A DNA stretch of 64,000 nt from Clostridia bacterium (lineage in GTDB: Bacteria > Bacillota > Clostridia > Oscillospirales > CAG-272). Both the position numbers and the translations under genes were made by a program. Positions 1-64,000 of the stretch are shown piece by piece. How positions within the stretch are numbered: position 1 is the stretch's first letter; every line of letters begins with the position of its first letter. The stretch covers positions 9,456 to 73,455 of the forward strand of contig JAFTNU010000036.1 of NCBI GenBank assembly GCA_017451735.1, in the 5' to 3' direction. The notes beneath the pieces were generated by a model that saw only the letters and a program-made list of their open reading frames with translations, ran no database searches and was not told the DNA's origin.

Positions 1-261
1 GGGCGGTGTTTTGCCCATAAAAGCGATCTTCCCTTCCCCCAGCGAAAAGGTCAGCTTGCCTGCATTGATCCTGCAAAGCACCTGCATAATCGACAAAAAG
101 CCCTCCGAGCGGCAAAAGCCCAGTGCCTCGCCCTGCAGAGCACGGTAGGCACTCATCAGCTCTTTTTGATCTGCCTCCCCCCCACGGACAAGAGCATCGC
201 GCTCGTTGACGCTTTTCTCATAAAGTTGGAAGGCCTCGGCTATTGACAGCTTTTGTTTCAT
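1..261 (-). CDS. hypothetical protein, 5' part only (continues past the left edge)
   Basis: ATG at 261-259 has AAGGAG 8 nt upstream. The frame is open to nt 1 (MKQKLSIAEAFQLYEKSVNERDALV...). No family recognised. Confidence 0.45.
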   Translation of the reverse strand, partial: MKQKLSIAEAFQLYEKSVNERDALVRGGEADQKELMSAYRALQGEALGFCRSEGFLSIMQVLCRINAGKLTFSLGEGKIAFMGKTPP

Positions 262-410
262 GGTTGTTACTCCTTACTTCACGGTAAAATTCCGATGATA
301 TACCACTTTGCATTATAATATAATTATTTTTTAAAGTCAATATATATTATAAATAATTCAGTTGAAAATCAATATTTTTGCCGCCGATGGAAAAGCTCTC
401 AGAAAGAAAA

Positions 411-460
411 ACAAGAGCAAGAATATAAGGATTTCTCCTTGTACTCTTGCTCTCTTTTTG
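411..460. terminator. imperfect GC-poor hairpin flanked by A-run and T-run, between the convergent/adjacent genes
   Basis: AAAAACAAGAGCAAGAATATAAGGA-TTTC-TCCTTGTACTCTTGCTCTCTTTTTG. The arms pair with 2 mismatches. It lies downstream of the feoB stop (571). Confidence 0.5.
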
Positions 461-570
461 TTTGTAATATGGGCTTGGCCTTGACCCATTTGCATTTGGC
501 CGATCAAATGCGATGCTTGCACTTTATGGGAAGTGGAAATTCTCCGCTAACGCACCATACGTTTATAAGC

Positions 571-2925
571 TCATGCCATGCCAATCAGCAATCCGATCAG
601 ATGCACGAGCAATGCGGCGATCCACGCAATGACGCATTGCCATACCACAACGCCGACGGCCCATTTGCTCCCGAGCTCGCGACGGATAGACGCGATCGCC
701 GCCACACAGGGGGTGTACAGAAGGCTGAACACAAGCAGGCAGGCGGCGCTGAGCGGTGTGATGGCGGTGGCCACGCTCCCCCCGAACAGCACCTCCAGGG
801 TGGAGACAACGCTTTCCTTAGCCATAAATCCGCTGATCAATGCGGTGCAGATGCGCCAATCGCCGAGCCCGATGGGATACAGGACCGGTGCCAACAGCCC
901 CGCTATAAAGGCAAGGATACTGTTCTCGGAGGACGCCACCAGGTTGAGGTGGAAGTCAAAGCTTTGCAAGAGCCAAATGACGATGCTTGCGATCAGAATG
1001 ACCGAAAAGGCTCTGCGCAGAAAGTCCTTTGCCTTTTCCCACAGCAGCTGTGCAACACTTTTGGGACTGGGCAAGCGATAATTGGGAAGCTCCATGACAA
1101 AGGGCACGGCCTCTCCGCGGAACAGAACGCCCTTATAAAGGAACGCCACCAGAATACCGACCAGAATGCCAAGGACATACAGGCCCGACATGATGAGTCC
1201 CTTGTGTGACGGGAAAAAGGCGTTCACAAAGAAGGCGTAGATCGGCAGCTTTGCCGTACAGCTCATAAAGGGGGTGAGCAAAACGGTCATTTTGCGGTCG
1301 CGCTCGCTGGGGAGCGTACGGGTAGCCATAACGGCGGGAACGGTACAGCCAAAGCCGATCAGCATGGGAACGATGCTCCGCCCCGACAGGCCGATCTTGC
1401 GCAGGAGCTTATCCATGACGAACGCCACGCGCGCAATATAGCCGCTATCCTCCAGCAAGGACAGGAAGAAAAACAGTGTGACGATGACGGGAAGAAAGCT
1501 CAGTACGCTTCCCACCCCCGTGAAGATTCCATCGATCACAAGACTGCGCAGGACCTCGTTCACCTCCGCTCGGATCATCCAGTCGGAAACCACGTTTGTA
1601 AGCCAATCCACACCGATCTCCATCAGCTCCTGCAGCCAGGCGCCGATCACGTTGAAGGTCAGATGGAATACAAGCACCATGATCAGGATAAAGGACGGGA
1701 TCGCCGTGTATTTACCCGTGAGAATTTTGTCGATTTTCTGGGAACGCCTGTGTTCCTTGCTTTCCGTCGGCTTGGTAACCGTCTGTGCGCAGACCTTACC
1801 GATATATCCGAAGCGCATGTCTGCAATCGCCGCCCCGCGATCCAGGCCTCGCTCGGCTTCCATTTGCAGAATGATGTGCTCAAGCATTTCCTTTTCGTTG
1901 TCATCCAGCCTCAGGGCATCCAATATGAGCGTATCCCCCTCCACCAGCTTGCTTGCGGCAAATCGGACGGGAATCTCCGCGCCCTTGGCGTGGTCGTCGA
2001 TCAGATGGATGATGGCGTGCAGGCACCGATGGACCGCGCCCTTGTGGTCGGTCTCATGACAATAATCCTGAACGGTGGGGCGCTCTCTGTATGTGGCAAT
2101 ATGTACGGCGTGCTCAATCAGCTCGTCAATGCCTTGATTTTTCGCGGCAGAGATCGGAATCACGGGAACCCCCAAAAGCTCCTCTATCGTATTCACATCA
2201 ATGTAGCCGCCGTTTCCGTTGACCTCGTCCATCATATTCAATGCGATCACCATGGGGACGTTCATTTCCAGCAGCTGCATGGTCAGATACAGATTGCGCT
2301 CGATGTTCGTGGCATCGACAATATTGATGATCGCCGTCGGCTTTTGCTCCAGCACGAAGTTTCTGGAAACGATCTCCTCACTGCTGTAGGGCGACATGGA
2401 ATAAATGCCGGGAAGATCGGTAACGGTAGCGTTCGGATACCCCTTGATGACACCGCTTTTACAATCCACGGTAACACCGGGGAAATTCCCCACGTGCTGA
2501 TTGGAGCCCGTGAGCCGATTGAACAGGGTTGTCTTTCCGCAGTTTTGGTTCCCTACCAGGGCAAAGCTTAATTTTGACCCCTGCGGCAGAGGCTCGCCGT
2601 CCTCCTTTCGGTGGTATTTTCCGGATTCACCGAGTCCGGGGTGAGAAGCCTTGGCCTTTTTGGGCGGAGGCGCCTTCTGCTCGCTTTTGCCAGCCTCGAT
2701 CGGCTTGATCTCAATTTTTTGAGCATCTGCCACACGAATGGTCAGCTCATACCCGTGAATTTTCAGTTCGATCGGATCCCCCATGGGCGCCAGCTTGACA
2801 ACCGTAACCTCGACACCGGGAATCATTCCCATATCAAGAAGATGCTGACGTAGGGCTCCTTCTCCGCCGACCGAACAGATCACGGCAGATTTTCCGATAT
2901 GCAATTCATTTAACGTCATGGTCAT
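571..2925 (-). CDS. feoB: ferrous iron transporter, FeoA-FeoB fusion
   Basis: N-terminal FeoA-like SH3 segment (MTLNELHIGKSAVI...GMIPGVEVTVVKLAPMGDPIEL), then G-domain GNQNCGKTTLFNRLTG and a long polytopic membrane domain. I placed the start at ATG 2925 (or 2919) because a consensus promoter lies inside the longer ORF that runs to 3054. Confidence 0.9.
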   Translation of the reverse strand: MTMTLNELHIGKSAVICSVGGEGALRQHLLDMGMIPGVEVTVVKLAPMGDPIELKIHGYELTIRVADAQKIEIKPIEAGKSEQKAPPPKKAKASHPGLGESGKYHRKEDGEPLPQGSKLSFALVGNQNCGKTTLFNRLTGSNQHVGNFPGVTVDCKSGVIKGYPNATVTDLPGIYSMSPYSSEEIVSRNFVLEQKPTAIINIVDATNIERNLYLTMQLLEMNVPMVIALNMMDEVNGNGGYIDVNTIEELLGVPVIPISAAKNQGIDELIEHAVHIATYRERPTVQDYCHETDHKGAVHRCLHAIIHLIDDHAKGAEIPVRFAASKLVEGDTLILDALRLDDNEKEMLEHIILQMEAERGLDRGAAIADMRFGYIGKVCAQTVTKPTESKEHRRSQKIDKILTGKYTAIPSFILIMVLVFHLTFNVIGAWLQELMEIGVDWLTNVVSDWMIRAEVNEVLRSLVIDGIFTGVGSVLSFLPVIVTLFFFLSLLEDSGYIARVAFVMDKLLRKIGLSGRSIVPMLIGFGCTVPAVMATRTLPSERDRKMTVLLTPFMSCTAKLPIYAFFVNAFFPSHKGLIMSGLYVLGILVGILVAFLYKGVLFRGEAVPFVMELPNYRLPSPKSVAQLLWEKAKDFLRRAFSVILIASIVIWLLQSFDFHLNLVASSENSILAFIAGLLAPVLYPIGLGDWRICTALISGFMAKESVVSTLEVLFGGSVATAITPLSAACLLVFSLLYTPCVAAIASIRRELGSKWAVGVVVWQCVIAWIAALLVHLIGLLIGMA

Positions 2926-2953
2926 TCCTACTTTCGCAACACGATTCGGCTCT

Positions 2954-2982
2954 ATTATATCAAAAAGTCCTTGTGAATTCAA
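2954..2982 (-). promoter_or_regulatory. sigma-A type promoter for feoAB
   Basis: On the minus strand: TTGAAT (2982-2977), 17 nt, TATAAT (2959-2954). This is about 30 nt upstream of ATG 2925. Confidence 0.6.
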
Positions 2983-3205
2983 GTCATTTTGATAAACATC
3001 GGAATGGTTCCCCAAAAAATTGTAAGCCTGCTTTTGGGTTAATGATTTTGGCATAGCTTTAACATTCTTTGCACAGGGGGTATTTTCAACGGGATGCGGA
3101 GGCGGGAGGGGCGCTCCCGCCCCTACAAAGGTTGGCGATTCAAAACGGGGATAGGGCTGTGTACACCGTAATGCATACGCCGTACACGCCGTTTTGAAAT
3201 CACGC

Positions 3206-3234
3206 TTGACTTTCCGGCGGCAAGGTGCTATAAT
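3206..3234 (+). promoter_or_regulatory. sigma-A type promoter with extended -10
   Basis: TTGACT (3206-3211), 17 nt, TGcTATAAT (3226-3234). Confidence 0.7.
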
Positions 3235-3296
3235 GTAGGAGATTTTAATATGCGTATATACTCATAATATGGTTGAGCGTTTCTACCAACCGCCGT

Positions 3297-3338
3297 AAAT
3301 GGTTGACTACTGCATTACAGTCGACCATTTTTTCTTTT
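3297..3338 (+). terminator. intrinsic terminator inside the leader of the 3350 gene (attenuator)
   Basis: AAATGGTTGAC (3297-3307) pairs with GTCGACCATTT (3320-3330): 11 bp including one G-U, with a 12-nt loop. It is followed by TTTTCTTTT. Confidence 0.7.
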
Positions 3339-3349
3339 GGAGGTAAGGT

Positions 3350-4717
3350 ATGAACTTCGACGTTATCATCATCGGCGCGGGCCCAGGCGGTATCTTTTCC
3401 GCATACGAATTGGTACAGCGCAGACCCGACCTGAAGGTGGCTGTTTTTGAGGCGGGTCACGCACTGCATAAGCGCAAATGCCCGATCGACGGTGACAAAA
3501 TCAAAACCTGCATCGGCTGCAAAAGCTGCTCGATCATGAACGGATTTGGCGGTGCGGGCGCCTTTTCGGACGGCAAATATAACATCACCAACGATTTTGG
3601 CGGCACGCTATACGAATACATTGGCAAAAAGCAGGCGCTTGATCTGATGCGTTATGTCGATGAGATCAATCTCAAATACGGCGGCGAGGGCACAAAGCTC
3701 TATTCCACAAACGGTACACGCTTTAAGACACTTTGTATTCAGAACGACCTGCATTTGCTGGATGCATCGGTTCGCCATCTGGGAACGGATATCAATTACA
3801 TCGTTCTTGAAAATCTTTACGTATATTTGCAGGATAAGGTGACATTTTTCTTTGATACGCCCGTATTGAGCGTAAAGGCGGTAGAGGACGGCTACGAAAT
3901 TCTTTGCGAGGGCAACGCCTATCAAAGCAAGCACTGCATCATTTCCGTCGGACGCAGCGGCAGCAAATGGATGGAATCGGTATGCCGCGAGCTGGACATT
4001 CACACCAAATCCAACCGTGTTGACATCGGGGTGCGCGTGGAGCTGCCCGCAAATGTTTTTGCCCACCTGACTGACGAGCTGTATGAGAGCAAAATCGTAT
4101 ACCGTACAGAAAAATACGGGGACAAGGTACGCACCTTCTGTATGAACCCCAAGGGTGCCGTTGTCAACGAAAATACAAACGGGATCATTACGGTCAACGG
4201 ACACAGCTACGAGGATCCTGCCAAGCAAACCGAAAATACAAACTTTGCCCTGCTTGTGGCGCAGCACTTCTCCGAGCCCTTCAAGGATTCCAACGGCTAC
4301 GGCGAATCCATCGCAAGGCTTTCCAATATGCTTGGCGGCGGCGTGATCGTGCAACGCTTCGGCGATCTGATCCGCGGGCGGCGATCTACGACCGCCCGCA
4401 TCAACGAGGCCTTTATCACGCCCACATTGAACGCCACCCCCGGTGACCTTAGCCTGGTGCTGCCCAAGCGCATTCTGGACGGCATTATTGAAATGATCTA
4501 TGCATTGGATAAGGTTGCTCCCGGCACTGCAAACGAGGACACGCTCCTGTACGGCGTAGAGGTCAAATTCTACAACATGGAGGTTGAGGTGGACGAAAAT
4601 CTCGAATCCAAGCACAAAAATCTTTATATCATCGGCGATGGCAGCGGCATTACGCATTCCCTTTCTCACGCCTCTGCAAGCGGTGTCCACGTGGCGCGCA
4701 ATATTGCCGCAAGATAA
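3350..4717 (+). CDS. FAD-dependent oxidoreductase, COG2509-type (uncharacterised NAD(FAD)-utilising dehydrogenase)
   Basis: N-terminal dinucleotide fold DVIIIGAGPGGIF, GGAGAFSDGK, C-terminal IGDGSG. SD GGAGG lies upstream of the ATG. It is a paralogue of the 25314-26918 gene. Confidence 0.8.
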   Translation: MNFDVIIIGAGPGGIFSAYELVQRRPDLKVAVFEAGHALHKRKCPIDGDKIKTCIGCKSCSIMNGFGGAGAFSDGKYNITNDFGGTLYEYIGKKQALDLMRYVDEINLKYGGEGTKLYSTNGTRFKTLCIQNDLHLLDASVRHLGTDINYIVLENLYVYLQDKVTFFFDTPVLSVKAVEDGYEILCEGNAYQSKHCIISVGRSGSKWMESVCRELDIHTKSNRVDIGVRVELPANVFAHLTDELYESKIVYRTEKYGDKVRTFCMNPKGAVVNENTNGIITVNGHSYEDPAKQTENTNFALLVAQHFSEPFKDSNGYGESIARLSNMLGGGVIVQRFGDLIRGRRSTTARINEAFITPTLNATPGDLSLVLPKRILDGIIEMIYALDKVAPGTANEDTLLYGVEVKFYNMEVEVDENLESKHKNLYIIGDGSGITHSLSHASASGVHVARNIAAR

Positions 4718-4825
4718 ATAAGACCGCACAGAACACCCAAAACGAATATAGCGCTATATCGATGAAGGGGCTGATTTATTTAGCGCCGAACAAAAACACA
4801 CAAATCAAAAATGAATAAAACGAAG

Positions 4826-4864
4826 CCGCTTTGTCATTAAAAAAATAATGGCAAAGCGGTTTTT
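4826..4864 (+). terminator. rho-independent terminator
   Basis: CCGCTTTGTCATTA / TAATGGCAAAGCGG stem (1 mismatch), A-rich loop, then TTTTT. Confidence 0.8.
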
Positions 4865-5017
4865 AAGGTAGAAATCCTTCTCCATCTAAATGACTCAGCC
4901 CCTTTTTGCATTGGCAGGCTCGGGTAATTCCCTTGTACCGTACAAGTGTGCATAATACGTGCCGAGCACACCGTCGAAAAGCAACTTTTTCAGGATTTCT
5001 GTATCGCGATCACCTTT

Positions 5018-5794
5018 TCAGCAATGAAGCTTATGATCGCTCTTGGGCGTTTCGCCATACAGCTCTTCCAGCTCGTGCTGAATCTCCTCGGCACGCTTGA
5101 TCTGATCGTTCAGATTCCACTTGCCGATATTGACGCCGTCCTTCATGAACATCGAGCCGCATTGATGGAAATAGAACTCGATATTGCGCTCCTTGGCCTC
5201 TAAAAACAAGTCTCTCACCCATTCGTACAGGATCGGTCTGACCTCGTTTTTGGGAGACATCTCGCCACCCACATTAACACATTTGATGAGTCCCGTATCG
5301 AGATATTTGCCAAGGGAGATCGGTGCGATGAGAGGCGAGCAGAACACCTCTCTGTGCTTGACAGGGGCAGCGAGAAAGGCCTTGAGGCGCTGATCTGCCA
5401 TTTCTTGATTCTCGATCGAAATGCTGATGTGCACATGCTCCCAGCCGTCGCCCCAATCGGGAGGAACACAATCCTTGATGCGCTCGGGGCGCTTGGTGGT
5501 GGTGACGAAGATGCAATCCCTTCTTCTTCTGATAAAATCCCAACAGCCGCCTCGCCACTCGTCAGCCTCTTCAATAAAGAAGTCGGAGGAGAAGCACAGC
5601 TTAACCAGCGATCCGGGAGGGCAATCCTTATCCTTCAGCTCGTAGGTCGTTTTTCCCTTGGTGATAATTGACGTATCCCGTCCGTATCTTCTATCCATCT
5701 TGTAAACGAAGCAGTTCTTACAGCCGGGGCTTGCTTTTTTGCAGCCATGCCAGGGATTCCACGGTATTGCTTTATTGATTTCTGTATTTTGCAT
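5018..5794 (-). CDS. DUF5131 (phage Gp37/Gp68 family) protein
   Basis: Hallmark N-terminus IPWNPWHGCKKASPGCKNCF (WNPWxGC...C..C). The rest is collinear with the N-terminal 250 aa of the 6250-7422 product (SDFF.EEAD.WR, PxDWGDGW, Y.W). Confidence 0.8.
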   Translation of the reverse strand: MQNTEINKAIPWNPWHGCKKASPGCKNCFVYKMDRRYGRDTSIITKGKTTYELKDKDCPPGSLVKLCFSSDFFIEEADEWRGGCWDFIRRRRDCIFVTTTKRPERIKDCVPPDWGDGWEHVHISISIENQEMADQRLKAFLAAPVKHREVFCSPLIAPISLGKYLDTGLIKCVNVGGEMSPKNEVRPILYEWVRDLFLEAKERNIEFYFHQCGSMFMKDGVNIGKWNLNDQIKRAEEIQHELEELYGETPKSDHKLHC

Positions 5795-5807
5795 GATGAC
5801 ACCTCTT

Positions 5808-6233
5808 TTATTTATTCAATATTTCATCCAGTACGTTTTGTGTTTCACCGAGCAAGCGGGTGAGCTCGGCAAACGCTCCCTCTCCGAGTCTTGCTTCAAT
5901 GGCTTTCAGATATTCCGTCTGCTTTGCTTCAAATGCATCGGCAAGCGCCCATGCCTTCTCCGTGGGACGGACATAAAAGCTCCGCTTGTCATCAAGAGAG
6001 ACTTCTTTACGGATATACCCCTTTTTCAAAAGAGCTTGAAGATGGGCCGCGATCATCGGCTTGGATACGCCGATCATTTCAGCCAGCGTCAGAGGGGTGA
6101 AATCCCCTTCTCGCCTTGTGATGATGTTGAGCACGCCCATCTCGCTGGGTCTGATCGGCAGATCCTTTTTCAGTTCCATATAGCCTCTTGAAAATTTAGA
6201 GAACACCATATTTGCATTCATGTATTTGTCCAT
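5808..6233 (-). CDS. MarR family transcriptional regulator
   Basis: 141 aa. Winged-HTH core TPLTLAEMIGVSKPMIAAHLQALLKKGYIRKEVSLDDKRSFYVRPTEKA. Confidence 0.85.
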   Translation of the reverse strand: MDKYMNANMVFSKFSRGYMELKKDLPIRPSEMGVLNIITRREGDFTPLTLAEMIGVSKPMIAAHLQALLKKGYIRKEVSLDDKRSFYVRPTEKAWALADAFEAKQTEYLKAIEARLGEGAFAELTRLLGETQNVLDEILNK

Positions 6234-6249
6234 CTGTCTGCGTCCTTTT

Positions 6250-7422
6250 TCAAAGCCTTACCGTTTCTGTACGTTGATTGGTAAACCACTGCGCTTCAAA
6301 GCCCGTAAACTTCAAAATGCAATAATCGAGATCGGTCACGCCCCTTTTGTAAAAGCGGGTAAAGAAGGGCTTCCAGAAGCGATTTTTGGTGGGCTGATCA
6401 GTCAGCACCACCATCTCTCCCTTGATCTCCACCCCCGAAAAGCTTCTGCCCTTTTCATAGAAATAGACGCACGCCTTGGGGTTTGCGCGATAGTGAGCCA
6501 CCTTTCTTGATGAGGTATAGGTGGCAAAATAAATATCGTTGCCGTCGATCAGCACGGGCTGAATCAACGCTCGCGTGGCGGGATAGCCGTCCTCACCGAT
6601 TGACGAGATGAGAGAGGTCTTCTGCCTTGCGATAAATTCGTAAATTCCTTCTCTGTTCATTTGCGTATTCCCCTTTTCCGAGCCGTGAAATCTGTTTTGC
6701 AGCCCCGATGCCAGCGCTTGGTCGATCTGCGTTTTGTTATCTTTGATATAGTAGGTCCTGCCATCCTTGACGAACACATTTCCCGTCTGTCCGAAGATGA
6801 ACTCGACGTTGTACGCAATGCATTGATCGTAGATTTTCCTCACCCATTCGTAGTGAAGCGGACGCATCCCCTCATAGTTCTCGCCGCCGGCCAGCTCCGT
6901 CTCGATCTGACCCGTTTTGAGGTATCTGTCAAGGTCGATCTCACCGATGAAGGGCTTGAGGCTGACCCATTTGTGCTTAGCGGGAATGTCTAATAATAGA
7001 GGGATGCGTTCGTCTGCCCTCTTTTGGTTTTCGCAGAATACCGCCAGGAACACATTATCCCAGCCGTCGCCCCAATCGGCGGGCAGACACTCCCGCACAC
7101 GGTGTGCTCTTTTGGTCAGGAGTGAGAAGGTCACGTCGGGGCGCTGTCTGATCATCTCCCAGGCCTCGTCGCGCCAGGGATCTGCTTCCTCAAGAAAGAA
7201 ATCGCTTGTCATGCAGACGCGTACAAATTCACCGGGCTTTATTTTGTAATTTCCCTGACGGTCTTTTTTGATTGGCAGATTGGCATCGGTTTTGTTCTTG
7301 TGTATCTCGCTGCCGTCTCTGTCTCTTTCTTTGTCGAGAAAAAACATATAGCAGTTTCGGCACCCCTCCGAGCATTTATGACAGCCGTGCCACGGATTCC
7401 ATGAGCGATCGTTTCTGTTCAT
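6250..7422 (-). CDS. DUF5131 (Gp37/Gp68 family) domain fused to a pyridoxamine-5'-phosphate-oxidase-like (FMN-binding split-barrel) domain
   Basis: N-terminus SWNPWHGCHKCSEGCRNCY. C-terminal ~130 aa (IYEFIARQKTSLISSIGEDGYPATRALIQPVLIDGNDIYFATYTSSRKVAHYRANPKACVYFYE...) looks like a PNPOx-like fold. Confidence 0.7.
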   Translation of the reverse strand: MNRNDRSWNPWHGCHKCSEGCRNCYMFFLDKERDRDGSEIHKNKTDANLPIKKDRQGNYKIKPGEFVRVCMTSDFFLEEADPWRDEAWEMIRQRPDVTFSLLTKRAHRVRECLPADWGDGWDNVFLAVFCENQKRADERIPLLLDIPAKHKWVSLKPFIGEIDLDRYLKTGQIETELAGGENYEGMRPLHYEWVRKIYDQCIAYNVEFIFGQTGNVFVKDGRTYYIKDNKTQIDQALASGLQNRFHGSEKGNTQMNREGIYEFIARQKTSLISSIGEDGYPATRALIQPVLIDGNDIYFATYTSSRKVAHYRANPKACVYFYEKGRSFSGVEIKGEMVVLTDQPTKNRFWKPFFTRFYKRGVTDLDYCILKFTGFEAQWFTNQRTETVRL

Positions 7423-7479
7423 CGTATAGTACCTGATATGATATTAAAAATCATCTTTTGCACGCTTCCGTTTTTCGAA

Positions 7480-7520
7480 AGTTCATTTGCGTGAACTATT
7501 ATAGTTCATTTGCGTGAACT
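7480..7520. promoter_or_regulatory. two tandem copies of an 18-bp palindromic operator (AGTTCA-N6-TGAACT)
   Basis: AGTTCATTTGCGTGAACT occurs at 7480-7497 and again at 7503-7520 (23-bp register). It sits 60-100 nt upstream of the DUF5131-MarR-DUF5131 operon start (7422). Confidence 0.65.
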
Positions 7521-7618
7521 TGTCAATATGATCTCCAAAAATTCTTGCCGCCGTTTTTTCTTGATTGCAGCGCAGGAATACGGCATTTGCCAACCGATTA
7601 ACTTTCGAATCGGCCGCC

Positions 7619-7647
7619 TTGACAGAACACGCTTTTGCGGCTATAAT
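7619..7647 (+). promoter_or_regulatory. sigma-A type promoter for the EamA transporter gene
   Basis: TTGACA (7619-7624), 17 nt, TATAAT (7642-7647). Confidence 0.7.
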
Positions 7648-7705
7648 ATAAAAATCACCGATCCGAGTAAGGTGATTTCAGAGAAACGGAAGGGGCGAAG
7701 ATGTT

Positions 7706-8617
7706 ATGAAGAAATCGGTGAAAACCGGCATTTTTTTGGCCGTTTTGGCGGCGGCACTTTATGCCGTCAATTCCCCCTTTTCCAAGCTTTTGCTAAGCTA
7801 TATGCCACCCACGCTGATGGCGGGTTTTCTGTATCTCGGCGCGGGACTCGGCATGGGGGTGATCGCATTGATACGAAAATGCCGCGCTAAAACGGCGGGC
7901 GAGGCAAAATTGACCCGTGCCGAGCTCCCCTTCACTCTTGCCATGATCCTGCTGGACATTGCCGCCCCCATCTGCCTTCTGCTTGGCTTGCGGGCCACCA
8001 CGGCGGCCAATGCTTCACTGCTCAACAACTTTGAGATCGTGGCCACGGCCATCATCGCACTGATGGCATTCAAGGAGCGGATCAGCCCACGGCTCTGGGG
8101 CGGGATCCTGTGCGTGACTCTATCCTGTGCTCTGCTCTCCTTTGAGAATATCGCAAGCCTGCAATTTTCGGCGGGCTCCCTGTTTATCCTGCTTGCTTGC
8201 ATCTGCTGGGGATTTGAAAACAACTGTACCCGAAAAATATCCTCCAAGGATCCGTTGGAGATCGTATTGCTCAAGGGGATCTTTTCGGGAGAGGGATCGG
8301 TGGTGATCGGCTTGTGCATCGGTGAGAAAATTACTGTAACGTGGTGCGTTTTTGCGGTACTTGGGGTGGGTTTTGTGGCCTACGGGCTCAGTATTTTTTT
8401 CTATGTTTACGCGCAACGGCTCCTGGGCGCGGCACGGACCAGTGCCTATTACGCCGTGGCCCCCTTTATCGGAACATTGCTCTCTCTTCTGATCTTCCGC
8501 GAGCTGCCTCCCTACACCTATTTCATTGCTTTGGTGGTGATGATCGCAGGCGCATGGCTTTGCTCGGGAGACAAGCCTCTGTTTCAAAAAAATTCCAAAA
8601 AGGATTGTGAAAAATAA
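7706..8617 (+). CDS. DMT superfamily (EamA-like) transporter
   Basis: 303 aa, about 10 hydrophobic segments in two EamA-like halves. Confidence 0.8.
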   Translation: MKKSVKTGIFLAVLAAALYAVNSPFSKLLLSYMPPTLMAGFLYLGAGLGMGVIALIRKCRAKTAGEAKLTRAELPFTLAMILLDIAAPICLLLGLRATTAANASLLNNFEIVATAIIALMAFKERISPRLWGGILCVTLSCALLSFENIASLQFSAGSLFILLACICWGFENNCTRKISSKDPLEIVLLKGIFSGEGSVVIGLCIGEKITVTWCVFAVLGVGFVAYGLSIFFYVYAQRLLGAARTSAYYAVAPFIGTLLSLLIFRELPPYTYFIALVVMIAGAWLCSGDKPLFQKNSKKDCEK

Positions 8618-8664
8618 GCGAAGGCAGGCCCCCGAGGACCGACGGCCACAGAAAAGGGCGGAGA

Positions 8665-9552
8665 TCACCGATCTCCGCCCTTTTCTGTCTCTTTTCGCGC
8701 GTCCGTACGGTCAAAATTGCCGCGTACGCCCATGACATCCGAGTAATAGACAAAGGTATCCGGATATTTGGAGACGACCTTTAAAAAAGCGGGGATCTGC
8801 CTGTAATTGACCACACAGAAGATCACACTTTTTCCCTGCTCGGTATAGAGTCCCTTCCCCTCGATCACGGTGGCACCGTGTCGCACCCGATGCAGGATAT
8901 CCTCCTTGATATCCGAAAGGCTTTGGGTCACCACCTCAAATTTAACGGCATTGCGGCTCTGCTTCAGGATCCCGGCGGTGATCCGCTCACACACAAAGAT
9001 CTCGACCACAGACAAGAGCACGCTTTGCAGGTTCCGGTAAACAAAAAAGGAGATGATGACAATGCAGACGCTGATGGTGGAGATGATGCTTTCCACGTTC
9101 CTGTGCGGAACCTTTTTTTGTATCATGCTCCCCATAATATCCACGCCGCCCGAGGAGGACCCCATGCGCAGCATGATGCCCGTGAGTCCCTGAGCCACGC
9201 CCCCGAACACAGCGGGCAGGATCAGATCGCCCGTGGCCACATAACGGTAAAAATCGACCCGCCCGAGCACGAACAAAAACAAGGAAAGGACTACGGTATA
9301 AAAAACGGTATAGATCACATAGCGGCGCTTGAGCACAAACCACGCCGCTATCAAAAGAGGCAGATTGATGGCAAGGGTAAACAGCCCTGCATTGATCCCC
9401 GTCAGCTTTTGCAGCATGGTGGCAAGGCCATCCACACCGCTGGGAGCAAAATCATTGGGATAAACGAACACATGCATGCCCACTGCCACCGCCAGTGCCA
9501 CACACAGGGTCAGCAAAAAGTACAGAACCGATTCTCTTGCCCGGGTACGCAC
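8665..9552 (-). CDS. YitT family membrane protein (DUF2179 C-terminal domain)
   Basis: Five N-terminal TM segments, with GGVDGLA and GSSSGGVDIMG motifs and a soluble C-terminal domain (ATVIEGKGLYT...VIFCVV). Confidence 0.8.
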   Translation of the reverse strand: MRTRARESVLYFLLTLCVALAVAVGMHVFVYPNDFAPSGVDGLATMLQKLTGINAGLFTLAINLPLLIAAWFVLKRRYVIYTVFYTVVLSLFLFVLGRVDFYRYVATGDLILPAVFGGVAQGLTGIMLRMGSSSGGVDIMGSMIQKKVPHRNVESIISTISVCIVIISFFVYRNLQSVLLSVVEIFVCERITAGILKQSRNAVKFEVVTQSLSDIKEDILHRVRHGATVIEGKGLYTEQGKSVIFCVVNYRQIPAFLKVVSKYPDTFVYYSDVMGVRGNFDRTDARKETEKGGDR

Positions 9553-9637
9553 CGTAACACACCTCCTTGCAACCGATTTGACATAGTTTGCAAAAAGTAT
9601 ATGCGTCCGGGGCGTAAATTATACCCGCCTCCAAAAA

Positions 9638-10507
9638 TCATTGGGGGACATAATTTTTACGGTATTTGCCCGGGGTAATGCCAAAGCGGCGGCGGAAAAG
9701 CAGAATAAAATGAGAGCAATCGGCAAACCCGCATTCCAGGGCGGTGGCGGTCACATCACACCCCGCCGCCAGCATTTGCTTTGCCCTGGCCAGACGAAGG
9801 TTTTCCAGATAGATATGAGGTGTGGTATGCAGATGTGTCTGAAACAGACGGTTGAGCGTGCTTTGACTGATAAAATAGCGGGCGGCGATCCTTGCCATGC
9901 GTAACGGCTCGCGGTAATTGGCACCGATCTCGTCCAGAATCGCCGACAGCGGATACGGCAGATCCACGCACTCGCCCGATTCGGCATTTGCATCCTCGAT
10001 GAGCAACAGGATCTGTAAAAAAAGGGCTGTACCGCGGCGAAGATCGCCCCCCGTCGTTTCCCGCTCCAGGGCGGATAGGAGCCGCAGCAGCTTTTCTTTT
10101 TCGGGGGCGGGCAGCGCCAGCAGATTCCCCTCCCCTGCCTCCCGATCCCAAAAACGGGTGAGCCATTCACTGTTTTCTCCCGCAGGAAACCAGATGCAAT
10201 AATGCTCATGGGGGGCATCGCCGCGAAAGACACCGTGATGCATCTCATTGGGACGGGTCAGGATCACATCCCCGCGGGTAACGGGATAAAAGCGGTTTTC
10301 CACCATAAAGGTTCCGTTGCCCGAAACATTGACATAGATCTCACAGCTGTCGTGAATATGCATTTCCTCGTTACGCCCCGCATCGTCGGAGCGTGCGATC
10401 CTGTGCTTGAAATCGATGGGGGATGCAAAAAAGCCCGGTAAGGTCTGCTCTAATTGCGGTGTATAACCCATGAACATCCTCCTTTTAAACGTAAAGCGCT
10501 TGTGCAT
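9638..10507 (-). CDS. AraC family transcriptional regulator (cupin + HTH)
   Basis: N-terminal cupin-like half. C-terminal AraC HTH (ARYFISQSTLNRLFQ...CGFADCSHFILLFRRRFGITPGKYR). Divergent from the GH36 gene. Confidence 0.85.
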   Translation of the reverse strand: MHKRFTFKRRMFMGYTPQLEQTLPGFFASPIDFKHRIARSDDAGRNEEMHIHDSCEIYVNVSGNGTFMVENRFYPVTRGDVILTRPNEMHHGVFRGDAPHEHYCIWFPAGENSEWLTRFWDREAGEGNLLALPAPEKEKLLRLLSALERETTGGDLRRGTALFLQILLLIEDANAESGECVDLPYPLSAILDEIGANYREPLRMARIAARYFISQSTLNRLFQTHLHTTPHIYLENLRLARAKQMLAAGCDVTATALECGFADCSHFILLFRRRFGITPGKYRKNYVPQ

Positions 10508-10600
10508 ATTATATCATATTTTCTGCTTGTTTTGTTATAGTAATATAAAAATTTTTTGATTATAATAAAATCAGATCACGAACCGAAAGGATGACATACC

Positions 10601-12766
10601 ATGCAGAGCATACTGAAGCACGCAGAATTTGCCGATATCCACGTAGAAGAGGGAGAGGTGACCACCTTCTCATACCGCTTCGGCACGGCGGTCTATGAAG
10701 AGATGATGGTGGGCAATCGCCTGCTGAGCGCCGGTTGGAACGGCGCGGGCTATACGCAAAATGTCTTGGAGGATATGCCCTCCCGCCTGAGGGTGGGCGA
10801 GTACCGTAACAACACGGCCTTTCGGCTGGAGGCCGAAGGCTCTACCCTTGACTTTGACTGGAATTACAAGGGCTTTTCCCAAACAGACAGCGGTAAGGGG
10901 GTACACGGCACGGTGACCCTGGAAAGCACCCTTCTGCCGCTTACGGTGCGGGTACACACCATGCTGGACGGCACCGGTGTCATGGAGCGTTATCTGGAGA
11001 TCGAAAATACGGGCAAGACGCCTGTGGGTCTGGGCGGCATTTCGATCCTGTCGGGCGGCGTAGAGGAAAACACCACCGATTGGGATCCCTTCTTTGATCC
11101 CCACCACGCCGATAAGCTCTATTCCCTTGGTGCCATGGAATCCTCCGAATGGGGGTGCGAGGGGCTGTTCCGATGGACGGATCTGCCCTCGGCCGGGCTG
11201 ACGGTCACGGGAAAGTGGGAAAGTGAACGGTTCCGTCATCCCGCCTTTTTTCTCAAAAATAATCTGTACGGTACGTTGTTTTTCGGACAGCTGGCCCACA
11301 CGGGGGGCTATGCGTTCCACTTTCACAAGGACACCGAGCCCAACAAGCGGGGCTGCAACTGCCGCCTTTCCTGGGATCTTGCCCTTTCGGGTCCCAAGCC
11401 CATGACCGTGCTTGCGGCAGGCGAGTGCTTTACCACGCCCGCCGTGCATGTGGGTATGCTGATCGGCGACCTGGACAACGCGGTCAATGAGATGAACCGT
11501 CATCTGCGCCGCTCGGTCTTTACCCTGCCCGATGCCCGTGGGGTGAAGGGCTGGGTGGAGGCCGGCATGGGACCCGAGCGCACCATGGACATAACCGCCT
11601 GCAAGCACTTTATCGACACCGCCGCCGCGGTGGGGGCCGAGACCTTTATCGTTGATGCCGGCTGGTATGCCCCCAAGGGTATGGCCACCACCGAATGGGG
11701 CAAGCGCCAGGGAGACTGGCATGTCTCCACCGATCTATACCCCAACGGCATCGGGGAGATCCGCGACTATGCGCATAAAAAGGGACTTTTGTTCGGCATG
11801 TGGATGGAGCCCGAGGCCATCGGCCCCCTTTCCGTGATTGCACGGGAGCACCCCGAATGGCTGACCACCGCCTTTGCCTCTCACGGCAGTAAGAAGCAAA
11901 TAGACCTGACCAACGAAAAGGCCGCGGCTTGGATGGAGGGCGAGATCGTGCGGGTCATTGAGGAAAACCGATTGGATCTGTTCCGACTGGATCATAACAG
12001 CCCGTGCGAATATTGGTTTTCCCGCACCGAGCAGCACGGCAAGGTGGCAAGCGGCCTCCTGCGCCACTACGAGGCGGTCTATGCCATGTACGAGCGGTTG
12101 CACCGACGCTTCCCCGATGTGATCTTTGAAAACTGCGCCAGCGGCGGCGCCCGAACCGATGTAGGCATGGTCAAAAGCTTTACCCACACCTGGGTATCCG
12201 ACTGGAACCAGGCCCCCCGCTCGGTGGCCATTACCAACGGCATGACCATGTGTTTGCCCCCGGAGCTGGTAGACCGACTGGTGAGCGGTATGTATTGCCA
12301 CACCCGCGGCTCGCTGGATCTGCAGGTACGGCACACCCTGTTCGGCAGACCCTCCACCAACTCCTACAACTGCGTGGGCAGTCAAATGAACCCCGCCCAG
12401 ATCGCATTTGTCAAGCACTCCTTTGATCTTTACAAGTCCTTTGTGCGACCCATGGCGGGCAAGGATCTGATCTTTCACCATACCCCCGAGGTCAACGGGA
12501 CACAGCCGCACGGTGTCTGTATCTTAGAGCGGGCTGCCGAGGACGGCAGTCGCTCGATGATCGGGATGTTCAATCTGTGCATGGCGGGAGAGCGCACCGA
12601 GACGATCTATCCCCGCGGCATCGATGCAGGCAGGACCTACCGCGTCAGCTTTGACAACAGCGGATCTACCGCCACGGTCAGCGGCTTTACCCTTATCAAT
12701 GAAGGATTGCGCGTGCGCCTGGATGGCGCACTGCAAAGCGAACTGATCCTGCTGGAGCAGCTGTAA
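10601..12766 (+). CDS. alpha-galactosidase, glycoside hydrolase family 36
   Basis: FIVDAGWY, LFRLDHN and FENCASGGARTD motifs typical of GH36. 721 aa. Confidence 0.85.
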   Translation: MQSILKHAEFADIHVEEGEVTTFSYRFGTAVYEEMMVGNRLLSAGWNGAGYTQNVLEDMPSRLRVGEYRNNTAFRLEAEGSTLDFDWNYKGFSQTDSGKGVHGTVTLESTLLPLTVRVHTMLDGTGVMERYLEIENTGKTPVGLGGISILSGGVEENTTDWDPFFDPHHADKLYSLGAMESSEWGCEGLFRWTDLPSAGLTVTGKWESERFRHPAFFLKNNLYGTLFFGQLAHTGGYAFHFHKDTEPNKRGCNCRLSWDLALSGPKPMTVLAAGECFTTPAVHVGMLIGDLDNAVNEMNRHLRRSVFTLPDARGVKGWVEAGMGPERTMDITACKHFIDTAAAVGAETFIVDAGWYAPKGMATTEWGKRQGDWHVSTDLYPNGIGEIRDYAHKKGLLFGMWMEPEAIGPLSVIAREHPEWLTTAFASHGSKKQIDLTNEKAAAWMEGEIVRVIEENRLDLFRLDHNSPCEYWFSRTEQHGKVASGLLRHYEAVYAMYERLHRRFPDVIFENCASGGARTDVGMVKSFTHTWVSDWNQAPRSVAITNGMTMCLPPELVDRLVSGMYCHTRGSLDLQVRHTLFGRPSTNSYNCVGSQMNPAQIAFVKHSFDLYKSFVRPMAGKDLIFHHTPEVNGTQPHGVCILERAAEDGSRSMIGMFNLCMAGERTETIYPRGIDAGRTYRVSFDNSGSTATVSGFTLINEGLRVRLDGALQSELILLEQL

Positions 12767-12769
12767 AAG

Positions 12770-12812
12770 CAGAGGAAGGAACCGGATTTTCGGTTCCTTC
12801 CTCTGCTTTTTA
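12770..12812 (+). terminator. rho-independent terminator
   Basis: 16-bp perfect stem GCAGAGGAAGGAACCG / CGGTTCCTTCCTCTGC, loop GATTTT, then TTTTT. Confidence 0.9.
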
Positions 12813-12885
12813 TAGGGGTGCAAAAGTTAGTGCACCCTAAGTTTTGTCAAACCTATTGACAACCGAAGGGCGGTGTGTTAAAATA

Positions 12886-13024
12886 GGCACGTTGCTTCTG
12901 AGGGAGTAGTAAGCGCGGCCGCAAGGCAAGCGTGGCAAGTCAACATACTGAGCGGATACCGCTCTGGCTTGCATTAAATTACGAGACTCAAGTATGGCGC
13001 CTGCGCCATACTTGGGTCTTTTTG
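12886..13024 (+). promoter_or_regulatory. yybP-ykoY manganese riboswitch with terminator expression platform
   Basis: Conserved GAGGGAGUAG (12900-12909), GUCAACAUAC (12940-12949) and CGAGACUC (12982-12989). An 11-12 bp terminator follows (CAAGTATGGCG 12989-12999 / CGCCATACTTG 13004-13014) plus TCTTTTTGTTT. It lies directly upstream of mntP. Confidence 0.8.
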
Positions 13025-13044
13025 TTTGTCAAAGGAGAGCTTGG

Positions 13045-13665
13045 ATGTTAGAATTGATCATTACCGCCGCAGGCCTTGGTGTAGGCCTTGCCATGGACGC
13101 CTTTTCCGTATCGCTGACCAACGGGTTGGCCGAGCCCTGCGGCACCAAACGGCGGGCCGCCGCCATCGCAGGTGTCTTTTCCCTGTTTCAGATGGCCATG
13201 CCTCTGATCGGTTGGCTGCTGGTCTCCACCGTGGCACAGCTGTTCAGCCAGGTACAGACCTTTATCCCCTTTATCGCCTTCGGTATCCTGCTGTTTATCG
13301 GCGGCAAGATGCTGGCAGAGGGCATCGGCGATATGCGGGAAAAGAAAAAGGCCGCGGCACAAGGCAAGGAAACGCCCGTTGTCTGCGCTATGGTCCGTAC
13401 CACATTCTGGGGGCTGATGGTGCAGGGCGTGGCCACCTCCATCGACGCCCTTTCCTGCGGGTTTGAGTTTGCCGATTACCTGTGGTGGGAGGCCTTACTC
13501 GCCGCCGGTATCATTGCCGTGGTCACCTTTGTCATTTGCTTTGCCGGTGTGTTCATCGGCCGTAAGTTCGGTACCAAGCTGGCCGAAAAGGCCACCGTTC
13601 TCGGCGGGTGCATTCTGATCCTGATCGGGTTGAAGATCCTGATCCTTGACGGACTGCTGGGTTAA
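13045..13665 (+). CDS. mntP: manganese efflux pump MntP
   Basis: MLELIITAAGLGVGLAMDAFSVSLTNG... and a second DALS-type motif (SIDALSCG). SD GGAGAG is upstream of ATG 13045. The longer ORF from 12994 would overlap the riboswitch terminator. Confidence 0.85.
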   Translation: MLELIITAAGLGVGLAMDAFSVSLTNGLAEPCGTKRRAAAIAGVFSLFQMAMPLIGWLLVSTVAQLFSQVQTFIPFIAFGILLFIGGKMLAEGIGDMREKKKAAAQGKETPVVCAMVRTTFWGLMVQGVATSIDALSCGFEFADYLWWEALLAAGIIAVVTFVICFAGVFIGRKFGTKLAEKATVLGGCILILIGLKILILDGLLG

Positions 13666-13680
13666 GCGTCGACGCATAAC

Positions 13681-13718
13681 AAAAACAGCCTTTCGGCGTT
13701 GCCGAAAGGCTGTTTTTG
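13681..13718. terminator. bidirectional rho-independent terminator
   Basis: AAAAACAGCCTTTCGGC-GTT-GCCGAAAGGCTGTTTTT. It sits between convergent mntP and the 13721 gene. Confidence 0.9.
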
Positions 13719-13720
13719 CG

Positions 13721-13945
13721 TTACCGAACGGGATAATCGTCATAGACAACGACACTGCAAAGGGTCTCGGTGCGCTCCAGGCGCGAGACGCGATTGCCAT
13801 CCTCATCCACATAGGCGATCTTGATCCACTCGTCATCCGCCGCCACTACGTGGCAGGTGATATCGGGATTGCCCGTCAGGTATTCTTCATCATCATTTTT
13901 GATACTGCAACGCTGTCCCACAAGATCGGTAAGCATTCTTGACAT
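13721..13945 (-). CDS. small hypothetical protein (74 aa)
   Basis: AAGGGGG SD is 8-9 nt upstream of ATG 13945. The protein is acidic and no family is recognised. Confidence 0.5.
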   Translation of the reverse strand: MSRMLTDLVGQRCSIKNDDEEYLTGNPDITCHVVAADDEWIKIAYVDEDGNRVSRLERTETLCSVVVYDDYPVR

Positions 13946-14049
13946 TGTTTTTTCCCCCTTTTTTCAGTGCGGAGACGCGGAACGTCCCTCTGCCCTTTCC
14001 ATTTTTTACGTTTTCGGGGGGATTTATACATCGAGTGTAAAAACACGGG

Positions 14050-14268
14050 TCAATTCCCGGTTTCACCGCCCGTCAGATCGTCTTTTTGCTCTTGCAGCTC
14101 GTCGGCCCGATGGCGGAGCTGATTCCACTCCATCAGTCGATTGGCGCCGATGACGAGTGCTACAACGAATATGACCAGAATGAGGATGCGGATCACCCAC
14201 TGGGCCGGGGTGGTCTTTCCCTCTGTCTTCTTTTTTGCCATGACGCATCCTTTCTTTCTTTTTTTCAT
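14050..14268 (-). CDS. divIC: septum formation initiator, FtsB/DivIC family
   Basis: Basic N-terminus, one TM (WVIRILILVIFVVALVIGA), then a short coiled segment. Synteny is yabP-yabQ-divIC. An alternative start at ATG 14241 (MAKKK) has the better SD. Confidence 0.7.
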   Translation of the reverse strand: MKKRKKGCVMAKKKTEGKTTPAQWVIRILILVIFVVALVIGANRLMEWNQLRHRADELQEQKDDLTGGETGN

Positions 14269-14890
14269 CCTTTATGCGGGGGAGCTCCCCCGTAAATCCT
14301 GTTTTTGCCCATGCGATCTGTGCCCTGCAAAGAAGCACCGAGGCCCGTTGCGCCCGGCGCAGCACCGTACGGCGATAAAGGCGTCCAACGGGATGTACGA
14401 CAAAACGCTTGGTCAAATAGCACACGCCCCGGGGCGGCAGAGAAAGCAACACCCGCAAATACAGGGCCAGCGCCGCAAAGCCATATGCCATATAGGCCAC
14501 CATGCGGGAGAATATCCGCACGGAAGCCGTGCGAAACAGTGCAAATCCGCCAAGGGCCAGCAACGGAACCGAAAAGCGGAATGCGCCGTCATTATAGCGG
14601 TACAAAAGCAGAATGACGGTTACGGCAAACCAAAGGCAGAACAGGCAATCTCCCAGTGCCACCACGATGCCCCGCCAGGCGTTACGGCCGATCCCCTTTT
14701 TTTCAAAGGGCACGGCACGGTGCACAAGCGGCAGGGGGCGGGCATAGCGCTCCCGCATCCATTCGGGGGGGCGATAGGCACCGAACAGGATACGGGAGGC
14801 CGTCAGGACCTCCCACAGCCCCCCTTGCGCGATCCCCGTCAGAAAGGCCGAGAGCAAAAGGGTAAACTGAAGATAAGGATCGATCTCCAT
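14063..14890 (-). CDS. yabQ: spore cortex biosynthesis protein YabQ (3' end uncertain, reads 206 nt into divIC)
   Basis: Multi-TM protein directly after yabP (TGATG junction at 14890). The last ~70 codons are Arg/His/Gly-rich and overlap divIC out of frame. Confidence 0.65.
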   Translation of the reverse strand: MEIDPYLQFTLLLSAFLTGIAQGGLWEVLTASRILFGAYRPPEWMRERYARPLPLVHRAVPFEKKGIGRNAWRGIVVALGDCLFCLWFAVTVILLLYRYNDGAFRFSVPLLALGGFALFRTASVRIFSRMVAYMAYGFAALALYLRVLLSLPPRGVCYLTKRFVVHPVGRLYRRTVLRRAQRASVLLCRAQIAWAKTGFTGELPRIKDEKKKERMRHGKKEDRGKDHPGPVGDPHPHSGHIRCSTRHRRQSTDGVESAPPSGRRAARAKRRSDGR

Positions 14891-15183
14891 CAGCCGAAGA
14901 ATCTGGCGCGAAGTCCCCGCCGTGCAGGTGCGCCGTCGCTGTAATAGGCACCGTTCAACCGCCCCGTCACTTCAACCACGCCGCGAGCGATATCCAATGT
15001 ACCGATGTGCAGTCCTTCCCCCTCCAGAGTCAGTTCACCGCAGTCGGTCACAAGAATCACCGTCTGCTCGTCAAAGCTCTCTACCTCTGTCACACCCGAG
15101 ATGGCGATCTGCTGTCGCGTTCCCACCGTTAAGGTGTGCTTTTTTGCCGATTCGTTTCCCTTTTCCGCCATCATATCCTCCAC
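14890..15183 (-). CDS. yabP: sporulation protein YabP
   Basis: LTVGTRQQIAISGVTEVESFDEQTVILVTDCGELTLEGEGLHI matches the YabP pattern. Synteny supports it. Confidence 0.85.
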   Translation of the reverse strand: MEDMMAEKGNESAKKHTLTVGTRQQIAISGVTEVESFDEQTVILVTDCGELTLEGEGLHIGTLDIARGVVEVTGRLNGAYYSDGAPARRGLRARFFG

Positions 15184-15221
15184 TTTTCCAATCGTTTTGG
15201 TAGAGTATATGCGCAGAATAT

Positions 15222-15464
15222 TTATTCTATGACTTCGTAAAGACCGGCGGCGTCTGCCTTGCCCACCGTTTCCTTGACCGAGAGCACCCGTACCTTTAAG
15301 GTGCGGTTACCAAAGCCCACCTCGATGATATCGTTCTCCTTCACATCATAAGATGCCTTGGCCGGGCGGCCGTTGACCGTCACATGGGCGGCATCGCAGG
15401 CATCGTTGGCCACCGTGCGGCGCTTGATGATGCGGGATACCTTGAGATATTTATCCAATCTCAT
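15222..15464 (-). CDS. yabO: S4-domain RNA-binding protein (YabO/Hsp15-like)
   Basis: MRLDKYLKVSRIIKRRTVANDA...VTVNGRPAKASYDVKENDII. I placed the start at ATG 15464 rather than the ORF-track start at 15584. Confidence 0.85.
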   Translation of the reverse strand: MRLDKYLKVSRIIKRRTVANDACDAAHVTVNGRPAKASYDVKENDIIEVGFGNRTLKVRVLSVKETVGKADAAGLYEVIE

Positions 15465-15529
15465 ATAAAACCTCACAGAAAAGATGCGCGGCGAAAGCCT
15501 TCGCCCTCGCCGCGCCCGAATTGGTAAAA

Positions 15530-15802
15530 TTACTGAATAGCGTCTTTCAGAGCCTTGCCTGCGGCAAAAGCGGGAACCTTGCAAGCCGCGATCTCGATGG
15601 CTTCGCCGGTTGCGGGGTTCTTACCGGTTCTGGCGGCGCGCTCCTTCACAGAGAAGGTACCGAAGCCGACAAGAGAAACTTTATCGCCTGCCTTCAAGGC
15701 GTCTTTAATGGCGTCGATCACTGCGGTCAGGGCAACGTCGGCATCTTTCTTGGACAACTCGCTCTTTGCTACGATAGCATCGATCAATTCTGCTTTGTTC
15801 AT
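15530..15802 (-). CDS. hup: DNA-binding protein HU
   Basis: [32 protein letters not shown]...[27 protein letters not shown] placed the start at ATG 15802. Confidence 0.95.
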
Positions 15803-15923
15803 GTGAATATACATCCTTTCTGAATTTTGAACGATACGCAATGGGCGGTGCCCACCACTTACGCTTATTTTAGCACATACAGGGAAAAAATGCAAGGGGG
15901 AAAAGGAAGAAATTTGCAAAAAG

Positions 15924-16742
15924 TCAGCCTTTTTCGGTAACTTTTTTGGCATTTTCCCACAAAACGTCCTTTTCTGCGTCGCTCATTTGCTCCAGGGCAC
16001 ATCCCTGCTCCAATGCCGCCGCTTCCACCGCCGAAAAGCGGTCGATGAATTTATCGGTAGCGCGGGTCAGCGCCAGCTCGGGATCCACCCCGGCCTTGCG
16101 GGCAAGGCTGGCCACCGAAAGCAGCAGATCTCCGATCTCCTCGGCAAGGTGCTCGCCGTCCCCGACCGCCAACGCCTCGCGGACCTCGGTCAGCTCCTCG
16201 CCCACCTTGTCGGCAACCGACGGGGCATCGGGAAAATCCATCATTTTGGCCTTTTTCCCCACCTTGGCGGCCCGCATCAGGGCGGGATACTGGCGAGGAA
16301 TGGCGCGGAGCTTGTCGGTGACCGTGTCACGCTGCTTCTCCTCGCTTTTGATGGTCTCCCAATTGGCAAGCACCTCTCCCGAGGTATCGGCCCTTACATC
16401 GCCGAACACATGGGGATGGCGGTGGATCATTTTTTGACAGATATCGTTTGCCACGTCGTCGAAGGTACAGCGCCCCGCTTCCTCCTCCATGCGCGCGTGC
16501 ATGACCACCTGTAGCAGCACGTCTCCCAGCTCCTCACGCAAAAGGGCGGGATCCCCGTTGTCGATGGCCTCGATGACCTCATAGGTCTCCTCGATCAAAT
16601 CATTGCGGATGGTGGTATGGGTCTGTTCCCTGTCCCAAGGACAACCTCCGGGCAAGCGTAACAGCTCTACTATGGTAACCAGATCACGCACATCGTATAC
16701 CTTTTTTTGCAAAATCATCTGTAATTTTTCATCTCTTGTCAT
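15924..16742 (-). CDS. mazG: nucleoside triphosphate pyrophosphohydrolase MazG
   Basis: Tandem MazG domains ([28 protein letters not shown]; second [16 protein letters not shown]). Confidence 0.9.
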
Positions 16743-16753
16743 GGTTTTACATC

Positions 16754-18379
16754 CTATTTGATCAGTTTATATTTTATGAGAAAGCCACAGATCTTATCCC
16801 CTGCCGGCAGGGCGAAAAGATCCTCACGGGCGACGGCCCCGAAGCGCAGGGCAAGCAGGGCAAAAACCGCCGCCGTGACAAAAAGAACAGGTAGCATCAG
16901 CCATGTGCAGGCAAGCCCTGCCGCAAGCAGGCCGAAGTACAGGGCGGCCCCTGCCGCGACCCCAAAAAGAGCGGCCGCAAAGGGACGGAACAGATCCTTC
17001 CCCGAGAAAAAGCCAAAGGGCAACGCCCGGGAAAGTGCGATGGCCTCGATGATCAGAACCGTCAGATTACAGGCAAGGGTGCTGATGGGCGCACCGTAGA
17101 TATGAATGCCCTGCATGGGTAGAAGCAGGACCTCCAGAGCCAGCTTGACCAATGCCCCGGCACCCATGGCAAGAACGGGAATCACCGTATGCCCCGTGGC
17201 CTGGAGAGCCGCCCCCGTCAGGGTGATGAGGGCCGCCGGCACAACCGACAGGGCCAGGATCGAAAGCAACGGCGCGGCCAGCTCGATGGCCTCGTTCTGC
17301 CCCGCATAGATCAGGGACAGGATCGGGCGGGCAAAAATACCCAGCCCCAGGGCCGCAGGGATCGAAACCAGTGCCGAGAGGCGCAATGCCGAGGAAAGAG
17401 CGATCCGCCCGCCCTCGGCCTCCCCCTTGGAAAGTGCCGCCCCCAGCAGGGGCATCAGAGCCAGTGTGATGGGAGAAAGCAGGGACGGCACCAGATTGTA
17501 AAGCGGCACGGCCAGATTACCGTAGCTGCTGTACATGGCGTTGGCTACGGCGGGGGCAAAGCCCGCCGCCTGCAGTCTCCCCGAAATGAGAGCGGTATCG
17601 ATCAGGGTCACAAGGCTCATGACCGAGGCACTGACCGTAACGGGAAGCGCCACGCGCAAAAGCTCTCCCAAACCGCCGCGCCGCGAGGGCAAGGCGCCCT
17701 CCCTTCCCTCTCCCCTTCGCTTCACGGCATCCGCCACCAGGAGCACGGCAAGCACCAGGGCGGCCAGCGCCAGCCCCGCGGTGATACCGAAAATGGCATA
17801 GGCCGCCACAACAGGTACAGGCAGGCCGCGATGCTTGGCAAGCAGGGCAAATCCAAGGCCGAAGCCAAGCTTTCCCGCCGCCTCCAGCACCTCGGAAAGG
17901 GCGGTGGGGACCATGCGCTGGTGCCCCTGGAAATAGCCCTTGGCGGCACCGATAAAGGCCGCAAGCAGCAGGGCTGGTGCGATCGCGACGATAGAGGCCG
18001 CCGCATCGGCCATAGCAAGCCTTGCCGCAAGGGCGGGGGCGCCCGCAAGCAGCAGGACCGTTCCGCCAAGCCCCAAGGAGAGAAAAAGCGTCAGAGCCAC
18101 GCCGAAGATACGGCGTACGGCGCGGGTCTGCCCCGCCGCAACCGAGCGGGCTATCTGCAAGGAAAGGGCAGTGGGCAATCCCGTAGCCGACAGAACGAAC
18201 AGCATGGAATAGATGTGATAGGCGGCCAGAAAATAGGCCATGCCCGTAACGCCCACGATGGCGATCAGGGGGATCTTATAAAAAAGCCCGATGATCTTGG
18301 TAAAAAGCGTGGCGGGCATCAGCACCGCCACGCCACCGAACAGCTTCTTCTTTTCGTTGGAACTCCCGCTCTGCGGCAA
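16754..18379 (-). CDS. MOP-superfamily flippase, YabM/SpoVB-like polysaccharide biosynthesis protein
   Basis: 541 aa, about 14 TM segments. Its position upstream of mazG matches B. subtilis yabM. This is the only gene in the window ending in TAG. Confidence 0.8.
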   Translation of the reverse strand: MPQSGSSNEKKKLFGGVAVLMPATLFTKIIGLFYKIPLIAIVGVTGMAYFLAAYHIYSMLFVLSATGLPTALSLQIARSVAAGQTRAVRRIFGVALTLFLSLGLGGTVLLLAGAPALAARLAMADAAASIVAIAPALLLAAFIGAAKGYFQGHQRMVPTALSEVLEAAGKLGFGLGFALLAKHRGLPVPVVAAYAIFGITAGLALAALVLAVLLVADAVKRRGEGREGALPSRRGGLGELLRVALPVTVSASVMSLVTLIDTALISGRLQAAGFAPAVANAMYSSYGNLAVPLYNLVPSLLSPITLALMPLLGAALSKGEAEGGRIALSSALRLSALVSIPAALGLGIFARPILSLIYAGQNEAIELAAPLLSILALSVVPAALITLTGAALQATGHTVIPVLAMGAGALVKLALEVLLLPMQGIHIYGAPISTLACNLTVLIIEAIALSRALPFGFFSGKDLFRPFAAALFGVAAGAALYFGLLAAGLACTWLMLPVLFVTAAVFALLALRFGAVAREDLFALPAGDKICGFLIKYKLIK

Positions 18380-18407
18380 ACAGCATCCCTCCGTTCAGGG
18401 CGGGAGC

Positions 18408-19895
18408 TCAGAACCCCCGTTCCCTGTAAAACTGTACGATCTGTTCCGCCTGGGTCCTTCCGCCGTCCGAATTCAAGTATTCGTAAGGATACTTATCGTT
18501 GAAAAGACGTTGGATCACCGATTTTTTGCCACTGCCCGCAGGGGCATAATCCACCAGCTTGGTGACGGCGCCCGCGCCTGCGGCAAAAATCGAATGGATC
18601 TCTTCCATCATATAAATGTTGTAAAGGCATTCGGTGCCCGGCTTGGCAAAGCCCACGTTCTCAAAATTCCCCACCATATTCTTCTGGCGGTACATATAGT
18701 ACGGGAGATATCCCGCCTCGGCGGCGCGGATCTGAGAGTAATCGACACACTTGCCGGCATCGCCGCCGCGCAGGTTGTAGACCCGCTTCCCCTCCCGCAG
18801 GATCTCCGCGGCCTTTTTGACGCAGAAGGTATGTACCGTGATATTTTCGGGATCAAGACGCAGGATCTCGTCATAGGTCTCGGCAAAGGTGCCGAAGGTA
18901 TCACCGGGCAGACCGACGATCAGATCGGTATTGATACAATCTATGCCGCTTTTCCGCGCAATATCATAGGCACGGTAAAAATCTTCTGCCGAGTGGCACC
19001 GCCCCACGCCCTTCAGTACCTCGTCGCAAAGGGTCTGGGGATTGACACAGACACGGGTGACGCCATAGGCCTTGGCAATCGCCATCTTCTCGGCATCAAT
19101 GGTATCGGGGCGCCCCGACTCCAGAGTAAATTCGCGCAGGCGCGACACATCGGTGCACGCGGCAATGGTGGAAAGCAGGGTGCGCAGCTGTGTCGCATCC
19201 AGAATGGTGGGGGTGCCGCCGCCGATATAGACGGTGAGTACGTTCAGCCCCAGCTCACGGATGGCCTCGAACTTGGTGCGGATCTCTTGGCAAAGAAGGA
19301 TCAGATAATCGGGAATGAGTGAAAGCAGACGCTTGGATGTATAGGACACAAAGGAGCAATAGGAGCATCGGGTGGGACAGAACGGGATGGAGATATAAAC
19401 ACTGCAGTCCCGCGCATCGGGATTGCCGATGATCTGCTGCTCCCGCAGGGCCACATCGGTGGCCAGAGCCGCCTTTTTGGGGATAACCATATAATTGGCC
19501 GTCAGGGCCTTGCGCACGCGGGTCTTGCTCATGCCCGAAAGCAACAGCTCGGTGGCCACCTTGGAGGGACGTACGCCCGTGAGCATGCCCCAGGAGGGGC
19601 GGTAGTGCATCAGCTCGCCCACCGCGCTGAGAATGGCATGTCCGATGACGATCTTACGGCAACGATCCTTGGTGAATTCACCCGTTAGGACGATCTGCTT
19701 GGTGGCCGTGCTTTCCTTGCCCTGATAGAGCAGCTTGGCCGTGGCCGTGATGACATCGGTCTCCTCGGTCACATCCAGATAGAGGACGGGGGCCCCCTCC
19801 TCTTCCTCACCCGAGAATTTTTCGCCGGGAAAAAAGATCATGCAAAGGGTCTGCACATAGTATTCGTTGATATCTCCGTTGATGTGCAGCTTCAT
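18408..19895 (-). CDS. hemZ: radical SAM coproporphyrinogen-dehydrogenase-like protein HemZ
   Basis: CPTRCSYCSF radical SAM motif. The N-terminal MKLHINGDINEYYVQTLCMIFFPGEKF is typical of clostridial HemZ. Confidence 0.8.
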   Translation of the reverse strand: MKLHINGDINEYYVQTLCMIFFPGEKFSGEEEEGAPVLYLDVTEETDVITATAKLLYQGKESTATKQIVLTGEFTKDRCRKIVIGHAILSAVGELMHYRPSWGMLTGVRPSKVATELLLSGMSKTRVRKALTANYMVIPKKAALATDVALREQQIIGNPDARDCSVYISIPFCPTRCSYCSFVSYTSKRLLSLIPDYLILLCQEIRTKFEAIRELGLNVLTVYIGGGTPTILDATQLRTLLSTIAACTDVSRLREFTLESGRPDTIDAEKMAIAKAYGVTRVCVNPQTLCDEVLKGVGRCHSAEDFYRAYDIARKSGIDCINTDLIVGLPGDTFGTFAETYDEILRLDPENITVHTFCVKKAAEILREGKRVYNLRGGDAGKCVDYSQIRAAEAGYLPYYMYRQKNMVGNFENVGFAKPGTECLYNIYMMEEIHSIFAAGAGAVTKLVDYAPAGSGKKSVIQRLFNDKYPYEYLNSDGGRTQAEQIVQFYRERGF

Positions 19896-20359
19896 TGCGT
19901 CTTCTCCTTTTTCTTTTTCAGTTCATTACTGTCCATGACAATGGTCACGGGGCCGTCCCCTACCAGATGGACACGCATATCCGCACCGAATTCCCCGTTG
20001 GCAACGGGAACCTCGCGCCCCAACAGATCGCTGAAATAGCGATACAGGGCATCGGCCTGCTCGGGCTTGGCCGCCCCCATATAATCGGGACGGTTACCGT
20101 GACGGTAATTGGCAAGCAAAGTAAAGTTGGACACCACCAGTACACTGCCCTTTACATCCCGCACGGAAAGATTCATTTTGTCGTTTTCGTCGCAAAAGAT
20201 GCGACAGGCAAGGATCTTTTTGGCAAGGAGCTCCGCATCCTCCCGGGTGTCACCCTCGGCCACCCCCAAAAGGATGAGAAGCCCCTTTTTGATCTCGCCC
20301 ACAATCCTTTCGTCTACGCGGACCGCGGCTTGGGCGGCCCGTTGCAATACTGCTATCAT
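19892..20359 (-). CDS. dtd: D-aminoacyl-tRNA deacylase
   Basis: MIAVLQRA...GLLILLGV...SNFTL...G.RP pattern. ATGA overlaps on both sides. Confidence 0.9.
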   Translation of the reverse strand: MIAVLQRAAQAAVRVDERIVGEIKKGLLILLGVAEGDTREDAELLAKKILACRIFCDENDKMNLSVRDVKGSVLVVSNFTLLANYRHGNRPDYMGAAKPEQADALYRYFSDLLGREVPVANGEFGADMRVHLVGDGPVTIVMDSNELKKKKEKTQ

Positions 20360-22581
20360 GAATAACCTCTTACCACGTCGATCACGTCACGCAGGCCCTT
20401 GAGACGGGAAACGATGGAGTGATAGTGCTCGACGTTCTTACAGCTGATTTTCAGATCGATGATCATGCGACCATCGTTTTTCTTACGAGTGTTGACAGAA
20501 AGGAGCAACACCTTCATATCGGCCAGAGCCATGGTAATATCGGCAAGGATGGTCAGGCTGGAATAAACGTGCATTTGCACCAATGCCTCGAAAACATCCT
20601 GACCTTCGGTCTTGCTTCCCAGCTCCCAATGCGCCTCGACCCAGCGGTCGGCATCCTCGGGCTTTTTCATGCCCTCTTCCACATTGGGACAATCGACCTT
20701 GTGGATGGAGATGCCAAAGCCCTTGGTGATAAAGCCGATGACGCGATCACCCGGCAACGGATTACAGCACTTGGCGAATTTGACCTGACAGCCGCTCTCG
20801 CCATCCACCACGATGCCGCTGTTGCGGCGGATGTGACGGGGCGTGGGGGCGGTCTTGATCTGCTCGGCCTCCAGCGGGATATGCACCGTGGGCTCAGCCT
20901 CGGGCTTGATGACCTTGTCGAACTCCTCACGGAGCTTGGTTGCGATCTTGGAGACCGACAGGCCCCCGTAGCCGATGGTGTTATACAAATCATCGGCGCA
21001 GGCATACCCGACCCGTTGCGCAAGAGCCGAAACGATCTCCTGCCGCTGGCTCTCGTTGGTGGGTCTGCCGAATTTTTTCAGCTCCAGCTCCACCGCACTC
21101 TTGCCCAGAGCAATGTTCTCGGGGCGCTTCTCCTTGCGGAACCACTGGCGGATCTTGCCCCGCGCCTCACCGGTCTTGACAATGTTGAACCAGTCGCGGC
21201 TGGGCCCCTTGCCCGCATTGGAGGTGATGATCTCCACGATCTCGCCGTTGCGGGGCACCCGATCGATGGGCACGATCATGCCGTTGATCTTGGCACCCAC
21301 CATCTTGTTGCCCACCGCCGAGTGAATGGCATAGGCAAAGTCAATGACGGTGGCACCCTGAGGCAGTGTGATCACATCGCCCTTGGGGGTAAAGACGAAG
21401 ATCTCGTCCTGGAAGATATCGGTCTTGAAGGCCTTCATGAACTCGTCGGGATCGCGGGTCTCGTCCTCATTTTCCAACAGCTGAGACACCCACGCCAGGC
21501 GTTTGTCCATCTCCTCCTTACTGCTCGCACCCGATTTGTATTTCCAGTGGGCGGCGATACCGTATTCGGCGATGTGATGCATCTCCCAGGTGCGGATCTG
21601 CACCTCAAAGGGAATGCCGTAGCGGCCGATGACGGTGGTATGCAACGAGCGGTACAGATTGGGCTTGGGGGTGGAGATATAGTCCTTGAAGCGCCCCGGC
21701 ATGGAGTTGTACATCTCATGGATCAGTCCCAGTGCCGTATAGCACTCCAGCTCGGTATTCACGATGATGCGCAGGGCGTAAAAATCGTAGATCTCGTCAA
21801 AGCTCTTATTCTGGTTATACATCTTTTTATAGATGCTGTAGACCGATTTGATTCTGCCCTCCAGGGTAAAGGGAATATTGTTCTCCCGCAATTTCGCGTC
21901 CACTTCCTTGCGGATGTGCTCGACAAAATCGGTGTGCTGACCGTACTTTTTCTCGATATCCTCCTTGACCTCGGCATAGCCGTAAGGGTCAAGATACAAG
22001 AGGCTGAGGTTTTCCAGCTCCTGCTTGATGCGCTGCATACCCAAACGGTGGGCCAGGGGCGCGTAAACATGCATGGTCTCCAGAGCCGTGGTGCGCTGCT
22101 TATCGTCGGGACGGGCCCCCAGCGTCCGCATATTGTGCAGACGGTCGCAAAGCTTGATAAAGATGACGCGGACATCCCGGGACATGGCGAGAAGCATCTT
22201 GCGCAGCGTCTCGATATGCGCCTCCTCCTTATCCTCCACCTGCAAGGTGACGATCTTGGTCAGACCGTCCACGATCAGCGCCACATCGGCGCCAAACCGC
22301 TTTTCGATCTCCTTCAGATCGGTCTTTTCGGCGCAATCCTCTACCGTGTCGTGCAGGAGCGCGGCACAGATCGAATCGGAATCAAGCCCTAAGGTCGCGG
22401 CGATCTCGGCCACCGCAACGGGATGGGAGATGTAGGCCTCGCCGCTCTGACGGCGCTGACCCTCATGAAGCTCGGCGGCATATTCGTAGGCCTTGGTGAT
22501 CTTTTCTTTATTGTAATTGTTCCCCGAGGCATCGAGGATCTCGATGAGTCGGGTAATATCGGTATGCACTTCTCTTGCCAT
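20356..22581 (-). CDS. relA: bifunctional (p)ppGpp synthetase/hydrolase RelA/SpoT
   Basis: HD hydrolase (HPVAVAEI..LHDTVED), synthetase (YRSLHTTV), and TGS and ACT regions. 741 aa. Confidence 0.95.
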   Translation of the reverse strand: MAREVHTDITRLIEILDASGNNYNKEKITKAYEYAAELHEGQRRQSGEAYISHPVAVAEIAATLGLDSDSICAALLHDTVEDCAEKTDLKEIEKRFGADVALIVDGLTKIVTLQVEDKEEAHIETLRKMLLAMSRDVRVIFIKLCDRLHNMRTLGARPDDKQRTTALETMHVYAPLAHRLGMQRIKQELENLSLLYLDPYGYAEVKEDIEKKYGQHTDFVEHIRKEVDAKLRENNIPFTLEGRIKSVYSIYKKMYNQNKSFDEIYDFYALRIIVNTELECYTALGLIHEMYNSMPGRFKDYISTPKPNLYRSLHTTVIGRYGIPFEVQIRTWEMHHIAEYGIAAHWKYKSGASSKEEMDKRLAWVSQLLENEDETRDPDEFMKAFKTDIFQDEIFVFTPKGDVITLPQGATVIDFAYAIHSAVGNKMVGAKINGMIVPIDRVPRNGEIVEIITSNAGKGPSRDWFNIVKTGEARGKIRQWFRKEKRPENIALGKSAVELELKKFGRPTNESQRQEIVSALAQRVGYACADDLYNTIGYGGLSVSKIATKLREEFDKVIKPEAEPTVHIPLEAEQIKTAPTPRHIRRNSGIVVDGESGCQVKFAKCCNPLPGDRVIGFITKGFGISIHKVDCPNVEEGMKKPEDADRWVEAHWELGSKTEGQDVFEALVQMHVYSSLTILADITMALADMKVLLLSVNTRKKNDGRMIIDLKISCKNVEHYHSIVSRLKGLRDVIDVVRGYS

Positions 22582-22585
22582 ACTG

Positions 22586-24781
22586 TCACCCCTTTCGGCA
22601 CTGACTTTTCAGCTTTTTCAGGATCGCGGATTTTTCGATATTGGTGCGGGAGGCATTGAAATAGATATCAAAGCGATAGGAGTCGTTTCCCAGCTCCTCT
22701 ACCCCGCAGATCTTCAGCTCATGAAAGACCTCCAGGATGTATTTCAAGCACACATAATTGATGGAGCGGGGGGCACCCGCATTGGAAAGGGACAGGATAT
22801 CCCGCACGGTGAAAACATCTCTGCCCGCACGGAACTCGCGGCGCAGGGCGGTATAGACCCTTGCAAAATCGGAGCGATCGGGCACAAACTCCTCCTCGGG
22901 ATCAAAGGGGGCGCCGCCTCGCACCGCACGGTAGCGATCGGCAAGGCGGTCGTATTCCCTGGCATAATCGGCAGACGGCTTGAAATCCTGAACGATGAGC
23001 TGCACGCTTTTGACATCGCGGAATTCGTTCACATCCACGGTGCAAAGCAGATCCACCCGATCCCCTTCATGAAAATCAAAGCGGGAACGGGGAGTGGAAA
23101 ACAGAAGCGCAAAGACAGACGCATCCCCATCGGAAACCAGAAGCTTGAGATGCTTACCGCCCCCCAGCTCGGTGATGCGATCCACGCGCAGGTCACGCAA
23201 AATGAACTGCGGGGTGGGATTGGAGACCCCGAAGGGCTCCAGACGCTCCAGCTCCTCGGCCAAGGCCAGGCTCACCTGAGATAATGTCATTTCAAGATCG
23301 GCCTCCAGGTGCACCGAAAGCCCTTCTGCCGGCAGATGCTCGGCGGCATAGGCATTGATGCGGGTGCGGAAGTCATCCAATCGACCGCGGGTCACGGTCA
23401 GCCCCGCCGCCAGCTCGTGTCCGCCGAATTTGACCAGCAGATCCTCGCAGGAGCGCAGGGCTTCGAATAAATTCATACCCTTGATGGAGCGGCCCGAGCC
23501 CTTGCCCTGATCATCCGGGCTATGGAAGCCGTCGGCGGCCCCGTCAAAGGAAATCAGGATCGAGGGCAGGCCGTAGCGCTCGGTCAGGCGCGAGGCCACG
23601 ATGCCGATGATTCCCTGCCGCCAGTCATCGTCCTCCAGGACCAGCACATGGGTATTTTCCAGGTCGAACTCCTCGTCGATGCGACGATAGGCCTGCTCGG
23701 CAATGCGGTTTTCCTCCACCTGGCGCTGACGGTTGATCTCACACAGCTCTGCGGCCAGGGCGCTTGCCCGCTGGGGGGTATCGGCCAGGAGCAGCTCCAC
23801 AGCGTGAGAGGCCTCGCTCATGCGGCCCGCCGCATTGATGCGGGGCGCCAGACCGAAGCCGATGAAGGAGGAGGTGATCTTTTTCTTTTTGGCGGGTCGG
23901 GTATCCCCCGCAGTGCGGTTCCCCGCCGACGCTTCTTCAATAAGCGCCGCAAGCCCCACGCGCTTGGTGTCGGCAATGCAACGCAGGCCCAAGGTCACGA
24001 TCAGGCGGTTCTCGTCGGTAATGGGCATGACATCGGCAATGGTGCCGATGGCCACCAGGTCGGCATATTCCCGCGCCATACGGCGCACGCCGTCGATCTC
24101 CTTCTCGCCCCGCTCCATGCCCAGCGTACATTCGTAAGCGGTCATGACCTTGAAGATCACGCCCACGCCCGCCAGCTCCTTGAAGGGATAGGGACAATCG
24201 GGACGGTGGGGGTTGACCACCGCCACGGCATCGGGCAGGGTCTCGCGGCACTCATGATGATCGGTAATGACCATATCGATGCCCTTGTCACGGGCATAGG
24301 CCACCTCTTCATTGGCGGTGATGCCCGTATCCACGGTGACGATACAGGTTACGCCGCTCTCGGCCAGGCGGTCGATGGCGGCCACGGAAAGGCAGTACCC
24401 CTACTGTCTGCGACTGGGAATGTAATAGCCCACATCGGCGCCGAGATTTGACACATACAGATAGAGCAGGCTCACCGCAGTGACGCCGTCCACATCGTAA
24501 TCTCCGTAGATCACGATCTTTTCACGGGTCTCCACCGCGCGACGGATCCGCGCCACGGCGGGCTCCACATCCCGCAGAAGAAAGGGGCTGTGAAACATGG
24601 TATCCTCACAGCGCAGGAAGCGCTCGACCGCCTCCCTTGTGCGATATCCGCGACAGTAAAGCAGGCGCGCGCAGATGGAGGAGAGCCCCGTTTCGTTTGC
24701 CAGCGCGGTGATCTCACCCTGCGTCGGCGCCGAGGCCTCCTCGCGCAATACCCATATTTTTTCACGTTTGATCTGTTCCAT
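22586..24781 (-). pseudogene. recJ: single-stranded-DNA-specific exonuclease RecJ, interrupted by one in-frame TAG (24403-24401)
   Basis: ORFs 24401-24886 and 22586-24385 are in the same frame. The joined product reads ...IYGDYDVDGVTAVSLL...YYIPSRRQ*GYCLSVAAIDRL...IVTVDTGI...VITDHHE. The stop sits where RecJ homologues have the acidic residue of RF(E/D)(E/D)GYG. Confidence 0.85.
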
Positions 24782-24830
24782 GCTTGGGGTTCCTTTCCGA
24801 CATTCATCTGCCAATGGCGGTTTGACGAGA

Positions 24831-25271
24831 TCATTCGGCCCTTCGAACGACCTCCACGATCTCAATATCCAATCGCCGCGAAACAACGGCCTTGGAATAC
24901 AAAGCGATCAGCCCAAGGGAAAGCACGAATGCCCCCAGGGCAATGAGTAACGGAGCCACATCTCCGAGATGCAGGGCGCTGCCGAGCGCATATCCCGCCA
25001 TGGCCAGGACCACGGGAAGCAAAAAGACCAGCGCGGCATAGCCGAGGATCCTACCGGAGCGGCTTTCCAGCTCCACCGTATCACCCACGGCGGCGCCGAT
25101 GCGATTCAGCGCTCTGGCACGGGTCTCGTTCTTTCCCCCAAGGAGGGTACAGATCGAGCAGCCCTTGCCGTCTGCGGCCTTGTGACAGCCGTCGCAGGCC
25201 GCACGGCGTTCCACCGAGACGACGGCGATATTCTGATCTATGATCTCTGTAACGATGGCTCTGGTTTTCAT
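24831..25271 (-). CDS. RseC/MucC family (SoxR-reducing system) protein
   Basis: MKTRAIVTEI..VSV.R..AC..C..........LLGG, followed by two TM segments. Confidence 0.7.
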   Translation of the reverse strand: MKTRAIVTEIIDQNIAVVSVERRAACDGCHKAADGKGCSICTLLGGKNETRARALNRIGAAVGDTVELESRSGRILGYAALVFLLPVVLAMAGYALGSALHLGDVAPLLIALGAFVLSLGLIALYSKAVVSRRLDIEIVEVVRRAE

Positions 25272-25313
25272 AAATAACCTCGTAATATTCCGTTTCGGCG
25301 GGAGCAACGCCGC

Positions 25314-26918
25314 TTATGGGCGAAAGCGCGCCATGATGGCAAGAGCGGTGCGCAGCCCATCCAGCGCCGCGCTGGTGATGCCGCCGGCATAGCCGGCTCC
25401 CTCTCCTGCCGGGTAGACCAGATCTTCCCCGATGGCAGTACGGTCCTCTCCCCGCAGGATACGCAAGGGAGAGGAGGTGCGGGTCTCGACACCGGTGAGC
25501 ACCGCGTCGGGGACGGCAAAGCCCGCGAGCTTGCGGTCAAAGGAGCGCAGGCCTGCGGCTAAGGTATTGGCAACGAAGGGCGGGAGTACCTCGCGCAGAT
25601 CTGCCGTACGCACACGCCCGCCGCCATAGGTGGGCTGAATGCGGGAGGGCTCGGTTCCCCGTTTATTCTCCAAAAAATCTCCAACCGTTTGTACGGGGGC
25701 AACAAAATCACCGCCGCCCGCACGGTATGCGGCGCGCTCCAGTTCGCGCTGGAAGGCAATGGAGGCGCGAATATCCCCGCCCACATCGGCAGGGCTCACC
25801 GACACCGCCACTGCGGCATTGGAATTGCGACCGTCTCTGGCATGATAGCTCATACCGTTGACCACAACACCGCCCTGCTCGGAGGCGGCGGTGACCACCT
25901 CCCCGCCCGGGCACATACAGAAGGTGTAGACCCCCCGCTCACCCGTGGTATCGGAAAGGGCGTATTCGGCAGGCCCTAAGGCCGGATGTCCTGCGGCATC
26001 ACCGTAAAGGGCACGGTCGATATCCTCCCGCAAATGCTCGATCCGCACACCCACCGAAAAGGGCTTGGGCGAGAGCGACAGCGGGTGGGACATGAGCATT
26101 TCAAAGGTATCGCGGGCGCTGTGTCCGATGGCAAGAACAAGAGCGCCTGCCTCGATCTCCCCCTTTGTTGTGCGGGCACGTACCGTGCCGTGCGCAACGG
26201 TATAGTCAAGCAAGCAGGTGCGATACTGCACACTGCCGCCCAATTCCACGATACGGGCAAGGATCCCATCCACCACACGGCGCAGGATATCGGTGCCCAC
26301 GTGGGGCTTGGCCTTGACCAGGATCTCGGGGGGTGCGCCGAATTCCGTCAGACGGCGCAGAACATAGTTGCACAAGGGATCATTGACACGGGTGACCAGC
26401 TTTCCGTCCGAAAAGGTCCCCGCTCCGCCCGCGCCAAACTGAATATTCGACTCGGTATCCAGAACCCCTTCATTGCGGAAGCGTTCGGTAGCGGCGGCTC
26501 TGGCCTGCACACCGTCACCGCGATCGATGAGGATGGGGCGATAGCCCTCCTCCGCCAAAAGCAGTGCGGCAAACAGCCCTGCCGGGCCCATGCCAACCAC
26601 CAACGGGCGGGCGGTCAGGGGCGCCGTACCGTGCGTGACGGAGGGCATCTCCTCGGTAAACGGACGCGCGCCCGCGCGCGTAAGAGCGCTTTCGGCCACC
26701 TCCATGGGGGTGTCATACTCCGCCAGGACCGTGCAGACCTGGAGAATATCATTTTTGTGACGCGCGTCAAAAGACTTTTTATAAAGGCGAAAATGAAGCC
26801 CCGCGGTAAGGATACACGCGCGCTTCATTTTCGCTTCAGCTATTCTGATGATCTCTGCCTCGGGGACGTCGAAGGGAGCACGCAGACCCGAAAGCAGTAC
26901 TGCCTGCACCCGCATCAC
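25314..26918 (-). CDS. FAD-dependent protein, COG2509-type
   Basis: VVGMGPAGLFAAL, GAGGAGTFSDGKL and PAGEGAGYAGGI motifs. It is a paralogue of the 3350-4717 gene. GTG start. Confidence 0.8.
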   Translation of the reverse strand: MMRVQAVLLSGLRAPFDVPEAEIIRIAEAKMKRACILTAGLHFRLYKKSFDARHKNDILQVCTVLAEYDTPMEVAESALTRAGARPFTEEMPSVTHGTAPLTARPLVVGMGPAGLFAALLLAEEGYRPILIDRGDGVQARAAATERFRNEGVLDTESNIQFGAGGAGTFSDGKLVTRVNDPLCNYVLRRLTEFGAPPEILVKAKPHVGTDILRRVVDGILARIVELGGSVQYRTCLLDYTVAHGTVRARTTKGEIEAGALVLAIGHSARDTFEMLMSHPLSLSPKPFSVGVRIEHLREDIDRALYGDAAGHPALGPAEYALSDTTGERGVYTFCMCPGGEVVTAASEQGGVVVNGMSYHARDGRNSNAAVAVSVSPADVGGDIRASIAFQRELERAAYRAGGGDFVAPVQTVGDFLENKRGTEPSRIQPTYGGGRVRTADLREVLPPFVANTLAAGLRSFDRKLAGFAVPDAVLTGVETRTSSPLRILRGEDRTAIGEDLVYPAGEGAGYAGGITSAALDGLRTALAIMARFRP

Positions 26919-27322
26919 TTTTTCTCGACCGTTAAGGTCAGATCAAGAGAGCCTGCCAGGTGCACTCCCTCGGGGAGCTCCAGGTCGTCCTCAGTCAATT
27001 CAAAGACGCCCTCCTCCGCTCCCTCGGGGATATGCACACCGATCACATCGGCGTGGCGCAGATCGGCAACAGTCCCCTCCACCTCCAGGTGGATAGCGGA
27101 CAGCGTGTAGGTATATCCGTCCTTGGGATCAAGCACGCGGGCGGGGACATAATCCGAATCCTCTCGGGTCATAACGGCGATCCAGACGACAAAGGCCAGC
27201 AGCAGGCAGATCACGGCGGCAAAAATATTGGTCCGATAGCTGCGGTGTACGGCATATTCGCCGTTGCTCTGCTGCTCGACGTCACGGGTATCTATGGTTT
27301 TACGGTTCATGGTTCCTCCCAT
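26915..27322 (-). CDS. cdaR: short YbbR-like (CdaR) protein
   Basis: One TM followed by a single beta-rich YbbR-like domain, immediately downstream of cdaA. Confidence 0.6.
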   Translation of the reverse strand: MGGTMNRKTIDTRDVEQQSNGEYAVHRSYRTNIFAAVICLLLAFVVWIAVMTREDSDYVPARVLDPKDGYTYTLSAIHLEVEGTVADLRHADVIGVHIPEGAEEGVFELTEDDLELPEGVHLAGSLDLTLTVEKK

Positions 27323-28164
27323 CAGGCAGTCGCATCATCCTGCTTGCCCAGCAGCTCAAAAAGCTTGCGTCGCAGGGAGACCGACGTGAATTCGCGGAAC
27401 AGCTCACCCTTGTAGGCGATGGAAATGGTTCCCGTCTCCTCGGAAACCACAATGATCACCGAGTCGCTTTGTTCCGACAGGCCGATAGCGGCACGGTGGC
27501 GGGTACCCAATCCCTTGAAAATATCGGTCTTTTCGGAAAGAGGCAGGTAGCAGCCCGCGGCGTAAATTCTGCCGCCGCGCACGATGACCGCACCGTCATG
27601 CAACGGCGCTTTATCGAAGAACACGGCACGCAACAGCTCGGGGGTCAGGTCTGCGTTGAGCGTGGTGCCCGTGCGGATGTATTCGCCGATCCTGGTGGTA
27701 CGTTCGATCACAATGAGAGCACCGGTCTTGGAAAAGGACATATCCTTGACGGCCTCGACGATTGAATCGACCCCCGCAGGGGACAGCGTCATATCGCGGT
27801 GCTCTACACCGATGGATTTGAGCCCGCGGAAGGGTACCGAGCCAATGCGTTCCATGGCGGCGCGCAGCTCGGGCTGAAAAATAATGGCCAGAGCAATGAG
27901 GCCGTAGCCGAAAAAGCTGCTGAAAATATAGCGAATGGCGTACATATCCAACAATTCGCTGACCGCGTAAATGGCAAACATGACGATAATGCCGGTCAGC
28001 AGCTTGCCCGCGCGGCGGTCACGCACGAACAGATAAAGAGCGAAAAAGATGGCGGCCAAAGCCAGGATATCCAGCACATCCCGCCAGCCGAACTCCCGGA
28101 ACGGGGCCGAAAAATATGTTAACGCAAAGCCGCCCGAAAACAGCTTATCGAAAAATTCTTTCAT
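27322..28164 (-). CDS. cdaA: diadenylate cyclase CdaA
   Basis: Three N-terminal TM segments plus a DAC domain (GALIVIER...PLHDGAVIV...LGTRHRAAIGLSEQSDSVIIVVSEETGTISIA). Confidence 0.95.
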   Translation of the reverse strand: MKEFFDKLFSGGFALTYFSAPFREFGWRDVLDILALAAIFFALYLFVRDRRAGKLLTGIIVMFAIYAVSELLDMYAIRYIFSSFFGYGLIALAIIFQPELRAAMERIGSVPFRGLKSIGVEHRDMTLSPAGVDSIVEAVKDMSFSKTGALIVIERTTRIGEYIRTGTTLNADLTPELLRAVFFDKAPLHDGAVIVRGGRIYAAGCYLPLSEKTDIFKGLGTRHRAAIGLSEQSDSVIIVVSEETGTISIAYKGELFREFTSVSLRRKLFELLGKQDDATA

Positions 28165-28396
28165 AGCAAACCTCTATATAAAGCGCCGCAAACACGGCGC
28201 GATCACGTTTCAAAACACGGATAAAAGGCAAAATGAGCCCATTTTTACTATATTATATCATATCTTTTTTCAAAATGCAAATGGTTTTGCTAACTTTTTT
28301 GATCTTTTTTGCTGATTTTTACCTTTCGGGCGCGCGCCGCGATCATCGCTTTTCCTTCGGCTGAAGCTCGGCCATGACGATTTTTTATAAAACGCC

Positions 28397-28425
28397 TTGC
28401 AATTCGCCCCCATCTGCGCTATAAT
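28397..28425 (+). promoter_or_regulatory. sigma-A type promoter
   Basis: TTGCAA (28397-28402), 17 nt, TATAAT (28420-28425). Confidence 0.65.
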
Positions 28426-28455
28426 GGTTGGTAATAAAATAACGGAGGTCGATTT

Positions 28456-29571
28456 ATGAACGCATCCCTCTATATGCCCACCCGCGTGCTCGCAGGACGC
28501 GGTGTGGTCAAGCAGAATTCCGCCCTGCTTGCCATGGGCAAGCACGCTATGATCGTGACCGGCAAAAAAAGCGCGCGGCTGTGCGGCGCCCTGGACGATG
28601 TGACCGCGGTGCTTGACGCCGCCGGTGTTTCCTATACCATATTTGACAAGGTCAGCGAAAATCCCCCGCTCCTCACCTGTTATGAGGGCGGCCGCCTCGC
28701 CGCCGAGGCGGGAGCCGATTTTGTCATCGGCATCGGGGGCGGCTCCCCTTTGGATGCGGCCAAGGCCATTGCCGCCTTTGCGGCCAATCCCGCCATCGGG
28801 GCGATGGAGCTTTATGAGGCCGACAAGCGGGTGAACCCCTCTCTGCCCATTCTGGCCATTCCCACCACGGCGGGCACCGGCAGTGAGGTCAACCCTTACG
28901 CTGTGATGACACTGCCCGACAACGAGCACAAAAAGACCTTCACCGCCGATTGCTCCTGGCCCCGTGTGGCATTCGTAGACCCCAAATACACCGATTCCCT
29001 GCCCTACGGCACCACCGTGAGCACGGCACTGGATGCCTTTGCTCATGCGCTGGAATCCTATCTCTCGCCCAAGAGCACCGCATTCTCCGAGGCGGCGGCT
29101 CTGTTTGCCGCGGAAAAGATCTGGGATGTGCTGTCTCAGTACCCCGACACCTTCACCCCCGAAATGCGGGATGATCTTTCGGCGGCCTCCACGGCGGCAG
29201 GCATGGCCATCAGTGTAACGGGCACGGGATTCCCCCATCCGCTTGGGTACAGCATCACCCTGCTTGACGGTGTTCCCCACGGCCGTGCCTGCGCCGCATT
29301 TGCCGAGGATTATATCACCTACAACGAAAAAACCGAGGCGGGCAAGGCGCGGATCGCAGCCTTCGCCGCCGCCATCGGCACCACGCCAAAGGTGATGAAA
29401 ACCTACCTCCCCGCCCTTGCGGAGGTGGAATTCTCCTTTACCGATGAGGAGATCGAGCGTCGCCTTTCTTTGGTGGAGAACGCCAAGAACTACGCCAACA
29501 GCCCGTACGTGATCTCGAAGCGCGAAATGCGGGATATTTACAAGAGACTTTTTGGAAAGAACGGGAGATAA
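28456..29571 (+). CDS. iron-containing (group III) alcohol dehydrogenase
   Basis: GIGGGSPLDAAKA and AIPTTAGTGSEV motifs, plus the His-rich metal site (DAFAHALE). Confidence 0.85.
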   Translation: MNASLYMPTRVLAGRGVVKQNSALLAMGKHAMIVTGKKSARLCGALDDVTAVLDAAGVSYTIFDKVSENPPLLTCYEGGRLAAEAGADFVIGIGGGSPLDAAKAIAAFAANPAIGAMELYEADKRVNPSLPILAIPTTAGTGSEVNPYAVMTLPDNEHKKTFTADCSWPRVAFVDPKYTDSLPYGTTVSTALDAFAHALESYLSPKSTAFSEAAALFAAEKIWDVLSQYPDTFTPEMRDDLSAASTAAGMAISVTGTGFPHPLGYSITLLDGVPHGRACAAFAEDYITYNEKTEAGKARIAAFAAAIGTTPKVMKTYLPALAEVEFSFTDEEIERRLSLVENAKNYANSPYVISKREMRDIYKRLFGKNGR

Positions 29572-29581
29572 GAGAATCTTC

Positions 29582-30597
29582 ATGATCGAGATCAACGGAA
29601 CCCAATGTCACGAGTTACTGAGAGACCAAGCGATCCCTCTTCTGGCATACGACAAAAGCCGAAATTATGCCGAATGGCGGCAAGAAATCAGGGCAAAATT
29701 CATTGAGCTGACAGGTCTTGATCTGATCGCACAAAATGCCTGCGAGCCCGATCTCATCATCGAGAGCGATGAGATGATGGAGGGCTATCGCCAAATCCGC
29801 TTCGTCTTTTCCGGTGAAAAAAACGAGCTTGTTCCCTGCTATCTGCTGATCCCGGATACGGGCAAGGAGAAATACCCCTTGGCAATCACGCTGCAGGGAC
29901 ATTCCACGGGCTTTCACAACTCCATCGGCGTGATCAGATATGAGCGGGATGAAGCCTATCAGCCCCGCGGCTGCTTTGGCCTGCAGGCAGTCAAGCGCGG
30001 CTACATGGCGCTTTGCATCGAGCAGCGCGCTATGGGCGAGCGGCGGGTAAAATCCCCCACAGAGCGCAAGCAGGGCTGTAATTTTCAAGCCTTCAATGCC
30101 TTTATGATGGGGCGAACCCTCATCGGCGAGCGCGTTTGGGATGTAAGCCGCGCCATCAATCTGATGGAAAGCTTCCCACAGTGCGATATGGATAAGATCT
30201 TTATCACGGGCAACTCCGGGGGCGGCACCGCCTCCTATTATGCCGCTTGCTTTGACGAGCGCATCAAGGTCAGCATTCCCAGCTGCTCTTTCTGCTCCTG
30301 GGCCACCTCGATCATGGCGATGCATCATTGCGGATGTAATTATATTCCCGGCGCCTATCGACAGTTTGAGATGGCGGATCTTGCCTGCCTGATCGCCCCC
30401 GCAAGCTGGCAATCATTGCAGGTGAAAGGGATCCGATCTTCCCTATCGAGGGCGTTAAGGATGCCTATGGCGTGGCAAGGGATATCTTCACCGCCGCGGG
30501 CTGTCCCGAGCACGTCAGTCTTACCTTGACCCCGAAGGATCACTGGTGGTGCGAGGATATCGTTTGGAACAAAATTCGGGAAGTAACAAAATGGTAA
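29582..30597 (+). pseudogene. alpha/beta-hydrolase (acetyl-esterase/dienelactone-hydrolase-like), frame broken at a C5 run
   Basis: Nucleophile elbow GNSGGG. After LIAP (C-run 30396-30400) the annotated frame turns into low-quality sequence. The -1 frame reads RKLAIIAGERDPIFPIEGVKDAYGVARDIFTAAGCPEHVSLTLTPKDHWWCEDIVWNKIREVTKW* and ends at TAA 30595-30597, just before a terminator. Confidence 0.75.
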
Positions 30598-30642
30598 AAA
30601 CAGGGCGAGGAACCTTTTTGAATGGTTCCTCGCCCTGTTTTA
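30596..30642. terminator. bidirectional rho-independent terminator
   Basis: AAAAACAGGGCGAGGAACC-TTTTTGAAT-GGTTCCTCGCCCTGTTTT. It lies between convergent genes. Confidence 0.9.
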
Positions 30643-30650
30643 TACGCTGT

Positions 30651-32048
30651 TTATACGCTGTGCACACCGAGCTTTGCGTCGGCAGAGGTGGCATCGATAC
30701 CGTATTTCTTGGCCTTACGAGCCTCGAAGAACTTGAGGGCAACCTGCTCAAATAGCGCGTAGGAAAGGACGTCCTCGTCCTGCTCCATATAGCCCGCGAT
30801 CTTCTCACGCAGGGTATCCAGCTCGGGGGGCAGAAGGTCGGCGGGACGGCAGGTGATGGGCTCCTCGTCCCCGATGATCTTTTTGACGAATGCGGGGTCG
30901 ATGGGCATGGGCGTCTTGCCGTACTCACCCTTGACGATACCCTTGAATTCCTTGGTGCAGGTCTTGTAGCGCTCACCCATGAGCACATTGAACACCGCCT
31001 GGGTTCCCACGATCTGGGAGGAGGGGGTGACAAGGGGCGGATATCCCACATCGGCACGGACGCGGGGCACCTCGGCCAGCACCTCGGGCAGAAGATCGGA
31101 CTTCCCTGCCTCGGCCAGCTGACGCATCAGGTTGGAGAGCATGCCACCCGGCACCTGGTAAAGCAGGGCGTTCACATCCACCTTCAAAGCCTTGGGATCC
31201 AGCTGCCCGCTTGCCAGATATTTTTCGCGCAGAGGGGTAAAATAGCGGGTGATCTCGTCCAAGGCCTCCAGCGAGATGCCCGTGTCGTACTGCGTCCCCG
31301 CAAGCGTGGCCACAAAGGTCTCTGTGGGGGGCTGAGAGGTCCCCATGGACAGAGGCGAAATGGCGGTATCCACAATATCCACGCCGGCCTCCACCGCCTT
31401 GAGCAGCGTCATGGACGCAAGCCCAGCGGTATAGTGGGTATGGAGCTGAATAGGCAGCTTGGTGGATTCCTTCAGGGCCTTGACCAGATCATAGGCGTCG
31501 TAGGGCTTTAAGAGACCCGCCATATCCTTGATGCAAATGGAATCGGCCCCCATCTCCTCCAGCTGCTTGGCGTACTTGGCATAATAGTCCAAGGTATAGC
31601 AGGGGCCTGTGGTATAGGAGAAGGCTACTTGGGCATGGCCCTTTTCGCGCTTGGTGGCATTAACGGCAGTCTGCAGATTGCGGGGGTCATTCAAGGCATC
31701 GAAAATGCGGATGATATCGATGCCGTTGGCAATGGATTTTTCGACAAAATAAGACACCACGTCGTCGGAATAATGACGGTAGCCGAGAATGTTCTGGCCG
31801 CGAAAGAGCATCTGCAATTTTGTGTTCTTGACCTTATCGCGGATCTTGCGCAGTCTCTCCCAGGGGTCTTCGTTCAAAAAGCGCAGGCAGGAGTCAAAGG
31901 TCGCACCGCCCCACGCCTCCAGGGAATGGTAACCGATGGCATCCATCTTCTCTAAGATCGGGAGCATTTCCTCGGTGGTCATGCGGGTGGCGATCAAGGA
32001 CTGATGCGAGTCGCGCAGAGCGGTTTCTGTGATCTTTACTTGAGCCAT
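30651..32048 (-). CDS. oxaloacetate/pyruvate carboxyltransferase subunit (5S/OadA N-terminal type, no biotin domain)
   Basis: ITETALRDSHQSL...HTHYTAGLA TIM-barrel carboxyltransferase pattern. At 465 aa it lacks a C-terminal biotinyl domain. Confidence 0.85.
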   Translation of the reverse strand: MAQVKITETALRDSHQSLIATRMTTEEMLPILEKMDAIGYHSLEAWGGATFDSCLRFLNEDPWERLRKIRDKVKNTKLQMLFRGQNILGYRHYSDDVVSYFVEKSIANGIDIIRIFDALNDPRNLQTAVNATKREKGHAQVAFSYTTGPCYTLDYYAKYAKQLEEMGADSICIKDMAGLLKPYDAYDLVKALKESTKLPIQLHTHYTAGLASMTLLKAVEAGVDIVDTAISPLSMGTSQPPTETFVATLAGTQYDTGISLEALDEITRYFTPLREKYLASGQLDPKALKVDVNALLYQVPGGMLSNLMRQLAEAGKSDLLPEVLAEVPRVRADVGYPPLVTPSSQIVGTQAVFNVLMGERYKTCTKEFKGIVKGEYGKTPMPIDPAFVKKIIGDEEPITCRPADLLPPELDTLREKIAGYMEQDEDVLSYALFEQVALKFFEARKAKKYGIDATSADAKLGVHSV

Positions 32049-32058
32049 AGGGACCTCC

Positions 32059-32454
32059 TTAGTTCAGAGTAACCAGCGTCTCGTTGGCAGAGACCGACGT
32101 GCCCTGGGCAACCTCCACGGTGGCAACGGTACCGTCGGCAGGAGCGCAAATGTCATTCTCCATCTTCATGGCCTCAAGGACCAGGAGCACATCTCCCTTT
32201 CTGACAGCGTCTCCCTCCTTGACATTGATGCGCACGATGGAACCGGGCATGGGGGCGGTAACCTTGACCGCGCCTGCGGCACCGCTTGATGCGGGCTTGG
32301 CGGGAGTAGGTGTGGGCACAGGCGCGGGTGCCGCAACGGGTGCGGGTGCCGCGGCAGGTGCAGGGGCCGCAACGGGCGCGGACACTGCGGCGGTTTCTTC
32401 TACGGTAACGTCATATGCAACACCGTTGACGGTGACACGATAAGTTTTCATCAT
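32059..32454 (-). CDS. biotin carboxyl carrier protein (1.3S/gamma subunit type)
   Basis: Ala/Pro-rich linker, then LVLEAMKMEN biotinylation motif. Confidence 0.9.
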   Translation of the reverse strand: MMKTYRVTVNGVAYDVTVEETAAVSAPVAAPAPAAAPAPVAAPAPVPTPTPAKPASSGAAGAVKVTAPMPGSIVRINVKEGDAVRKGDVLLVLEAMKMENDICAPADGTVATVEVAQGTSVSANETLVTLN

Positions 32455-32471
32455 CTATTTTACCAGACCTT

Positions 32472-32801
32472 TCATTTACTTTGGGAGACGGTGGGAGCCT
32501 TGCGGAAGGCAACCACGCGGAAGGCGGGCGCTTGTCCGCCGTTTTCTTCGGCAAGAGTTGCCGCCAGGGCGGCGGTGATGGCAGCGATGAGGGAATCATC
32601 GTTGCCTGCAGGGGCAGAAGCGGCAGAGGGCGACGCAGCCAAGGGGGCGGACACTTCTCTGCTCTCTTCAGCGTCTGCTGCCGTGTCGGCGTTATCGGTC
32701 ACCTTACGGTAGATCACCATGCCGACAAGGAACACCGCCAGCAGGATCAGCAAGGCGACCACGCCGCTCGACAGGGTCAGCGTTACGGAAAGAGAACTCA
32801 T
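32472..32801 (-). CDS. OadG family small membrane subunit
   Basis: 109 aa, a single N-terminal TM, and an Ala-rich tail. Its position is between the carboxyltransferase and BCCP genes. Confidence 0.7.
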   Translation of the reverse strand: MSSLSVTLTLSSGVVALLILLAVFLVGMVIYRKVTDNADTAADAEESREVSAPLAASPSAASAPAGNDDSLIAAITAALAATLAEENGGQAPAFRVVAFRKAPTVSQSK

Positions 32802-34129
32802 AGGCGCACCTCTCTGCCCTTATCCGCCAGCATATACAGGGCGGCAACCAGACGGGCGCGCAGCTCGGCGGGGGCGATGATGTCGTCGACCTCACCCGTG
32901 GCGGCGGCTCTTTCGGGCGTTGCCACAGTCTCACGCCATTCCTTCTCCAGGGACTCACGGGAGGTCTCGGGCGTAATGCGGTCATTCCAAAGGAATGCCA
33001 CGCCCGATCTTGCGGTCAGTGCGGCGATCTCGGCGCCCGGCAAGGAAAGAACCAGGTCTGCACCCAAGGCGCGACAGGAGCCGAAAATGAATCCCGCGCC
33101 CACGGCATCACCGACAATTGCGGTAACGCGGGGCGTTGTTGCGCTTGCCTGTACCTTAGCCAGGGCGGCCAGCTCGGCGGCCAGTTCCCCCTCCTCGGCG
33201 GCATTGGCCGCAAGGCCCGTGCAGTTCACAAGAGTGACGACCGGCAGGCCGAAGGCATCGGCCGTGGTCAGCATACGGCGCATTTTTTTGACAGCGCTCA
33301 GGTCCAGGGCACCGTCCATGGCCAGGGCCAGAGCCGAAACGCCGCCGAAAGCGGCAAGACCTGCGGTGACGGCAGACCCATAGCCGCCAAGCACCTCATA
33401 AAAGCTGCCTGCATCGGCCGTGACGTCAAGCGCCTCCTTGGCGGTGGAACGGTCGCCCAGGGGCACGGCACGGTTGGGATCATCGGCGGTGCTCAGTGCG
33501 GGAATGCCGTGCGCGGCATGGTCGGGCAGATAGGAAAGGAGCTTTTGAACAGCGGCGATCGCCTCCCCCTCTCCATCTGCAAGCACGGCCGCGTTGCCAT
33601 GCTCAAAGGCATATGCGGCGGTGCCGACCTCCTCACCCACCTGTGTGGGAGAGGACACATACAAGTGCCCGCTGCCCTTTACGGCAACGGTAAAATCAAA
33701 GAGAGCCGCAACCGATGCCATGGTGCCGGCGCAGGTGCCGCTGATCACGGCGATCTGAGGGATTTGGCCCGAGGCCGCCGCCACGGTACGCAGCAGCGTT
33801 CCGTAGCCTGCCAAAGCGGCCGCACCGTCAAAGACGACGGCACCGGCACAATCGAAAAATCCCACAATGGGCGCCCCTACCGCCATGGCCTTTTGGTAGG
33901 TGCGAACGATCTTATCGGCATGGCGCCCGTCCAGGGCGCCCTTCATCAGGGAGCTATCCTGAGAGAAGGCAAAGACCAGGCGACCCGCCATGGAGCCGTA
34001 GCCGCAGATCACGCCCTCGGCCTGATCCTCGGTACCCGGGCGACAGATATACGCCCCAAGCTCCACAAAGGTACCGGCATCGAAAAAGGACTGCAAACGC
34101 CCGATGCCGACTGTGTTTTTTTCTTTCAT
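32798..34129 (-). CDS. acyl-CoA carboxyltransferase (12S / methylmalonyl-CoA decarboxylase alpha type, short 443-aa form)
   Basis: Two carboxyltransferase half-domains (GALDGRHADKIVR..APIVGFFDCAG; KMRRMLTTADAFGLPVVTLVNCTG). Confidence 0.8.
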   Translation of the reverse strand: MKEKNTVGIGRLQSFFDAGTFVELGAYICRPGTEDQAEGVICGYGSMAGRLVFAFSQDSSLMKGALDGRHADKIVRTYQKAMAVGAPIVGFFDCAGAVVFDGAAALAGYGTLLRTVAAASGQIPQIAVISGTCAGTMASVAALFDFTVAVKGSGHLYVSSPTQVGEEVGTAAYAFEHGNAAVLADGEGEAIAAVQKLLSYLPDHAAHGIPALSTADDPNRAVPLGDRSTAKEALDVTADAGSFYEVLGGYGSAVTAGLAAFGGVSALALAMDGALDLSAVKKMRRMLTTADAFGLPVVTLVNCTGLAANAAEEGELAAELAALAKVQASATTPRVTAIVGDAVGAGFIFGSCRALGADLVLSLPGAEIAALTARSGVAFLWNDRITPETSRESLEKEWRETVATPERAAATGEVDDIIAPAELRARLVAALYMLADKGREVRL

Positions 34130-34328
34130 AAAGTCCTCCGTGTACGCTTTTCGAGGGTGGTTGCTTTATTGTATATATAAAACAAACCTTCTCCCCCAAT
34201 TTACCATAATTTTACCACAAAACGCACGAACGGTGGGGTCTTTTTCAAAAAACAGTTGTTAACATTTTGTAAACGGCTGAGTTTTTTTCCCCTTTGAGAA
34301 AAAAATTACAAAAATTTGCAAAAAGGGG

Positions 34329-34357
34329 TTGCATTTCTGTTTTTATTGTGTTATAAT
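34329..34357 (+). promoter_or_regulatory. sigma-A type promoter with extended -10, for tRNA-Val
   Basis: TTGCAT (34329-34334), 17 nt, TGtTATAAT (34349-34357). Confidence 0.75.
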
Positions 34358-34383
34358 AGTGTTCGTTGCGAAACAACGCACAT

Positions 34384-34460
34384 GGGGGCATAGCTCAGCT
34401 GGTTAGAGCGCATGCTTGACATGCATGAGGTCATTGGTTCGATCCCAACTGTCCCCACCA
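34384..34460 (+). tRNA. tRNA-Val (anticodon GAC), CCA encoded
   Basis: Cloverleaf read by hand: acceptor GGGGGCA/TGTCCCC, D-arm AGCTCAGCTGGTTAGAGC, anticodon stem CATGC/GCATG with loop TTGACAT, T-arm GGTTCGATCC, and 3' ACCA. Confidence 0.9.
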
Positions 34461-34461
34461 A

Positions 34462-34505
34462 CAAAAAGAGAACTTTTGTTTACCAAAAGTTCTCTTTTTG
34501 TTTAT
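34462..34505 (+). terminator. rho-independent terminator after tRNA-Val
   Basis: 17-bp stem CAAAAAGAGAACTTTTG / CAAAAGTTCTCTTTTTG, loop TTTAC, T-rich tail. Confidence 0.85.
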
Positions 34506-34685
34506 CCAAGCCGCAGGCTTGGCATATCATCCGCCGCAAGGCGGTATATCATCAGCCCTTCGGGCTGTATCTCATCACGCCCCGGCGTGTATTTTTCTGC
34601 GGCTTGATGAGATACAACACTTCGTGTTGATGATATCCAGCTCCAAGGGAGCTGATGATATACAAGGCTTCGCCTTGATTTATTT
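34496..34685 (+). repeat. hairpin-comb element, copy 1 (190 nt, full length)
   Basis: Seven GC-rich hairpins are separated by AT-rich ATATCATC-type spacers, three direct and three inverted. See findings. Confidence 0.85.
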
Positions 34686-34760
34686 ACAAAAACTCTAAAA
34701 GAAGTGATATTGTGGAACCATTGATGCACCTGTTTGGCTGTATTCTAAACCGGTTTGATT

Positions 34761-34903
34761 TTTTGTTTATCCAAGCCGCGGGCTTGGCATATCATCCGCC
34801 GCAAGGCGGTATATCATCAGCCCTTCGGGCTGTATCTCATCACGCGTCGGCGTGTATTTTTTCTGCGGCTTGATGATATACAAGGCTTCGCCTTGATTTA
34901 TTT
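34761..34903 (+). repeat. hairpin-comb element, copy 2 (143 nt, copy 1 minus 48 nt)
   Basis: Aligns to copy 1 with 3 substitutions, 1 T-run length change and one 48-nt deletion bounded by a TGATGA direct repeat. Confidence 0.85.
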
Positions 34904-34942
34904 GCTAAAGTATGATATGATACTCTCAAAGGGAGTGATAGT

Positions 34943-35290
34943 ATGGCTAAAAACTATTTATTGGTCTATTCGGAGCAGCTTGCAACCGATATGGAATTGC
35001 TTTGTCAAAATATAAAAGCTCCTTCCAATACTCTTTTTCAAATCCGTAAAAGCTCAAGCAGTGTTTATGCAAACATTCGTGAAGCCAATTATGGACAAAG
35101 CAAAGCGGATATGCTTTCGAAATTTGAGATTGCCCTTAAAGAATGCACTGAAACAGAAGGTTGGTTGCAGTTGTTGTACAATGCAAACGGCGTAGACGAG
35201 AACATTTACAAAAATCATAGAAATCTTTGCGGGCGCATCAGACGAATGCTGATTGCAAGCTGTACAACGCTAAAGAAGAACACAAAATGA
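34943..35290 (+). CDS. four-helix-bundle protein (23S rRNA intervening-sequence protein / Avd family)
   Basis: QIRKSSSSVYANIREANYGQSKADMLSKFEIALKECTETEGWLQLL fits the family pattern Q..RS..SI.ANI.EG....S..DF...L.IA..E..ET..WL. SD AAGGGAG is present. The gene is markedly AT-rich relative to its neighbours. Confidence 0.75.
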   Translation: MAKNYLLVYSEQLATDMELLCQNIKAPSNTLFQIRKSSSSVYANIREANYGQSKADMLSKFEIALKECTETEGWLQLLYNANGVDENIYKNHRNLCGRIRRMLIASCTTLKKNTK

Positions 35291-35368
35291 ATATAAAATC
35301 TATTCTCCCGTACAATACAGATAAATTTGCAGAACAGTTGAAAAAATTTCTTTGAAGATGAAATTTGA

Positions 35369-35397
35369 TTGACAAAATTTGTTATTTATCATATAAT
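35369..35397 (+). promoter_or_regulatory. sigma-A type promoter for ksgA
   Basis: TTGACA (35369-35374), 17 nt, TATAAT (35392-35397). Confidence 0.75.
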
Positions 35398-35427
35398 GAA
35401 TCCATGACACATGAACGTGAGGTAAGC

Positions 35428-36288
35428 ATGAATCTTTGCGACGTAAGAACCGTAAAAAATATCATGGAGGCCTTCGGGCTCCGTTTTCGCAAGGAGTTCG
35501 GGCAGAATTTTCTGACCAATCCCATGGTTGTGAGCGACATTGCCGACTCCTGCACCGACAGCGCCGAGGACAGCATTTTGGAGATCGGCCCCGGCATCGG
35601 CACGCTGACCCGTGAGCTCTGCGCCCGCTACAAAAGCGTATTGGCACTGGAGATCGACCGCGGGCTGATCCCTGCCCTTTCCTACACCCTGGACGAGTTC
35701 AAAAACGTGAACGTGATCAACGAGGATGTAATGAAGGCTGACCTGGCCGCGCTTCTTTCCCCTTATTTTGAGGCGGGCGGCGTATCGGTCTGCGCCAATC
35801 TCCCCTATTATATCACAACCCCCATTCTGATGAAGCTGTTGGAAAGCGGCCTTCCCTTTCGCTATATCACCATTATGATCCAATCGGAGGTAGCCGACAG
35901 GCTGACGGCAAAGGCGGGCAGCGGAGCCTACGGAGCCATTACCGCCATGCTGAACTACTACGGCACGGCAGAGCGGTTATTTACCGTTTCGGCAGGCAAC
36001 TTTCTGCCGCCCCCCTCGGTCAATTCGGCAGTGGTACGCATCAGGCTCCATGAGCAAAAGCCCTATGTGCCAAAGGACGAGGAGATCTTCCGCCGCACGG
36101 TAAAGGCCGCCTTTGAGCAACGGCGCAAGACATTGCCCAACGCGCTGTCGGCAGGATTTCCCACCTTGAGCAAGGAGCAATGCATTGCGGCTGTCACGGC
36201 GGCAGGCCATCGCCCCGACATCCGCGGCGAGCGGTTGGACGTCAGCGAATTCGTGGCGCTCTCCGACCTGATCGCACAGATGCTATAA
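35428..36288 (+). CDS. rsmA: 16S rRNA (adenine1518-N6/adenine1519-N6)-dimethyltransferase
   Basis: FGQNFL, ILEIGPGIGTLT and NLPYYITTPI motifs. I placed the start at ATG 35428, downstream of the promoter. Confidence 0.9.
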   Translation: MNLCDVRTVKNIMEAFGLRFRKEFGQNFLTNPMVVSDIADSCTDSAEDSILEIGPGIGTLTRELCARYKSVLALEIDRGLIPALSYTLDEFKNVNVINEDVMKADLAALLSPYFEAGGVSVCANLPYYITTPILMKLLESGLPFRYITIMIQSEVADRLTAKAGSGAYGAITAMLNYYGTAERLFTVSAGNFLPPPSVNSAVVRIRLHEQKPYVPKDEEIFRRTVKAAFEQRRKTLPNALSAGFPTLSKEQCIAAVTAAGHRPDIRGERLDVSEFVALSDLIAQML

Positions 36289-36296
36289 GAGAATGC

Positions 36297-36343
36297 AAGG
36301 CGCTCACGGCATACGAAGCACGTATGCCGTGAGCGCCTTTTTT
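36297..36343. terminator. rho-independent terminator
   Basis: 19-bp stem AAGGCGCTCACGGCATACG / CGTATGCCGTGAGCGCCTT, loop AAGCA, then TTTT. Confidence 0.9.
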
Positions 36344-36377
36344 CGCTTATCAATAAACGGCCATGGGACGGCTCTTT

Positions 36378-38978
36378 TTATTTCGATGATTTCTCGGTTA
36401 CCGTCAGGACAACCTCACCCCGAGGAAGAACAATCTCATAAGCTCCGTCGGTGATCTGCCTGACAGCGGTCTTGTGTCCGTTTACCGAAAATCGGTAGGC
36501 TTTGCCCGCCGATAAGCAAACGAGCGCTGTGGGGCGCTTACCCTCGCAGATGCAGCAAAGCGTCAGCGCCGTTCGATCGGCGTTCCATGTCTCGCTCCTC
36601 ACGGTTGCCTCGAAGCCCAGAGTCACCGTCCCCGGTGTGTAGTAGCTCTCAAAGAACATGAGCACGGGAGTAGACAATCCCGAGAACTGGTGGAATCCGC
36701 TCCCCCGCCCGCCTGTACTCATGAAATGCTCAAAGCAGCAATAGGTCTCATCGGTTTCACGCTTCCAGACCTTCAGCGCAATATCGGCAATGCGGAACGC
36801 AAGCTCCCCCTCCCCATTGTCAAAGAGAGAACGCCACAGCACCCATTGATGGGGCATCCATACCGAGCCGTTCCAATAGCCGCCGGAGCTGTAATAGCTT
36901 GCTCGGGTATCCACCACGCCGACACCGATGTCGGTCATCAAGCCTTCCCGGATGTTGGCAAGAATTGCAGCGTCCTGCTTTTCATCGGTGATCCCCGCAA
37001 TATACGGGTAAATACCGTCAAAGCCCTGATTATAGTCTGTTCCGTCGGAATATTTCAAAAACCCCTTGGGATTGCCCTCGGCATCGTGGACCACGTAGGA
37101 GAAATAGCCCGTTTCCTCATTCCAGGCGTACTTTAAGATCGGGGCAGAATATTTGGCGATCACACTTTCATAGTCGGCAATATCACCCGTTTCCATTTCG
37201 GCCGCAAGTCCCCGAAGAATTTTGGCGATGAGCACCGTGACCGCCGAGGTGATCACGGGAGAGGTATCACGAGTGGTGGGCCCCTCCCATCCGTTCTTGG
37301 TCGCGCGATGCAGATATTCCTGCGGAGGATAATCGTCCCATCCGCCCGAATTGTAGAAAATATTCCAGGTTTTCAAAAGTCCCGAGCCCGTTTGATCCTC
37401 CCGCTCGTCCATTCGGGCATAAAAGTCAAAGAACTGCCTGATCATCGGATAGATCTCTTTCAGCCGATCACGACGATGGGGGTACTTATTGAAGAGATAC
37501 TGATACAAAAAGATCTGGGTAGGCACCACGCTTCCGTGGAAAATGTAGGGGGAATGAGGGTCGCCCACGGGCGTCAGATAGGTATTGAGGCACTCAAAGG
37601 CACGATCAAAATCGGCCGTGGCAAGGCCCATGCCTATAAAGCCCGAATCCCAGGAATACAGGCTATCCCAGTTCCTGCCCGGGGTATTGTGACGGATGTA
37701 CTGTCGGCGGGTGTAGATGGGGTAGACCACATTAAGGAAGGTATTGTACGCCATCATATTTTGAGAAAAGGCATAGGGCGCTCCCGCAGGATTGGCGGTC
37801 ACCTCATAAAGATTTGGCGTATGGGCAGATACCGCTCCCTCTTTGCTTGTGACGGTAAAATGCAATATGCGGCTCTCCCCCGGCTCCAAAAAGAGGGGCT
37901 GAGACAGGATGTTCTCATAAACGCCCAATCCGTTTGGGGCGCGGAGAACGGGAGAGACGTGGTCGTGGATACACAACGACAGTGCCTTGCCGATATCGGT
38001 ATAGTAATAGCGACGCACCATCTGAGCAGGCTCTCGCCACTCAAGCGTATAGGTCGTGGGGATCCCCTCGTAGGACAGGGTCATGCGGTTCGCCTCCACC
38101 GTTCGGGTTGCCTCTACGCTATGGGGAATGGGACGGAACTCGGTGCATGACGCCTTCTCTCCCAGCACCAGGCAGTCCAGGGTGATCGGTTGACCCGTGG
38201 GGCGAAGCTCCAGCATGGCGTCGGTTGCCTTGGGAATCCCCACGGTCACCGTACGGAATTCGGACGCCTTGGGCAGGGCAACGGTCTGCGTTTTGCCATT
38301 GACCGACAAAAGGAGGTCCGTATTCTCCTGTGCCATATAGCGAATCAGCAGACAGCCCCCTTGGGTATTGGCATTATACGCCACGCAATGCCCGGGGCTT
38401 TTGAAATATTTTCCAAGGATGGCTGTGCTCTTGCCCGTCGCGCGGTCCATGGGGTATTCTCCTAAATACAAGCCGTCTGAGGCAAGAGCCTGTCCGCATG
38501 TGATTTGATCGTATTCCACGGCATCGATCCACACACAGCCCTCGGGGAGGATCGCCTCATCCGGGACCCGATAGCCGACAACCTCCCTGCCCTTCTTAAC
38601 GGTGGGATATTGGAGAGAGGCGCACAGATTCATATTCACTGCCTGGGGCATGCGGGTGTTGTTGACAAAGGTACAGGTGATATCACAGCGACAGTCATCG
38701 GTGATGACAAAGTCGGCGTCACAGTATACGGCATCCTTCCACTCCAGCTCATAGCGATAGGTAAAGCGGGTCAGGGCAGGATTGGCTCCCCACATTTTTA
38801 ATCCGCCATCGGAGGTGGCGTGGGAGATCAGAACGCGCCGACGGAAAAAGCCCGGAAAGAGCTCCACGTTAAAGGTCGCACCCAGCGCAGGATCGGCCAA
38901 ATGGCATACGCCAAGGTATTCCTTATTGTAAGGCCCCCAGTTGCCAAGACTCAGATCAAATGCTTTTTGCTTCATCAT
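36378..38978 (-). CDS. large putative glycoside hydrolase, (alpha/alpha)6-barrel GH63/MGH1-like (family tentative)
   Basis: 866 aa from ATGATG 38978 (SD GGGAGG). WDSLYSWDSGFIGMGL and NSGGWDDYP motifs. The upstream 81 codons of the ORF-track call are unlikely to be coding. Confidence 0.6.
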   Translation of the reverse strand: MMKQKAFDLSLGNWGPYNKEYLGVCHLADPALGATFNVELFPGFFRRRVLISHATSDGGLKMWGANPALTRFTYRYELEWKDAVYCDADFVITDDCRCDITCTFVNNTRMPQAVNMNLCASLQYPTVKKGREVVGYRVPDEAILPEGCVWIDAVEYDQITCGQALASDGLYLGEYPMDRATGKSTAILGKYFKSPGHCVAYNANTQGGCLLIRYMAQENTDLLLSVNGKTQTVALPKASEFRTVTVGIPKATDAMLELRPTGQPITLDCLVLGEKASCTEFRPIPHSVEATRTVEANRMTLSYEGIPTTYTLEWREPAQMVRRYYYTDIGKALSLCIHDHVSPVLRAPNGLGVYENILSQPLFLEPGESRILHFTVTSKEGAVSAHTPNLYEVTANPAGAPYAFSQNMMAYNTFLNVVYPIYTRRQYIRHNTPGRNWDSLYSWDSGFIGMGLATADFDRAFECLNTYLTPVGDPHSPYIFHGSVVPTQIFLYQYLFNKYPHRRDRLKEIYPMIRQFFDFYARMDEREDQTGSGLLKTWNIFYNSGGWDDYPPQEYLHRATKNGWEGPTTRDTSPVITSAVTVLIAKILRGLAAEMETGDIADYESVIAKYSAPILKYAWNEETGYFSYVVHDAEGNPKGFLKYSDGTDYNQGFDGIYPYIAGITDEKQDAAILANIREGLMTDIGVGVVDTRASYYSSGGYWNGSVWMPHQWVLWRSLFDNGEGELAFRIADIALKVWKRETDETYCCFEHFMSTGGRGSGFHQFSGLSTPVLMFFESYYTPGTVTLGFEATVRSETWNADRTALTLCCICEGKRPTALVCLSAGKAYRFSVNGHKTAVRQITDGAYEIVLPRGEVVLTVTEKSSK

Positions 38979-39186
38979 AAAACCTCCCAATCGAGTCGCA
39001 GTAGGTTGCATTCTTCCCCTTCTCTGCCAAGACATTGCACTTATTGTAACGGATTTCAACGGGAATGTCAAGACAAAGTGCGTGACGCATCGGGAGCGCG
39101 GATGCAGAAGGGGCGAGCACCTGTTCCCTTTTTTAAAGGTTTTGCGATGTGGGGGTGAATGGGTGTCGTTTGCCTTGCAAACGACA

Positions 39187-39238
39187 GGGAAAGAGGGGGA
39201 GAGGCGCTTTTGCAAAAGCACCTCTCCCCCTCTTTCCC
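39187..39238 (-). terminator. very stable hairpin after spoIVA (homopurine/homopyrimidine arms), no clear U-tract
   Basis: GGGAAAGAGGGGGAGAGG (39187-39204) pairs with CCTCTCCCCCTCTTTCCC (39221-39238): a perfect 18-bp stem enclosing the palindrome GCTTTTGCAAAAGC. It begins 8 nt after the spoIVA stop. Confidence 0.5.
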
Positions 39239-39245
39239 TCGTCCC

Positions 39246-40724
39246 TTACAGCAGAATACAGATGAGCCCGTTGCTCCCCTCGTTGATGATACGCTCCAGG
39301 GTCTCGGCAAGCTTTTTGCGTGCCTCGTCGGGCATATGCTCCAGCTTTTGGTGCAGTCCTTCGTTGACCATTTCGTAAAGGCTCTTACCGAACATATTGG
39401 ACTCCCACAGCTTTTTGGGATCGCTTTCAAATTCCGAGAGAATGTTGCGTACAAATTCCTCGGACTGCTGCTCGGTGCCCACAATGGGATTCAGCTCGGT
39501 ACGAATATCGGCACGGATCATATGGATCGATTGTGCCGCCGCGCAAAGCCGCACTCCGTAACCCCCCGATTGCTTGACGATGGAGGGCTTTTCCAGACGC
39601 AGATCCTCCACCTCGGGCATGACGATACCGTAGCCCCGCTCGTCGGCGCTCTCCAAGGCCTCCTCCACACGGCGGTATTTTTCACGCACGCCGGCCAGCT
39701 CCCGCACCAGAGAAAAGAGGGCGCCGTCCTCGCGGATCTCCTGTCCTGCCAGCTCGGAGAGCACATCATAGTAAAGGGTGGGGGTCAGCACCACCCCAAG
39801 GCGCACACGGCCGCTTCCCATGTCCATTTCCCTGGTCTCGACCCGCTCGACATAAGGATTATCGGAAAGAGCGGAGAAGACCTTGGCCACATCGCCCATA
39901 CGATCCACCTTGGCCGCCAGATGACAGATATCCTCGGTCAGCGACACGCGGACGGGGTGCCCCTCCTCCAACGCTTTCGACCAGGCGGGCAGCTCTACGC
40001 CAACACCCGTGACGGGAAATTCCCCAAGGATCATGGAAAGAATGCCGCGGATATCATCGGAGCCCAGCGTCAGGCAACTGACCAGCGCCACGGGCACACC
40101 GTATTTTTCCTCAAGAGCCGCGGCCAGCTCTGCCGATTCGGCTCTTGTGGGATCACCGGAATTGAGCACCACGGCAAAGGGCTTACCCATTTTTTTCAGT
40201 TCCCCGACGATGCGTGCCTCCGCTTCCTCATAGGACGCGCGCGGGATCTCGCCCACGGTCCCGTCGGAGGTCACCAGCATACCGATGGTGGCGTGCTCTC
40301 CGATGACCTTTCGGGTGCCGAACTCCGCCGCATCAGCAAAGGGCATGGGCTCCTCGGCCCACGGGGTATGAACCATGCGCGCGGCGCCGTTCTCCTCCCC
40401 GCCCATGGCCTCGGGGATCATATAGCCCACGCAGTCGATCATCTTCACCCGCATGGAAACGCCGCCGTCCAGGGTCAGGGCCACGCCCTCGTCGGGGACA
40501 AATTTGGGCTCGGTGGTCATGACGGTCTTGCCCGCGGCGCTCTGGGGCATCTCATCCCGTGCCCGCTCACGGGCGGCGTCAGCCTCCATGTTGGGCAGGA
40601 CCAGCTCCTGCATGAAACGGGTAATAAAGGTAGATTTTCCGCTGCGTACGGGACCCACAACACCGATGTAAATATCGCCGCCGGTACGCTCGGCTATGTC
40701 TTGATAGATGGAACGCTCTGCCAT
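39246..40724 (-). CDS. spoIVA: stage IV sporulation protein A
   Basis: MAERSIYQDIAERTGGDIYIGVVGPVRSGKSTFI (Walker A) and full-length collinearity with the SpoIVA pattern. I placed the start at ATG 40724. Confidence 0.95.
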   Translation of the reverse strand: MAERSIYQDIAERTGGDIYIGVVGPVRSGKSTFITRFMQELVLPNMEADAARERARDEMPQSAAGKTVMTTEPKFVPDEGVALTLDGGVSMRVKMIDCVGYMIPEAMGGEENGAARMVHTPWAEEPMPFADAAEFGTRKVIGEHATIGMLVTSDGTVGEIPRASYEEAEARIVGELKKMGKPFAVVLNSGDPTRAESAELAAALEEKYGVPVALVSCLTLGSDDIRGILSMILGEFPVTGVGVELPAWSKALEEGHPVRVSLTEDICHLAAKVDRMGDVAKVFSALSDNPYVERVETREMDMGSGRVRLGVVLTPTLYYDVLSELAGQEIREDGALFSLVRELAGVREKYRRVEEALESADERGYGIVMPEVEDLRLEKPSIVKQSGGYGVRLCAAAQSIHMIRADIRTELNPIVGTEQQSEEFVRNILSEFESDPKKLWESNMFGKSLYEMVNEGLHQKLEHMPDEARKKLAETLERIINEGSNGLICILL

Positions 40725-40856
40725 ATGCTTCTCCTCCGCTTTCTGTCGCGTTTGTTTGGTAAACTGTATGAGAAAGCGGCACAAGATATGACAAATGAAA
40801 AAAGAACCCGCGGGCGGGTTCTTTTTTATGGAGAGCTTCGCTCTCTGATTTTACCT

Positions 40857-42020
40857 TTATCTGCGGATACGGATGAGATTCTTTACTCCGCCGTCAAGGG
40901 CCTCCAGCAGTGCTTCCACATCCTCTGCGGTGTTCTCGGCGGAAAAGCTGATGCGCAACGAGCAATCGGCCTTATCGGGAGTGAGCCCGAAGGCCAGAAG
41001 CGTGGTGCTGGGGTGCTTTGCGTGAGAGGAGCAGGCCGAGCCGCTGGAGACCGAAATGCCCCTTGCCGAAAGATAATGGAGCATGGTCTCGCTTTTGATA
41101 TTCGGCAATGTCATATTGACAATATGCGGTGCCTTTACGGCGGGGAGGTTGACGCGGATCTCGGAATTTTGCAGACCGTCTGTGAGTTTTTTCGACAATT
41201 CCGCCATATGGGCGACATCCCGTGCCACGGTGGCGCGCCCTGCACGGGCGGCGGCGGCAAAGCCTGCGATGCCGATGGTATTCTCGGTGCCCGAGCGAAG
41301 GCCAAACTCCTGCCCGCCCCCGTTCAGCACAGGGACGATGGCCTTTTTTGTCAGAATATGGGGGGCGATGTACAGGGCGCCCACGCCCTTGGGACCGTGG
41401 ATCTTATGGGCGCTGACGGTGATGAGATCGGCGCCAAGGCTTCTGACGGTCATGGGCACCTTCAAAAAGCCCTGCACTGCGTCGCAGTGGCAGATGCAGT
41501 CGGGATTCCCCGCCCGTGCGGCAGTGAACACCTCTTCTACGGGGTAGCGAGCACCGGTCTCGTTATTGACCAGCATCATGGTGACCAAAAACAGGTCGCG
41601 GTTGCAGTGGGCACGGACGGTCTCCATATCCAATGCACCGCGGCGGGTGGAAACACGGACGACATGAAAGCCCTCCTTTTCCAGAATGCGGAGATTCTGC
41701 TCGACGGAGGGGTGCTCGGAGTCGGTGGTCAGGACAGTATTTGCCTCACGCCGCGTCTTGGCGCGGGCGGTACCGAGCAGTGCCAGTGTGGTTGCCTCGG
41801 TGCCCGAGCCGGTAAAGATCAGTTGTCCGTCCTTTAAATAGAGTTCGCCCAAGGCCTCGCCCACCGCCTCCCTGCTCTCCCGCAGGAGTGTCGCGGCCTT
41901 CTGCCCCACCTCATGGAGAGACGAGGGGTTACCGAAGATCTCCATGGCGGCGGTCATGGCTTGCCCGACCTGTGGGGAAAGCGCGGTGGTGGCACTGTTG
42001 TCAAGATAGATCTGTCTCAT
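40857..42020 (-). CDS. cysteine desulfurase (class V aminotransferase, NifS/IscS-like)
   Basis: IYLDNSATT, SAHKIHGPKG (PLP Lys), SSGSACSS (active-site Cys loop). Confidence 0.9.
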   Translation of the reverse strand: MRQIYLDNSATTALSPQVGQAMTAAMEIFGNPSSLHEVGQKAATLLRESREAVGEALGELYLKDGQLIFTGSGTEATTLALLGTARAKTRREANTVLTTDSEHPSVEQNLRILEKEGFHVVRVSTRRGALDMETVRAHCNRDLFLVTMMLVNNETGARYPVEEVFTAARAGNPDCICHCDAVQGFLKVPMTVRSLGADLITVSAHKIHGPKGVGALYIAPHILTKKAIVPVLNGGGQEFGLRSGTENTIGIAGFAAAARAGRATVARDVAHMAELSKKLTDGLQNSEIRVNLPAVKAPHIVNMTLPNIKSETMLHYLSARGISVSSGSACSSHAKHPSTTLLAFGLTPDKADCSLRISFSAENTAEDVEALLEALDGGVKNLIRIRR

Positions 42021-42023
42021 GGC

Positions 42024-42563
42024 TCAGCGGAAACGGAAATTGGAGCGGATGCTTTCCACCGTTTCCAAATGCGTGGAATAGACCGAGGATTCGGCGGTGT
42101 AGGTCAGCGTATAAAGAATATCGTCCTTGACGGTGATGATCTGCATGGATTCGTAGGTCTTGCCGTCCACCGTGTAGAGAAAAACATAGGTCTTGGCGTT
42201 CTTGCCCCCAAGGGTGGTATCGCCGCACTGCTCCTCCATGACGGTAAAATCCTTCAGCACGCCGTTCTGATACTCGGGCAGGCAGAAGCTGTTCCAGTAT
42301 TCCTCTACCGTCATGACTGCATCGGGCATATAAGCCGTAACGGTCACATTGGAGGTATCGGTGTTGGACACGCGGGCACCGGAGATACCGCTCTCGGCCT
42401 GGGAGATCCAGCTTTCGGGCACGAAAAGATCAAAATTGACGGTGGAGATCGAAACATTCTGCATGCCGTCAGGGGTGTCGTCCTTGTCGGCGCAGGAGAC
42501 GGTTGTCAGGGAAAGGACCAGCAACAGGAGAACGGAAAGGATTCCGGTGAGGTTCTTTTTCAT
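42024..42563 (-). CDS. hypothetical lipoprotein
   Basis: Signal peptide with lipobox (LVLSLTTVSC|ADKD). 179 aa. Confidence 0.7.
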   Translation of the reverse strand: MKKNLTGILSVLLLLVLSLTTVSCADKDDTPDGMQNVSISTVNFDLFVPESWISQAESGISGARVSNTDTSNVTVTAYMPDAVMTVEEYWNSFCLPEYQNGVLKDFTVMEEQCGDTTLGGKNAKTYVFLYTVDGKTYESMQIITVKDDILYTLTYTAESSVYSTHLETVESIRSNFRFR

Positions 42564-42581
42564 TTTTATGTTCCTTCTTTC

Positions 42582-43844
42582 TTATTTGGTACGTAACACT
42601 TCCGCCGCGGCGGAGAGAACACCGATGCGGCCGCTCTCAAAGGTCAGGCCGCCCTGGAAAAAGGCGGTGTAGGGGGGGCGCAGAGGGCCGTCTGCCGACA
42701 GCTCGATGGAGGCGCCCTGCACGAAGGTGCCTGCCGCCATGATGACCTGATCCCGATAGCCCGGCATTGCCCAGGGCTCGGGGGTGACATAGGCATCCAC
42801 GGGAGAGCCCGCCTGAATGCCCCGGCAGAAGGCGCACAATCCCTCGGCAGACCCCGTGATGACCGTCTGGATGATATCCGAGCGCCGCTCACCGGGAGCG
42901 GGCTCTACGGCATAGCCCAATTTTTTGAATACGTATGCGGCGAAATGCGCCGTTTTGAGCGCTTCAGCCACCGTGTGCGGCGCATAAAAGATGCCGCGGA
43001 ACATATGCTTGTTCTGCCCCAGGGTCGCCCCCACCTCAAGCCCGATGCCGGGACAGGTGAGACGGTAGGAGCAAAGCTCTACGGCGCGGGCGGTGCCTGC
43101 CAGATAGCCGCCGGTTTCTGCCATGCCGCCGCCGGGATTTTTGATCAGCGAGCCGATAGCAAGATCGGCGCCCACGGCGGGGGGCTCGCGGGTCTCGGTA
43201 AACTCACCGTAGCAGTTATCCACCACCACGAAGACCTCGGGACGGATGGATTTGACGAAGCGGACCGCCTCGCCGATCTCGTCCACGGTCAAGGTCTTGC
43301 GGTTGAGGTAGCCCTTGGAGCGCTGGAGGAAGCAGACCTTGACCCGCGCGCCCGCCTCGGAGCGCAGGAATGCACCGATGGCATCAAAATCAAGGCGCTT
43401 GCCCTCGATCATCTCGATGCCGTGATAGTCCACGCCGTAGTCGGCAAGCGACCCGTTACCGGGAGTTCCCGCAATGCCGATGACCTCCTCTAAGGTGTCG
43501 TAGGGCTTGCCCGTCAGGGACAGCAGGATATCACCCGGACGCAACAAACCGAACAGGCCGATGGTCAGGGCGTGGGTGCCGTTGACGATGCTGTGGCGGA
43601 CGAACGCCGCCTCGGCGCCCATTACGTCGGCAAAAATTTTATCCAGTACCTCCCTGCCCCGATCGTCGTAGCCATAGCCCGTGGTGGGGGCAAAGCAGGC
43701 GGCATCCACGCGATGCTCGGCAAACGCCGCCATCACGCGGGCGGTGTTCTCGTGCGAGACCTTGGCAATGTGTGAAAACTCTTGGGCCAGTGCCGCCTCG
43801 GCCCGGTCGGCAAGAGTCAATAATTCCTTGGAAAATTCGATCAT
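42582..43844 (-). CDS. methionine gamma-lyase family protein (YnbB / 'aluminium resistance' family)
   Basis: 420 aa, PLP-fold pattern (GYGYDDRGRE, SLIKNPGGG). Confidence 0.75.
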   Translation of the reverse strand: MIEFSKELLTLADRAEAALAQEFSHIAKVSHENTARVMAAFAEHRVDAACFAPTTGYGYDDRGREVLDKIFADVMGAEAAFVRHSIVNGTHALTIGLFGLLRPGDILLSLTGKPYDTLEEVIGIAGTPGNGSLADYGVDYHGIEMIEGKRLDFDAIGAFLRSEAGARVKVCFLQRSKGYLNRKTLTVDEIGEAVRFVKSIRPEVFVVVDNCYGEFTETREPPAVGADLAIGSLIKNPGGGMAETGGYLAGTARAVELCSYRLTCPGIGLEVGATLGQNKHMFRGIFYAPHTVAEALKTAHFAAYVFKKLGYAVEPAPGERRSDIIQTVITGSAEGLCAFCRGIQAGSPVDAYVTPEPWAMPGYRDQVIMAAGTFVQGASIELSADGPLRPPYTAFFQGGLTFESGRIGVLSAAAEVLRTK

Positions 43845-44842
43845 TTCGCACCTCCCAGATACGCAAGGGTCAGATCAACGGCGGCCTTGGCGTCACGCAG
43901 GTCGATCATCTCCACCCCGGAGTGAATATAGCGGGAGGGGATGGAAAGCGCCCCCGCGCGACAGCCGAGCCCCGTCATCTGCACCGAGGAGGTGTCGGTA
44001 CCGCCGTAGGTGAGGATCTCGCACTGGGCGGGGATCCTTTTCTCCTTGGCAGCATCCAGCAGCTCGTCCACCAGCGTACGGTCGCAGATCACCGAGCTAT
44101 CCTTGATCTTAACGGCAACACCCTCGCCCAGCTTGACCGCCATGGGCTTGCTTCCCTGCTCGTCACCCGTGCCTGTCACGTCATAAATGAGGGCGAGATC
44201 GGGGGCGATGGCAAAGGCGGCTGGCTTGGCACCGCGACAGCCCACCTCCTCCTGCACGGAGAATACATAATAGATATCATCGGCGGGAGCGGTCAGCCTT
44301 TGAGCGATCTCAAGCATCACGGCACAGCCGATACGGTCGTCAAAAGGCCGACCCGTGATGCGATTTGCCGTCAATTTGGTCAGATGCGGCACAAGCGCAC
44401 AGCAGTCGCCGATCCTCACGCGGCGCTCTGCCTCCTTGCGGGAGGCGGCACCGATATCGATATAGCATTTCTCAGCCTTGGGGGTCTCCTTGGCGGGCAC
44501 GTCGGCCTCGGGCACAAGCACGCCCCGCGCGCCGTTTTCGAACACCACCTCGGAAAAGGCGGCGGCCGCATAGTGAATACCGCCGATGGGGGCCACCCGC
44601 AGATAGCCGTTCTCTTCAATAAAGTTCACGATAAAGCCGATCTCGTCCATATGGGCGCAGAGCATCACCTTACGGGGGGCAGCGGCACTGCCCTTTTTCA
44701 AGCAGATCAGATTGCCCATGGCATCCACGGAAACATCGTCAACCAAGGGACGCATCAGCGCGGTGATGATCTCCCGAATGCCACCCTCACGCCCCGATAC
44801 CGAGGGGACAAGGGGCAATAATTTTTTTAACGTATTGATCAT
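43841..44842 (-). CDS. M42 family metallopeptidase (paralogue 3 of 3)
   Basis: MLCAHMDEIGF, FSVQEEVGCRGA and IHSG motifs. The ATG at 44842 overlaps the upstream stop (ATGA). Confidence 0.85.
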   Translation of the reverse strand: MINTLKKLLPLVPSVSGREGGIREIITALMRPLVDDVSVDAMGNLICLKKGSAAAPRKVMLCAHMDEIGFIVNFIEENGYLRVAPIGGIHYAAAAFSEVVFENGARGVLVPEADVPAKETPKAEKCYIDIGAASRKEAERRVRIGDCCALVPHLTKLTANRITGRPFDDRIGCAVMLEIAQRLTAPADDIYYVFSVQEEVGCRGAKPAAFAIAPDLALIYDVTGTGDEQGSKPMAVKLGEGVAVKIKDSSVICDRTLVDELLDAAKEKRIPAQCEILTYGGTDTSSVQMTGLGCRAGALSIPSRYIHSGVEMIDLRDAKAAVDLTLAYLGGAK

Positions 44843-45897
44843 TTGATTCCTTCCTTCCAATCGCTCAGCATCCGAATCAGCAGAGCGATCATGCTTTCAA
44901 AATCCTTGACCGACGCCACCGAAACGGGGGCATGGAGATAGCGGGTGGCGGCAGAGAGCGCCAGGCATCTGACACCGATGCCGCTCCGCTGGATATGCGC
45001 CGCGTCATTGCCCCCCGATACGTAGCGCTTCACCTGCACGGGAATGGCGTTTTTCGCACCCGTGTTAAGGGCAAAATCGATCAGGGCACGGTCATAGATG
45101 GTGGAGCGGTCCAAGAGGGACAGCACCCCGCCCTCTCCCACGGTGGCCACACGACGGGAGGGATCCACATCCGCCACGTCGGCAATCGCAGTGGTCTCTA
45201 AAATGATACCGTAATCGGGGGCGATGCGATTGGCGGTGACGCCTGCACCCGATTTGCCGATTTCCTCACGCACCGTGAAGCAAAACCACAGGTCAAGAGG
45301 GAGCTTTTTTCCGTCAAGAGCGCGCAGGACCTCGATCAGCACGGCACAGCCCAAGCGGTCGTCCAGTGCCTTGCACTTGATGAACGCCCCATCCTTGCCA
45401 AAGCGGCAGAAGGGGGTATCAAAGGTGCCAAAGTCACCCCGTTCCAGGACCTTTTCCGTCTCCTCACGGCTATTGGTACCGATGTCGATATACAGATCCT
45501 CGGTTTTCGGCAGCTCCTTGCGCTCCTTGGCGCTTTGCTGATGGATGCCCTTTGCGGCGATGACGCCCGGGATGCGCTTTGTCTCGTCACCCAGCGTGAC
45601 CGCTCTGCCCGAGAGCACGGCGGGGTCGATGCCGCCCAAAGGTTCGAAGCGCAGATAGCCCTTTTCCTCGATATGGGTGATCATAAAGCCCACCTCGTCC
45701 ATATGGGCCGAGAGCATGATGCGGGGGGCACCCTCGGGGCCTGCCAGATGCGCGGTCAGGTTGCCCATGCGGTCGGTTTCCAATATGGCGCCCGTGCCTG
45801 CCAGCTCCTCACGAATGGCCTGCTCGACCTCGCCCTCGCAGGAGGTGGGTCCGAAGCAAAGTGCCAGCCTTTCAATCAATTCCACGCCGTATTTCAT
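44839..45897 (-). CDS. M42 family metallopeptidase (paralogue 2 of 3)
   Basis: MLSAHMDEVGF, ALDDRLGCA and FTVREEIG motifs. ATGA overlap with the upstream gene. Confidence 0.85.
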   Translation of the reverse strand: MKYGVELIERLALCFGPTSCEGEVEQAIREELAGTGAILETDRMGNLTAHLAGPEGAPRIMLSAHMDEVGFMITHIEEKGYLRFEPLGGIDPAVLSGRAVTLGDETKRIPGVIAAKGIHQQSAKERKELPKTEDLYIDIGTNSREETEKVLERGDFGTFDTPFCRFGKDGAFIKCKALDDRLGCAVLIEVLRALDGKKLPLDLWFCFTVREEIGKSGAGVTANRIAPDYGIILETTAIADVADVDPSRRVATVGEGGVLSLLDRSTIYDRALIDFALNTGAKNAIPVQVKRYVSGGNDAAHIQRSGIGVRCLALSAATRYLHAPVSVASVKDFESMIALLIRMLSDWKEGIK

Positions 45898-46934
45898 GCG
45901 AACACCTCCCCGATCTCTTTATCGGTGACAAAGGCACGCACCAGTGCCGCCAGATACTCGGCGTCAGTCATATCCAGCATCTCCACGTAGGTGTGCATGG
46001 CGCGCAGGGGCAATCCCACATCCACCACGGGGATCCCCTTCCCCACCAGATGAAGGGACACAGTATCGGTGCCCGTGGAGACGGCGTCCACGCACCGCTG
46101 CCACGGAATGCCACCGCGCTCGCAGAGCGCCTCGGTCATTTTGGTCAGACGGCGGTCGGTGATGGCACTGCGGCAGATCGAGGGACCCTTGCCCATTTCC
46201 ACCGTGCCGATCTCCTTACTGCCGGGAGCATGTCCGATGTTCACATCGATCACCATAGCGTAGTCGGGCTCCACCGAGAAGCCGCCCACGGCGGTACCGC
46301 CCACACGGTCGGTCTCCTCATGCACCGCGAATACCAAATAGACATCCCCTGCCAGCTCGGCGGCGGGAATATCCCGCAGGGCGTGGGCGGCAATGGCACA
46401 GCACGCCTTGTTGTCCATGCCCTTGCCCACCAGGCGGTCATTCTGCAGCCATGTGTAGCGGGGGGTAAAGCCCACGGGGGTACCGATACGCACAAGCTCG
46501 CGGAGCTCCTCCGTGGGGTAGCCCGTATCGATCAGCAGCTCACTCACCGGCTTGACCTTCTCCTCGTCATCCTTGTTCTTGAGGTGGGGGGGTGTGGAGG
46601 CGATAACGCCTTCCAGCACCTGCTTGCCGTAGATTCTGACATCTGCCGAGGGGAGGGTGCGTCCGTCCAGACCGCCCACGCCCTCGACCTTGAGAAAGCC
46701 CCCGTCGCGGATATCCGAGACATGGAGCCCGATCTCGTCAAAATGAGTGTCGATGAGGATCTTGGGGGCGTTCTCCCGTCCGCATCGCCGCACAAGGATA
46801 CGATTGCCCACCGGATCGGTGATATCCTCGTCAAAGCCCTGCAGCAGGGCAGTCAGGCGCTCGGCATCGTAGGTCTCATAGCCCGTAATGCTCATCAGCC
46901 CCGCCATGGCGGGGATCAGCTCACGAAGTTCCAA
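45894..46934 (-). CDS. M42 family metallopeptidase (paralogue 1 of 3)
   Basis: LIDTHFDEIGL, GMDNKACC and FAVHEETD motifs. Confidence 0.85.
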   Translation of the reverse strand: MELRELIPAMAGLMSITGYETYDAERLTALLQGFDEDITDPVGNRILVRRCGRENAPKILIDTHFDEIGLHVSDIRDGGFLKVEGVGGLDGRTLPSADVRIYGKQVLEGVIASTPPHLKNKDDEEKVKPVSELLIDTGYPTEELRELVRIGTPVGFTPRYTWLQNDRLVGKGMDNKACCAIAAHALRDIPAAELAGDVYLVFAVHEETDRVGGTAVGGFSVEPDYAMVIDVNIGHAPGSKEIGTVEMGKGPSICRSAITDRRLTKMTEALCERGGIPWQRCVDAVSTGTDTVSLHLVGKGIPVVDVGLPLRAMHTYVEMLDMTDAEYLAALVRAFVTDKEIGEVFA

Positions 46935-46937
46935 TTT

Positions 46938-47399
46938 TCAGTTCCTTTCTTTTATGACCACAAGCTCCTCTGTTTCGGCGTTATAGCCGATCAGGACGGT
47001 GGCATTGCTGTAATCGTTGAATTGCGGGGTCATCAGCCCCTCCGCGTTAAAAACCGCACGGGTCTCAAGGGTCCTTTCCTCTACCTCCACAATGAAATAG
47101 AGCCGTCTCCCCCAGGTGGTCTGCGGGTGGGTCAGCGTGACCTCGTGAAAGCGATAGCCGTCGGTATTCTTAAAAATGCTGAACAGATTAAAGCCGTACC
47201 AAGCCATAGCGGGCACGCCGACCAAGGCCGAGGCGGCGGGCACCAGCTAGAAGGAGGGAGAGTCCGTTGCAATGACGCACACCGCGCCAAGAAGGGTGAA
47301 GAAGGCGACCATCACACTCATGACAAGCATATGACTCTTATAAAACTTCACATCGGCGGAACGCCGAAGCAAGGCTTTTGTATTTGCGGTCTCCTGCAT
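46938..47399 (-). pseudogene. small two-TM membrane protein, reading frame interrupted by one in-frame TAG (47249-47247)
   Basis: ATG 47399 has SD GGGGAGGGGG and its own -10. The frame reads MQETANTKALLRRSADVKFYKSHMLVMSVMVAFFTLLGAVCVIATDSPSF*LVPAASALVGVPAMAWYGFNLFSIF... and continues in the same frame to TGA 46938. Confidence 0.6.
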
Positions 47400-47504
47400 T
47401 CGAGTCCCCCTCCCCGTTTCCATATAGTTTGATTTTATTAGTATAACATATTTTTACGGGAATTTCCACTTAAAAGTGTAAACTTATTGCATCTTTTGCA
47501 AAAG

Positions 47505-47534
47505 CACAGCCGTCCGCGCAAACGGACGGCTGTG
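47505..47534 (-). terminator. rho-independent terminator after the TIR-LRR gene
   Basis: 12-bp stem CACAGCCGTCCG / CGGACGGCTGTG. It is followed on the minus strand by CTTTT. Confidence 0.75.
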
Positions 47535-47542
47535 TGGCAGTA

Positions 47543-50500
47543 TTACGAGTAGAAGATCTCATAATCTCCGGTATTGCGATCCCAATCGGCGCCAAAGGAT
47601 ATCTGCCCCCATTGAGATTGACTGCCGCCGTAACGGATAACGGTCAGATCGCTACAGTCTGCAAAGGCCGATGCGCCGATCTGCCCCACGCTCACGGCTA
47701 TGTCCACTTCGGCAAGGCTCGGGCAATTGCCAAAGGCGCCCTCCCCCACCATCCGCACTGTTGCGGGAACATTGACATACTGCAACCGGTCACAGCCGTA
47801 AAATGCGTCATTTCCCACCGATGTAAAGCCATACGGAATATCCGCAGAGGTCAGGCTGTCGCAGTCGGCGAAGGCATAGCTGCCCATCAGCGCACCGTCT
47901 GTGATCGAGAAGGAGCCCGACTCCAAGGCCTTACAATTCTGGAAGGCGCAATCGTTGATGGCGGAAATTGCTTTATCAAAGGAGATCTCACGGATCAGGT
48001 CGCAATTGCGGAAGGCGTAGGCAGGAACGGCGGTCTGGCGTGTCACCTTTACCCGACGGAGGCTTGCGGGGACAGCATAGCCATAGTAAAAATTTCCGTC
48101 GGCATCGTCAGGTGACTGTGCCGTCAGCCCCACGGAGCCGCTTGTGGCAGATTCGCCGGAGATCAGCTGCTGACCGTCCCCGAAAATGTATCCCAGGGTG
48201 GTGTCCTTTTGCTCTGTCACCGTCAGGCCCGCGCCCACAAAGGGCAACGTGATCTCGGCAAGAGAGGTGCATCCGCTAAAGGCGCCGTAGCCCATGGAGG
48301 TCACGCTCTCGGGCACGGTAACAACGGTCAATCCGGAGCAATTTGCAAACGCCCCCGCCTCCACGGTCTTTACACTGTCGGCAATCTCCAAATCGGTCAG
48401 ACCCGTACAACCAAGGAAAGCGTCTCCGCCAATGGTTTCCACACCGTAAGGAACGGAAAAGGAGACAAACGCAGTGCAATTTGCAAACGCACTGCCTCGG
48501 ATGACGGCAAAGTCGGCAGCTTCAAAATAGCAGCCGGACAGATTACTGCACCCGGAAAAGGCATGCATGCCCACCGAGGAGACCTTTTGTGCCACGCCGA
48601 TCTCACGGATCATATCGCAGTTGTGGAAGGCATAGTCGGGCAGGACGGTCTGTCGGGTAATGCCTACGCGTCGAAGGCTCCGGGGGATCGCATAGCAATA
48701 ATAGCTGAGCAGGCTCCCCTCTCCGAATGCCGGGGCCTGCGTGGTATAGCCCTTGTCGCCGCTTGTCGCAGCCTCACCCACTGCCGTTGTGTGCGTACCG
48801 TCCGTGCCGAAAATATAGCCGAGGGTGGTCGTATTCAGCTCGGTCGCGGTCATGCTTCTGCCCACAAAGGGCAGGATCAACTCGGTCAGTGAAGTGCACC
48901 CACCAAAGGCCCCCTCTCCGATCTCGGTCACCGAATCGGGAACCTCCACCGTGGTCAGCGCTTTTTGATCCCGAAATGCCCCCGCCGCAATGGCCACCAC
49001 GGCCTTATCGTCAATATTGTCGGGCAGGGTCAGGGTGGTTTCACTGCCCCGATAATCGGTGATCATCACGCCGCCGTCGACAGTCTTATATCCGATGTTC
49101 TCATAGTAAAGCACCTCTCCGTCGGCCGAAATGCTCGGCTCGTCGACACCCTTATCGATGGATTGTATCACACCGATGATCACGCCGACCGTCACAACGA
49201 TTGCCACCAGGGCAAGGATACCCACGCCGATCAGCTTGTTGGAAAAGGCGGATTTCTGCAGTGCCCGCTCGGGAGCGGGCGCGGAACGGTAGCGATCCCC
49301 GACGGGCGCTTGCCGAACAGAAGGCACGCGGCCGGCCGTGACCCGGAAGAAGGTCCGGAACCGCTCCGAATCCTCGACCCAGAATTCCACCCGGTAACGG
49401 CCTGCGGGGATCACGGTACCGTCCCCGCCCCTCAGGATCCATCCCCGCGAAATACGGCTATAATCAGGAGCCCAGTCAAACTGCGATTCATCCTCGAAAA
49501 TTTTTACATTGCGCTCGTCATAAATGGCAAAGCCGCATGTGATCCGATTCTTGTTGACGGTCCCCTTCAGATCGGCATGAAAATACACCACGCTGAACCG
49601 ATCGCGATCGATGTCGGTGGAATACTCCCCCTTGGGCCAGCAATGATTGGCATCGTTGGAGCCGATGGTCCGCACGCTCCCGATGGTGACCGATCGCCCA
49701 CGGATTTGCTCCCGATTTTCGTTTTTTCCCTGAACGGGTGGCTTTTTTTCTGTCCTTGGGGGCTTATCATCCTGCATGATCTTGTCGATACCGCGCAACA
49801 GATCCTGCATGGCACCGACCTTACCCATATCCTGATACTGCAATGCCCTGAATTCGTCGGGCCAGTCCCGCAGGCTCATATCCTTAAAGCAAGGAACGAT
49901 CGTCTTTTTCTCGCCCCGTTCGATCATTTCAAGGAAACGGCTCCATTCATTCCGCACCCACACCGCATTGATATACTCAGTCCTGGTGCCCACCACCAGC
50001 ATCAGCCTTGCGCTGTTGAGCGCCGAAAAAATGTAGGGCTCGTAGGCGGAGCCGATCTTATCCTCCAGCGTGATGCGAGAGAAAAACACCTTGTATCCCC
50101 GTGCCATCAGCTCATGATAGATCTGTTCGGCGATCACGCTGTCCACCGTGCGCTCGTCGTTCTCATCGCTATCCTTATAGGAGATGAAGATGTCGAAGCG
50201 GCTCTCCTTGGCCGAAATGGCCAATATGTTTTTCTGGATCGCATCGATACGCTCCGCCTCGGTGCGGTACAGCTCCCTTGCCCCACCCTCGGCATGCTCG
50301 AGGGCGCAGAGGTAATCACGATCCTGCAGGATCGATTTGAAATGCGTCCTGTGACAGGTGGGGATCCGCAGGCCGCTTTTGGGGTCCTCCACGTACTCGA
50401 TGCCATATCGACAAAGGCAGAGGCTCCAATAGGCCTCGGCATCGGTGGTGTCCTCGGCCAGAATACCCTCATACAGCGCCATTGCCTTGTCAAACTCATT

Positions 50501-50659
50501 GTTACGGCGGTACTCGTTGGCACGCTTGTAAAGCCCGGCACGCCGCTCGTCGGGCAATTTGGGCAAGGTCTGTTGCATGCGGCAGTATTTGCACGTAGCT
50601 ACACTGCTTTTTTCTGCGATGATCAGATCACCGCCGCACATCTTACAGTTGAAAATCAC
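47543..50659 (-). CDS. zinc-ribbon / TIR-domain / single-TM / BspA-type leucine-rich-repeat protein
   Basis: CxxC..CxxC (C5, C8, C23, C26). TIR-like FDIFISYKDSD...GYKVFF...AVWVRNEWSRF. TM LIGVGILALVAIVVTVGVIIGVI (aa ~475-498). About 500 aa of AF..C..L..V.IP.SV..IG..AF repeats. GTG start. Confidence 0.8.
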   Translation of the reverse strand: MIFNCKMCGGDLIIAEKSSVATCKYCRMQQTLPKLPDERRAGLYKRANEYRRNNEFDKAMALYEGILAEDTTDAEAYWSLCLCRYGIEYVEDPKSGLRIPTCHRTHFKSILQDRDYLCALEHAEGGARELYRTEAERIDAIQKNILAISAKESRFDIFISYKDSDENDERTVDSVIAEQIYHELMARGYKVFFSRITLEDKIGSAYEPYIFSALNSARLMLVVGTRTEYINAVWVRNEWSRFLEMIERGEKKTIVPCFKDMSLRDWPDEFRALQYQDMGKVGAMQDLLRGIDKIMQDDKPPRTEKKPPVQGKNENREQIRGRSVTIGSVRTIGSNDANHCWPKGEYSTDIDRDRFSVVYFHADLKGTVNKNRITCGFAIYDERNVKIFEDESQFDWAPDYSRISRGWILRGGDGTVIPAGRYRVEFWVEDSERFRTFFRVTAGRVPSVRQAPVGDRYRSAPAPERALQKSAFSNKLIGVGILALVAIVVTVGVIIGVIQSIDKGVDEPSISADGEVLYYENIGYKTVDGGVMITDYRGSETTLTLPDNIDDKAVVAIAAGAFRDQKALTTVEVPDSVTEIGEGAFGGCTSLTELILPFVGRSMTATELNTTTLGYIFGTDGTHTTAVGEAATSGDKGYTTQAPAFGEGSLLSYYCYAIPRSLRRVGITRQTVLPDYAFHNCDMIREIGVAQKVSSVGMHAFSGCSNLSGCYFEAADFAVIRGSAFANCTAFVSFSVPYGVETIGGDAFLGCTGLTDLEIADSVKTVEAGAFANCSGLTVVTVPESVTSMGYGAFSGCTSLAEITLPFVGAGLTVTEQKDTTLGYIFGDGQQLISGESATSGSVGLTAQSPDDADGNFYYGYAVPASLRRVKVTRQTAVPAYAFRNCDLIREISFDKAISAINDCAFQNCKALESGSFSITDGALMGSYAFADCDSLTSADIPYGFTSVGNDAFYGCDRLQYVNVPATVRMVGEGAFGNCPSLAEVDIAVSVGQIGASAFADCSDLTVIRYGGSQSQWGQISFGADWDRNTGDYEIFYS

Positions 50660-50700
50660 GTTCTTTTTCCTTTCTTTTTGTCATTAACTTCAATGCTTGC

Positions 50701-52017
50701 TCATGATTGGTGCAATCCCCGCACCAGATGGCAAAAGGTATCGCCACGGTGCTCAAAATCACGGAATTGGTCAAAGGCGGTGCATCCCGGAGAAAGGAGC
50801 ACCGTGTCCCCGGGAGCCGCCGCCGCTGCGGCGGCGGCAAAGGCATCGGAAAACAGCGAAAAACGGCAAACGGGTACGCGTTTTTTGATCGCTCGCTCGA
50901 TCTCGGCGGCGGCCTCGCCGTAAAGGTAAACCGCACGGGCGTGGGCCGCAAGGGCGTCACCCAGGGGCAGGAAGGAGACCCCCTTTCCTCTGCCGCCCGC
51001 GATCACCACAGGTGTGCCGCCAAGGGCTTGGAGCGCCGCGGCGGTGCGGGTAGGCGATGTATCGATAGAGCTGTTATAATAGGCAACACCCGCCACAGTA
51101 TCCACATACTGCAGGCGGTGCGCCACGCCGCGAAAATCCTTCAGGACCCTTTCCGGGGTCCCGGCAGGCACAAGCCCCCGCACGGCGGCATAGGCCGCGG
51201 CAAGATTCTCACGGTTATGCCGCCCCGGCAAGCAAAATGTATCGGGAACGGAAAAACGGGCTTCGCTCTCCCCCTCCCTTAGCACGATCTCCCCCGCATC
51301 CGTCCCGAACCAAGTCACGGGAGGAAGGGCATGGGCCCCGATATCGCGGGTGGCGGCACAGCTGCCGTTCAGGATCAGACGCCGCGCACCACCCGTGAAA
51401 ATACGGCATTTTGCGGCGGCGTATTCGGTCATATCGGCGTGCCAGTTGAGATGAGTGGGGGTGATATTGGTGATCACGGCGATCTCGGGGGAATGCGCCA
51501 GCGTCATGAGCTGAAAGCTGGAGAGCTCTGCCACGGCAAAATCCGTGGGACGCATCTCATCCACGGACGGAAGCAACGGCGTACCGTTATTGCCGCCCAG
51601 ATAGACGGTATGCCCCGCGCCGCGCAACAGAGCGGCAATGAGATTGGCGGTGGTGGTCTTTCCGTCACTGCCCGTGACCCCGATGATCCGGGCGGGGCAG
51701 TGGGAGAAAAAGAGCTCGGTCTCACCGGTCAGGGTGGCTCCTGCCGCCAACGATGCCCGCAGGGCAAAAATATCGGGGCGGATACCGGGGGAGCGAACCA
51801 GCAGGCTCTCTTCAAAACGGGGCGGAAAGGCACCGAAGCGAAAGTCGGCCCCTCGCGCACGAAAGCTTTCCACTTCCCTTTCATCGGCGGCCTTCTCGGC
51901 ATAAACCGTGACCCTTGCCCCGTGACGAAGCAAAAATTCGGCGGCGGCACGGCCGGCGCGGCCGAACCCCAGAACAGCGACCGATCTACCCTGATACGAT
52001 ATTGTCAAGCGGATCAC
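50701..52017 (-). CDS. murD: UDP-N-acetylmuramoylalanine--D-glutamate ligase
   Basis: VLGFGRAGRAAA, GVTGSDGKTTT and Mur ligase C-terminal pattern. Confidence 0.9.
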   Translation of the reverse strand: MIRLTISYQGRSVAVLGFGRAGRAAAEFLLRHGARVTVYAEKAADEREVESFRARGADFRFGAFPPRFEESLLVRSPGIRPDIFALRASLAAGATLTGETELFFSHCPARIIGVTGSDGKTTTANLIAALLRGAGHTVYLGGNNGTPLLPSVDEMRPTDFAVAELSSFQLMTLAHSPEIAVITNITPTHLNWHADMTEYAAAKCRIFTGGARRLILNGSCAATRDIGAHALPPVTWFGTDAGEIVLREGESEARFSVPDTFCLPGRHNRENLAAAYAAVRGLVPAGTPERVLKDFRGVAHRLQYVDTVAGVAYYNSSIDTSPTRTAAALQALGGTPVVIAGGRGKGVSFLPLGDALAAHARAVYLYGEAAAEIERAIKKRVPVCRFSLFSDAFAAAAAAAAPGDTVLLSPGCTAFDQFRDFEHRGDTFCHLVRGLHQS

Positions 52018-52122
52018 CTCATATAAATAAGATTATCCATAGTATATTATACCAATTCGGGGCACCGAGTGCAAGCATTATGACGATTTTTTTGGCTTTT
52101 GCGAAAAAAATCCGCGGCGGAC

Positions 52123-52151
52123 TTTACAAAATCCACAAGATATGGTATAAT
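52123..52151 (+). promoter_or_regulatory. sigma-A type promoter with extended -10
   Basis: TTTACA (52123-52128), 17 nt, TGgTATAAT (52143-52151). Confidence 0.65.
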
Positions 52152-52196
52152 AGAGTGATAAAATGACACAAAATGGACGATAAACAGGAGATTAAG

Positions 52197-54200
52197 ATGG
52201 CTACCAAAAAAACATCAAAATCTTATGGCAACGCCAGCATCACCGCCCTGAAGGGCGCCGACCGTGTGCGCAAGCGCCCCGGCGTGATCTTCGGCTCGGA
52301 CGGTCTGGAGGGTTGCGAGCACTCCTTTTTCGAGATCCTTTCCAACGCAGTGGACGAGGCGCGTGAGGGACACGGCAATGTGATCACCGTAACCGCTTAC
52401 CGCGACCTTTCCATCGAGGTGGACGACCGCGGCCGCGGCGTTCCTCTGGGATACAACGAAAAGGAAAAGCGCTGGAACTGGGATCTCATTTATTGTGAGC
52501 TCTATGCCGGCGGTAAATATGATAATAATAAGGGCGGCGGCGCCTATGAGTACTCCCTGGGCCTGAACGGTCTGGGTGCCTGCGCCACGCAGTATTCTTC
52601 GGAATTCATGAACGTCTTCTCCTTTGACGGCGAGCAGGTGCATACCATCTCCTTTGCCAAGGGCGAACCCAAAACACAGCTGAAATCCACTCCCCTGGAT
52701 AAAAAAGAGCGCCGTACGGGAACGGTCATCCACTGGCGCCCCGACATCGAGGTCTTTACCGATATCCGCATCCCCCACGACTTCTTTCGCGAGACCCTCC
52801 ACCGCCAGGCGGTGGTGAACCCCGGCATCACCTTTGTGCTCCGTCTGGAGGATGAGGCGGGCAATTTTGAGGAAGAGCAGTTTGTTTACCCCAACGGTAT
52901 TTCCGATTACATTGTGGAACTGGCCAAGGGCTCTTCCATGACCGACCCCGTGCTCTGGCATCTGGAGACCGTGGGCCGCGACCGCGCCGACAAGGACGAC
53001 TACAAGCTGAAGGCAGATATCTCCTTCTGCGTCTCCAACACCGAGCCGCGGATCGAGTACTACCACAACTCCAGCTTTCTGGAGCACGGCGGCTCACCCG
53101 ACAAGGCGGTCAGATCGGCATTCGTTTACGCCATTGACAACTATCTGAGCAGCAACGGCAAGTATACCAAAAGCGAAAAGAAGATCACCTTTGCCGATGT
53201 AGAGGACTGCCTCCTGCTGGTGATCAACAGCTTCTCTACCCTGACCTCTTACGAAAACCAGACTAAAAAGTCGATCACCAACACCTTTATCTACGACGCA
53301 CTGAATAAATTCCTGCGTGAGAACCTCTCGATCTATTTTACCGAGAATCCCCTGGAGGCCGAGCGCTTTGCCAACCAGGTTCTGATCAACAAGCGCAGTC
53401 GTGAAAACGCCGAAACCACCCGTCTCAATCTGAAAAAGAAGCTGACCGGCACCATCGACATTGCCAATCGGGTGGAGAAATTCGTGAACTGCCGCTCCAA
53501 GGACCCCGATGTGCGCGAGCTCTACATCGTGGAGGGCGATTCCGCGCTTTCCTCGTGTAAATTGGGACGCGCCGCCGAGTTTCAGGCCATCATCCCCGTC
53601 CGCGGTAAAACGCTGAACTGCGTCAAGGCCTCTTACGAGCGCATTTTCAAAAACGACATCATCACCGATCTGCTCCGTGTCATCGGATGCGGCGTGGAGA
53701 TCCAGGGCAACGCCAAGGTGAAGGGAGATCTGAACAAGTTTGACCTGAATCAGCTCCGCTGGTCCAAGATCATCATCTGTACCGATGCCGACGAGGACGG
53801 CTTCCAGATCCGCACCCTGCTGCTGACCCTGTTCTACCGTCTGCTCCCCACGCTTCTGCGGGAAAAGAAGGTCTTTATTGCGGAGTCCCCTCTGTTTGAG
53901 ATCACGACCAAGGATGAGATCCTGTTTGCCTACAACGAATTTGAAAAGGCCGAGATTCTTAAAAAATTGGAGGGCAAGAAATATACCCTGCAACGCTCGA
54001 AGGGCCTTGGTGAGAACGAGCCCGACATGATGTGGCAGACCACCATGAATCCCGCAACCAGACGGCTTGTCTCGGTGGAGCCCGCCGACGTGGAGCGCAC
54101 CGAATACATGTTTGATGTACTGATGGGTGACAATCTTGCCGAGCGTAAGGTGTTCATTGCCGAAAACGGCAGTAAATACGTGAAGGATGCGGATATTTGA
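52197..54200 (+). CDS. type IIA DNA topoisomerase subunit B (GyrB/ParE family)
   Basis: GHKL ATPase (RKRPGVIFGS, EILSNAVDEA), Toprim (ELYIVEGDSA; ICTDADEDG) and QRSKGLGE. SD AGGAG precedes ATG 52197. No A subunit is adjacent. Confidence 0.85.
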   Translation: MATKKTSKSYGNASITALKGADRVRKRPGVIFGSDGLEGCEHSFFEILSNAVDEAREGHGNVITVTAYRDLSIEVDDRGRGVPLGYNEKEKRWNWDLIYCELYAGGKYDNNKGGGAYEYSLGLNGLGACATQYSSEFMNVFSFDGEQVHTISFAKGEPKTQLKSTPLDKKERRTGTVIHWRPDIEVFTDIRIPHDFFRETLHRQAVVNPGITFVLRLEDEAGNFEEEQFVYPNGISDYIVELAKGSSMTDPVLWHLETVGRDRADKDDYKLKADISFCVSNTEPRIEYYHNSSFLEHGGSPDKAVRSAFVYAIDNYLSSNGKYTKSEKKITFADVEDCLLLVINSFSTLTSYENQTKKSITNTFIYDALNKFLRENLSIYFTENPLEAERFANQVLINKRSRENAETTRLNLKKKLTGTIDIANRVEKFVNCRSKDPDVRELYIVEGDSALSSCKLGRAAEFQAIIPVRGKTLNCVKASYERIFKNDIITDLLRVIGCGVEIQGNAKVKGDLNKFDLNQLRWSKIIICTDADEDGFQIRTLLLTLFYRLLPTLLREKKVFIAESPLFEITTKDEILFAYNEFEKAEILKKLEGKKYTLQRSKGLGENEPDMMWQTTMNPATRRLVSVEPADVERTEYMFDVLMGDNLAERKVFIAENGSKYVKDADI

Positions 54201-54299
54201 CACAATTCCAATTTAAAAGTCGTTTTTTCCAATTTTTAATCAAAAAATTTTAAAATCAAACGCTGCATTTTTTATAATTCTTGCTTAAGGAGACCAAAT

Positions 54300-55763
54300 A
54301 TGGCACTATCGGACATTGCACCCTTCAGAATGGCGGGAAATCTTTACTTCGTGGGCACCTACAAGGCCTCCTCTCATCTGTTGGTTACCAACGCGGGGCA
54401 TATTCTGATCGACACCGGCTATGAGGATAACCTTGAGACCATTGTGGACTCGGTGACCGAGCTTGGCTTTGACATTAAGGATATCAAGTACATCCTGCAC
54501 TCTCACGGTCATTACGATCACACCGACGCCACGGCAAAGCTGGTGGAGCTGACAGGAGCCAAGACCTTTCTGGCAAAGGAGGATGTCAAGTACATCAAGG
54601 GCTTTACCCCCGATGTATATTACACCGACGGCATGGTGGTGTCCCTTGGCGGGACCGATGTGCGGTGTCTGCACACCCCGGGCCACACCGAGGGGACCTA
54701 TTCCCTCTTCTTTGATGTGGAGGAAAACGGAAAGAAGCTGCGCTGCGGTATGTTCGGCGGTGCCAGTGCCAAGCAGCTCCGTAAGAGCTGGTTAAAAAAA
54801 TGGGACATTCCCTATTCGCTCCGCGCCAGCTTCCTGGACTCTGTCGAAAAGCTGAAAAAGGAGCATGTGGATCTGTTTGTAGGCAACCACTCCTGGCAGA
54901 ATCACACCCGTGAAAACGCAGAGCTTTTGAAGGCGAACCCCACCGTCAATCCTTTTGTGGACGAAAGCGGAGAGATCTGGCAGGCATTTCTGCGGGATTG
55001 CAACAAGAAATTCGCGAGCCACATGTGGGAGGACAGCCGTGAGACCTTTGTGACCTATGCCCACCGCGGCGCCAGCGAATATGCCCCCGAGAACACCATG
55101 CTCTCCTTCTACACGGGTGTTTTTATGGGCGCCAACGGCATTGAGACCGATGTGCGCAAGACCCGTGACGGGGTTTTGGTGCTTCATCACGACGCAACTC
55201 CTGCCCGCATGTGCGGTGAGGAGCACACCCGTCGCATCGACGAAATGACATGGGCAGAGCTGCAGGCGCTGAATGTACAAAAAGGTGAGCTTTCGGACAA
55301 GATCGTGGCATTTGAGGATTTTCTGGCGCATTTTGCCCACAGAGATGATATCACCTTTGCCATCGAGCTGAAACAAGCAGACATCGAGGTAGAGGTGGCC
55401 GCACTTCTGCGCCGCTACAATATGTATAAGAAAACCTTTGTGACCTCCTTCCGTTTGGATTACATCCAAAGGATCAAGGAGATCGCCCCCGAGCTACGTG
55501 TGGGTTGGCTGGTAAAGGAAGTGACCGACGGGACGCTTGATGCGCTCCGTGCCATCGGTGCCGACGAGCTTTGTCCTCCTGCCGCGCTGGTGACGCCCGA
55601 AAGGGTGAGCGAGTGGCACGCCGCCGGATTCAATGTTCGTGCCTGGGGCGTCAATCGCGATAACATGAAAGCCGTTTACGATGCGGGTGCCGACGGCATG
55701 ACCGTCAACTTCCCCGACGAGCTGTTGGCATACATGAAACAGACAGGAGAAGCAAGGCACTGA
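54300..55763 (+). CDS. fusion of an MBL-fold metallo-hydrolase with a glycerophosphodiester phosphodiesterase (GDPD) domain
   Basis: The N-terminal half has HSHGHYDH (HxHxDH). The C-terminal half has YAHRGASEYAPENT, IETDVRKTRDG and a GDPD-like TIM-barrel pattern. Confidence 0.75.
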   Translation: MALSDIAPFRMAGNLYFVGTYKASSHLLVTNAGHILIDTGYEDNLETIVDSVTELGFDIKDIKYILHSHGHYDHTDATAKLVELTGAKTFLAKEDVKYIKGFTPDVYYTDGMVVSLGGTDVRCLHTPGHTEGTYSLFFDVEENGKKLRCGMFGGASAKQLRKSWLKKWDIPYSLRASFLDSVEKLKKEHVDLFVGNHSWQNHTRENAELLKANPTVNPFVDESGEIWQAFLRDCNKKFASHMWEDSRETFVTYAHRGASEYAPENTMLSFYTGVFMGANGIETDVRKTRDGVLVLHHDATPARMCGEEHTRRIDEMTWAELQALNVQKGELSDKIVAFEDFLAHFAHRDDITFAIELKQADIEVEVAALLRRYNMYKKTFVTSFRLDYIQRIKEIAPELRVGWLVKEVTDGTLDALRAIGADELCPPAALVTPERVSEWHAAGFNVRAWGVNRDNMKAVYDAGADGMTVNFPDELLAYMKQTGEARH

Positions 55764-55794
55764 CTCTTCCCTCTCCCGTGAGAAAAGGGCAGAC

Positions 55795-55829
55795 AAAGAG
55801 AGCCGATCCCAATGGGATCGGCTCTCTTT
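55795..55829 (+). terminator. hairpin terminator
   Basis: AAAGAGAGCCGATCCC-AAT-GGGATCGGCTCTCTTT, a 16-bp perfect stem. Confidence 0.7.
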
Positions 55830-55970
55830 GCGTTCGACCGAACATTGCCCGACGAAAAAATACATCCGATCGGCCAAATTTTTGTTGCCTGTGGAGAGGA
55901 TTCATGTTATAATAAAACCAATCGCAAAAGACAATCATGGATGCAATGAACATCGCCGAAAGGAGCTTTT

Positions 55971-56762
55971 ATGAGACTTTTATTTCTCGGAACAGGTGCG
56001 GCCGGTTCCAAAAACAAACCCGAGGCCGAAATTAAGGAGGGGCAACGCCGTTGCTCCTCGATGATGATCGACCACAACATATTGGTGGACGTGGCTATGC
56101 AATCCTTTGACTATGCCACAAAGCTGGGCGAGGACACCGGTGCCATCACCGATATTTTCCTTTCTCACACCCATCGGGACCATTATGTCAAGGAAACATT
56201 GCTGGCCTACGCCGCCGCGGCCGGGCAGAAGATCAATTTCTGGTGTCATGAGGGTGCAGTTGCCGACCTGGGGCTTTCCGATCAGGAGGCCGCTCTCATC
56301 AACATCTGCCCTGTGAAATGCATGCAGAAATGGGAAACGGCAGGCATGACGGTCACCGCTCTCCCCGCCAACCATCTGGCAGGCGGTCCCCGGCAGCAGC
56401 CCTTGCATTACATTTTTGAAAAAGACGGCAAGACTCTCTTTTACGGATGCGACGGCGGCTGGTTCCGCGCAGACACCTGGGAGTATCTGCGTGCCAAGAA
56501 TGTGGTATTCAACGCCATGATCCTGGAGGCCACGGTAGGCGAGCTCCCCGGCAACTTCCGCATCGGTACCCATAACACGGTCCCGATGCTCAGATTGCTG
56601 TTGGAGGCACTGCGGGAGAACGCCATGCTCCCCAGAGACGCTATCCGCATTGCCGATCATCTCGGCGTTCCGCCTTACGACACGGTACAAAAGGATGATT
56701 ACGGTCTGCTGACCGAATTGGGCATGACCGTGGCCTATGACGGGCTTGTAATGGAGATCTGA
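55971..56762 (+). CDS. MBL-fold metallo-hydrolase
   Basis: MRLLFLGTGAAGS...LSHTHRDH pattern. 263 aa. Confidence 0.75.
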   Translation: MRLLFLGTGAAGSKNKPEAEIKEGQRRCSSMMIDHNILVDVAMQSFDYATKLGEDTGAITDIFLSHTHRDHYVKETLLAYAAAAGQKINFWCHEGAVADLGLSDQEAALINICPVKCMQKWETAGMTVTALPANHLAGGPRQQPLHYIFEKDGKTLFYGCDGGWFRADTWEYLRAKNVVFNAMILEATVGELPGNFRIGTHNTVPMLRLLLEALRENAMLPRDAIRIADHLGVPPYDTVQKDDYGLLTELGMTVAYDGLVMEI

Positions 56763-56867
56763 GCAAAAAGGCTCCAAATATAACAAACGGTGTGCGATTT
56801 TTATGACAAAACCGCTCCTTGGGTTTTATGCCGTTGTTCTTAACGGAGGATTTGCAAGCACAAAAAT

Positions 56868-56894
56868 TTCGGCAGAGATATTTTTTCTCTGCCG
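56868..56894 (+). terminator. hairpin terminator
   Basis: TCGGCAGAG / CTCTGCCGA stem followed by TTTGTG. Confidence 0.55.
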
Positions 56895-57074
56895 ATTTGT
56901 GTTATAATGAGGCTAACGAAAAGCCTCTTCCTTTGGGAGAGGTGGCGGCAAAGCTGACAAAGAAAATAAAATGGAGCAAATACCATTAAGCGCTCATCTT
57001 GTTAATCAATGAGAGAATCGGAAATATGCCGTAACTGCCCTCTCACCCGCTATCGCGGGGCAACACTATAATAC

Positions 57075-57098
57075 AAATGTAAAAGCATTTTTACATTT
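57075..57098. promoter_or_regulatory. 10-bp inverted repeat next to a TATAAT box (candidate operator of the XRE regulator)
   Basis: AAATGTAAAA-GCAT-TTTTACATTT lies immediately downstream of TATAAT (57067-57072). A related TGTAAAAG half-site occurs at 57111-57118. Confidence 0.5.
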
Positions 57099-57180
57099 AT
57101 GAAGCCGCATTGTAAAAGTGTTTGGATAGACAAAAAACGATTTGTAGTGTATCATTCAAACAGATAAAGGTGGTGAGAAT

Positions 57181-57840
57181 ATGGATATTGGATTAAAAAT
57201 CAAGGAAGCGCGCTTAGCCGCGCAGCTTACACAGGAGCAAGCTGCGGAAGCCCTTGGTGTGAGCAGACAAACAATGTCAAATTGGGAGAACAACAGAACA
57301 TACCCCGATATTATTAGTGTTATAAAAATGAGCGATTTATATGAAGTAAGTCTCGACCGCCTTTTGAAAGAAACGGAAAATACGACTATGACAAATTATA
57401 TCGATTATCTTGAAGAAAGCACCAATACTGTCAAACATCAAAGAAACCTATCTCAAACAATTTTGATTGCAACTTACCTGGGAATCTGGGCATTTTCTCT
57501 TATTGTATTTTGGTTTTTTATTAGCGCTTCTGATGCAATGGGATACAGCATTGTATTCCTATGGATTATACTCCCTGTTACTACATTAGTGATTTCTTTG
57601 TTAATAGGAAAAAGCAACTATTTTGGTAAACAGAAATGGCTATTACCTATTGCATTTGGTGTTATGCACACGCTGGCTGAATATGCAACCTTTAGTGTGA
57701 AAAACATGATTGCGATAAAGTTTGCCAGAATTAATGTTCCGCAGTTGGAAATGATATTGATTGGTGCATTATTTTCTGCTATTGGTTTGGGGATTGGCGG
57801 TTTTATCTATCAGATCAAATCCAATCGCAAGGAACAGTAA
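57181..57840 (+). CDS. membrane-anchored XRE-family HTH transcriptional regulator
   Basis: N-terminal Cro/C1 HTH (IKEARLAAQLTQEQAAEALGVSRQTMSNWENNRTYPD), followed by about 4 TM segments. The gene is AT-rich compared with its neighbours. Confidence 0.8.
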   Translation: MDIGLKIKEARLAAQLTQEQAAEALGVSRQTMSNWENNRTYPDIISVIKMSDLYEVSLDRLLKETENTTMTNYIDYLEESTNTVKHQRNLSQTILIATYLGIWAFSLIVFWFFISASDAMGYSIVFLWIILPVTTLVISLLIGKSNYFGKQKWLLPIAFGVMHTLAEYATFSVKNMIAIKFARINVPQLEMILIGALFSAIGLGIGGFIYQIKSNRKEQ

Positions 57841-57971
57841 ACAAATTCCAATTTGACGAGCAGAGTATACAGAAAACTCCATCACAGACTTTCGTCCATG
57901 ATGGAGTTTTCTTGTCCTATTCGGTTTTTTGTGATTTCTCACCAATTCCCAAGGAGCGGCTTTTGCGTATA

Positions 57972-59492
57972 TTATGCGAGCTTGACTTCTACGGTAACGA
58001 CCGATGCGCGGGGCACCTTGATATAACGCAAAGGCATATCCACAGGTGCGGCGGGCACGATGTTATCGGGCTCCTCAAAGGTATTGACGGTGTCGGGATT
58101 ATCGGCATGGAGCACCGTCACTTTAGCGTCGCCTGCGGCCTTGCCGCCTACGATCTCAAGGCTGATGGTTTCATCCTTTTTGAGGTCGGCATTGGTCAGC
58201 GTAACGGTCAGGACGCCATCCTTGACGCTGGCGGAGGTGGAGAACTGCTTGGCTGTTTTCTCGGTTCCGTCCTTAGGAGACTTATAGGTGATCACAGGAT
58301 TCTCCAGTGCGGTACGCACGGCGGTGGCACCCATATGCCCCTTATACATATCAAAGACATGATAGGTGGGGGTGGTGATGCAATGCTCGCCTGCGGCCAG
58401 GAACAGGCTCTGGATGTTGTTCATGACCTGGGCGATATTTGCCATACGAACCTTATCGCAGTTATTATTGAATATATTCAGTGTAAGACCTGCAACCAGT
58501 GCATCGCGCATGGTGGACTGCTGCTCATAAAGATTCATGCCGTTGGAGGGGCCACTGCCGCCCTGGGAGGGTCTGCCGCGCTTGTGCCAGGCGCCCCATT
58601 CGTCCACCACCAGCTTTGCCTTTTCCTGCATACCGTAGCCCACGATAAAGCCCCAGGCCTTGTCGATGACCTCCTGCATTTTGTCAGCGCGGCGCATCTG
58701 CTCATACCACTGATCGCTGTCATAGCCGCGGCACTCCTGACCGCCGCAGTAATAGTGGAGGGTGTAACCGGTGGACTTGCTGTAATGAATGTTGCGCAGC
58801 TCGCCAAGGCAACGCTTGGTCCAATCCATAGAGTCGGTGCCGTTTGCGCCCGAAATAAAGAGCTCGCCGCCCATGTAGCGGGTCAGATTATAGAGCACGG
58901 CCGCATACTTGCGATACTCGTGGGCATAGACCTCGGGGGTCATCTCGCCGCCGCCGCCCCAGGTCTCGTTACCGACGCCCCAGTACTTGACATTGAAGGG
59001 CTCGGGAGAGCCGTTCTTCTCACGCTCCAGCGCCAGCGTTGTGGAGCCGCGGGGAGAGTTGCAGTAATCCATCCAATCGCGGATGTCCATGGGGGTCATG
59101 GAGGTGATATTGGCACCGAAATAGGGCTCGGCACCGATCAGACGGCACAGGTCGATAAACTCGTGGGTGCCCACCTGATTGCTCTCCAGGCGGCCATCCT
59201 CATAGTCCCACCAGTTGTGGCGCTTGGGGCGCTGATCGCGGGGACCGATACCGTCGCGCCAGTTGTAGACCTCGGCAAAGCAGCCGCCGGGCCAACGAAG
59301 CACGGGGATGTGGATGGCGCGCAGCTTTTCAACAGCCTCCTTGCGGAAGCCCTTGATGTTGGGCACATCGGAATCTTCACCGACCCACAGACCGTCATAG
59401 AACACACCGCCGATGTGCTCGGAAAAATGGCCGTAAATGTCGGGGTTGATGGTGCCCAGCTCTTCGGGTAGCATGGCATACAGCTTTTTCAT
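57972..59492 (-). CDS. abfA: alpha-L-arabinofuranosidase, glycoside hydrolase family 51
   Basis: LRWPGGCF, YWGVGNETWG (acid/base Glu) and VDEWG (nucleophile Glu) motifs. 506 aa. Confidence 0.85.
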   Translation of the reverse strand: MKKLYAMLPEELGTINPDIYGHFSEHIGGVFYDGLWVGEDSDVPNIKGFRKEAVEKLRAIHIPVLRWPGGCFAEVYNWRDGIGPRDQRPKRHNWWDYEDGRLESNQVGTHEFIDLCRLIGAEPYFGANITSMTPMDIRDWMDYCNSPRGSTTLALEREKNGSPEPFNVKYWGVGNETWGGGGEMTPEVYAHEYRKYAAVLYNLTRYMGGELFISGANGTDSMDWTKRCLGELRNIHYSKSTGYTLHYYCGGQECRGYDSDQWYEQMRRADKMQEVIDKAWGFIVGYGMQEKAKLVVDEWGAWHKRGRPSQGGSGPSNGMNLYEQQSTMRDALVAGLTLNIFNNNCDKVRMANIAQVMNNIQSLFLAAGEHCITTPTYHVFDMYKGHMGATAVRTALENPVITYKSPKDGTEKTAKQFSTSASVKDGVLTVTLTNADLKKDETISLEIVGGKAAGDAKVTVLHADNPDTVNTFEEPDNIVPAAPVDMPLRYIKVPRASVVTVEVKLA

Positions 59493-59548
59493 GTTTTTGT
59501 TCTCCTTTTATGGTAAAATTTGAAAAAGTTTCATACGTTTGATGTTTT

Positions 59549-61591
59549 TTATGACAGGTACGTGATCTCGGTCTCATCGGGGGCAAGCTCAAACACAGTG
59601 ATGCTCCCCTGCTTGACGCCCTCTACGCGATCGCGCTTGTCAGTGGAAATGGCACTGACACCGAGGAAGGCGACCTGCCCACCCTCATAGAGCTTCACGC
59701 CCTTGGCAGACTTGCGCAGAATGGCCTTGGGAGAGATGAACTTATCAATGCGCCCCAGCGGCGTAACGGCCGTGCGGAGCGGATAGAAGATGTAAAGGCG
59801 GAACTCATCGTTATCGGCAAGCGCCACAGTCAGCGCCTCGCCCTTCTCCAGGATCTGCACGGCACCCGTCAACTGCTCACGAACCAGATAACGACCGTTG
59901 ACAAGCCCCGCCTCGGCGGCGGTGACAGTCCCCTGCTGCGGCTTGTTCTCGGCGTGGATGTTGAAGGCAGCCAGCAGGCCGCAGCCGTTGGCCTTACCAT
60001 GGATGAACAGCGGATGCTCCGCGGTGGTGGGGTCGTTCAACAGGCACTTCTGAATCGGGGTGGCCAGCACGTCGGGACGCAGGATGCGTCCGTCGTCAAA
60101 GCACAGGGGCTTCAGTACCTCGGGGCGGGAGCGTCCGATCTTGTCGCTGACATAGATCGGGCCGCCGGAGATGGCGCGGCAGATACTGTTTTTCTTGGCC
60201 TGCTCGTCGTCGGTCCACCACATATCCCAGTCGCTGAAATGGAACTGCCCCTGAAAAAGGGAGTTATAGGCGCACTGCTGAATATGCTTGGCGAACCACG
60301 CTCTGTTCTCGGGCATGAAGTCGCCGGAGCAACGGGAAATGCCGCTCTTGCGGCGGTTCCACATGGACTCGTTCCCCATACCCATGCAGTTGATGAGTGC
60401 ATTGCCGAAATGGGCCTCGGTCACATCCTCGATGGCATCCTGAATGGCCTTTGCCGCCACGCCAACGGGGTAGTAGGGCCTGTATTTGTTGCGATAGTGG
60501 GTCTGATTGTCGATCTTGACAAAGTCGGTCCCCGCCGCCTTCAGCATATCCTGCATGGCGGTATGGAAGCGGCAGGCGGACTTGTAGGTGGGCTTGACCA
60601 CGATATTGTCATTGGGCAGTGCCACCAGATCCTCAGCCAGCTCCTTGACAATTGGGCCGTCGGGATCCACGCCCTTCCAATAGCCGGTGGTGGGATACCA
60701 GACGCCCACAGTCAGACCCGCATCGTGCAGCTTTTGAATGGCACCGCCAAGACCGTTTGGAAAGCGCTTGGGATCGGCCTCCATGGCATAGAGCTTGCTT
60801 TGGTGCATGATCTTGACCATGGGACGAAATTCGATATCGGCGGGGACCTCATTCAGCCCCTTGACATGCCCCCACATATCGTCGATAATACACCAACGAA
60901 CGGGAATGTTCTTCTCCTTAAACTCGGCGGCCTTCTCCAGAAGCCCCGCCTCATTCACACGGATCTGCAGGGCATCCCAGGAGCACCAGCCCAGGTATTC
61001 AAAGATCGCAGGGTACTCTTTTTTGTCCACGGTCATGACACGGCCGTTCAGCAGCTTTTCGGCGGCTTTGGCCGCCTTTTTGATGACCGTGTGGGGGTCT
61101 TTTCCCGTAAAGTAGAGCAGCACGGGTGTTTTTCCAAGCTTGTGCTCTCCGTCGGAATAACTGGCGATCCTTGCCTCAAGTCCCTCGGCACCGCCGTGGA
61201 GGGTGCAGTTGAACACATCCCCGCACAACGACCAAAGCACACGCCAGCGATTTCCTTCTTTGAAAAGAAGGGCCTGGGTGCGGTCGGGGACGGTGGTGAA
61301 ATCCTCGCCAAAGGCAGGGCGGCACCAGAAAGCATCGGTTTTCATGCAATAGGCCATATAAGGAGCGGACTTCGTGGTAAAGCGCAGGGTCAGCGCCGCC
61401 TCTACATCAAAGTTTTGCGCGGGATCCTTCAGGTCGGCATCGGCATACAGGACATAACCACCCTCAAAGGGGATGTAGGTCACATCGGCGCAGGCACCTT
61501 TGGCACTGTAGGCGCCGCTTTGGCCCTTATGTAACAAAATTTCGCTACCGTCCGATGTTTTTATCGTTGCCTTGATGCTTTGTAAGATCAT
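59549..61591 (-). CDS. GH36-clan raffinose-synthase/Sip1-like alpha-galactosidase
   Basis: GWCSWDA, CIIDDMWG, VKIDNQ, SGDFMP and AISGGPIYVSD motifs. ATG 61591 overlaps the upstream stop (ATGA). Confidence 0.8.
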   Translation of the reverse strand: MILQSIKATIKTSDGSEILLHKGQSGAYSAKGACADVTYIPFEGGYVLYADADLKDPAQNFDVEAALTLRFTTKSAPYMAYCMKTDAFWCRPAFGEDFTTVPDRTQALLFKEGNRWRVLWSLCGDVFNCTLHGGAEGLEARIASYSDGEHKLGKTPVLLYFTGKDPHTVIKKAAKAAEKLLNGRVMTVDKKEYPAIFEYLGWCSWDALQIRVNEAGLLEKAAEFKEKNIPVRWCIIDDMWGHVKGLNEVPADIEFRPMVKIMHQSKLYAMEADPKRFPNGLGGAIQKLHDAGLTVGVWYPTTGYWKGVDPDGPIVKELAEDLVALPNDNIVVKPTYKSACRFHTAMQDMLKAAGTDFVKIDNQTHYRNKYRPYYPVGVAAKAIQDAIEDVTEAHFGNALINCMGMGNESMWNRRKSGISRCSGDFMPENRAWFAKHIQQCAYNSLFQGQFHFSDWDMWWTDDEQAKKNSICRAISGGPIYVSDKIGRSRPEVLKPLCFDDGRILRPDVLATPIQKCLLNDPTTAEHPLFIHGKANGCGLLAAFNIHAENKPQQGTVTAAEAGLVNGRYLVREQLTGAVQILEKGEALTVALADNDEFRLYIFYPLRTAVTPLGRIDKFISPKAILRKSAKGVKLYEGGQVAFLGVSAISTDKRDRVEGVKQGSITVFELAPDETEITYLS

Positions 61592-62265
61592 TTGTAAAGA
61601 ACCTCCGCCCAAAGTTTTTTCATATTGGTGAAGTCGGGCTCGGCCACCTCAACGCCGGGGCAGCCGAGCAAGCGCTCGGCGCTGACATCGGTGGTGATGG
61701 CAACGATCCTGCCGATGCCCGCGGCATATGCCGCACGGACACCCGATAGTGAATCCTCAAAGGCCACGCAATCGGCAGGCTCACGCCCCAGAATCTTGGC
61801 GGCACGGAGATAGACATCGGGGGCAGGCTTGCCCGGGAAGGTGCCGTCATCCAGCACCACACGGGTGCGATCGAACCACTTCCCCAGCTTAAATTCGTCA
61901 AAGTAAAAATCCACGTTGGTGCGCTCACAGCCGGTGGCAATGGTAAAATCCACTCCCTCGGCCTTGAGAAAATCAAAAAACTCGGGGGCTCCCGCAGTCA
62001 GACGGCAGGTGGTGGGATCCTCGCGGCAAACATCGCGATAGATCGCCTCCTTTTCCAACGTGTGCGCCGAAATATCCGCTTTGGAAATCTTCTCACCGAA
62101 GATACCGCGCAGAACAGATTCGGTGGTGCGTCCCAGGTCAAGGGAGCGAAGCTCCCCGTCGTCTGCGCCCTTGCCGTATTTCACAAGAAAGCGCTTCCAC
62201 GCCTCGCGATGCTTGTCGGCATCGGGAAACAGGGTCCCGTTGAAGTCGAAAATAACAGATCTCAT
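61588..62265 (-). CDS. HAD-superfamily hydrolase (beta-phosphoglucomutase/phosphatase-like)
   Basis: VIFDFNGTLF (motif I), TGCER (motif II region), and FEDSLSG (motif IV region). Motif I reads D-x-N rather than D-x-D. Confidence 0.75.
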   Translation of the reverse strand: MRSVIFDFNGTLFPDADKHREAWKRFLVKYGKGADDGELRSLDLGRTTESVLRGIFGEKISKADISAHTLEKEAIYRDVCREDPTTCRLTAGAPEFFDFLKAEGVDFTIATGCERTNVDFYFDEFKLGKWFDRTRVVLDDGTFPGKPAPDVYLRAAKILGREPADCVAFEDSLSGVRAAYAAGIGRIVAITTDVSAERLLGCPGVEVAEPDFTNMKKLWAEVLYK

Positions 62266-62283
62266 AGCTTTGGTCTCCTCCTA

Positions 62284-63114
62284 TCAGTGCGCATCGCGGC
62301 GCAGGGTAGCATTTTGAAAGACGGACAGGTCGATGGGGTTGTTTTCGGTTTTGGTGATCAAATCGGTAAAGGTCTTGCCCACCGAGGGGTATTTGGCCCC
62401 CGCCATGCGGTTATAGGGGAGCAATTCTACGGGAGAATCCCCCACAACGGTAGCGATTTTCGAAAGATTTTCGGTGGTATCGGTGATGTCGGGGATGAGC
62501 GGCACGCGAATGAGATAGGGCTTGCCGCTTTCCTTCAGACGCTTGAAGTTTTCCAGGATGGGGGCGTTATCCACGCCGGTGTAGCGGCGGTGAGCCTCCG
62601 AGTCGGCCAGCTTGATATCCATCATCACATAGTCCACCTCATCAAGAACACGCTTGAACACCTCGCCCGAGGCAAAGCCGGAGGTCTCGATGGCTTTGTG
62701 CACGGGCAAAAGGCGCAACAGCTCGATGGCGAATTCGTATTGCAGGAGCGGCTCCCCGCCGGAAAGCGTAACACCGCCCCCCGAGGATGCATAAAGCTCG
62801 GCATCCCGCATTAGGCGCTCGGCAAGGCTTTTTGCATCCCATTCCCGCCCCAACTCCTCAATCAGTCCCATGGGACAGGCGTGCAGGCACCTCCCCAGCC
62901 CCCGACATTCCGGGTGGTCACAGGGAATACGGCATCGACCGCAGTGCAGGCATCCGTTCTGTCTCACCAGAACGCCCCTGCCCCGCTCCAGCCCCTCCGG
63001 GTTATGGCACCAGATACAGCGTAAGGGGCATCCGCGGAAGAAGACGGTGGTACGAATCCCCGGCCCATCGTTGACCGAGAACTCCTTGATGTCGAAAATG
63101 TGACCCGTTGCCAT
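62284..63114 (-). CDS. glycyl-radical enzyme activating protein (radical SAM)
   Basis: DGPGIRTTVFFRGCPLRCIWCHNPE, plus an extra Cys-rich ferredoxin-like insert (CLHCGRCRIPC...CLHACP). Confidence 0.9.
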   Translation of the reverse strand: MATGHIFDIKEFSVNDGPGIRTTVFFRGCPLRCIWCHNPEGLERGRGVLVRQNGCLHCGRCRIPCDHPECRGLGRCLHACPMGLIEELGREWDAKSLAERLMRDAELYASSGGGVTLSGGEPLLQYEFAIELLRLLPVHKAIETSGFASGEVFKRVLDEVDYVMMDIKLADSEAHRRYTGVDNAPILENFKRLKESGKPYLIRVPLIPDITDTTENLSKIATVVGDSPVELLPYNRMAGAKYPSVGKTFTDLITKTENNPIDLSVFQNATLRRDAH

Positions 63115-64000
63115 TAAACCGTGTACTCCTGGCGTGCAATAACGTGATCCTGGTATTCCTTATCCAGCTCTACAAAATAGGCGCTCCAGCCCCAGATGCG
63201 CACCACCAGCTGAGCATACTGCTCGGGGTGCTTCTGTGCCTCCTTCATCTTATCGGCATTGACGGCATTGAGCTGCATCTGATGACCGCCCTTCATGACA
63301 AAATACCGCACCAGCTCGGCCAATTTATTGACGCTATCGGGCGCATTGAACATGGAGGAAGCAAATTCAAGGGTCAAGGGGCCGCCGTTACAGCAACGGG
63401 CCACATGCTGTTTGGTAAAGGAACGGATCACCGAGGTGGGGCCGTCGATCTTTGCAAACAAATTAGGGGAGAAGTTGGTGCCGAAGGGCTCACCCTTGCG
63501 GCGGCCGTCGGCGGTGGCACCCACCTCGGCGGCGTGCCAGAGATAATACATAGCCGTTCCGGTGCCCGCGCGGTAGATACCGCCGTAGGCGTTTTTCTTG
63601 CCCGAAAGGCCGTCGGCAAAGTCATCCAGCAAGCGGGTGGCAAGCAGGTCCACATCGTCATTATCGCACCCCATTTTGGGGGATTCGTAACGAAGCAGGT
63701 GCAGAAGATCGGGATCCTTGGCAAAATCGTCCGAGAGGCCGGACAGCAATCGATCCACGGTCACATCCTTCCGATCAAAGGCGTGCGTCTTCACCGCGGA
63801 CAGCGCATCTGCGGCGGAGGCAATGCCCGTGCCGTGGAATCCGAAGTTGCGGTAGCGGCGCTCGGTAATGAGCATATCCATCAAGGGCGAGGGCAGGAAG
63901 GGCGCGGCAGATTTGAGAGCGGTCATCGCGGCGGCCTCGGCCTTGACGGTGGCGTCTACTTCCTTCATAAACGCATCGAAATCGGGCGCGTTCGCCAATT
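63114..64000 (-). CDS. glycyl radical enzyme (PFL2/glycerol-dehydratase family), C-terminal part; continues past the right edge
   Basis: The C-terminus QLVVRIWGWSAYFVELDKEYQDHVIARQEYTV aligns with the glycyl-radical loop RV.GYS of GREs. The activase gene is immediately downstream (TAATG junction). Confidence 0.8.
   Translation of the reverse strand, partial: LANAPDFDAFMKEVDATVKAEAAAMTALKSAAPFLPSPLMDMLITERRYRNFGFHGTGIASAADALSAVKTHAFDRKDVTVDRLLSGLSDDFAKDPDLLHLLRYESPKMGCDNDDVDLLATRLLDDFADGLSGKKNAYGGIYRAGTGTAMYYLWHAAEVGATADGRRKGEPFGTNFSPNLFAKIDGPTSVIRSFTKQHVARCCNGGPLTLEFASSMFNAPDSVNKLAELVRYFVMKGGHQMQLNAVNADKMKEAQKHPEQYAQLVVRIWGWSAYFVELDKEYQDHVIARQEYTV

What the first reader, a model, noticed from the sequence alone, without database searches (positions are those of the whole stretch)
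34496..34903. Tandemly duplicated 'hairpin-comb' element 3' of tRNA-Val: seven GC hairpins on a self-complementary AT-rich spine
Two copies of an unusual element lie directly after the tRNA-Val terminator: 34496-34685 (190 nt) and 34761-34903 (143 nt).

Copy 1 is a string of seven short GC-rich hairpins:
- CCAAGCC-GCA-GGCTTGG
- CCGCC-GCAA-GGCGG
- AGCCC-TTC-GGGCT
- CACGC-CCCG-GCGTG
- CAACAC-TTC-GTGTTG
- CAGCTCC-AAG-GGAGCTG
- AAGGC-TTC-GCCTT

The hairpins are separated every 22-25 nt by AT-rich 9-13-mers. Three of these are direct: CATATCATC (34523), GTATATCATCAGC (34544) and GTATCTCATCA (34567). Three are inverted: TGATGAGATAC (34605), TGATGATATCC (34628) and GCTGATGATATAC (34651). The spacers are complementary in nested order. 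Pair 34567-77 with 34605-15 is a perfect 11 bp. Pair 34544-56 with 34651-63 is a perfect 13 bp. The remaining spacers can pair over 8-9 bp. An RNA or single-stranded DNA could therefore fold into a rod of stacked multi-way junctions with hairpins projecting from both sides.

Copy 2 equals copy 1 minus exactly 48 nt (34611-34658), bounded by a TGATGA direct repeat, and it still keeps a perfect spine pairing. The only substitutions between the copies fall in hairpin loops (34515 A/G; 34581-82 CC/GT). The only other difference is one T-run length change. No stem is touched.

The six-frame ORFs across the region look non-coding. Copy 2 ends 39 nt before an AT-rich four-helix-bundle (IVS/Avd family) gene. 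I cannot match this architecture to any RNA family, REP/BIME, CRISPR, attC or IS end that I know.
Basis: seen in the sequence. Interest (0 to 1): 0.75.

Follow-up and report, generated by a model that had tools for sequence, protein, structure and literature searches.

The report
Hairpin-comb element behind tRNA genes
The two hairpin-rich copies after tRNA-Val belong to a large, barely described family of modular DNA elements in gut Clostridia, of which Rfam's 'Gut-1 RNA' is one half of a sister type; the family always sits just after a tRNA terminator and is often followed by a small four-helix-bundle gene whose sequence type tracks the element's repeat motif.

Summary
Both copies, all seven hairpins and the 48-nt deletion are as described.

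The proposed self-pairing 'spine' is not supported. Across 21 aligned relatives it is no better paired than in shuffles. The variant units almost never compensate: 1 of 44 pairs, and that one is the window itself.

Two features are conserved:
- the hairpins;
- a 10-bp pairing between the first hairpin and the centre (98.6% paired).

The element is two inverted arrays of polar modules. Each module is an 8-11-nt tag plus a GC hairpin with a G..A loop.

More than 100 relatives occur in gut and rumen Clostridia genomes. They lie directly after tRNA, tmRNA or 5S-tRNA genes plus a palindromic terminator.

A bona fide Gut-1 (RF01706) is one arm of a sister type in the same niche.

Three tag types go with three clades of the adjacent four-helix-bundle (PF05635) gene.

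My best reading is a DNA-level binding and recombination platform of a tRNA-3'-end cassette. The function itself remains unproven.

The parts
34384..34460 (+). tRNA-Val(GAC); its CCA end is the left anchor of the unit
   Evidence: ARAGORN; Rfam tRNA, 62.8 bits
34460..34502 (.). Palindromic A-run / 19-bp hairpin / T-run terminator. It is homologous to terminators that precede combs behind other tRNAs, so it is part of the repeated unit
   Evidence: I3. The same terminator type lies behind Tyr, Val and other tRNAs
34504..34522 (.). ATCC plus hairpin A (CCAAGCC-GCA-GGCTTGG). Its 5' arm and loop (34507-34516, 'a') are complementary to the centre
   Evidence: (I14)
34524..34589 (+). tRNA-proximal arm of copy 1. 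Tags ATATCATC (34524-31, 34546-53) and ATCTCATC (34569-76). Hairpins 34531-44, 34554-66 and hpC 34576-89
   Evidence: loop polarity
34597..34606 (.). Centre segment a' (CTGCGGCTTG), the reverse complement of hairpin A's 5' arm plus loop. It covaries with that arm across relatives
   Evidence: 98.6% paired and 6 of 10 pairs changed on both sides; 46 of 56 elements have at least 10 nt exact complementarity
34606..34680 (-). Distal arm of copy 1. Tags GATGAGAT (34606-13) and GATGATAT (34629-36, 34654-61). Hairpins 34615-29, 34638-54 and hpB 34663-77, then GATT. The polar modules read on the minus strand
34697..34715 (+). Degenerate RBS and start remnant after copy 1, a relic of a lost four-helix-bundle gene in a first cassette
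   Evidence: (D6): 79% identical to 34928-34946
34761..34903 (.). Copy 2: hairpin A 34769-87, three proximal tags (34789-96, 34811-18, 34834-41), a' 34863-72, a single distal tag 34872-79, hpB 34881-95. It equals copy 1 minus two distal modules (48 nt)
34893..34921 (+). Sigma-70-like promoter TTGATT-17-TATGAT for the downstream gene. Its -35 overlaps the 3' arm of hpB
   Evidence: Relatives have TTGATT-17-TATAAT at the same place
34943..35290 (+). Four-helix-bundle protein gene (PF05635 / TIGR02436, 115 aa), the conserved partner of the comb
35287..35355 (+). 22-codon ORF that overlaps the stop of the four-helix-bundle gene (ATGA). It sits where relatives carry a variable 123-152-aa second gene, so it is probably a remnant
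   Evidence: Overlapping second genes in relatives:

Best explanation
**What it is (shown).** The window holds two tandem copies of a modular, dyad-symmetric DNA element that I call a tRNA-3' comb. Each arm is an array of polar modules, and the two arms are inverted. A module is a conserved 8-11-nt tag, 5'-(G)YATATCATC(A), followed by a short GC hairpin whose loop is G..A (GAA, GCA, GAAA and similar). A 10-bp segment at the centre is complementary to the first hairpin's 5' arm plus loop.

**Where it sits (shown).** The unit begins right after the CCA of a stable-RNA gene with its own palindromic terminator. It ends at the -35 of the promoter of a small four-helix-bundle (PF05635, Avd/IVS-like) gene, which is often followed by a variable small membrane or lipoprotein gene.

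**How it most likely works (inferred).** The comb is the cis-acting platform recognised by its cognate four-helix-bundle protein. Recognition is probably of the tags presented between folded hairpins, as single-stranded or extruded DNA. On this reading the comb controls the cassette promoter and serves as the site where these cassettes recombine, duplicate and are kept at tRNA 3' ends.

**How the window's copies arose.** The two copies are two such cassettes. The first has lost its gene. The second has lost two modules by recombination between tags.
For: **Family and niche**
Nearly all are gut or rumen Clostridia, with the pattern '---+++'.
- 39 of 63 oriented elements have a tRNA within 400 nt, all reading toward the comb, with 22 different anticodons. 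Most of the rest have a tRNA 3' fragment there.
- tmRNA and 5S-tRNA operon ends also carry the element.
- The same terminator-plus-comb type occurs behind different tRNAs.

**Link to the four-helix-bundle gene**
- All 15 loci with a homologue have it 60-100 nt beyond hpB, reading away.
- The reverse test started from the protein. Every context retrieved has RNA gene, terminator, comb, promoter and gene, in that order.
- Three tag types pair with three protein clades: GATGATAT with clade 1; GATTACAT with clade 2 (56% identity); GTGAAAT (Gut-1 type) with clade 3 (40-47% identity).
- The protein is under purifying selection, for example 47 synonymous against 15 non-synonymous codon differences.

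**DNA rather than a single transcript**
- The comb lies between a terminator and a promoter.
- G..A loops are on the top strand in one arm and on the bottom strand in the other, about 211 against 1.
- Unit spacing of 19-31 nt is not helically phased, so the hairpins are probably folded out.

**Recombination**
- L121 and L123 show no mismatch from the distal arm's first hairpin through the gene, which is itself 348/348 identical. Their proximal arm, terminator and tRNA differ.
- Tandem cassettes occur (L127, L035, L111, L116). Strains differ in having one or two combs (L254 against L252).
Against: - No binding was tested. The co-variation of tag type with protein clade could be plain linkage, because the two are adjacent and inherited together.
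- About three quarters of combs have no adjacent four-helix-bundle gene.
- In the second clade a clear promoter between comb and gene is sometimes missing (L252), so part of the comb could be transcribed there.
- Four-helix-bundle proteins of this family have no demonstrated sequence-specific DNA binding (my own knowledge of the Avd literature).
- No recombinase was found in the cassettes I examined.
- The identical segment shared by L121 and L123 ends inside the second gene. That fits ordinary homologous recombination rather than a dedicated site-specific mechanism.
- The near absence of G:T wobble is also seen in the adjacent terminators, so it does not discriminate DNA from RNA.
Confidence: 0.4

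Rival explanations
1. It is a non-autonomous mobile element, REP/BIME- or MITE-like, or a miniature integrative cassette. It inserts between the CCA of a stable-RNA gene and that gene's terminator. A trans-acting single-strand-DNA enzyme (HUH/Y1 type) or a recombinase moves it by recognising tag-plus-hairpin modules. The four-helix-bundle gene is cargo or an accessory factor.
For: - The element is multi-copy. Four MAGs have two loci even in a truncated sample.
- 22 different tRNAs plus tmRNA carry it.
- Orthologous tRNA clusters carry different terminator and comb variants, while one variant follows different tRNAs.
- A second, comb-less terminator is retained right after the unit's right end (L121, L123, L128).
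- Tandem arrays and strain-level copy-number differences occur.
- Decayed genes are found in L013, L024 and after window copy 1.
- Many homologues sit on contigs under 1.5 kb, as expected if repeats break assemblies.
- GNA/GNNA loops are the classic stable single-stranded-DNA mini-hairpins (plus my own knowledge).
Against: - No transposase or integrase lies in or next to the cassettes examined.
- I recognised no target-site duplication.
- There is no match in phage or plasmid collections, and none of 119 viral pattern hits is a comb.
- The one clear recent transfer looks like homologous gene conversion.
- The palindromes all differ within one element, unlike REPs.
Confidence: 0.25
2. It is a structured non-coding RNA, a distant Gut-1-type sRNA or a read-through 3' trailer. 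It is made of a multi-stem junction closed by the a/a' helix, and its single-stranded tags bind a protein or another RNA.
For: - Rfam classifies Gut-1 as an sRNA, and Weinberg et al. rated it a likely RNA with covariation.
- There is a full-length sub-threshold Gut-1 hit on both copies.
- Covariation is strong in the hairpins and in the closing helix.
- Hairpin A loops are often GAAA or GCAA.
- The palindromic terminator could end a minus-strand transcript.
Against: - The comb lies after a strong terminator and before the downstream promoter.
- I found no conserved promoter on either side.
- A single transcript would carry G..A loops in one arm and U..C loops in the other.
- Many loops (GTCA, GTTA, GNA triloops) are not standard stable RNA loops.
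- Wobble pairs are about 0.6% of stem pairs, although the terminators are equally clean.
- The arm order is reversed between Gut-1-type and window-type elements.
Confidence: 0.2
3. It is a two-way transcription insulator or back-up terminator at the end of highly transcribed stable-RNA operons. Whichever side RNA polymerase enters from, it meets an array of stable hairpins followed by AU-rich tracts.
For: - The position is invariant, directly behind a palindromic terminator.
- The element has dyad symmetry.
- hpC and hpB followed by T-rich tracts are flagged as terminator-like.
- The same position is kept at orthologous tRNA clusters across MAGs.
Against: - Most hairpins are not followed by U-tracts.
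- Nothing in this model explains the conserved tag sequence, its three clade-specific versions, the a/a' pairing or the link to the four-helix-bundle gene.
Confidence: 0.1

Closest known systems
Gut-1 RNA motif (Rfam RF01706; Weinberg et al. 2010, PMC2864571)
   Same: - Both are arrays of short GC hairpins separated by a repeated AU-rich linker (UGAAAU or GUGAUAU there, GAUGAUAU here).
- Both come from gut Clostridia and gut metagenomes.
- With their flanks, true Gut-1 members are also dyads placed right after a tRNA plus terminator.
- Some true Gut-1 members are followed by a four-helix-bundle gene.
- Both have a centre segment that competes with the first hairpin for pairing.
   Different: - The window element scores 25 and 22 bits against a gathering score of 50.
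- The tag sequence differs.
- The order of the two polar arms relative to the tRNA is reversed.
- The Rfam model covers only one 77-nt arm and calls it an sRNA of unknown function. The paper records no tRNA or gene association ('detected only in human gut sequences').
REP / BIME mosaic palindromic repeats (E. coli and relatives)
   Same: - Both are extragenic mosaics of short palindromic units in alternating orientation.
- Each unit carries a conserved tag at one end.
- Both are placed at the 3' ends of transcription units.
- Both are prone to recombination and copy-number change.
- Both are thought to act as DNA or folded single strands (my own knowledge; PMC3733652 appeared but I did not read it).
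   Different: - Here the tag is constant while every palindrome differs. In REPs the palindrome itself is the repeated sequence.
- The targeting is specific to stable-RNA gene ends.
- No RAYT-type gene has been identified.
- The linked gene is a four-helix-bundle protein.
23S rRNA intervening sequences that carry an S23p/IVS-protein ORF (Leptospira, Coxiella; PMC4990558, title and abstract seen)
   Same: - Both carry a PF05635-family gene.
- Both combine that gene with hairpin-forming DNA and are attached to a stable-RNA gene.
- The Coxiella IVS is described as a selfish element.
   Different: - The IVS lies inside 23S rRNA helix 45 and is excised from the RNA.
- Here the unit lies after the CCA end and after a terminator, has its own promoter and contains a multi-hairpin comb.
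Diversity-generating retroelement accessory protein Avd
   Same: The neighbouring protein belongs to the same four-helix-bundle family (PF05635).
   Different: No reverse transcriptase or template/variable repeat lies next to the element. The cassettes contain only the four-helix-bundle gene and a small variable gene.

Membership tests
Gut-1 RNA (RF01706) | Score at or above Rfam's gathering threshold of 50 bits | tested here: not met
   25.0 bits (34519-34599, minus strand) and 22.4 bits (34784-34864, minus strand). A true member in L089 scores 68.8 bits.
Gut-1 RNA (RF01706) | Three covarying hairpins separated by a repeated AU-rich linker | tested here: met
   The cmscan alignment spans model positions 1-77 with all three hairpins. 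The linker is GAUGAUAU rather than UGAAAU.
Gut-1 RNA (RF01706) | Is an RNA, that is, transcribed as a discrete sRNA | not testable with these tools
   No expression data were available. The position between terminator and promoter and the dyad loop polarity argue against it.
tRNA-3' comb superfamily (defined in this report) | Placed directly after the CCA of a stable-RNA gene plus an A-run / hairpin / T-run terminator | tested here: met
   Window. Relatives.
tRNA-3' comb superfamily (defined in this report) | Two inverted arrays of tag-plus-hairpin modules, and a centre complementary to the first hairpin | tested here: met
REP/BIME | Many dispersed copies of one species-specific palindrome with a GTAG or CGTC tag, and an associated RAYT gene | tested here: not met
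   The palindromes all differ within and between elements. The tag is GTATATCATC. Genome-wide copy number and RAYT presence could not be tested.
Integron attC site | R''/R' core sites (RYYYAAC ... GTTRRRY) around a single imperfect hairpin, in gene-attC arrays with an integron integrase | tested here: not met
   The sequence shows no such core sites. Each element has several hairpins. No integrase lies in the loci examined.
CRISPR array | Identical repeats of 24-48 nt separated by unique non-palindromic spacers | tested here: not met
   The constant part is 8-11 nt and the variable parts are perfect palindromes.
Iterons or centromere-like protein-binding repeats on duplex DNA | Repeats at a fixed, helically phased spacing | tested here: not met
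   Spacing ranges from 19 to 31 nt, with modes at 23, 25, 22, 26 and 19.
PF05635 / TIGR02436 four-helix-bundle protein (neighbouring gene) | Pfam and NCBIfam score above the curated cut-off | tested here: met
   PF05635: 63.6 bits against 33.8. TIGR02436: 69.8 bits against 24. PDB 2RLD: E = 1e-13.
Diversity-generating retroelement | Reverse transcriptase plus template/variable repeat pair next to the Avd gene | tested here: not met
   The adjacent genes are KsgA, a glycoside hydrolase and a carboxylase operon. Relatives' cassettes hold no reverse transcriptase. The rest of the window was not scanned for one.

The most novel reading that the evidence does not exclude
Four-helix-bundle (PF05635, Avd/IVS-like) proteins and their cognate hairpin combs form a previously unrecognised two-part system. 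It colonises or punctuates the 3' ends of tRNA, tmRNA and rRNA operons in gut Clostridia. The protein reads clade-specific tags displayed between folded DNA hairpins. The cassette moves or is copied between stable-RNA gene ends without a recombinase of its own. If true, this would give a first functional context to a very large orphan protein family, and it would mean that Rfam's Gut-1 'sRNA' is really a DNA element.
Probability: 0.25. Interest if true: 0.85.

Novelty: new variant of a known kind. Interest (0 to 1): 0.66.

Why it matters
Gut-1 has sat in Rfam since 2010 as an orphan 'sRNA' known only from gut metagenomes. This work makes four changes to that picture.

- Gut-1 is one arm of a larger dyad.
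- Gut-1 and at least two sister types now have a host range (gut and rumen Clostridia such as Acutalibacteraceae and Oscillospiraceae).
- They have an exact genomic address: right after the terminator of stable-RNA genes.
- They have a protein partner, whose clades track the repeat tag.

These points turn an unexplained motif into a testable protein-nucleic-acid system. They also offer a handle on the function of stand-alone PF05635/TIGR02436 proteins, which are very numerous and uncharacterised outside diversity-generating retroelements. The work also flags a likely mis-classification of DNA as RNA in a curated database. Finally, it describes a compact terminator-comb-promoter cassette that occupies the same tRNA 3' ends that other mobile elements target.

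Tried and rejected
- **Rfam at gathering thresholds.** Nothing was found on the element.
- **Spine or rod fold.** Rejected for lack of covariation and because unidirectional arrays exist.
- **Wobble-pair asymmetry to pick the transcribed strand.** There are 14 G:T against 5 A:C among 2241 Watson-Crick pairs. The test is uninformative because the adjacent terminators are just as clean.
- **Phage or plasmid origin, or an attP arm.** blastn found no match in phages or plasmids. None of the 119 viral pattern hits has the dyad.
- **Defence system.** No PADLOC hit for the four-helix-bundle protein or for two second-gene products.
- **Inverton, with the a/a' repeats flanking the proximal arm.** I saw no flipped isomer among the arrays inspected, but I did not search systematically.
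- **Strain-level presence or absence in the window's own species.** The only other assembly with the identical neighbouring protein has the same 814-nt spacing.
- **Literature.** I found no follow-up on Gut-1 and no description of tRNA-linked hairpin arrays or of PF05635 next to tRNAs.
- **Ideas dropped after reading the sequence only** (no dedicated test, from memory): DnaA box (TTATCCA at the left edge), Chi-like site, Fur or omega-heptad-like operator, type III antitoxin array.
- **tRNA-Arg at 23188-23269.** This ARAGORN call lies inside a long ORF and Rfam does not support it. I did not count it.
Full report

Yes.
- tRNA-Val(GAC) lies at 34384-34460.
- It is followed by a perfect 19-bp palindromic A-run/hairpin/T-run terminator at 34460-34502.
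- Two copies of the hairpin-rich element follow.
- Copy 2 equals copy 1 minus 48 nt between TGATGA repeats. The remaining differences are two loop substitutions and one T-run length change.
- Both strands fold far better than dinucleotide shuffles, with z = -7.3 and -8.7.

- A 10/10 complementarity links the 5' arm and loop of the first hairpin (34507-16) to a central segment (34597-606).
- A degenerate copy of the downstream gene's ribosome-binding site and start codon follows copy 1 (34697-34715 matches 34928-34946).

**2. Known families**

At Rfam's curated thresholds nothing matches the element. With relaxed thresholds the only consistent hit is Gut-1 (RF01706).
- It is full length and lies on the minus strand of the tRNA-proximal half of both copies.
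- It scores 25 and 22 bits against a gathering score of 50.
- The Gut-1 consensus is three hairpins separated by UGAAAU. Here the linker is GAUGAUAU.

The original paper says only that Gut-1 is found in human-gut sequences and is probably an RNA (PMC2864571). Its Stockholm file includes flanks. The flanks show two things:
- At least one member lies right after a tRNA plus terminator.
- The modelled 77 nt are followed by an inverted array of the complementary linker with more hairpins.

So the Rfam model describes one arm of a larger dyad.

**3. Relatives**

I scanned one genome per species with GATGAKAT repeated three times at 10-24-nt gaps.
- Nearly all hits are gut or rumen Clostridia MAGs: Acutalibacteraceae, Oscillospiraceae, Eubacteriales, Christensenellaceae and Ruminococcus.
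- The unit pattern is almost always ATATCATC two to four times, then GATGATAT two to five times.
- Tandem pairs of elements occur in several loci.
- Four MAGs contribute two separate loci even in this truncated sample.

**4. Anatomy**

In the window's orientation the parts follow in this order:
- stable-RNA gene ending in CCA;
- A-run, hairpin, T-run;
- ATCC and hairpin A;
- tag plus hairpin, about three times, including a conserved hairpin ACGCnnnnGCGTG;
- an A/T-rich linker;
- the centre segment a';
- tag plus hairpin, about three times;
- hairpin B;
- GATT.

**5. What is and is not conserved as pairing**

On a MAFFT alignment of the window copy and 20 canonical relatives (A2):

| Feature | Paired | Shuffled | Pairs changed on both sides | Shuffles reaching the observed covariation score |
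|---|---|---|---|---|
| Four hairpins | 87.4% | 75.6% | 13 of 24 | 0/500 |
| Hairpin A to centre helix | 98.6% | 73.8% | 6 of 10 | 0/500 |
| Proposed spine | 94.9% | 95.1% | 3 of 30 | 340/500 |

- For the hairpin A to centre helix, slid controls give 24-47%.
- Orientation was assigned independently of this pairing. On that basis 46 of 56 unique elements have at least 10 nt of exact complementarity there, in at least eight sequence variants.
- For the spine, the variable tag position gives A:T 96, C:G 1, A/G 14 and C/T 29. The single C:G case is the window itself.
- Long unidirectional arrays of tag plus hairpin also exist, for example in L098, L100, L090, L102 and L093.

The spine complementarity is therefore a consequence of two inverted arrays of one tag. 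It is not a selected helix.

**6. Polarity**

On the strand where the tag reads (G)YATATCATC, the hairpin loops are G..A types: GAA, GCA, GTA, GGA, GAAA, GCAA, GACA, GTCA and GTTA.

| Position | G..A loops |
|---|---|
| Hairpin A | 49 of 55 |
| Proximal arm | 59 of 122 |
| Distal arm, read on the other strand | 71 of 90 |
| Hairpin B, read on the other strand | 32 of 53 |

- The opposite polarity is essentially absent.
- The modules are therefore polar and the arms are true inverted repeats.
- A single transcript would carry G..A loops in one arm and U..C loops in the other.
- GNA and GNNA loops closed by C-G are the classic very stable single-stranded-DNA mini-hairpins (my own knowledge).
- Stems are about 98% Watson-Crick with almost no wobble. 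The neighbouring terminators are equally clean, so that test does not separate DNA from RNA.
- Tag-to-tag spacing ranges from 19 to 31 nt and is not helically phased. This argues against cooperative binding on straight duplex DNA and for looped-out hairpins.

**7. Genomic address**

- 39 of 63 oriented elements have an ARAGORN tRNA within 400 nt on the hairpin-A side.
- All 39 read toward the element, and they carry 22 different anticodons.
- The usual junction is CCA, then AAAAA, hairpin, TTTTTTT, ATCC.
- Most loci without a called tRNA still show a tRNA 3' fragment at that place.
- tmRNA (L127) and 5S-tRNA operon ends (L116, L010, L258) are used as well.
- Orthologous tRNA clusters keep a comb at their end in different MAGs: Gly-Arg-His-Gln, Val-Asp-Phe-Gly(-Cys), Thr-Tyr and Met-Glu.
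- The terminator and comb variants at one such site differ between MAGs, and one variant follows different tRNAs. This indicates turnover or exchange.
- L012 is syntenic with the window. There, 4.1 kb lie between tRNA-Val and ksgA. They contain two combs, and one of them is preceded by a decayed tRNA-Val 3' fragment.

**8. The partner gene**

The 115-aa gene 39 nt after copy 2 is a PF05635/TIGR02436 four-helix-bundle protein.
- In all 15 scanned loci that carry a homologue, it lies 60-100 nt beyond hairpin B and reads away.
- It is usually behind TTGATT-17-TATAAT, whose -35 overlaps hairpin B.
- In the reverse test I started from protein homologues (3364 clusters) and retrieved their contigs. 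Every context showed RNA gene, terminator, comb, promoter and gene: tRNA-Gly gcc, tRNA-Gly ccc, tRNA-Ser tga, and tmRNA twice in tandem.
- A second gene, variable and 123-152 aa long, with a membrane or lipoprotein character and no Pfam hit, overlaps the first gene's stop codon. The window keeps only a 22-codon remnant of it.
- The four-helix-bundle gene is under purifying selection.

**9. Three tags, three protein clades**

| Tag | Protein clade | Loci |
|---|---|---|
| GATGATAT | clade 1 (window type) | window and relatives |
| TATGTAATC / GATTACAT | clade 2, 56% identical to clade 1 | L010; L252-256 behind tRNA-Arg; L257-259 behind 5S-tRNA-Asn |
| GTGAAAT (Gut-1 type) | clade 3, 40-47% identical to clade 1 | L290, L360, L368 |

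- The second type has the same architecture as the window type.
- The metagenome scan for Gut-1-type tags gave nine dyads. Seven lie next to a tRNA or a tRNA fragment plus terminator. Three are followed by a promoter and a clade 3 gene.
- A bona fide Gut-1 (68.8 bits) lies between a tRNA-Arg terminator and a GATGATAT comb in L089.
- In Gut-1-type elements the two polar arms are in the opposite order relative to the tRNA.

**10. Dynamics**

- L121 (tRNA-Gly gcc) and L123 (tRNA-Gly ccc) lie in unrelated gene contexts.
- They show no mismatch from the first hairpin of the distal arm through the gene, which is itself 348/348 identical. They stay nearly identical into the first third of the second gene.
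- Their proximal arm, terminator and tRNA differ. This is a recent exchange with its left breakpoint at the comb centre.
- A comb-less terminator is retained just beyond the right end of the unit in L121, L123 and L128.
- Strains with the same flanking genes carry one or two combs (L254 against L252, L253 and L255).
- Module deletions between tags are common, for example in L012 and in window copy 2.
- Other mobile elements, one with a large serine recombinase, have inserted between the tRNA and the A-run (L257, L259).
- None of this appears in phage, plasmid or viral collections.

**11. Interpretation**

Shown:
- The element is a member of a large family of modular, dyad-symmetric elements.
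- The family is anchored to stable-RNA gene ends.
- It is linked to clade-matched four-helix-bundle genes.
- It is recombinationally active.

Inferred: it acts as DNA, probably with the hairpins folded out, as the recognition platform of its cognate protein. On that reading it controls the cassette promoter and/or mediates duplication and exchange of the cassette. I put 0.40 on this.

The main rivals are:
- a trans-mobilised REP/BIME-like or integrative element, 0.25, which overlaps with the main reading;
- a genuine Gut-1-like RNA, 0.20;
- a two-way insulator, 0.10.

The window's 'tandem duplication' is two cassettes in different states of decay.

**12. Novelty**

- The building plan is partly known as Gut-1, and it is analogous to REP/BIME.
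- I found no description in the searched literature of the full dyad, the two further tag types, the strict tRNA/tmRNA 3'-end address, or the three-way match with PF05635 clades.
- I rate it a new variant of a known kind, of above-average interest.

Noticed in passing
window 3232-3330 (+): Purine riboswitch aptamer (RF00167, 56.4 bits) directly upstream of the 455-aa ORF at 3350-4717.
   Followed up: no
window 23188-23269 (-): ARAGORN calls a tRNA-Arg(TCG) here. It lies inside a 599-aa ORF (22586-24385, minus strand), and Rfam's tRNA model does not report it. It is probably a false positive.
   Followed up: partly
L121 2242-2284 vs L123 1263-1305: The terminator hairpins in front of the two combs have the same stem type, but their loops are reverse complements (GGTAGAC against GTCTACC). 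The whole palindrome appears to have been flipped.
   Followed up: no
L036, L091, L080, L111 (first element and after the four-helix-bundle gene), L066, L099: right flank of the comb: A conserved promoter plus leader, TATAATCAnnTCGAyAAAyAAGAATTTG, recurs in front of the gene that follows the comb or cassette. It may be a separate cis-regulatory element.
   Followed up: no
L016, L019, L032, L076, L083, L092: right flank of solo combs: A recurrent segment of about 45 nt resembles a decayed tRNA T-arm and acceptor end (for example GGGGGTTCGAATCCTTATCGCA) and is followed by an A-run and T-run. It could be an old attachment-site remnant.
   Followed up: partly
L257 1-442 and L259 1-1000: Foreign-looking DNA, including a large serine recombinase gene in L257, is inserted exactly between the stable-RNA gene end and the A-run of the comb unit. 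In L258 an intact tRNA-Asn occupies that place.
   Followed up: partly
L034 1538-1970 and L081 9-91 (same MAG, CADCOW01): A different repeat uses the same 8-mer: GATGATATCCGCCCCTACAG-like units of about 25 nt, in direct arrays and without hairpins.
   Followed up: no
L367 719-1009: An unrelated array of GTGAAATGACGTGTGCGTC repeats in both orientations was picked up by the Gut-1-type pattern. It is not a comb.
   Followed up: no
Homologous-protein output for the window protein: Many homologues are annotated as 153- or 161-aa products on contigs under 1.5 kb. Gene callers seem to extend the ORF upstream into the comb, and assemblies tend to break there.
   Followed up: no

What the first reader, a model, noticed from the sequence alone, without database searches (positions are those of the whole stretch)
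47543..50659. Toll-like-receptor parts list in one bacterial protein: cytoplasmic zinc-ribbon + TIR, single TM, extracellular BspA-type LRR
Domain order read from the 1038-aa translation:
- aa 1-30: CxxC..CxxC zinc ribbon.
- aa ~40-150: helical, TPR-like region.
- aa ~153-295: TIR-like domain (FDIFISYKDSD.., GYKVFF, LMLVVG), nt ~49775-50203. The segment NAVWVRNEW aligns with the (S/A)xWxxxE motif, whose Glu (here E238) is the catalytic residue of NAD+-cleaving TIR domains.
- aa ~325-445: beta-rich domain of unknown family.
- aa ~475-498: one hydrophobic helix preceded by basic residues, nt ~49166-49237.
- aa ~520-1038: about 500 aa of BspA-type leucine-rich repeats containing two internal duplications of about 190 aa (..LPFVG..TTLGYIFG..YAIPRSLRRV.ITRQT..).

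There is no signal peptide. The predicted topology is therefore TIR inside and LRR outside. That is the same logic as animal TLRs, with the order reversed from N to C. Known bacterial TIR defence systems (Thoeris and fusions of TIR with SAVED, STING or NLR-like modules) are cytoplasmic and usually have a partner effector. No ThsA, SIR2, SLOG or other effector gene is adjacent here; the neighbours are murD upstream and a small membrane protein downstream. A surface-sensing TIR protein that is potentially NADase-competent would be a different kind of system.
Basis: partly seen in the sequence, partly recalled or inferred. Interest (0 to 1): 0.75.

Follow-up and report, generated by a model that had tools for sequence, protein, structure and literature searches.

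The report
Membrane-spanning bacterial TIR receptor with LRR ectodomain
This gut Clostridia gene encodes a single-pass membrane protein with a catalytically intact TIR "immune" domain inside the cell and a leucine-rich-repeat binding domain outside; it belongs to a huge family I found no description of, whose outer domains are swapped between relatives and in some relatives deliberately hypermutated, which suggests a bacterial counterpart of Toll-like receptors.

Summary
ORF 47543-50659 (-) encodes 1038 aa in this order: CxxC..CxxC zinc ribbon, short TPR-like helical module, TIR domain, Wzt_C-like beta-sandwich, one TM helix, and about 520 aa of BspA-type LRR with one internal tandem duplication.
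- **TIR:** Pfam TIR_2 E=6e-13; the AlphaFold model matches the AbTir TIR at TM 0.74; E238 sits in a conserved AxWxxxEW motif.
- **Topology:** N-in/C-out, supported by the positive-inside rule in 200 of 201 single-TM relatives.
- **Family:** 3,877 50%-identity clusters match at E<=1e-30, in gut and rumen Clostridia.
- **Conservation:** the cytoplasmic module is about 60% identical across relatives; the C-termini are interchangeable (DUF6273, LRR_5, RCC1, Flg_new, RHS, TM2, none).
- **Paralogues:** they occur in tandem arrays with different ectodomains.
- **Hypermutation:** in five related loci a diversity-generating retroelement hypermutates the ectodomain.
- **Partner genes:** about half of family genes follow an SPFH protein and a multi-pass (apparently four-TM) membrane protein.
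- **Invertible promoter:** some of these operons sit behind one.
- **This window's copy:** an orphan next to murD, with no partner genes.

Best reading: a transmembrane receptor whose ligand-bound ectodomain activates a cytoplasmic TIR NADase. Function is inferred, not shown. I found no description of the family in the searchable literature.

The parts
47543..50659 (-). Complete ORF, 1038 aa plus stop codon (47543-47545); GTG start
   Evidence: 100% identical to P0121
50668..50673 (-). Ribosome-binding site AAAGGA, 8 nt upstream of the GTG start
   Evidence: sequence read
50567..50659 (-). aa 1-31: zinc ribbon, CKMC..CKYC (C5, C8, C23, C26)
   Evidence: invariant cysteines; present in 374 of 381 relatives; three short beta-strands in the model
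50207..50548 (-). aa 38-151: helical, TPR-like module with a beta-hairpin and a long C-terminal helix; family-defining, with no close solved relative
   Evidence: weak Pfam TPR hits; model pLDDT 92.6; only weak TPR matches by Foldseek, E>=0.09
49772..50203 (-). aa 153-296: TIR domain
   Evidence: Pfam TIR_2 E=6.2e-13; Foldseek AbTir TIR 7uxu_A TM 0.74, plus Roq1 and L7 TIRs
49946..49948 (-). Codon of E238, the putative catalytic Glu in the motif A232-x-W234-x-x-x-E238-W239
   Evidence: aligns with the Glu of L6/L7 WCLMEL; invariant in A1; motif in 378 of 381 relatives
49337..49687 (-). aa 325-441: cytoplasmic beta-sandwich, Wzt_C-like (also resembles PDE6delta/RhoGDI lipid-binding sandwiches)
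   Evidence: model pLDDT >90; Foldseek 6o14/8dky/5hno, E 1e-5 to 1e-4, target TM up to 0.61; homologue P0009 carries Pfam Wzt_C
49163..49231 (-). aa 477-499: single TM helix IGVGILALVAIVVTVGVIIGVIQ (signal-anchor, N-in/C-out)
   Evidence: positive-inside rule across the family
47546..49102 (-). aa 520-1038: predicted extracellular BspA-type leucine-rich repeat (LRR_5) domain
   Evidence: Pfam LRR_5 E=1.3e-73, 4 stretches; weak NCBIfam match to the HupY/LrrG adhesin
48350..48976 (-). Internal repeat copy 1 (aa 562-770)
   Evidence: local alignment with copy 2: 100 of 209 identical, score 479 against 38+-6 for shuffles
47735..48349 (-). Internal repeat copy 2 (aa 771-975)
47510..47525 (-). Terminator-like hairpin followed by a T-run, just after the stop codon; none lies between murD and this gene
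   Evidence: consensus scan only

Best explanation
**What it is**
- The gene encodes a type-II (N-in/C-out) single-pass membrane protein.
- Inside the cell: a zinc ribbon, a short TPR-like module, a TIR domain with an intact NADase-type active-site motif, and a Wzt_C-like beta-sandwich next to the membrane.
- Outside the cell: a BspA-type LRR solenoid.
- It belongs to a very large family in gut and rumen Clostridia for which I found no description. In this family a strongly conserved cytoplasmic ZnR-TPR-TIR 'constant' module is joined through one TM helix to interchangeable, fast-evolving extracellular binding domains.

**Most likely mechanism (inferred)**
1. The ectodomain binds an external ligand, such as a phage particle, a foreign cell-surface component or a host component.
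2. Binding clusters the receptors in the membrane.
3. Clustering brings the TIR domains together to form active NAD+-cleaving sites, as in other TIR enzymes.
4. NAD+ depletion, or a cADPR-type signal, changes cell fate (growth arrest or defence).

In many relatives an SPFH scaffold protein and a multi-pass (apparently four-TM) membrane protein encoded just upstream probably take part.

**Shown:** domain order, TIR fold, conserved Glu motif, topology statistics, family size, ectodomain variability, DGR targeting, gene linkage.
**Inferred:** enzymatic activity, outside-to-inside signal direction, the ligand, a defence role.
For: **Architecture and fold**
- Domain order, TIR fold and TM helix.

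**Active site**
- E238 aligns with the catalytic Glu position of the plant L6/L7 TIRs.
- W234, N237, E238 and W239 are invariant. The motif is present in 378 of 381 relatives, which argues against a decayed TIR remnant.
- The BB-loop/alphaB region (L198, G203, Y206-I210) is also invariant.

**Topology**
- K+R in the TM flanks averages 6.7 on the N-side and 1.5-1.9 on the C-side. N>C in 64 of 64 and 136 of 137 single-TM relatives.

**Constant module, variable ectodomain**
- Median identity is 60% for aa 1-300, 33% for the beta-sandwich and 29% for the LRR.
- Ectodomain classes among 64 single-TM members: DUF6273 40, LRR_5 9, RCC1-like 9, Flg_new 4, RHS 2.
- Well over 100 clusters combine TIR_2 with LRR_5.
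- Tandem paralogues share 58-93% identity in the N-terminal module but often have unrelated C-termini.

**Targeted hypermutation of ectodomains in relatives**
- bAvd, a template repeat and a reverse transcriptase lie downstream of the gene.
- VR/TR mismatches fall on TR adenines: 16/17, 24/26, 21/21, 18/21, 17/20 and 17/18.

**Linked genes**
- The SPFH + membrane protein pair lies upstream on the same strand for 43 of 93 family genes, with 10 more partial.
- The reverse test held in 4 of 4 look-ups centred on protein A.
- The slot between them holds candidate defence genes, including a stand-alone TIR matching PADLOC PDC-S66 at 1e-40.
- Some operons sit behind an invertible-promoter-like element beside a tyrosine recombinase.

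**Family size and location**
- 3,877 cluster representatives match at E<=1e-30.
- The family is chromosomal: no hits in reference phages or plasmids, and 2 hits in 2.9 million viral contigs.
Against: - There is no biochemical or genetic evidence for NADase activity, ligand binding or defence.
- The window's own copy has no SPFH/A pair, no DGR and no defence neighbours. It sits between murD and peptidase genes, and may be co-transcribed with murD.
- Its best PADLOC hit is weak (PDC-S66, E=4e-6), so it does not belong to any catalogued defence system.
- DGR targeting was seen only for DUF6273-type ectodomains, not for LRR_5.
- LRR_5, Flg_new and RHS domains are also typical of adhesins, so the ectodomain could serve adhesion rather than sensing.
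- Many family members lack a TM helix or a large ectodomain (21 of 98). The TIR module can therefore work without surface sensing.
- Residue-level superposition of E238 on a solved active site was not possible. Only sequence-profile alignments with weak E-values (0.025-0.2) were available.
Confidence: 0.55

Rival explanations
1. Surface adhesin with a cytoplasmic anchor. The LRR (or other) ectodomain mediates adhesion to host mucus, other cells or particles. The conserved ZnR-TPR-TIR module only anchors, clusters or regulates display of the adhesin from inside the cell, without sensing from outside to inside.
For: - LRR_5, Flg_new, RHS and FNIP domains are common in Firmicute surface adhesins.
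- NCBIfam gives a weak match to the HupY/LrrG adhesin.
- DGR targets and phase-variable promoters are also typical of adhesins and surface antigens.
- The gene context here is housekeeping.
Against: - A passive anchor would not need an invariant catalytic-Glu motif in 378 of 381 relatives, nor 60% identity across bacterial families.
- Firmicute adhesins are normally anchored by sortase/LPXTG motifs or lipid anchors, not by a 470-aa cytoplasmic enzyme module (general knowledge).
- 21 of 98 family members have no TM helix or ectodomain, yet keep the same module.
- Stand-alone TIR and other defence-candidate genes are inserted in the same operon.
Confidence: 0.2
2. Cytoplasmic sensing with a membrane-tethered effector. 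The ZnR-TPR module, or the Wzt_C-like beta-sandwich, senses an intracellular cue such as a phage protein or a lipid-linked cell-wall or glycan intermediate at the inner membrane face. The TIR then depletes NAD+. The C-terminal part mainly localises the protein or has a separate role.
For: - TPR and zinc-ribbon modules serve as sensors in other TIR systems (PMC11350192; bioRxiv 10.1101/2023.05.26.542521).
- The beta-sandwich resembles cytoplasmic Wzt glycan-binding and PDE6delta lipid-binding domains.
- Soluble and TM2-domain family members exist.
- The gene is adjacent to murD in this window.
Against: - The ZnR-TPR module is the most conserved part. That is the opposite of what an arms-race sensor would show, whereas the ectodomain is variable and is the part a DGR diversifies.
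- murD adjacency is not seen in other loci.
- The beta-sandwich is absent from most LRR-type relatives.
Confidence: 0.17
3. Host-directed TIR virulence or immunomodulatory factor of the Tcp type (like TcpC, BtpA or TirS), which interferes with host TLR signalling.
For: - The bacterium lives in a gut-associated habitat.
- Pfam's TIR_2 family includes such proteins.
Against: - The TIR is predicted to be cytoplasmic, with no signal peptide or secretion signal, behind a signal-anchor helix.
- The family is large, multi-paralogous and present in rumen and gut commensals of many hosts.
- The linkage to DGRs, an SPFH protein and defence-candidate genes does not fit a secreted effector.
Confidence: 0.03

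Closest known systems
Bacterial NAD+-cleaving TIR proteins (AbTir, Thoeris ThsB, PADLOC PDC-S66 and similar)
   Same: TIR fold (Foldseek AbTir 7uxu_A TM 0.74); conserved WxxxE catalytic motif; weak profile matches to PDC-S66 and to the Thoeris type III ThcB4 TIR.
   Different: Those proteins are soluble and cytoplasmic, and usually pair with a dedicated effector (ThsA and others). This one is membrane-anchored with about 520 aa outside the cell. It carries a family-specific N-terminal ZnR-TPR module and has no adjacent effector. No known system profile scores above weak levels.
Animal Toll-like receptors
   Same: The same parts and logic: an LRR solenoid outside, a single TM helix, a TIR inside; multiple paralogues with different ectodomains.
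   Different: The order is reversed (type II rather than type I) and there is no signal peptide. The LRR is of the BspA/LRR_5 class, not the TLR 'typical' class. The TIR keeps the enzyme-type Glu motif and has extra ZnR-TPR and beta-sandwich domains. The resemblance comes from convergent domain shuffling, not shared descent of the architecture.
DGR-diversified conflict-system sensors (Kaur et al. 2020, PMC7159879; Dore et al. 2024, PMC10907252)
   Same: A C-terminal lectin-like variable domain is hypermutated by a DGR and coupled to effector domains that can include TIR. In the relatives seen here, the DUF6273 ectodomains are DGR targets.
   Different: Those systems are built around STAND or vWA-MoxR NTPases, are mostly cytoplasmic, and occur in multicellular bacteria. 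Here there is no NTPase; the variable domain is extracellular behind a TM helix; and the hosts are unicellular gut Clostridia. The window's own LRR copy shows no DGR.
Firmicute N-in/C-out transmembrane sensors such as the PASTA kinase PrkC/PknB and RsgI anti-sigma factors (from general knowledge, not tested here)
   Same: The same topology and logic: a cytoplasmic N-terminal output domain, one TM helix, and extracellular C-terminal repeat domains that bind ligands.
   Different: The output domain is a TIR, not a kinase or an anti-sigma domain. There is no sequence relationship.
BspA-type LRR surface proteins and HupY/LrrG adhesins
   Same: LRR_5 repeats (E=1.3e-73) and a weak NCBIfam match to HupY/LrrG.
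   Different: The HupY/LrrG score is far below the family cutoff (54 bits against 1250). Those proteins are secreted or wall-anchored adhesins without a cytoplasmic enzymatic module.

Membership tests
TIR domain superfamily (Pfam TIR_2, PF13676) | Profile match above the curated cutoff | tested here: met
   49.7 bits against a cutoff of 28, E=6.2e-13, aa 157-279
TIR domain superfamily (Pfam TIR_2, PF13676) | Flavodoxin-like TIR fold | tested here: met
   AF2 model pLDDT 88; Foldseek AbTir TIR TM 0.74, rmsd 3.5, plus Roq1 and L7 TIRs
NAD+-cleaving (enzymatic) TIRs | Catalytic Glu in the alphaC WxxxE motif | tested here: met
   E238 aligns with the Glu of L6/L7 WCLMEL (weak E-values); invariant in 58 sequences; motif in 378 of 381 relatives
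NAD+-cleaving (enzymatic) TIRs | Measured NADase or cyclase activity | not testable with these tools
   Needs biochemistry
Thoeris and other catalogued TIR defence systems | An adjacent cognate effector (ThsA: SIR2/SLOG/Macro/TM and similar) and a match to the system's profiles | tested here: not met
   The neighbours are murD, a 101-aa ORF and M42 peptidases. PADLOC gives only PDC-S66 at E=4e-6; NCBIfam ThcB4 gives 20 bits against a cutoff of 220.
Toll-like receptors | Type I topology: signal peptide, N-terminal LRR ectodomain, TM helix, C-terminal TIR | tested here: not met
   The order is reversed and there is no signal peptide. The same three parts are present, with a predicted LRR-out/TIR-in topology.
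Toll-like receptors | TLR-type ('typical') LRRs with LRRNT/LRRCT caps | tested here: not met
   The dominant match is LRR_5 (BspA type). LRR_8 is marginal at 29.7 bits with no significant stretch.
BspA-type LRR proteins (Pfam LRR_5) | LRR_5 repeats above the cutoff | tested here: met
   245 bits against a cutoff of 27.7, 4 stretches
DGR target (variable) proteins | A VR/TR pair with adenine-specific mismatches, plus an RT and bAvd nearby | tested here: not met
   For the window gene, no bAvd homologue was found anywhere in the window; RT and TR/VR repeats were not searched for in the window. The feature is met for DUF6273-type relatives in L009, L018, L029, L058 and L071.
ZnR-TPR-TIR membrane-receptor family of Clostridia (defined here) | N-terminal CKMCGG..C(E/K)YC zinc ribbon, helical module, and a TIR with AVWV(K/R)NEW, about 60% identical over aa 1-300 | tested here: met
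ZnR-TPR-TIR membrane-receptor family of Clostridia (defined here) | Upstream SPFH (Band_7_1) and multi-pass (apparently four-TM) membrane protein pair | tested here: not met
   Absent from the whole 64-kb window. Present for 43 of 93 family genes elsewhere.

The most novel reading that the evidence does not exclude
Gut Clostridia carry a repertoire of true transmembrane TIR immune receptors. Germline paralogue arrays and DGR-driven hypermutation diversify the extracellular binding domains (LRR, lectin-like DUF6273, RCC1 and others). These detect extracellular threats, such as phage particles or competitor surfaces, before anything enters the cell. They trigger a cytoplasmic TIR NADase response, possibly through the linked SPFH scaffold and the multi-pass membrane protein, and the system can be switched on and off by an invertible promoter. 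This would be a prokaryotic, functionally TLR-like surface surveillance system with antibody-like diversification.
Probability: 0.3. Interest if true: 0.92.

Novelty: new variant of a known kind. Interest (0 to 1): 0.78.

Why it matters
Bacterial TIR systems described so far sense infection from inside the cell, and a recent survey noted that the TM and LRR features of TLRs seem to be missing in bacteria (PMC11350192). This gene shows that the full TLR parts list does exist in bacteria, as one variant of a family with thousands of members in gut and rumen Clostridia.

Several features together are the signature of an immune-receptor-like repertoire:
- a conserved enzymatic TIR core;
- swappable and DGR-hypermutated ectodomains;
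- tandem paralogue arrays;
- linkage to an SPFH protein and a membrane protein;
- phase-variable promoters in some loci.

If the ectodomain controls the TIR, this would be the first case of extracellular sensing coupled to TIR and NAD+ signalling in prokaryotes. It would make two questions directly testable: how receptor-type TIR signalling can arise, and what gut bacteria monitor on their surface. The family is also missing from current defence-system catalogues, so it is a blind spot in microbiome annotation; this protein is labelled only 'leucine-rich repeat protein'.

Tried and rejected
- **Single-sequence search of the TIR region against PDB sequences** found nothing relevant. I replaced it with a family profile and a fold search.
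- **Exact-sequence contig look-ups** for the window protein and for P0121 found nothing on record. Neighbourhoods therefore came from relatives.
- **blastp self-comparison** did not report the internal repeat. A local alignment of the two halves, with a shuffle control, did.
- **Fold search of the N-terminal ZnR-TPR module alone** gave no significant hit (best E 0.09, designed TPRs). Its fold is only 'TPR-like'.
- **SLATT lead for protein A:** NCBIfam SLATT_1 gave E=0.008 and DUF4231 matched 3 of 42 homologues. A PDB profile search gave only chance-level hits. The lead is inconclusive and is not claimed.
- **Phage or plasmid origin:** no matches in reference phages or plasmids, and 2 in IMG/VR. 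Rejected.
- **Literature searches** used combinations of TIR with zinc ribbon, TPR, TM, BspA, LRR_5, DGR, SPFH and DUF6273, and I read five papers. No description of this family turned up. The library lacks most subscription journals, so prior description cannot be excluded.
- **Recent horizontal acquisition of the window gene:** GC content is 57-58%, like its flanks, so there is no support.
- **murD as a functional partner:** rejected as a family feature, because other loci have unrelated neighbours.


Full report
**1.

The ORF at 47543..50659 on the minus strand is real: 1038 aa with a GTG start. An AAAGGA ribosome-binding site lies 8 nt upstream, and the GTG start is needed to include the first CxxC. 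The protein is 100% identical to an NCBI MAG protein annotated only as 'leucine-rich repeat protein [Clostridia bacterium]' (P0121).

Family scans and models give this picture:
- **Pfam:** TIR_2 at aa 157-279 (E=6.2e-13, 49.7 bits against a cutoff of 28), LRR_5 (E=1.3e-73), and only sub-threshold TPR hits at aa 42-80.
- **Defence libraries:** PADLOC gives one weak hit (PDC-S66, E=4e-6). NCBIfam gives weak hits to the Thoeris type III ThcB4 TIR and to the HupY/LrrG LRR adhesin, both far below cutoff.
- **Membrane helix:** the only hydrophobic segment is aa 477-499 (Kyte-Doolittle 3.0). It has basic residues before it and acidic residues after it.
- **Internal repeat:** there is one tandem duplication, aa 562-770 against aa 771-975, with 48% identity and a score of 479 against 38+-6 for shuffles.

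**2. Structure**

An AlphaFold2 model of aa 1-470, built on 58 homologues, has mean pLDDT 88. The only disordered stretches are the linkers at aa 302-320 and 445-464.

- **TIR part:** Foldseek matches it to AbTir TIR bound to 3AD (7uxu_A, TM 0.74, rmsd 3.5) and to plant Roq1 and L7 TIRs.
- **Beta-rich domain (aa 325-441):** it matches Wzt carbohydrate-binding domains (6o14, 8dky, 5hno) and PDE6delta/RhoGDI-type sandwiches. One homologue carries Pfam Wzt_C (P0009).
- **N-terminal module (aa 1-155):** modelled alone it reaches pLDDT 92.6. It gives only weak matches to TPR proteins (E>=0.09), so it is TPR-like and has no solved close relative.
- **Catalytic residue:** a family profile of the TIR region aligns AVWV(K/R)NEW with 'KWCLMEL' of flax L6/L7, so that E238 falls on their Glu (weak E-values, but consistent with the fold match). 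From my own knowledge, that Glu is E135, the catalytic residue.
- **Conservation:** C5, C8, C23, C26, W234, N237, E238 and W239, and much of the BB-loop/alphaB region, are invariant. The motif (A/S)xWxxxEW occurs in 378 of 381 retrieved relatives, and the zinc ribbon in 374.

**3. The family**

All 120 listed hits start with the same 'CKMCGG..CEYCG' zinc ribbon, but their C-termini differ: none, TM2 domain, DUF6273, Wzt_C or multi-TM. The full-length query showed that TIR_2 combined with LRR_5 recurs in well over 100 clusters, often with Flg_new, FNIP or LRR_4 as well.

- **Size:** an exhaustive phmmer search of aa 1-300 against 1.84 billion cluster representatives found 6,943 proteins at E<=1e-3 and 3,877 at E<=1e-30. 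Their lengths range from 421 to 3,073 aa.
- **Taxonomy:** a scan of species-representative genomes found at least 583 relatives. These lie in Oscillospiraceae, Acutalibacteraceae, Lachnospiraceae, Christensenellaceae, Anaerovoracaceae and others from human, ruminant, rabbit, horse and chicken guts. They include the isolates Anaerotignum sp. MSJ-24 and Ruminococcaceae bacterium YRB3002.
- **Not mobile:** the family is absent from reference phages and plasmids. It has 2 hits in 2.9 million viral contigs.

**4. Topology and modularity**

Of 98 family genes in 80 genome loci, 67 have exactly one TM helix followed by a C-terminal region of up to about 1,570 aa; 64 of these have more than 120 aa after the helix and were used in the topology and ectodomain analyses. 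21 have no TM helix, and 15 loci carry 2-3 tandem paralogues.

- **Positive-inside rule:** it is obeyed almost without exception. Mean K+R is 6.7 on the N-side against 1.5-1.9 on the C-side. N>C in 64 of 64 and 136 of 137 proteins. This supports TIR inside and C-terminal domain outside.
- **Ectodomain classes:** among 64 single-TM members there are 40 DUF6273, 9 LRR_5, 9 RCC1-like propellers, 4 Flg_new and 2 RHS, plus others.
- **Conservation gradient:** relative to the window protein, median identity is 60% for aa 1-300, 33% for the beta-sandwich and 29% for the LRR. None of the 380 retrieved relatives clearly combines the beta-sandwich with an LRR ectodomain. Tandem paralogues share 58-93% identity in the N-terminal module and often have unrelated C-termini (also L001, where DUF6273- and LRR_5-type paralogues lie 4 kb apart).

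**5. Targeted hypermutation of the ectodomain in relatives**

A gene cluster immediately downstream of some family genes is bAvd-like. It is followed by a 127-nt repeat of the gene's 3' end and a reverse transcriptase (RVT_1, E about 5e-22).

Mismatches between the two repeat copies fall almost only on adenines of the downstream copy:
- L009: 16 of 17
- L018: 24 of 26
- L029: 21 of 21
- L058: 18 of 21
- L071: 17 of 20 and 17 of 18, where one template serves two tandem paralogues

This is the defining signature of a diversity-generating retroelement. The variable region lies at the C-terminus of DUF6273, a domain already known as a DGR-variable domain in phage receptor-binding proteins (PMC11792537 and PMC10743442). 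So in this family the outer domain is a specificity-determining binder under diversifying pressure. No bAvd homologue was found in the window, and DGR targeting was not seen for the LRR_5 class; RT and TR/VR repeats were not searched for in the window itself.

**6. Linked genes in relatives**

- **The pair:** two genes recur just upstream on the same strand. B is an SPFH/Band_7_1 protein with C-terminal double zinc ribbons or a SHOCT domain (E about 1e-35 to 1e-38). A is a ~233-aa multi-pass (apparently four-TM) membrane protein with a helical tail and no family assignment.
- **Frequency:** B+A precede 43 of 93 family genes. Another 10 have one of the two, and 17 lack upstream sequence. The A-to-TIR gap is under 150 nt in 22 cases.
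- **All ectodomain classes:** the pair accompanies every class, including LRR_5 in 4 of 5 informative cases.
- **Reverse test:** starting from A homologues (about 1,200 of them), 4 of 4 look-ups gave the order B-A-(variable gene)-TIR-TM-DUF6273.
- **Variable slot:** it holds a stand-alone TIR (PADLOC PDC-S66, E=1e-40), a DUF2971 protein (weak PDC-S31), a GDPD protein and unknowns. One database protein fuses A to a TIR (P0384).
- **Protein A:** its weak SLATT/DUF4231 similarity is inconclusive.
- **Invertible-promoter-like element:** in 3 of the 4 A-centred loci, and in 5 of the 46 B genes with at least 700 nt of upstream sequence, a tyrosine recombinase lies just upstream. Perfect or near-perfect (95-100% complementary) 18-31-nt inverted repeats (core ACATAAT..ATTATGT) flank roughly 130-250 bp between it and B. 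This looks like an invertible promoter, but inversion itself has not been shown.

**7. The window's own context**

The window gene is an 'orphan' copy.
- murD ends 41 nt upstream, with no terminator between the two genes. A terminator-like hairpin follows the stop codon.
- Downstream lie a 101-aa ORF with no family match and three M42 peptidase paralogues.
- No B, A or bAvd homologue exists anywhere in the 64 kb, and there is no second family copy.
- GC content matches the flanks.
- Other orphan LRR-type copies also sit in unrelated housekeeping contexts (L001; L085). murD adjacency is therefore probably incidental.

**8. Interpretation**

*Shown:* the architecture, the TIR fold, the conserved active-site motif, the N-in/C-out statistics, the constant-module/variable-ectodomain organisation, DGR targeting in relatives, and the operon linkage.

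*Inferred:* NADase activity, activation by ectodomain-driven clustering, the ligand, and a conflict or defence role.

I put 0.55 on the transmembrane receptor with TIR output. The rivals:
- **Adhesin with a cytoplasmic anchor (0.2).** This fits the adhesin-like ectodomain types. It does not explain the invariant catalytic motif, or the soluble family members.
- **Cytoplasmic sensing with a tethered effector (0.17).** This fits the soluble and TM2 variants and the Wzt_C-like sandwich. It does not explain why the ectodomain is the diversified part.
- **Secreted host-directed Tcp-type factor (0.03).** This is contradicted by the topology.

**9. Comparison with what is known**

The protein is a member of the TIR superfamily, with enzyme-type motifs, and of the LRR_5 repeat class. 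It is not a member of Thoeris or any catalogued TIR system: it has no adjacent effector and only weak profile hits. It is not a TLR either: the order is reversed, there is no signal peptide and the LRR class differs. It works like a TLR only by analogy.

The nearest conceptual relatives are:
- the DGR-diversified conflict sensors with TIR effectors of multicellular bacteria (PMC7159879, PMC10907252), which are NTPase-centred and mostly cytoplasmic;
- N-in/C-out Firmicute sensors such as PrkC or RsgI (from my own knowledge).

A 2024 survey states that the TM and LRR features of TLRs seem absent from bacterial TIR systems (PMC11350192). I found no paper describing this family, but the searchable library is incomplete.

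**10. Verdict**

This is a real feature that had been annotated only generically. I rate it a new variant of a known kind (bacterial TIR conflict and signalling proteins), with a plausible but unproven reading as a new class of surface-sensing TIR receptor. Interest: 0.78.

Noticed in passing
L088 4540-4561 / 4797-4818; L089 the same coordinates; L091 4524-4554 / 4805-4835; also L009, L012, L035, L046 and L077 upstream of the SPFH gene: Perfect or near-perfect (95-100% complementary) 18-31-nt inverted repeats (core ACATAAT....ATTATGT) flank roughly 130-250 bp between a tyrosine recombinase gene and the SPFH-A-(X)-TIR operon. This looks like an invertible promoter giving phase-variable expression of the operon.
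   Followed up: partly
L009 10418-10544 (VR) / 11111-11237 (TR); L018 6520-6646 / 7213-7339; L029, L058; L071 (TR 10848-10994, with two VRs): Diversity-generating retroelements (bAvd, TR, RT) target the DUF6273 ectodomain of TIR-family genes. In L071 one template serves two tandem paralogues.
   Followed up: yes
for example L059 5647-6819 (B), 6835-7533 (A), 7546-7971 (stand-alone TIR): A conserved upstream pair: an SPFH/Band_7_1 protein with zinc ribbons or SHOCT, and an uncharacterised ~233-aa multi-pass (apparently four-TM) protein with about 1,200 homologues. A variable slot between the pair and the family gene carries candidate defence genes (a PDC-S66-type TIR, DUF2971). One database protein (P0384) fuses A to a TIR. 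A's weak SLATT/DUF4231 similarity is unresolved.
   Followed up: partly
L088 and L089, 728-3410: Schlafen/AlbA_2-HATPase and HEPN-ApeA genes lie just upstream of the recombinase-SPFH-A-TIR module, and TnpV lies downstream. The context looks like a defence island.
   Followed up: no
window 49337-49687 (-): The cytoplasmic, membrane-proximal beta-sandwich resembles Wzt glycan-binding domains and PDE6delta/RhoGDI prenyl-binding domains. It could bind a lipid-linked glycan or cell-wall intermediate at the inner membrane face. The adjacent murD gene makes this tempting, but murD adjacency is not conserved.
   Followed up: partly
window 43841-46934 (-): Three tandem paralogous M42 glutamyl-aminopeptidase genes lie directly downstream of the 101-aa ORF.
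   Followed up: no
window 34001-36288: A low-GC stretch (45.5% against about 57%) contains a tRNA (34384-34457, +) and an rRNA adenine dimethylase (RrnaAD) ORF (35365-36288, +). This is either KsgA or an acquired Erm-like methyltransferase.
   Followed up: no
window 3232-3330 (+): A purine riboswitch (Rfam RF00167, 56 bits) lies upstream of the ORF at 3350-4717.
   Followed up: no
window 46938-47243 (-): The 101-aa ORF downstream of the TIR gene has no Pfam match and is not among the recurrent neighbours of family genes. It has its own promoter-like site (47468-47440).
   Followed up: partly
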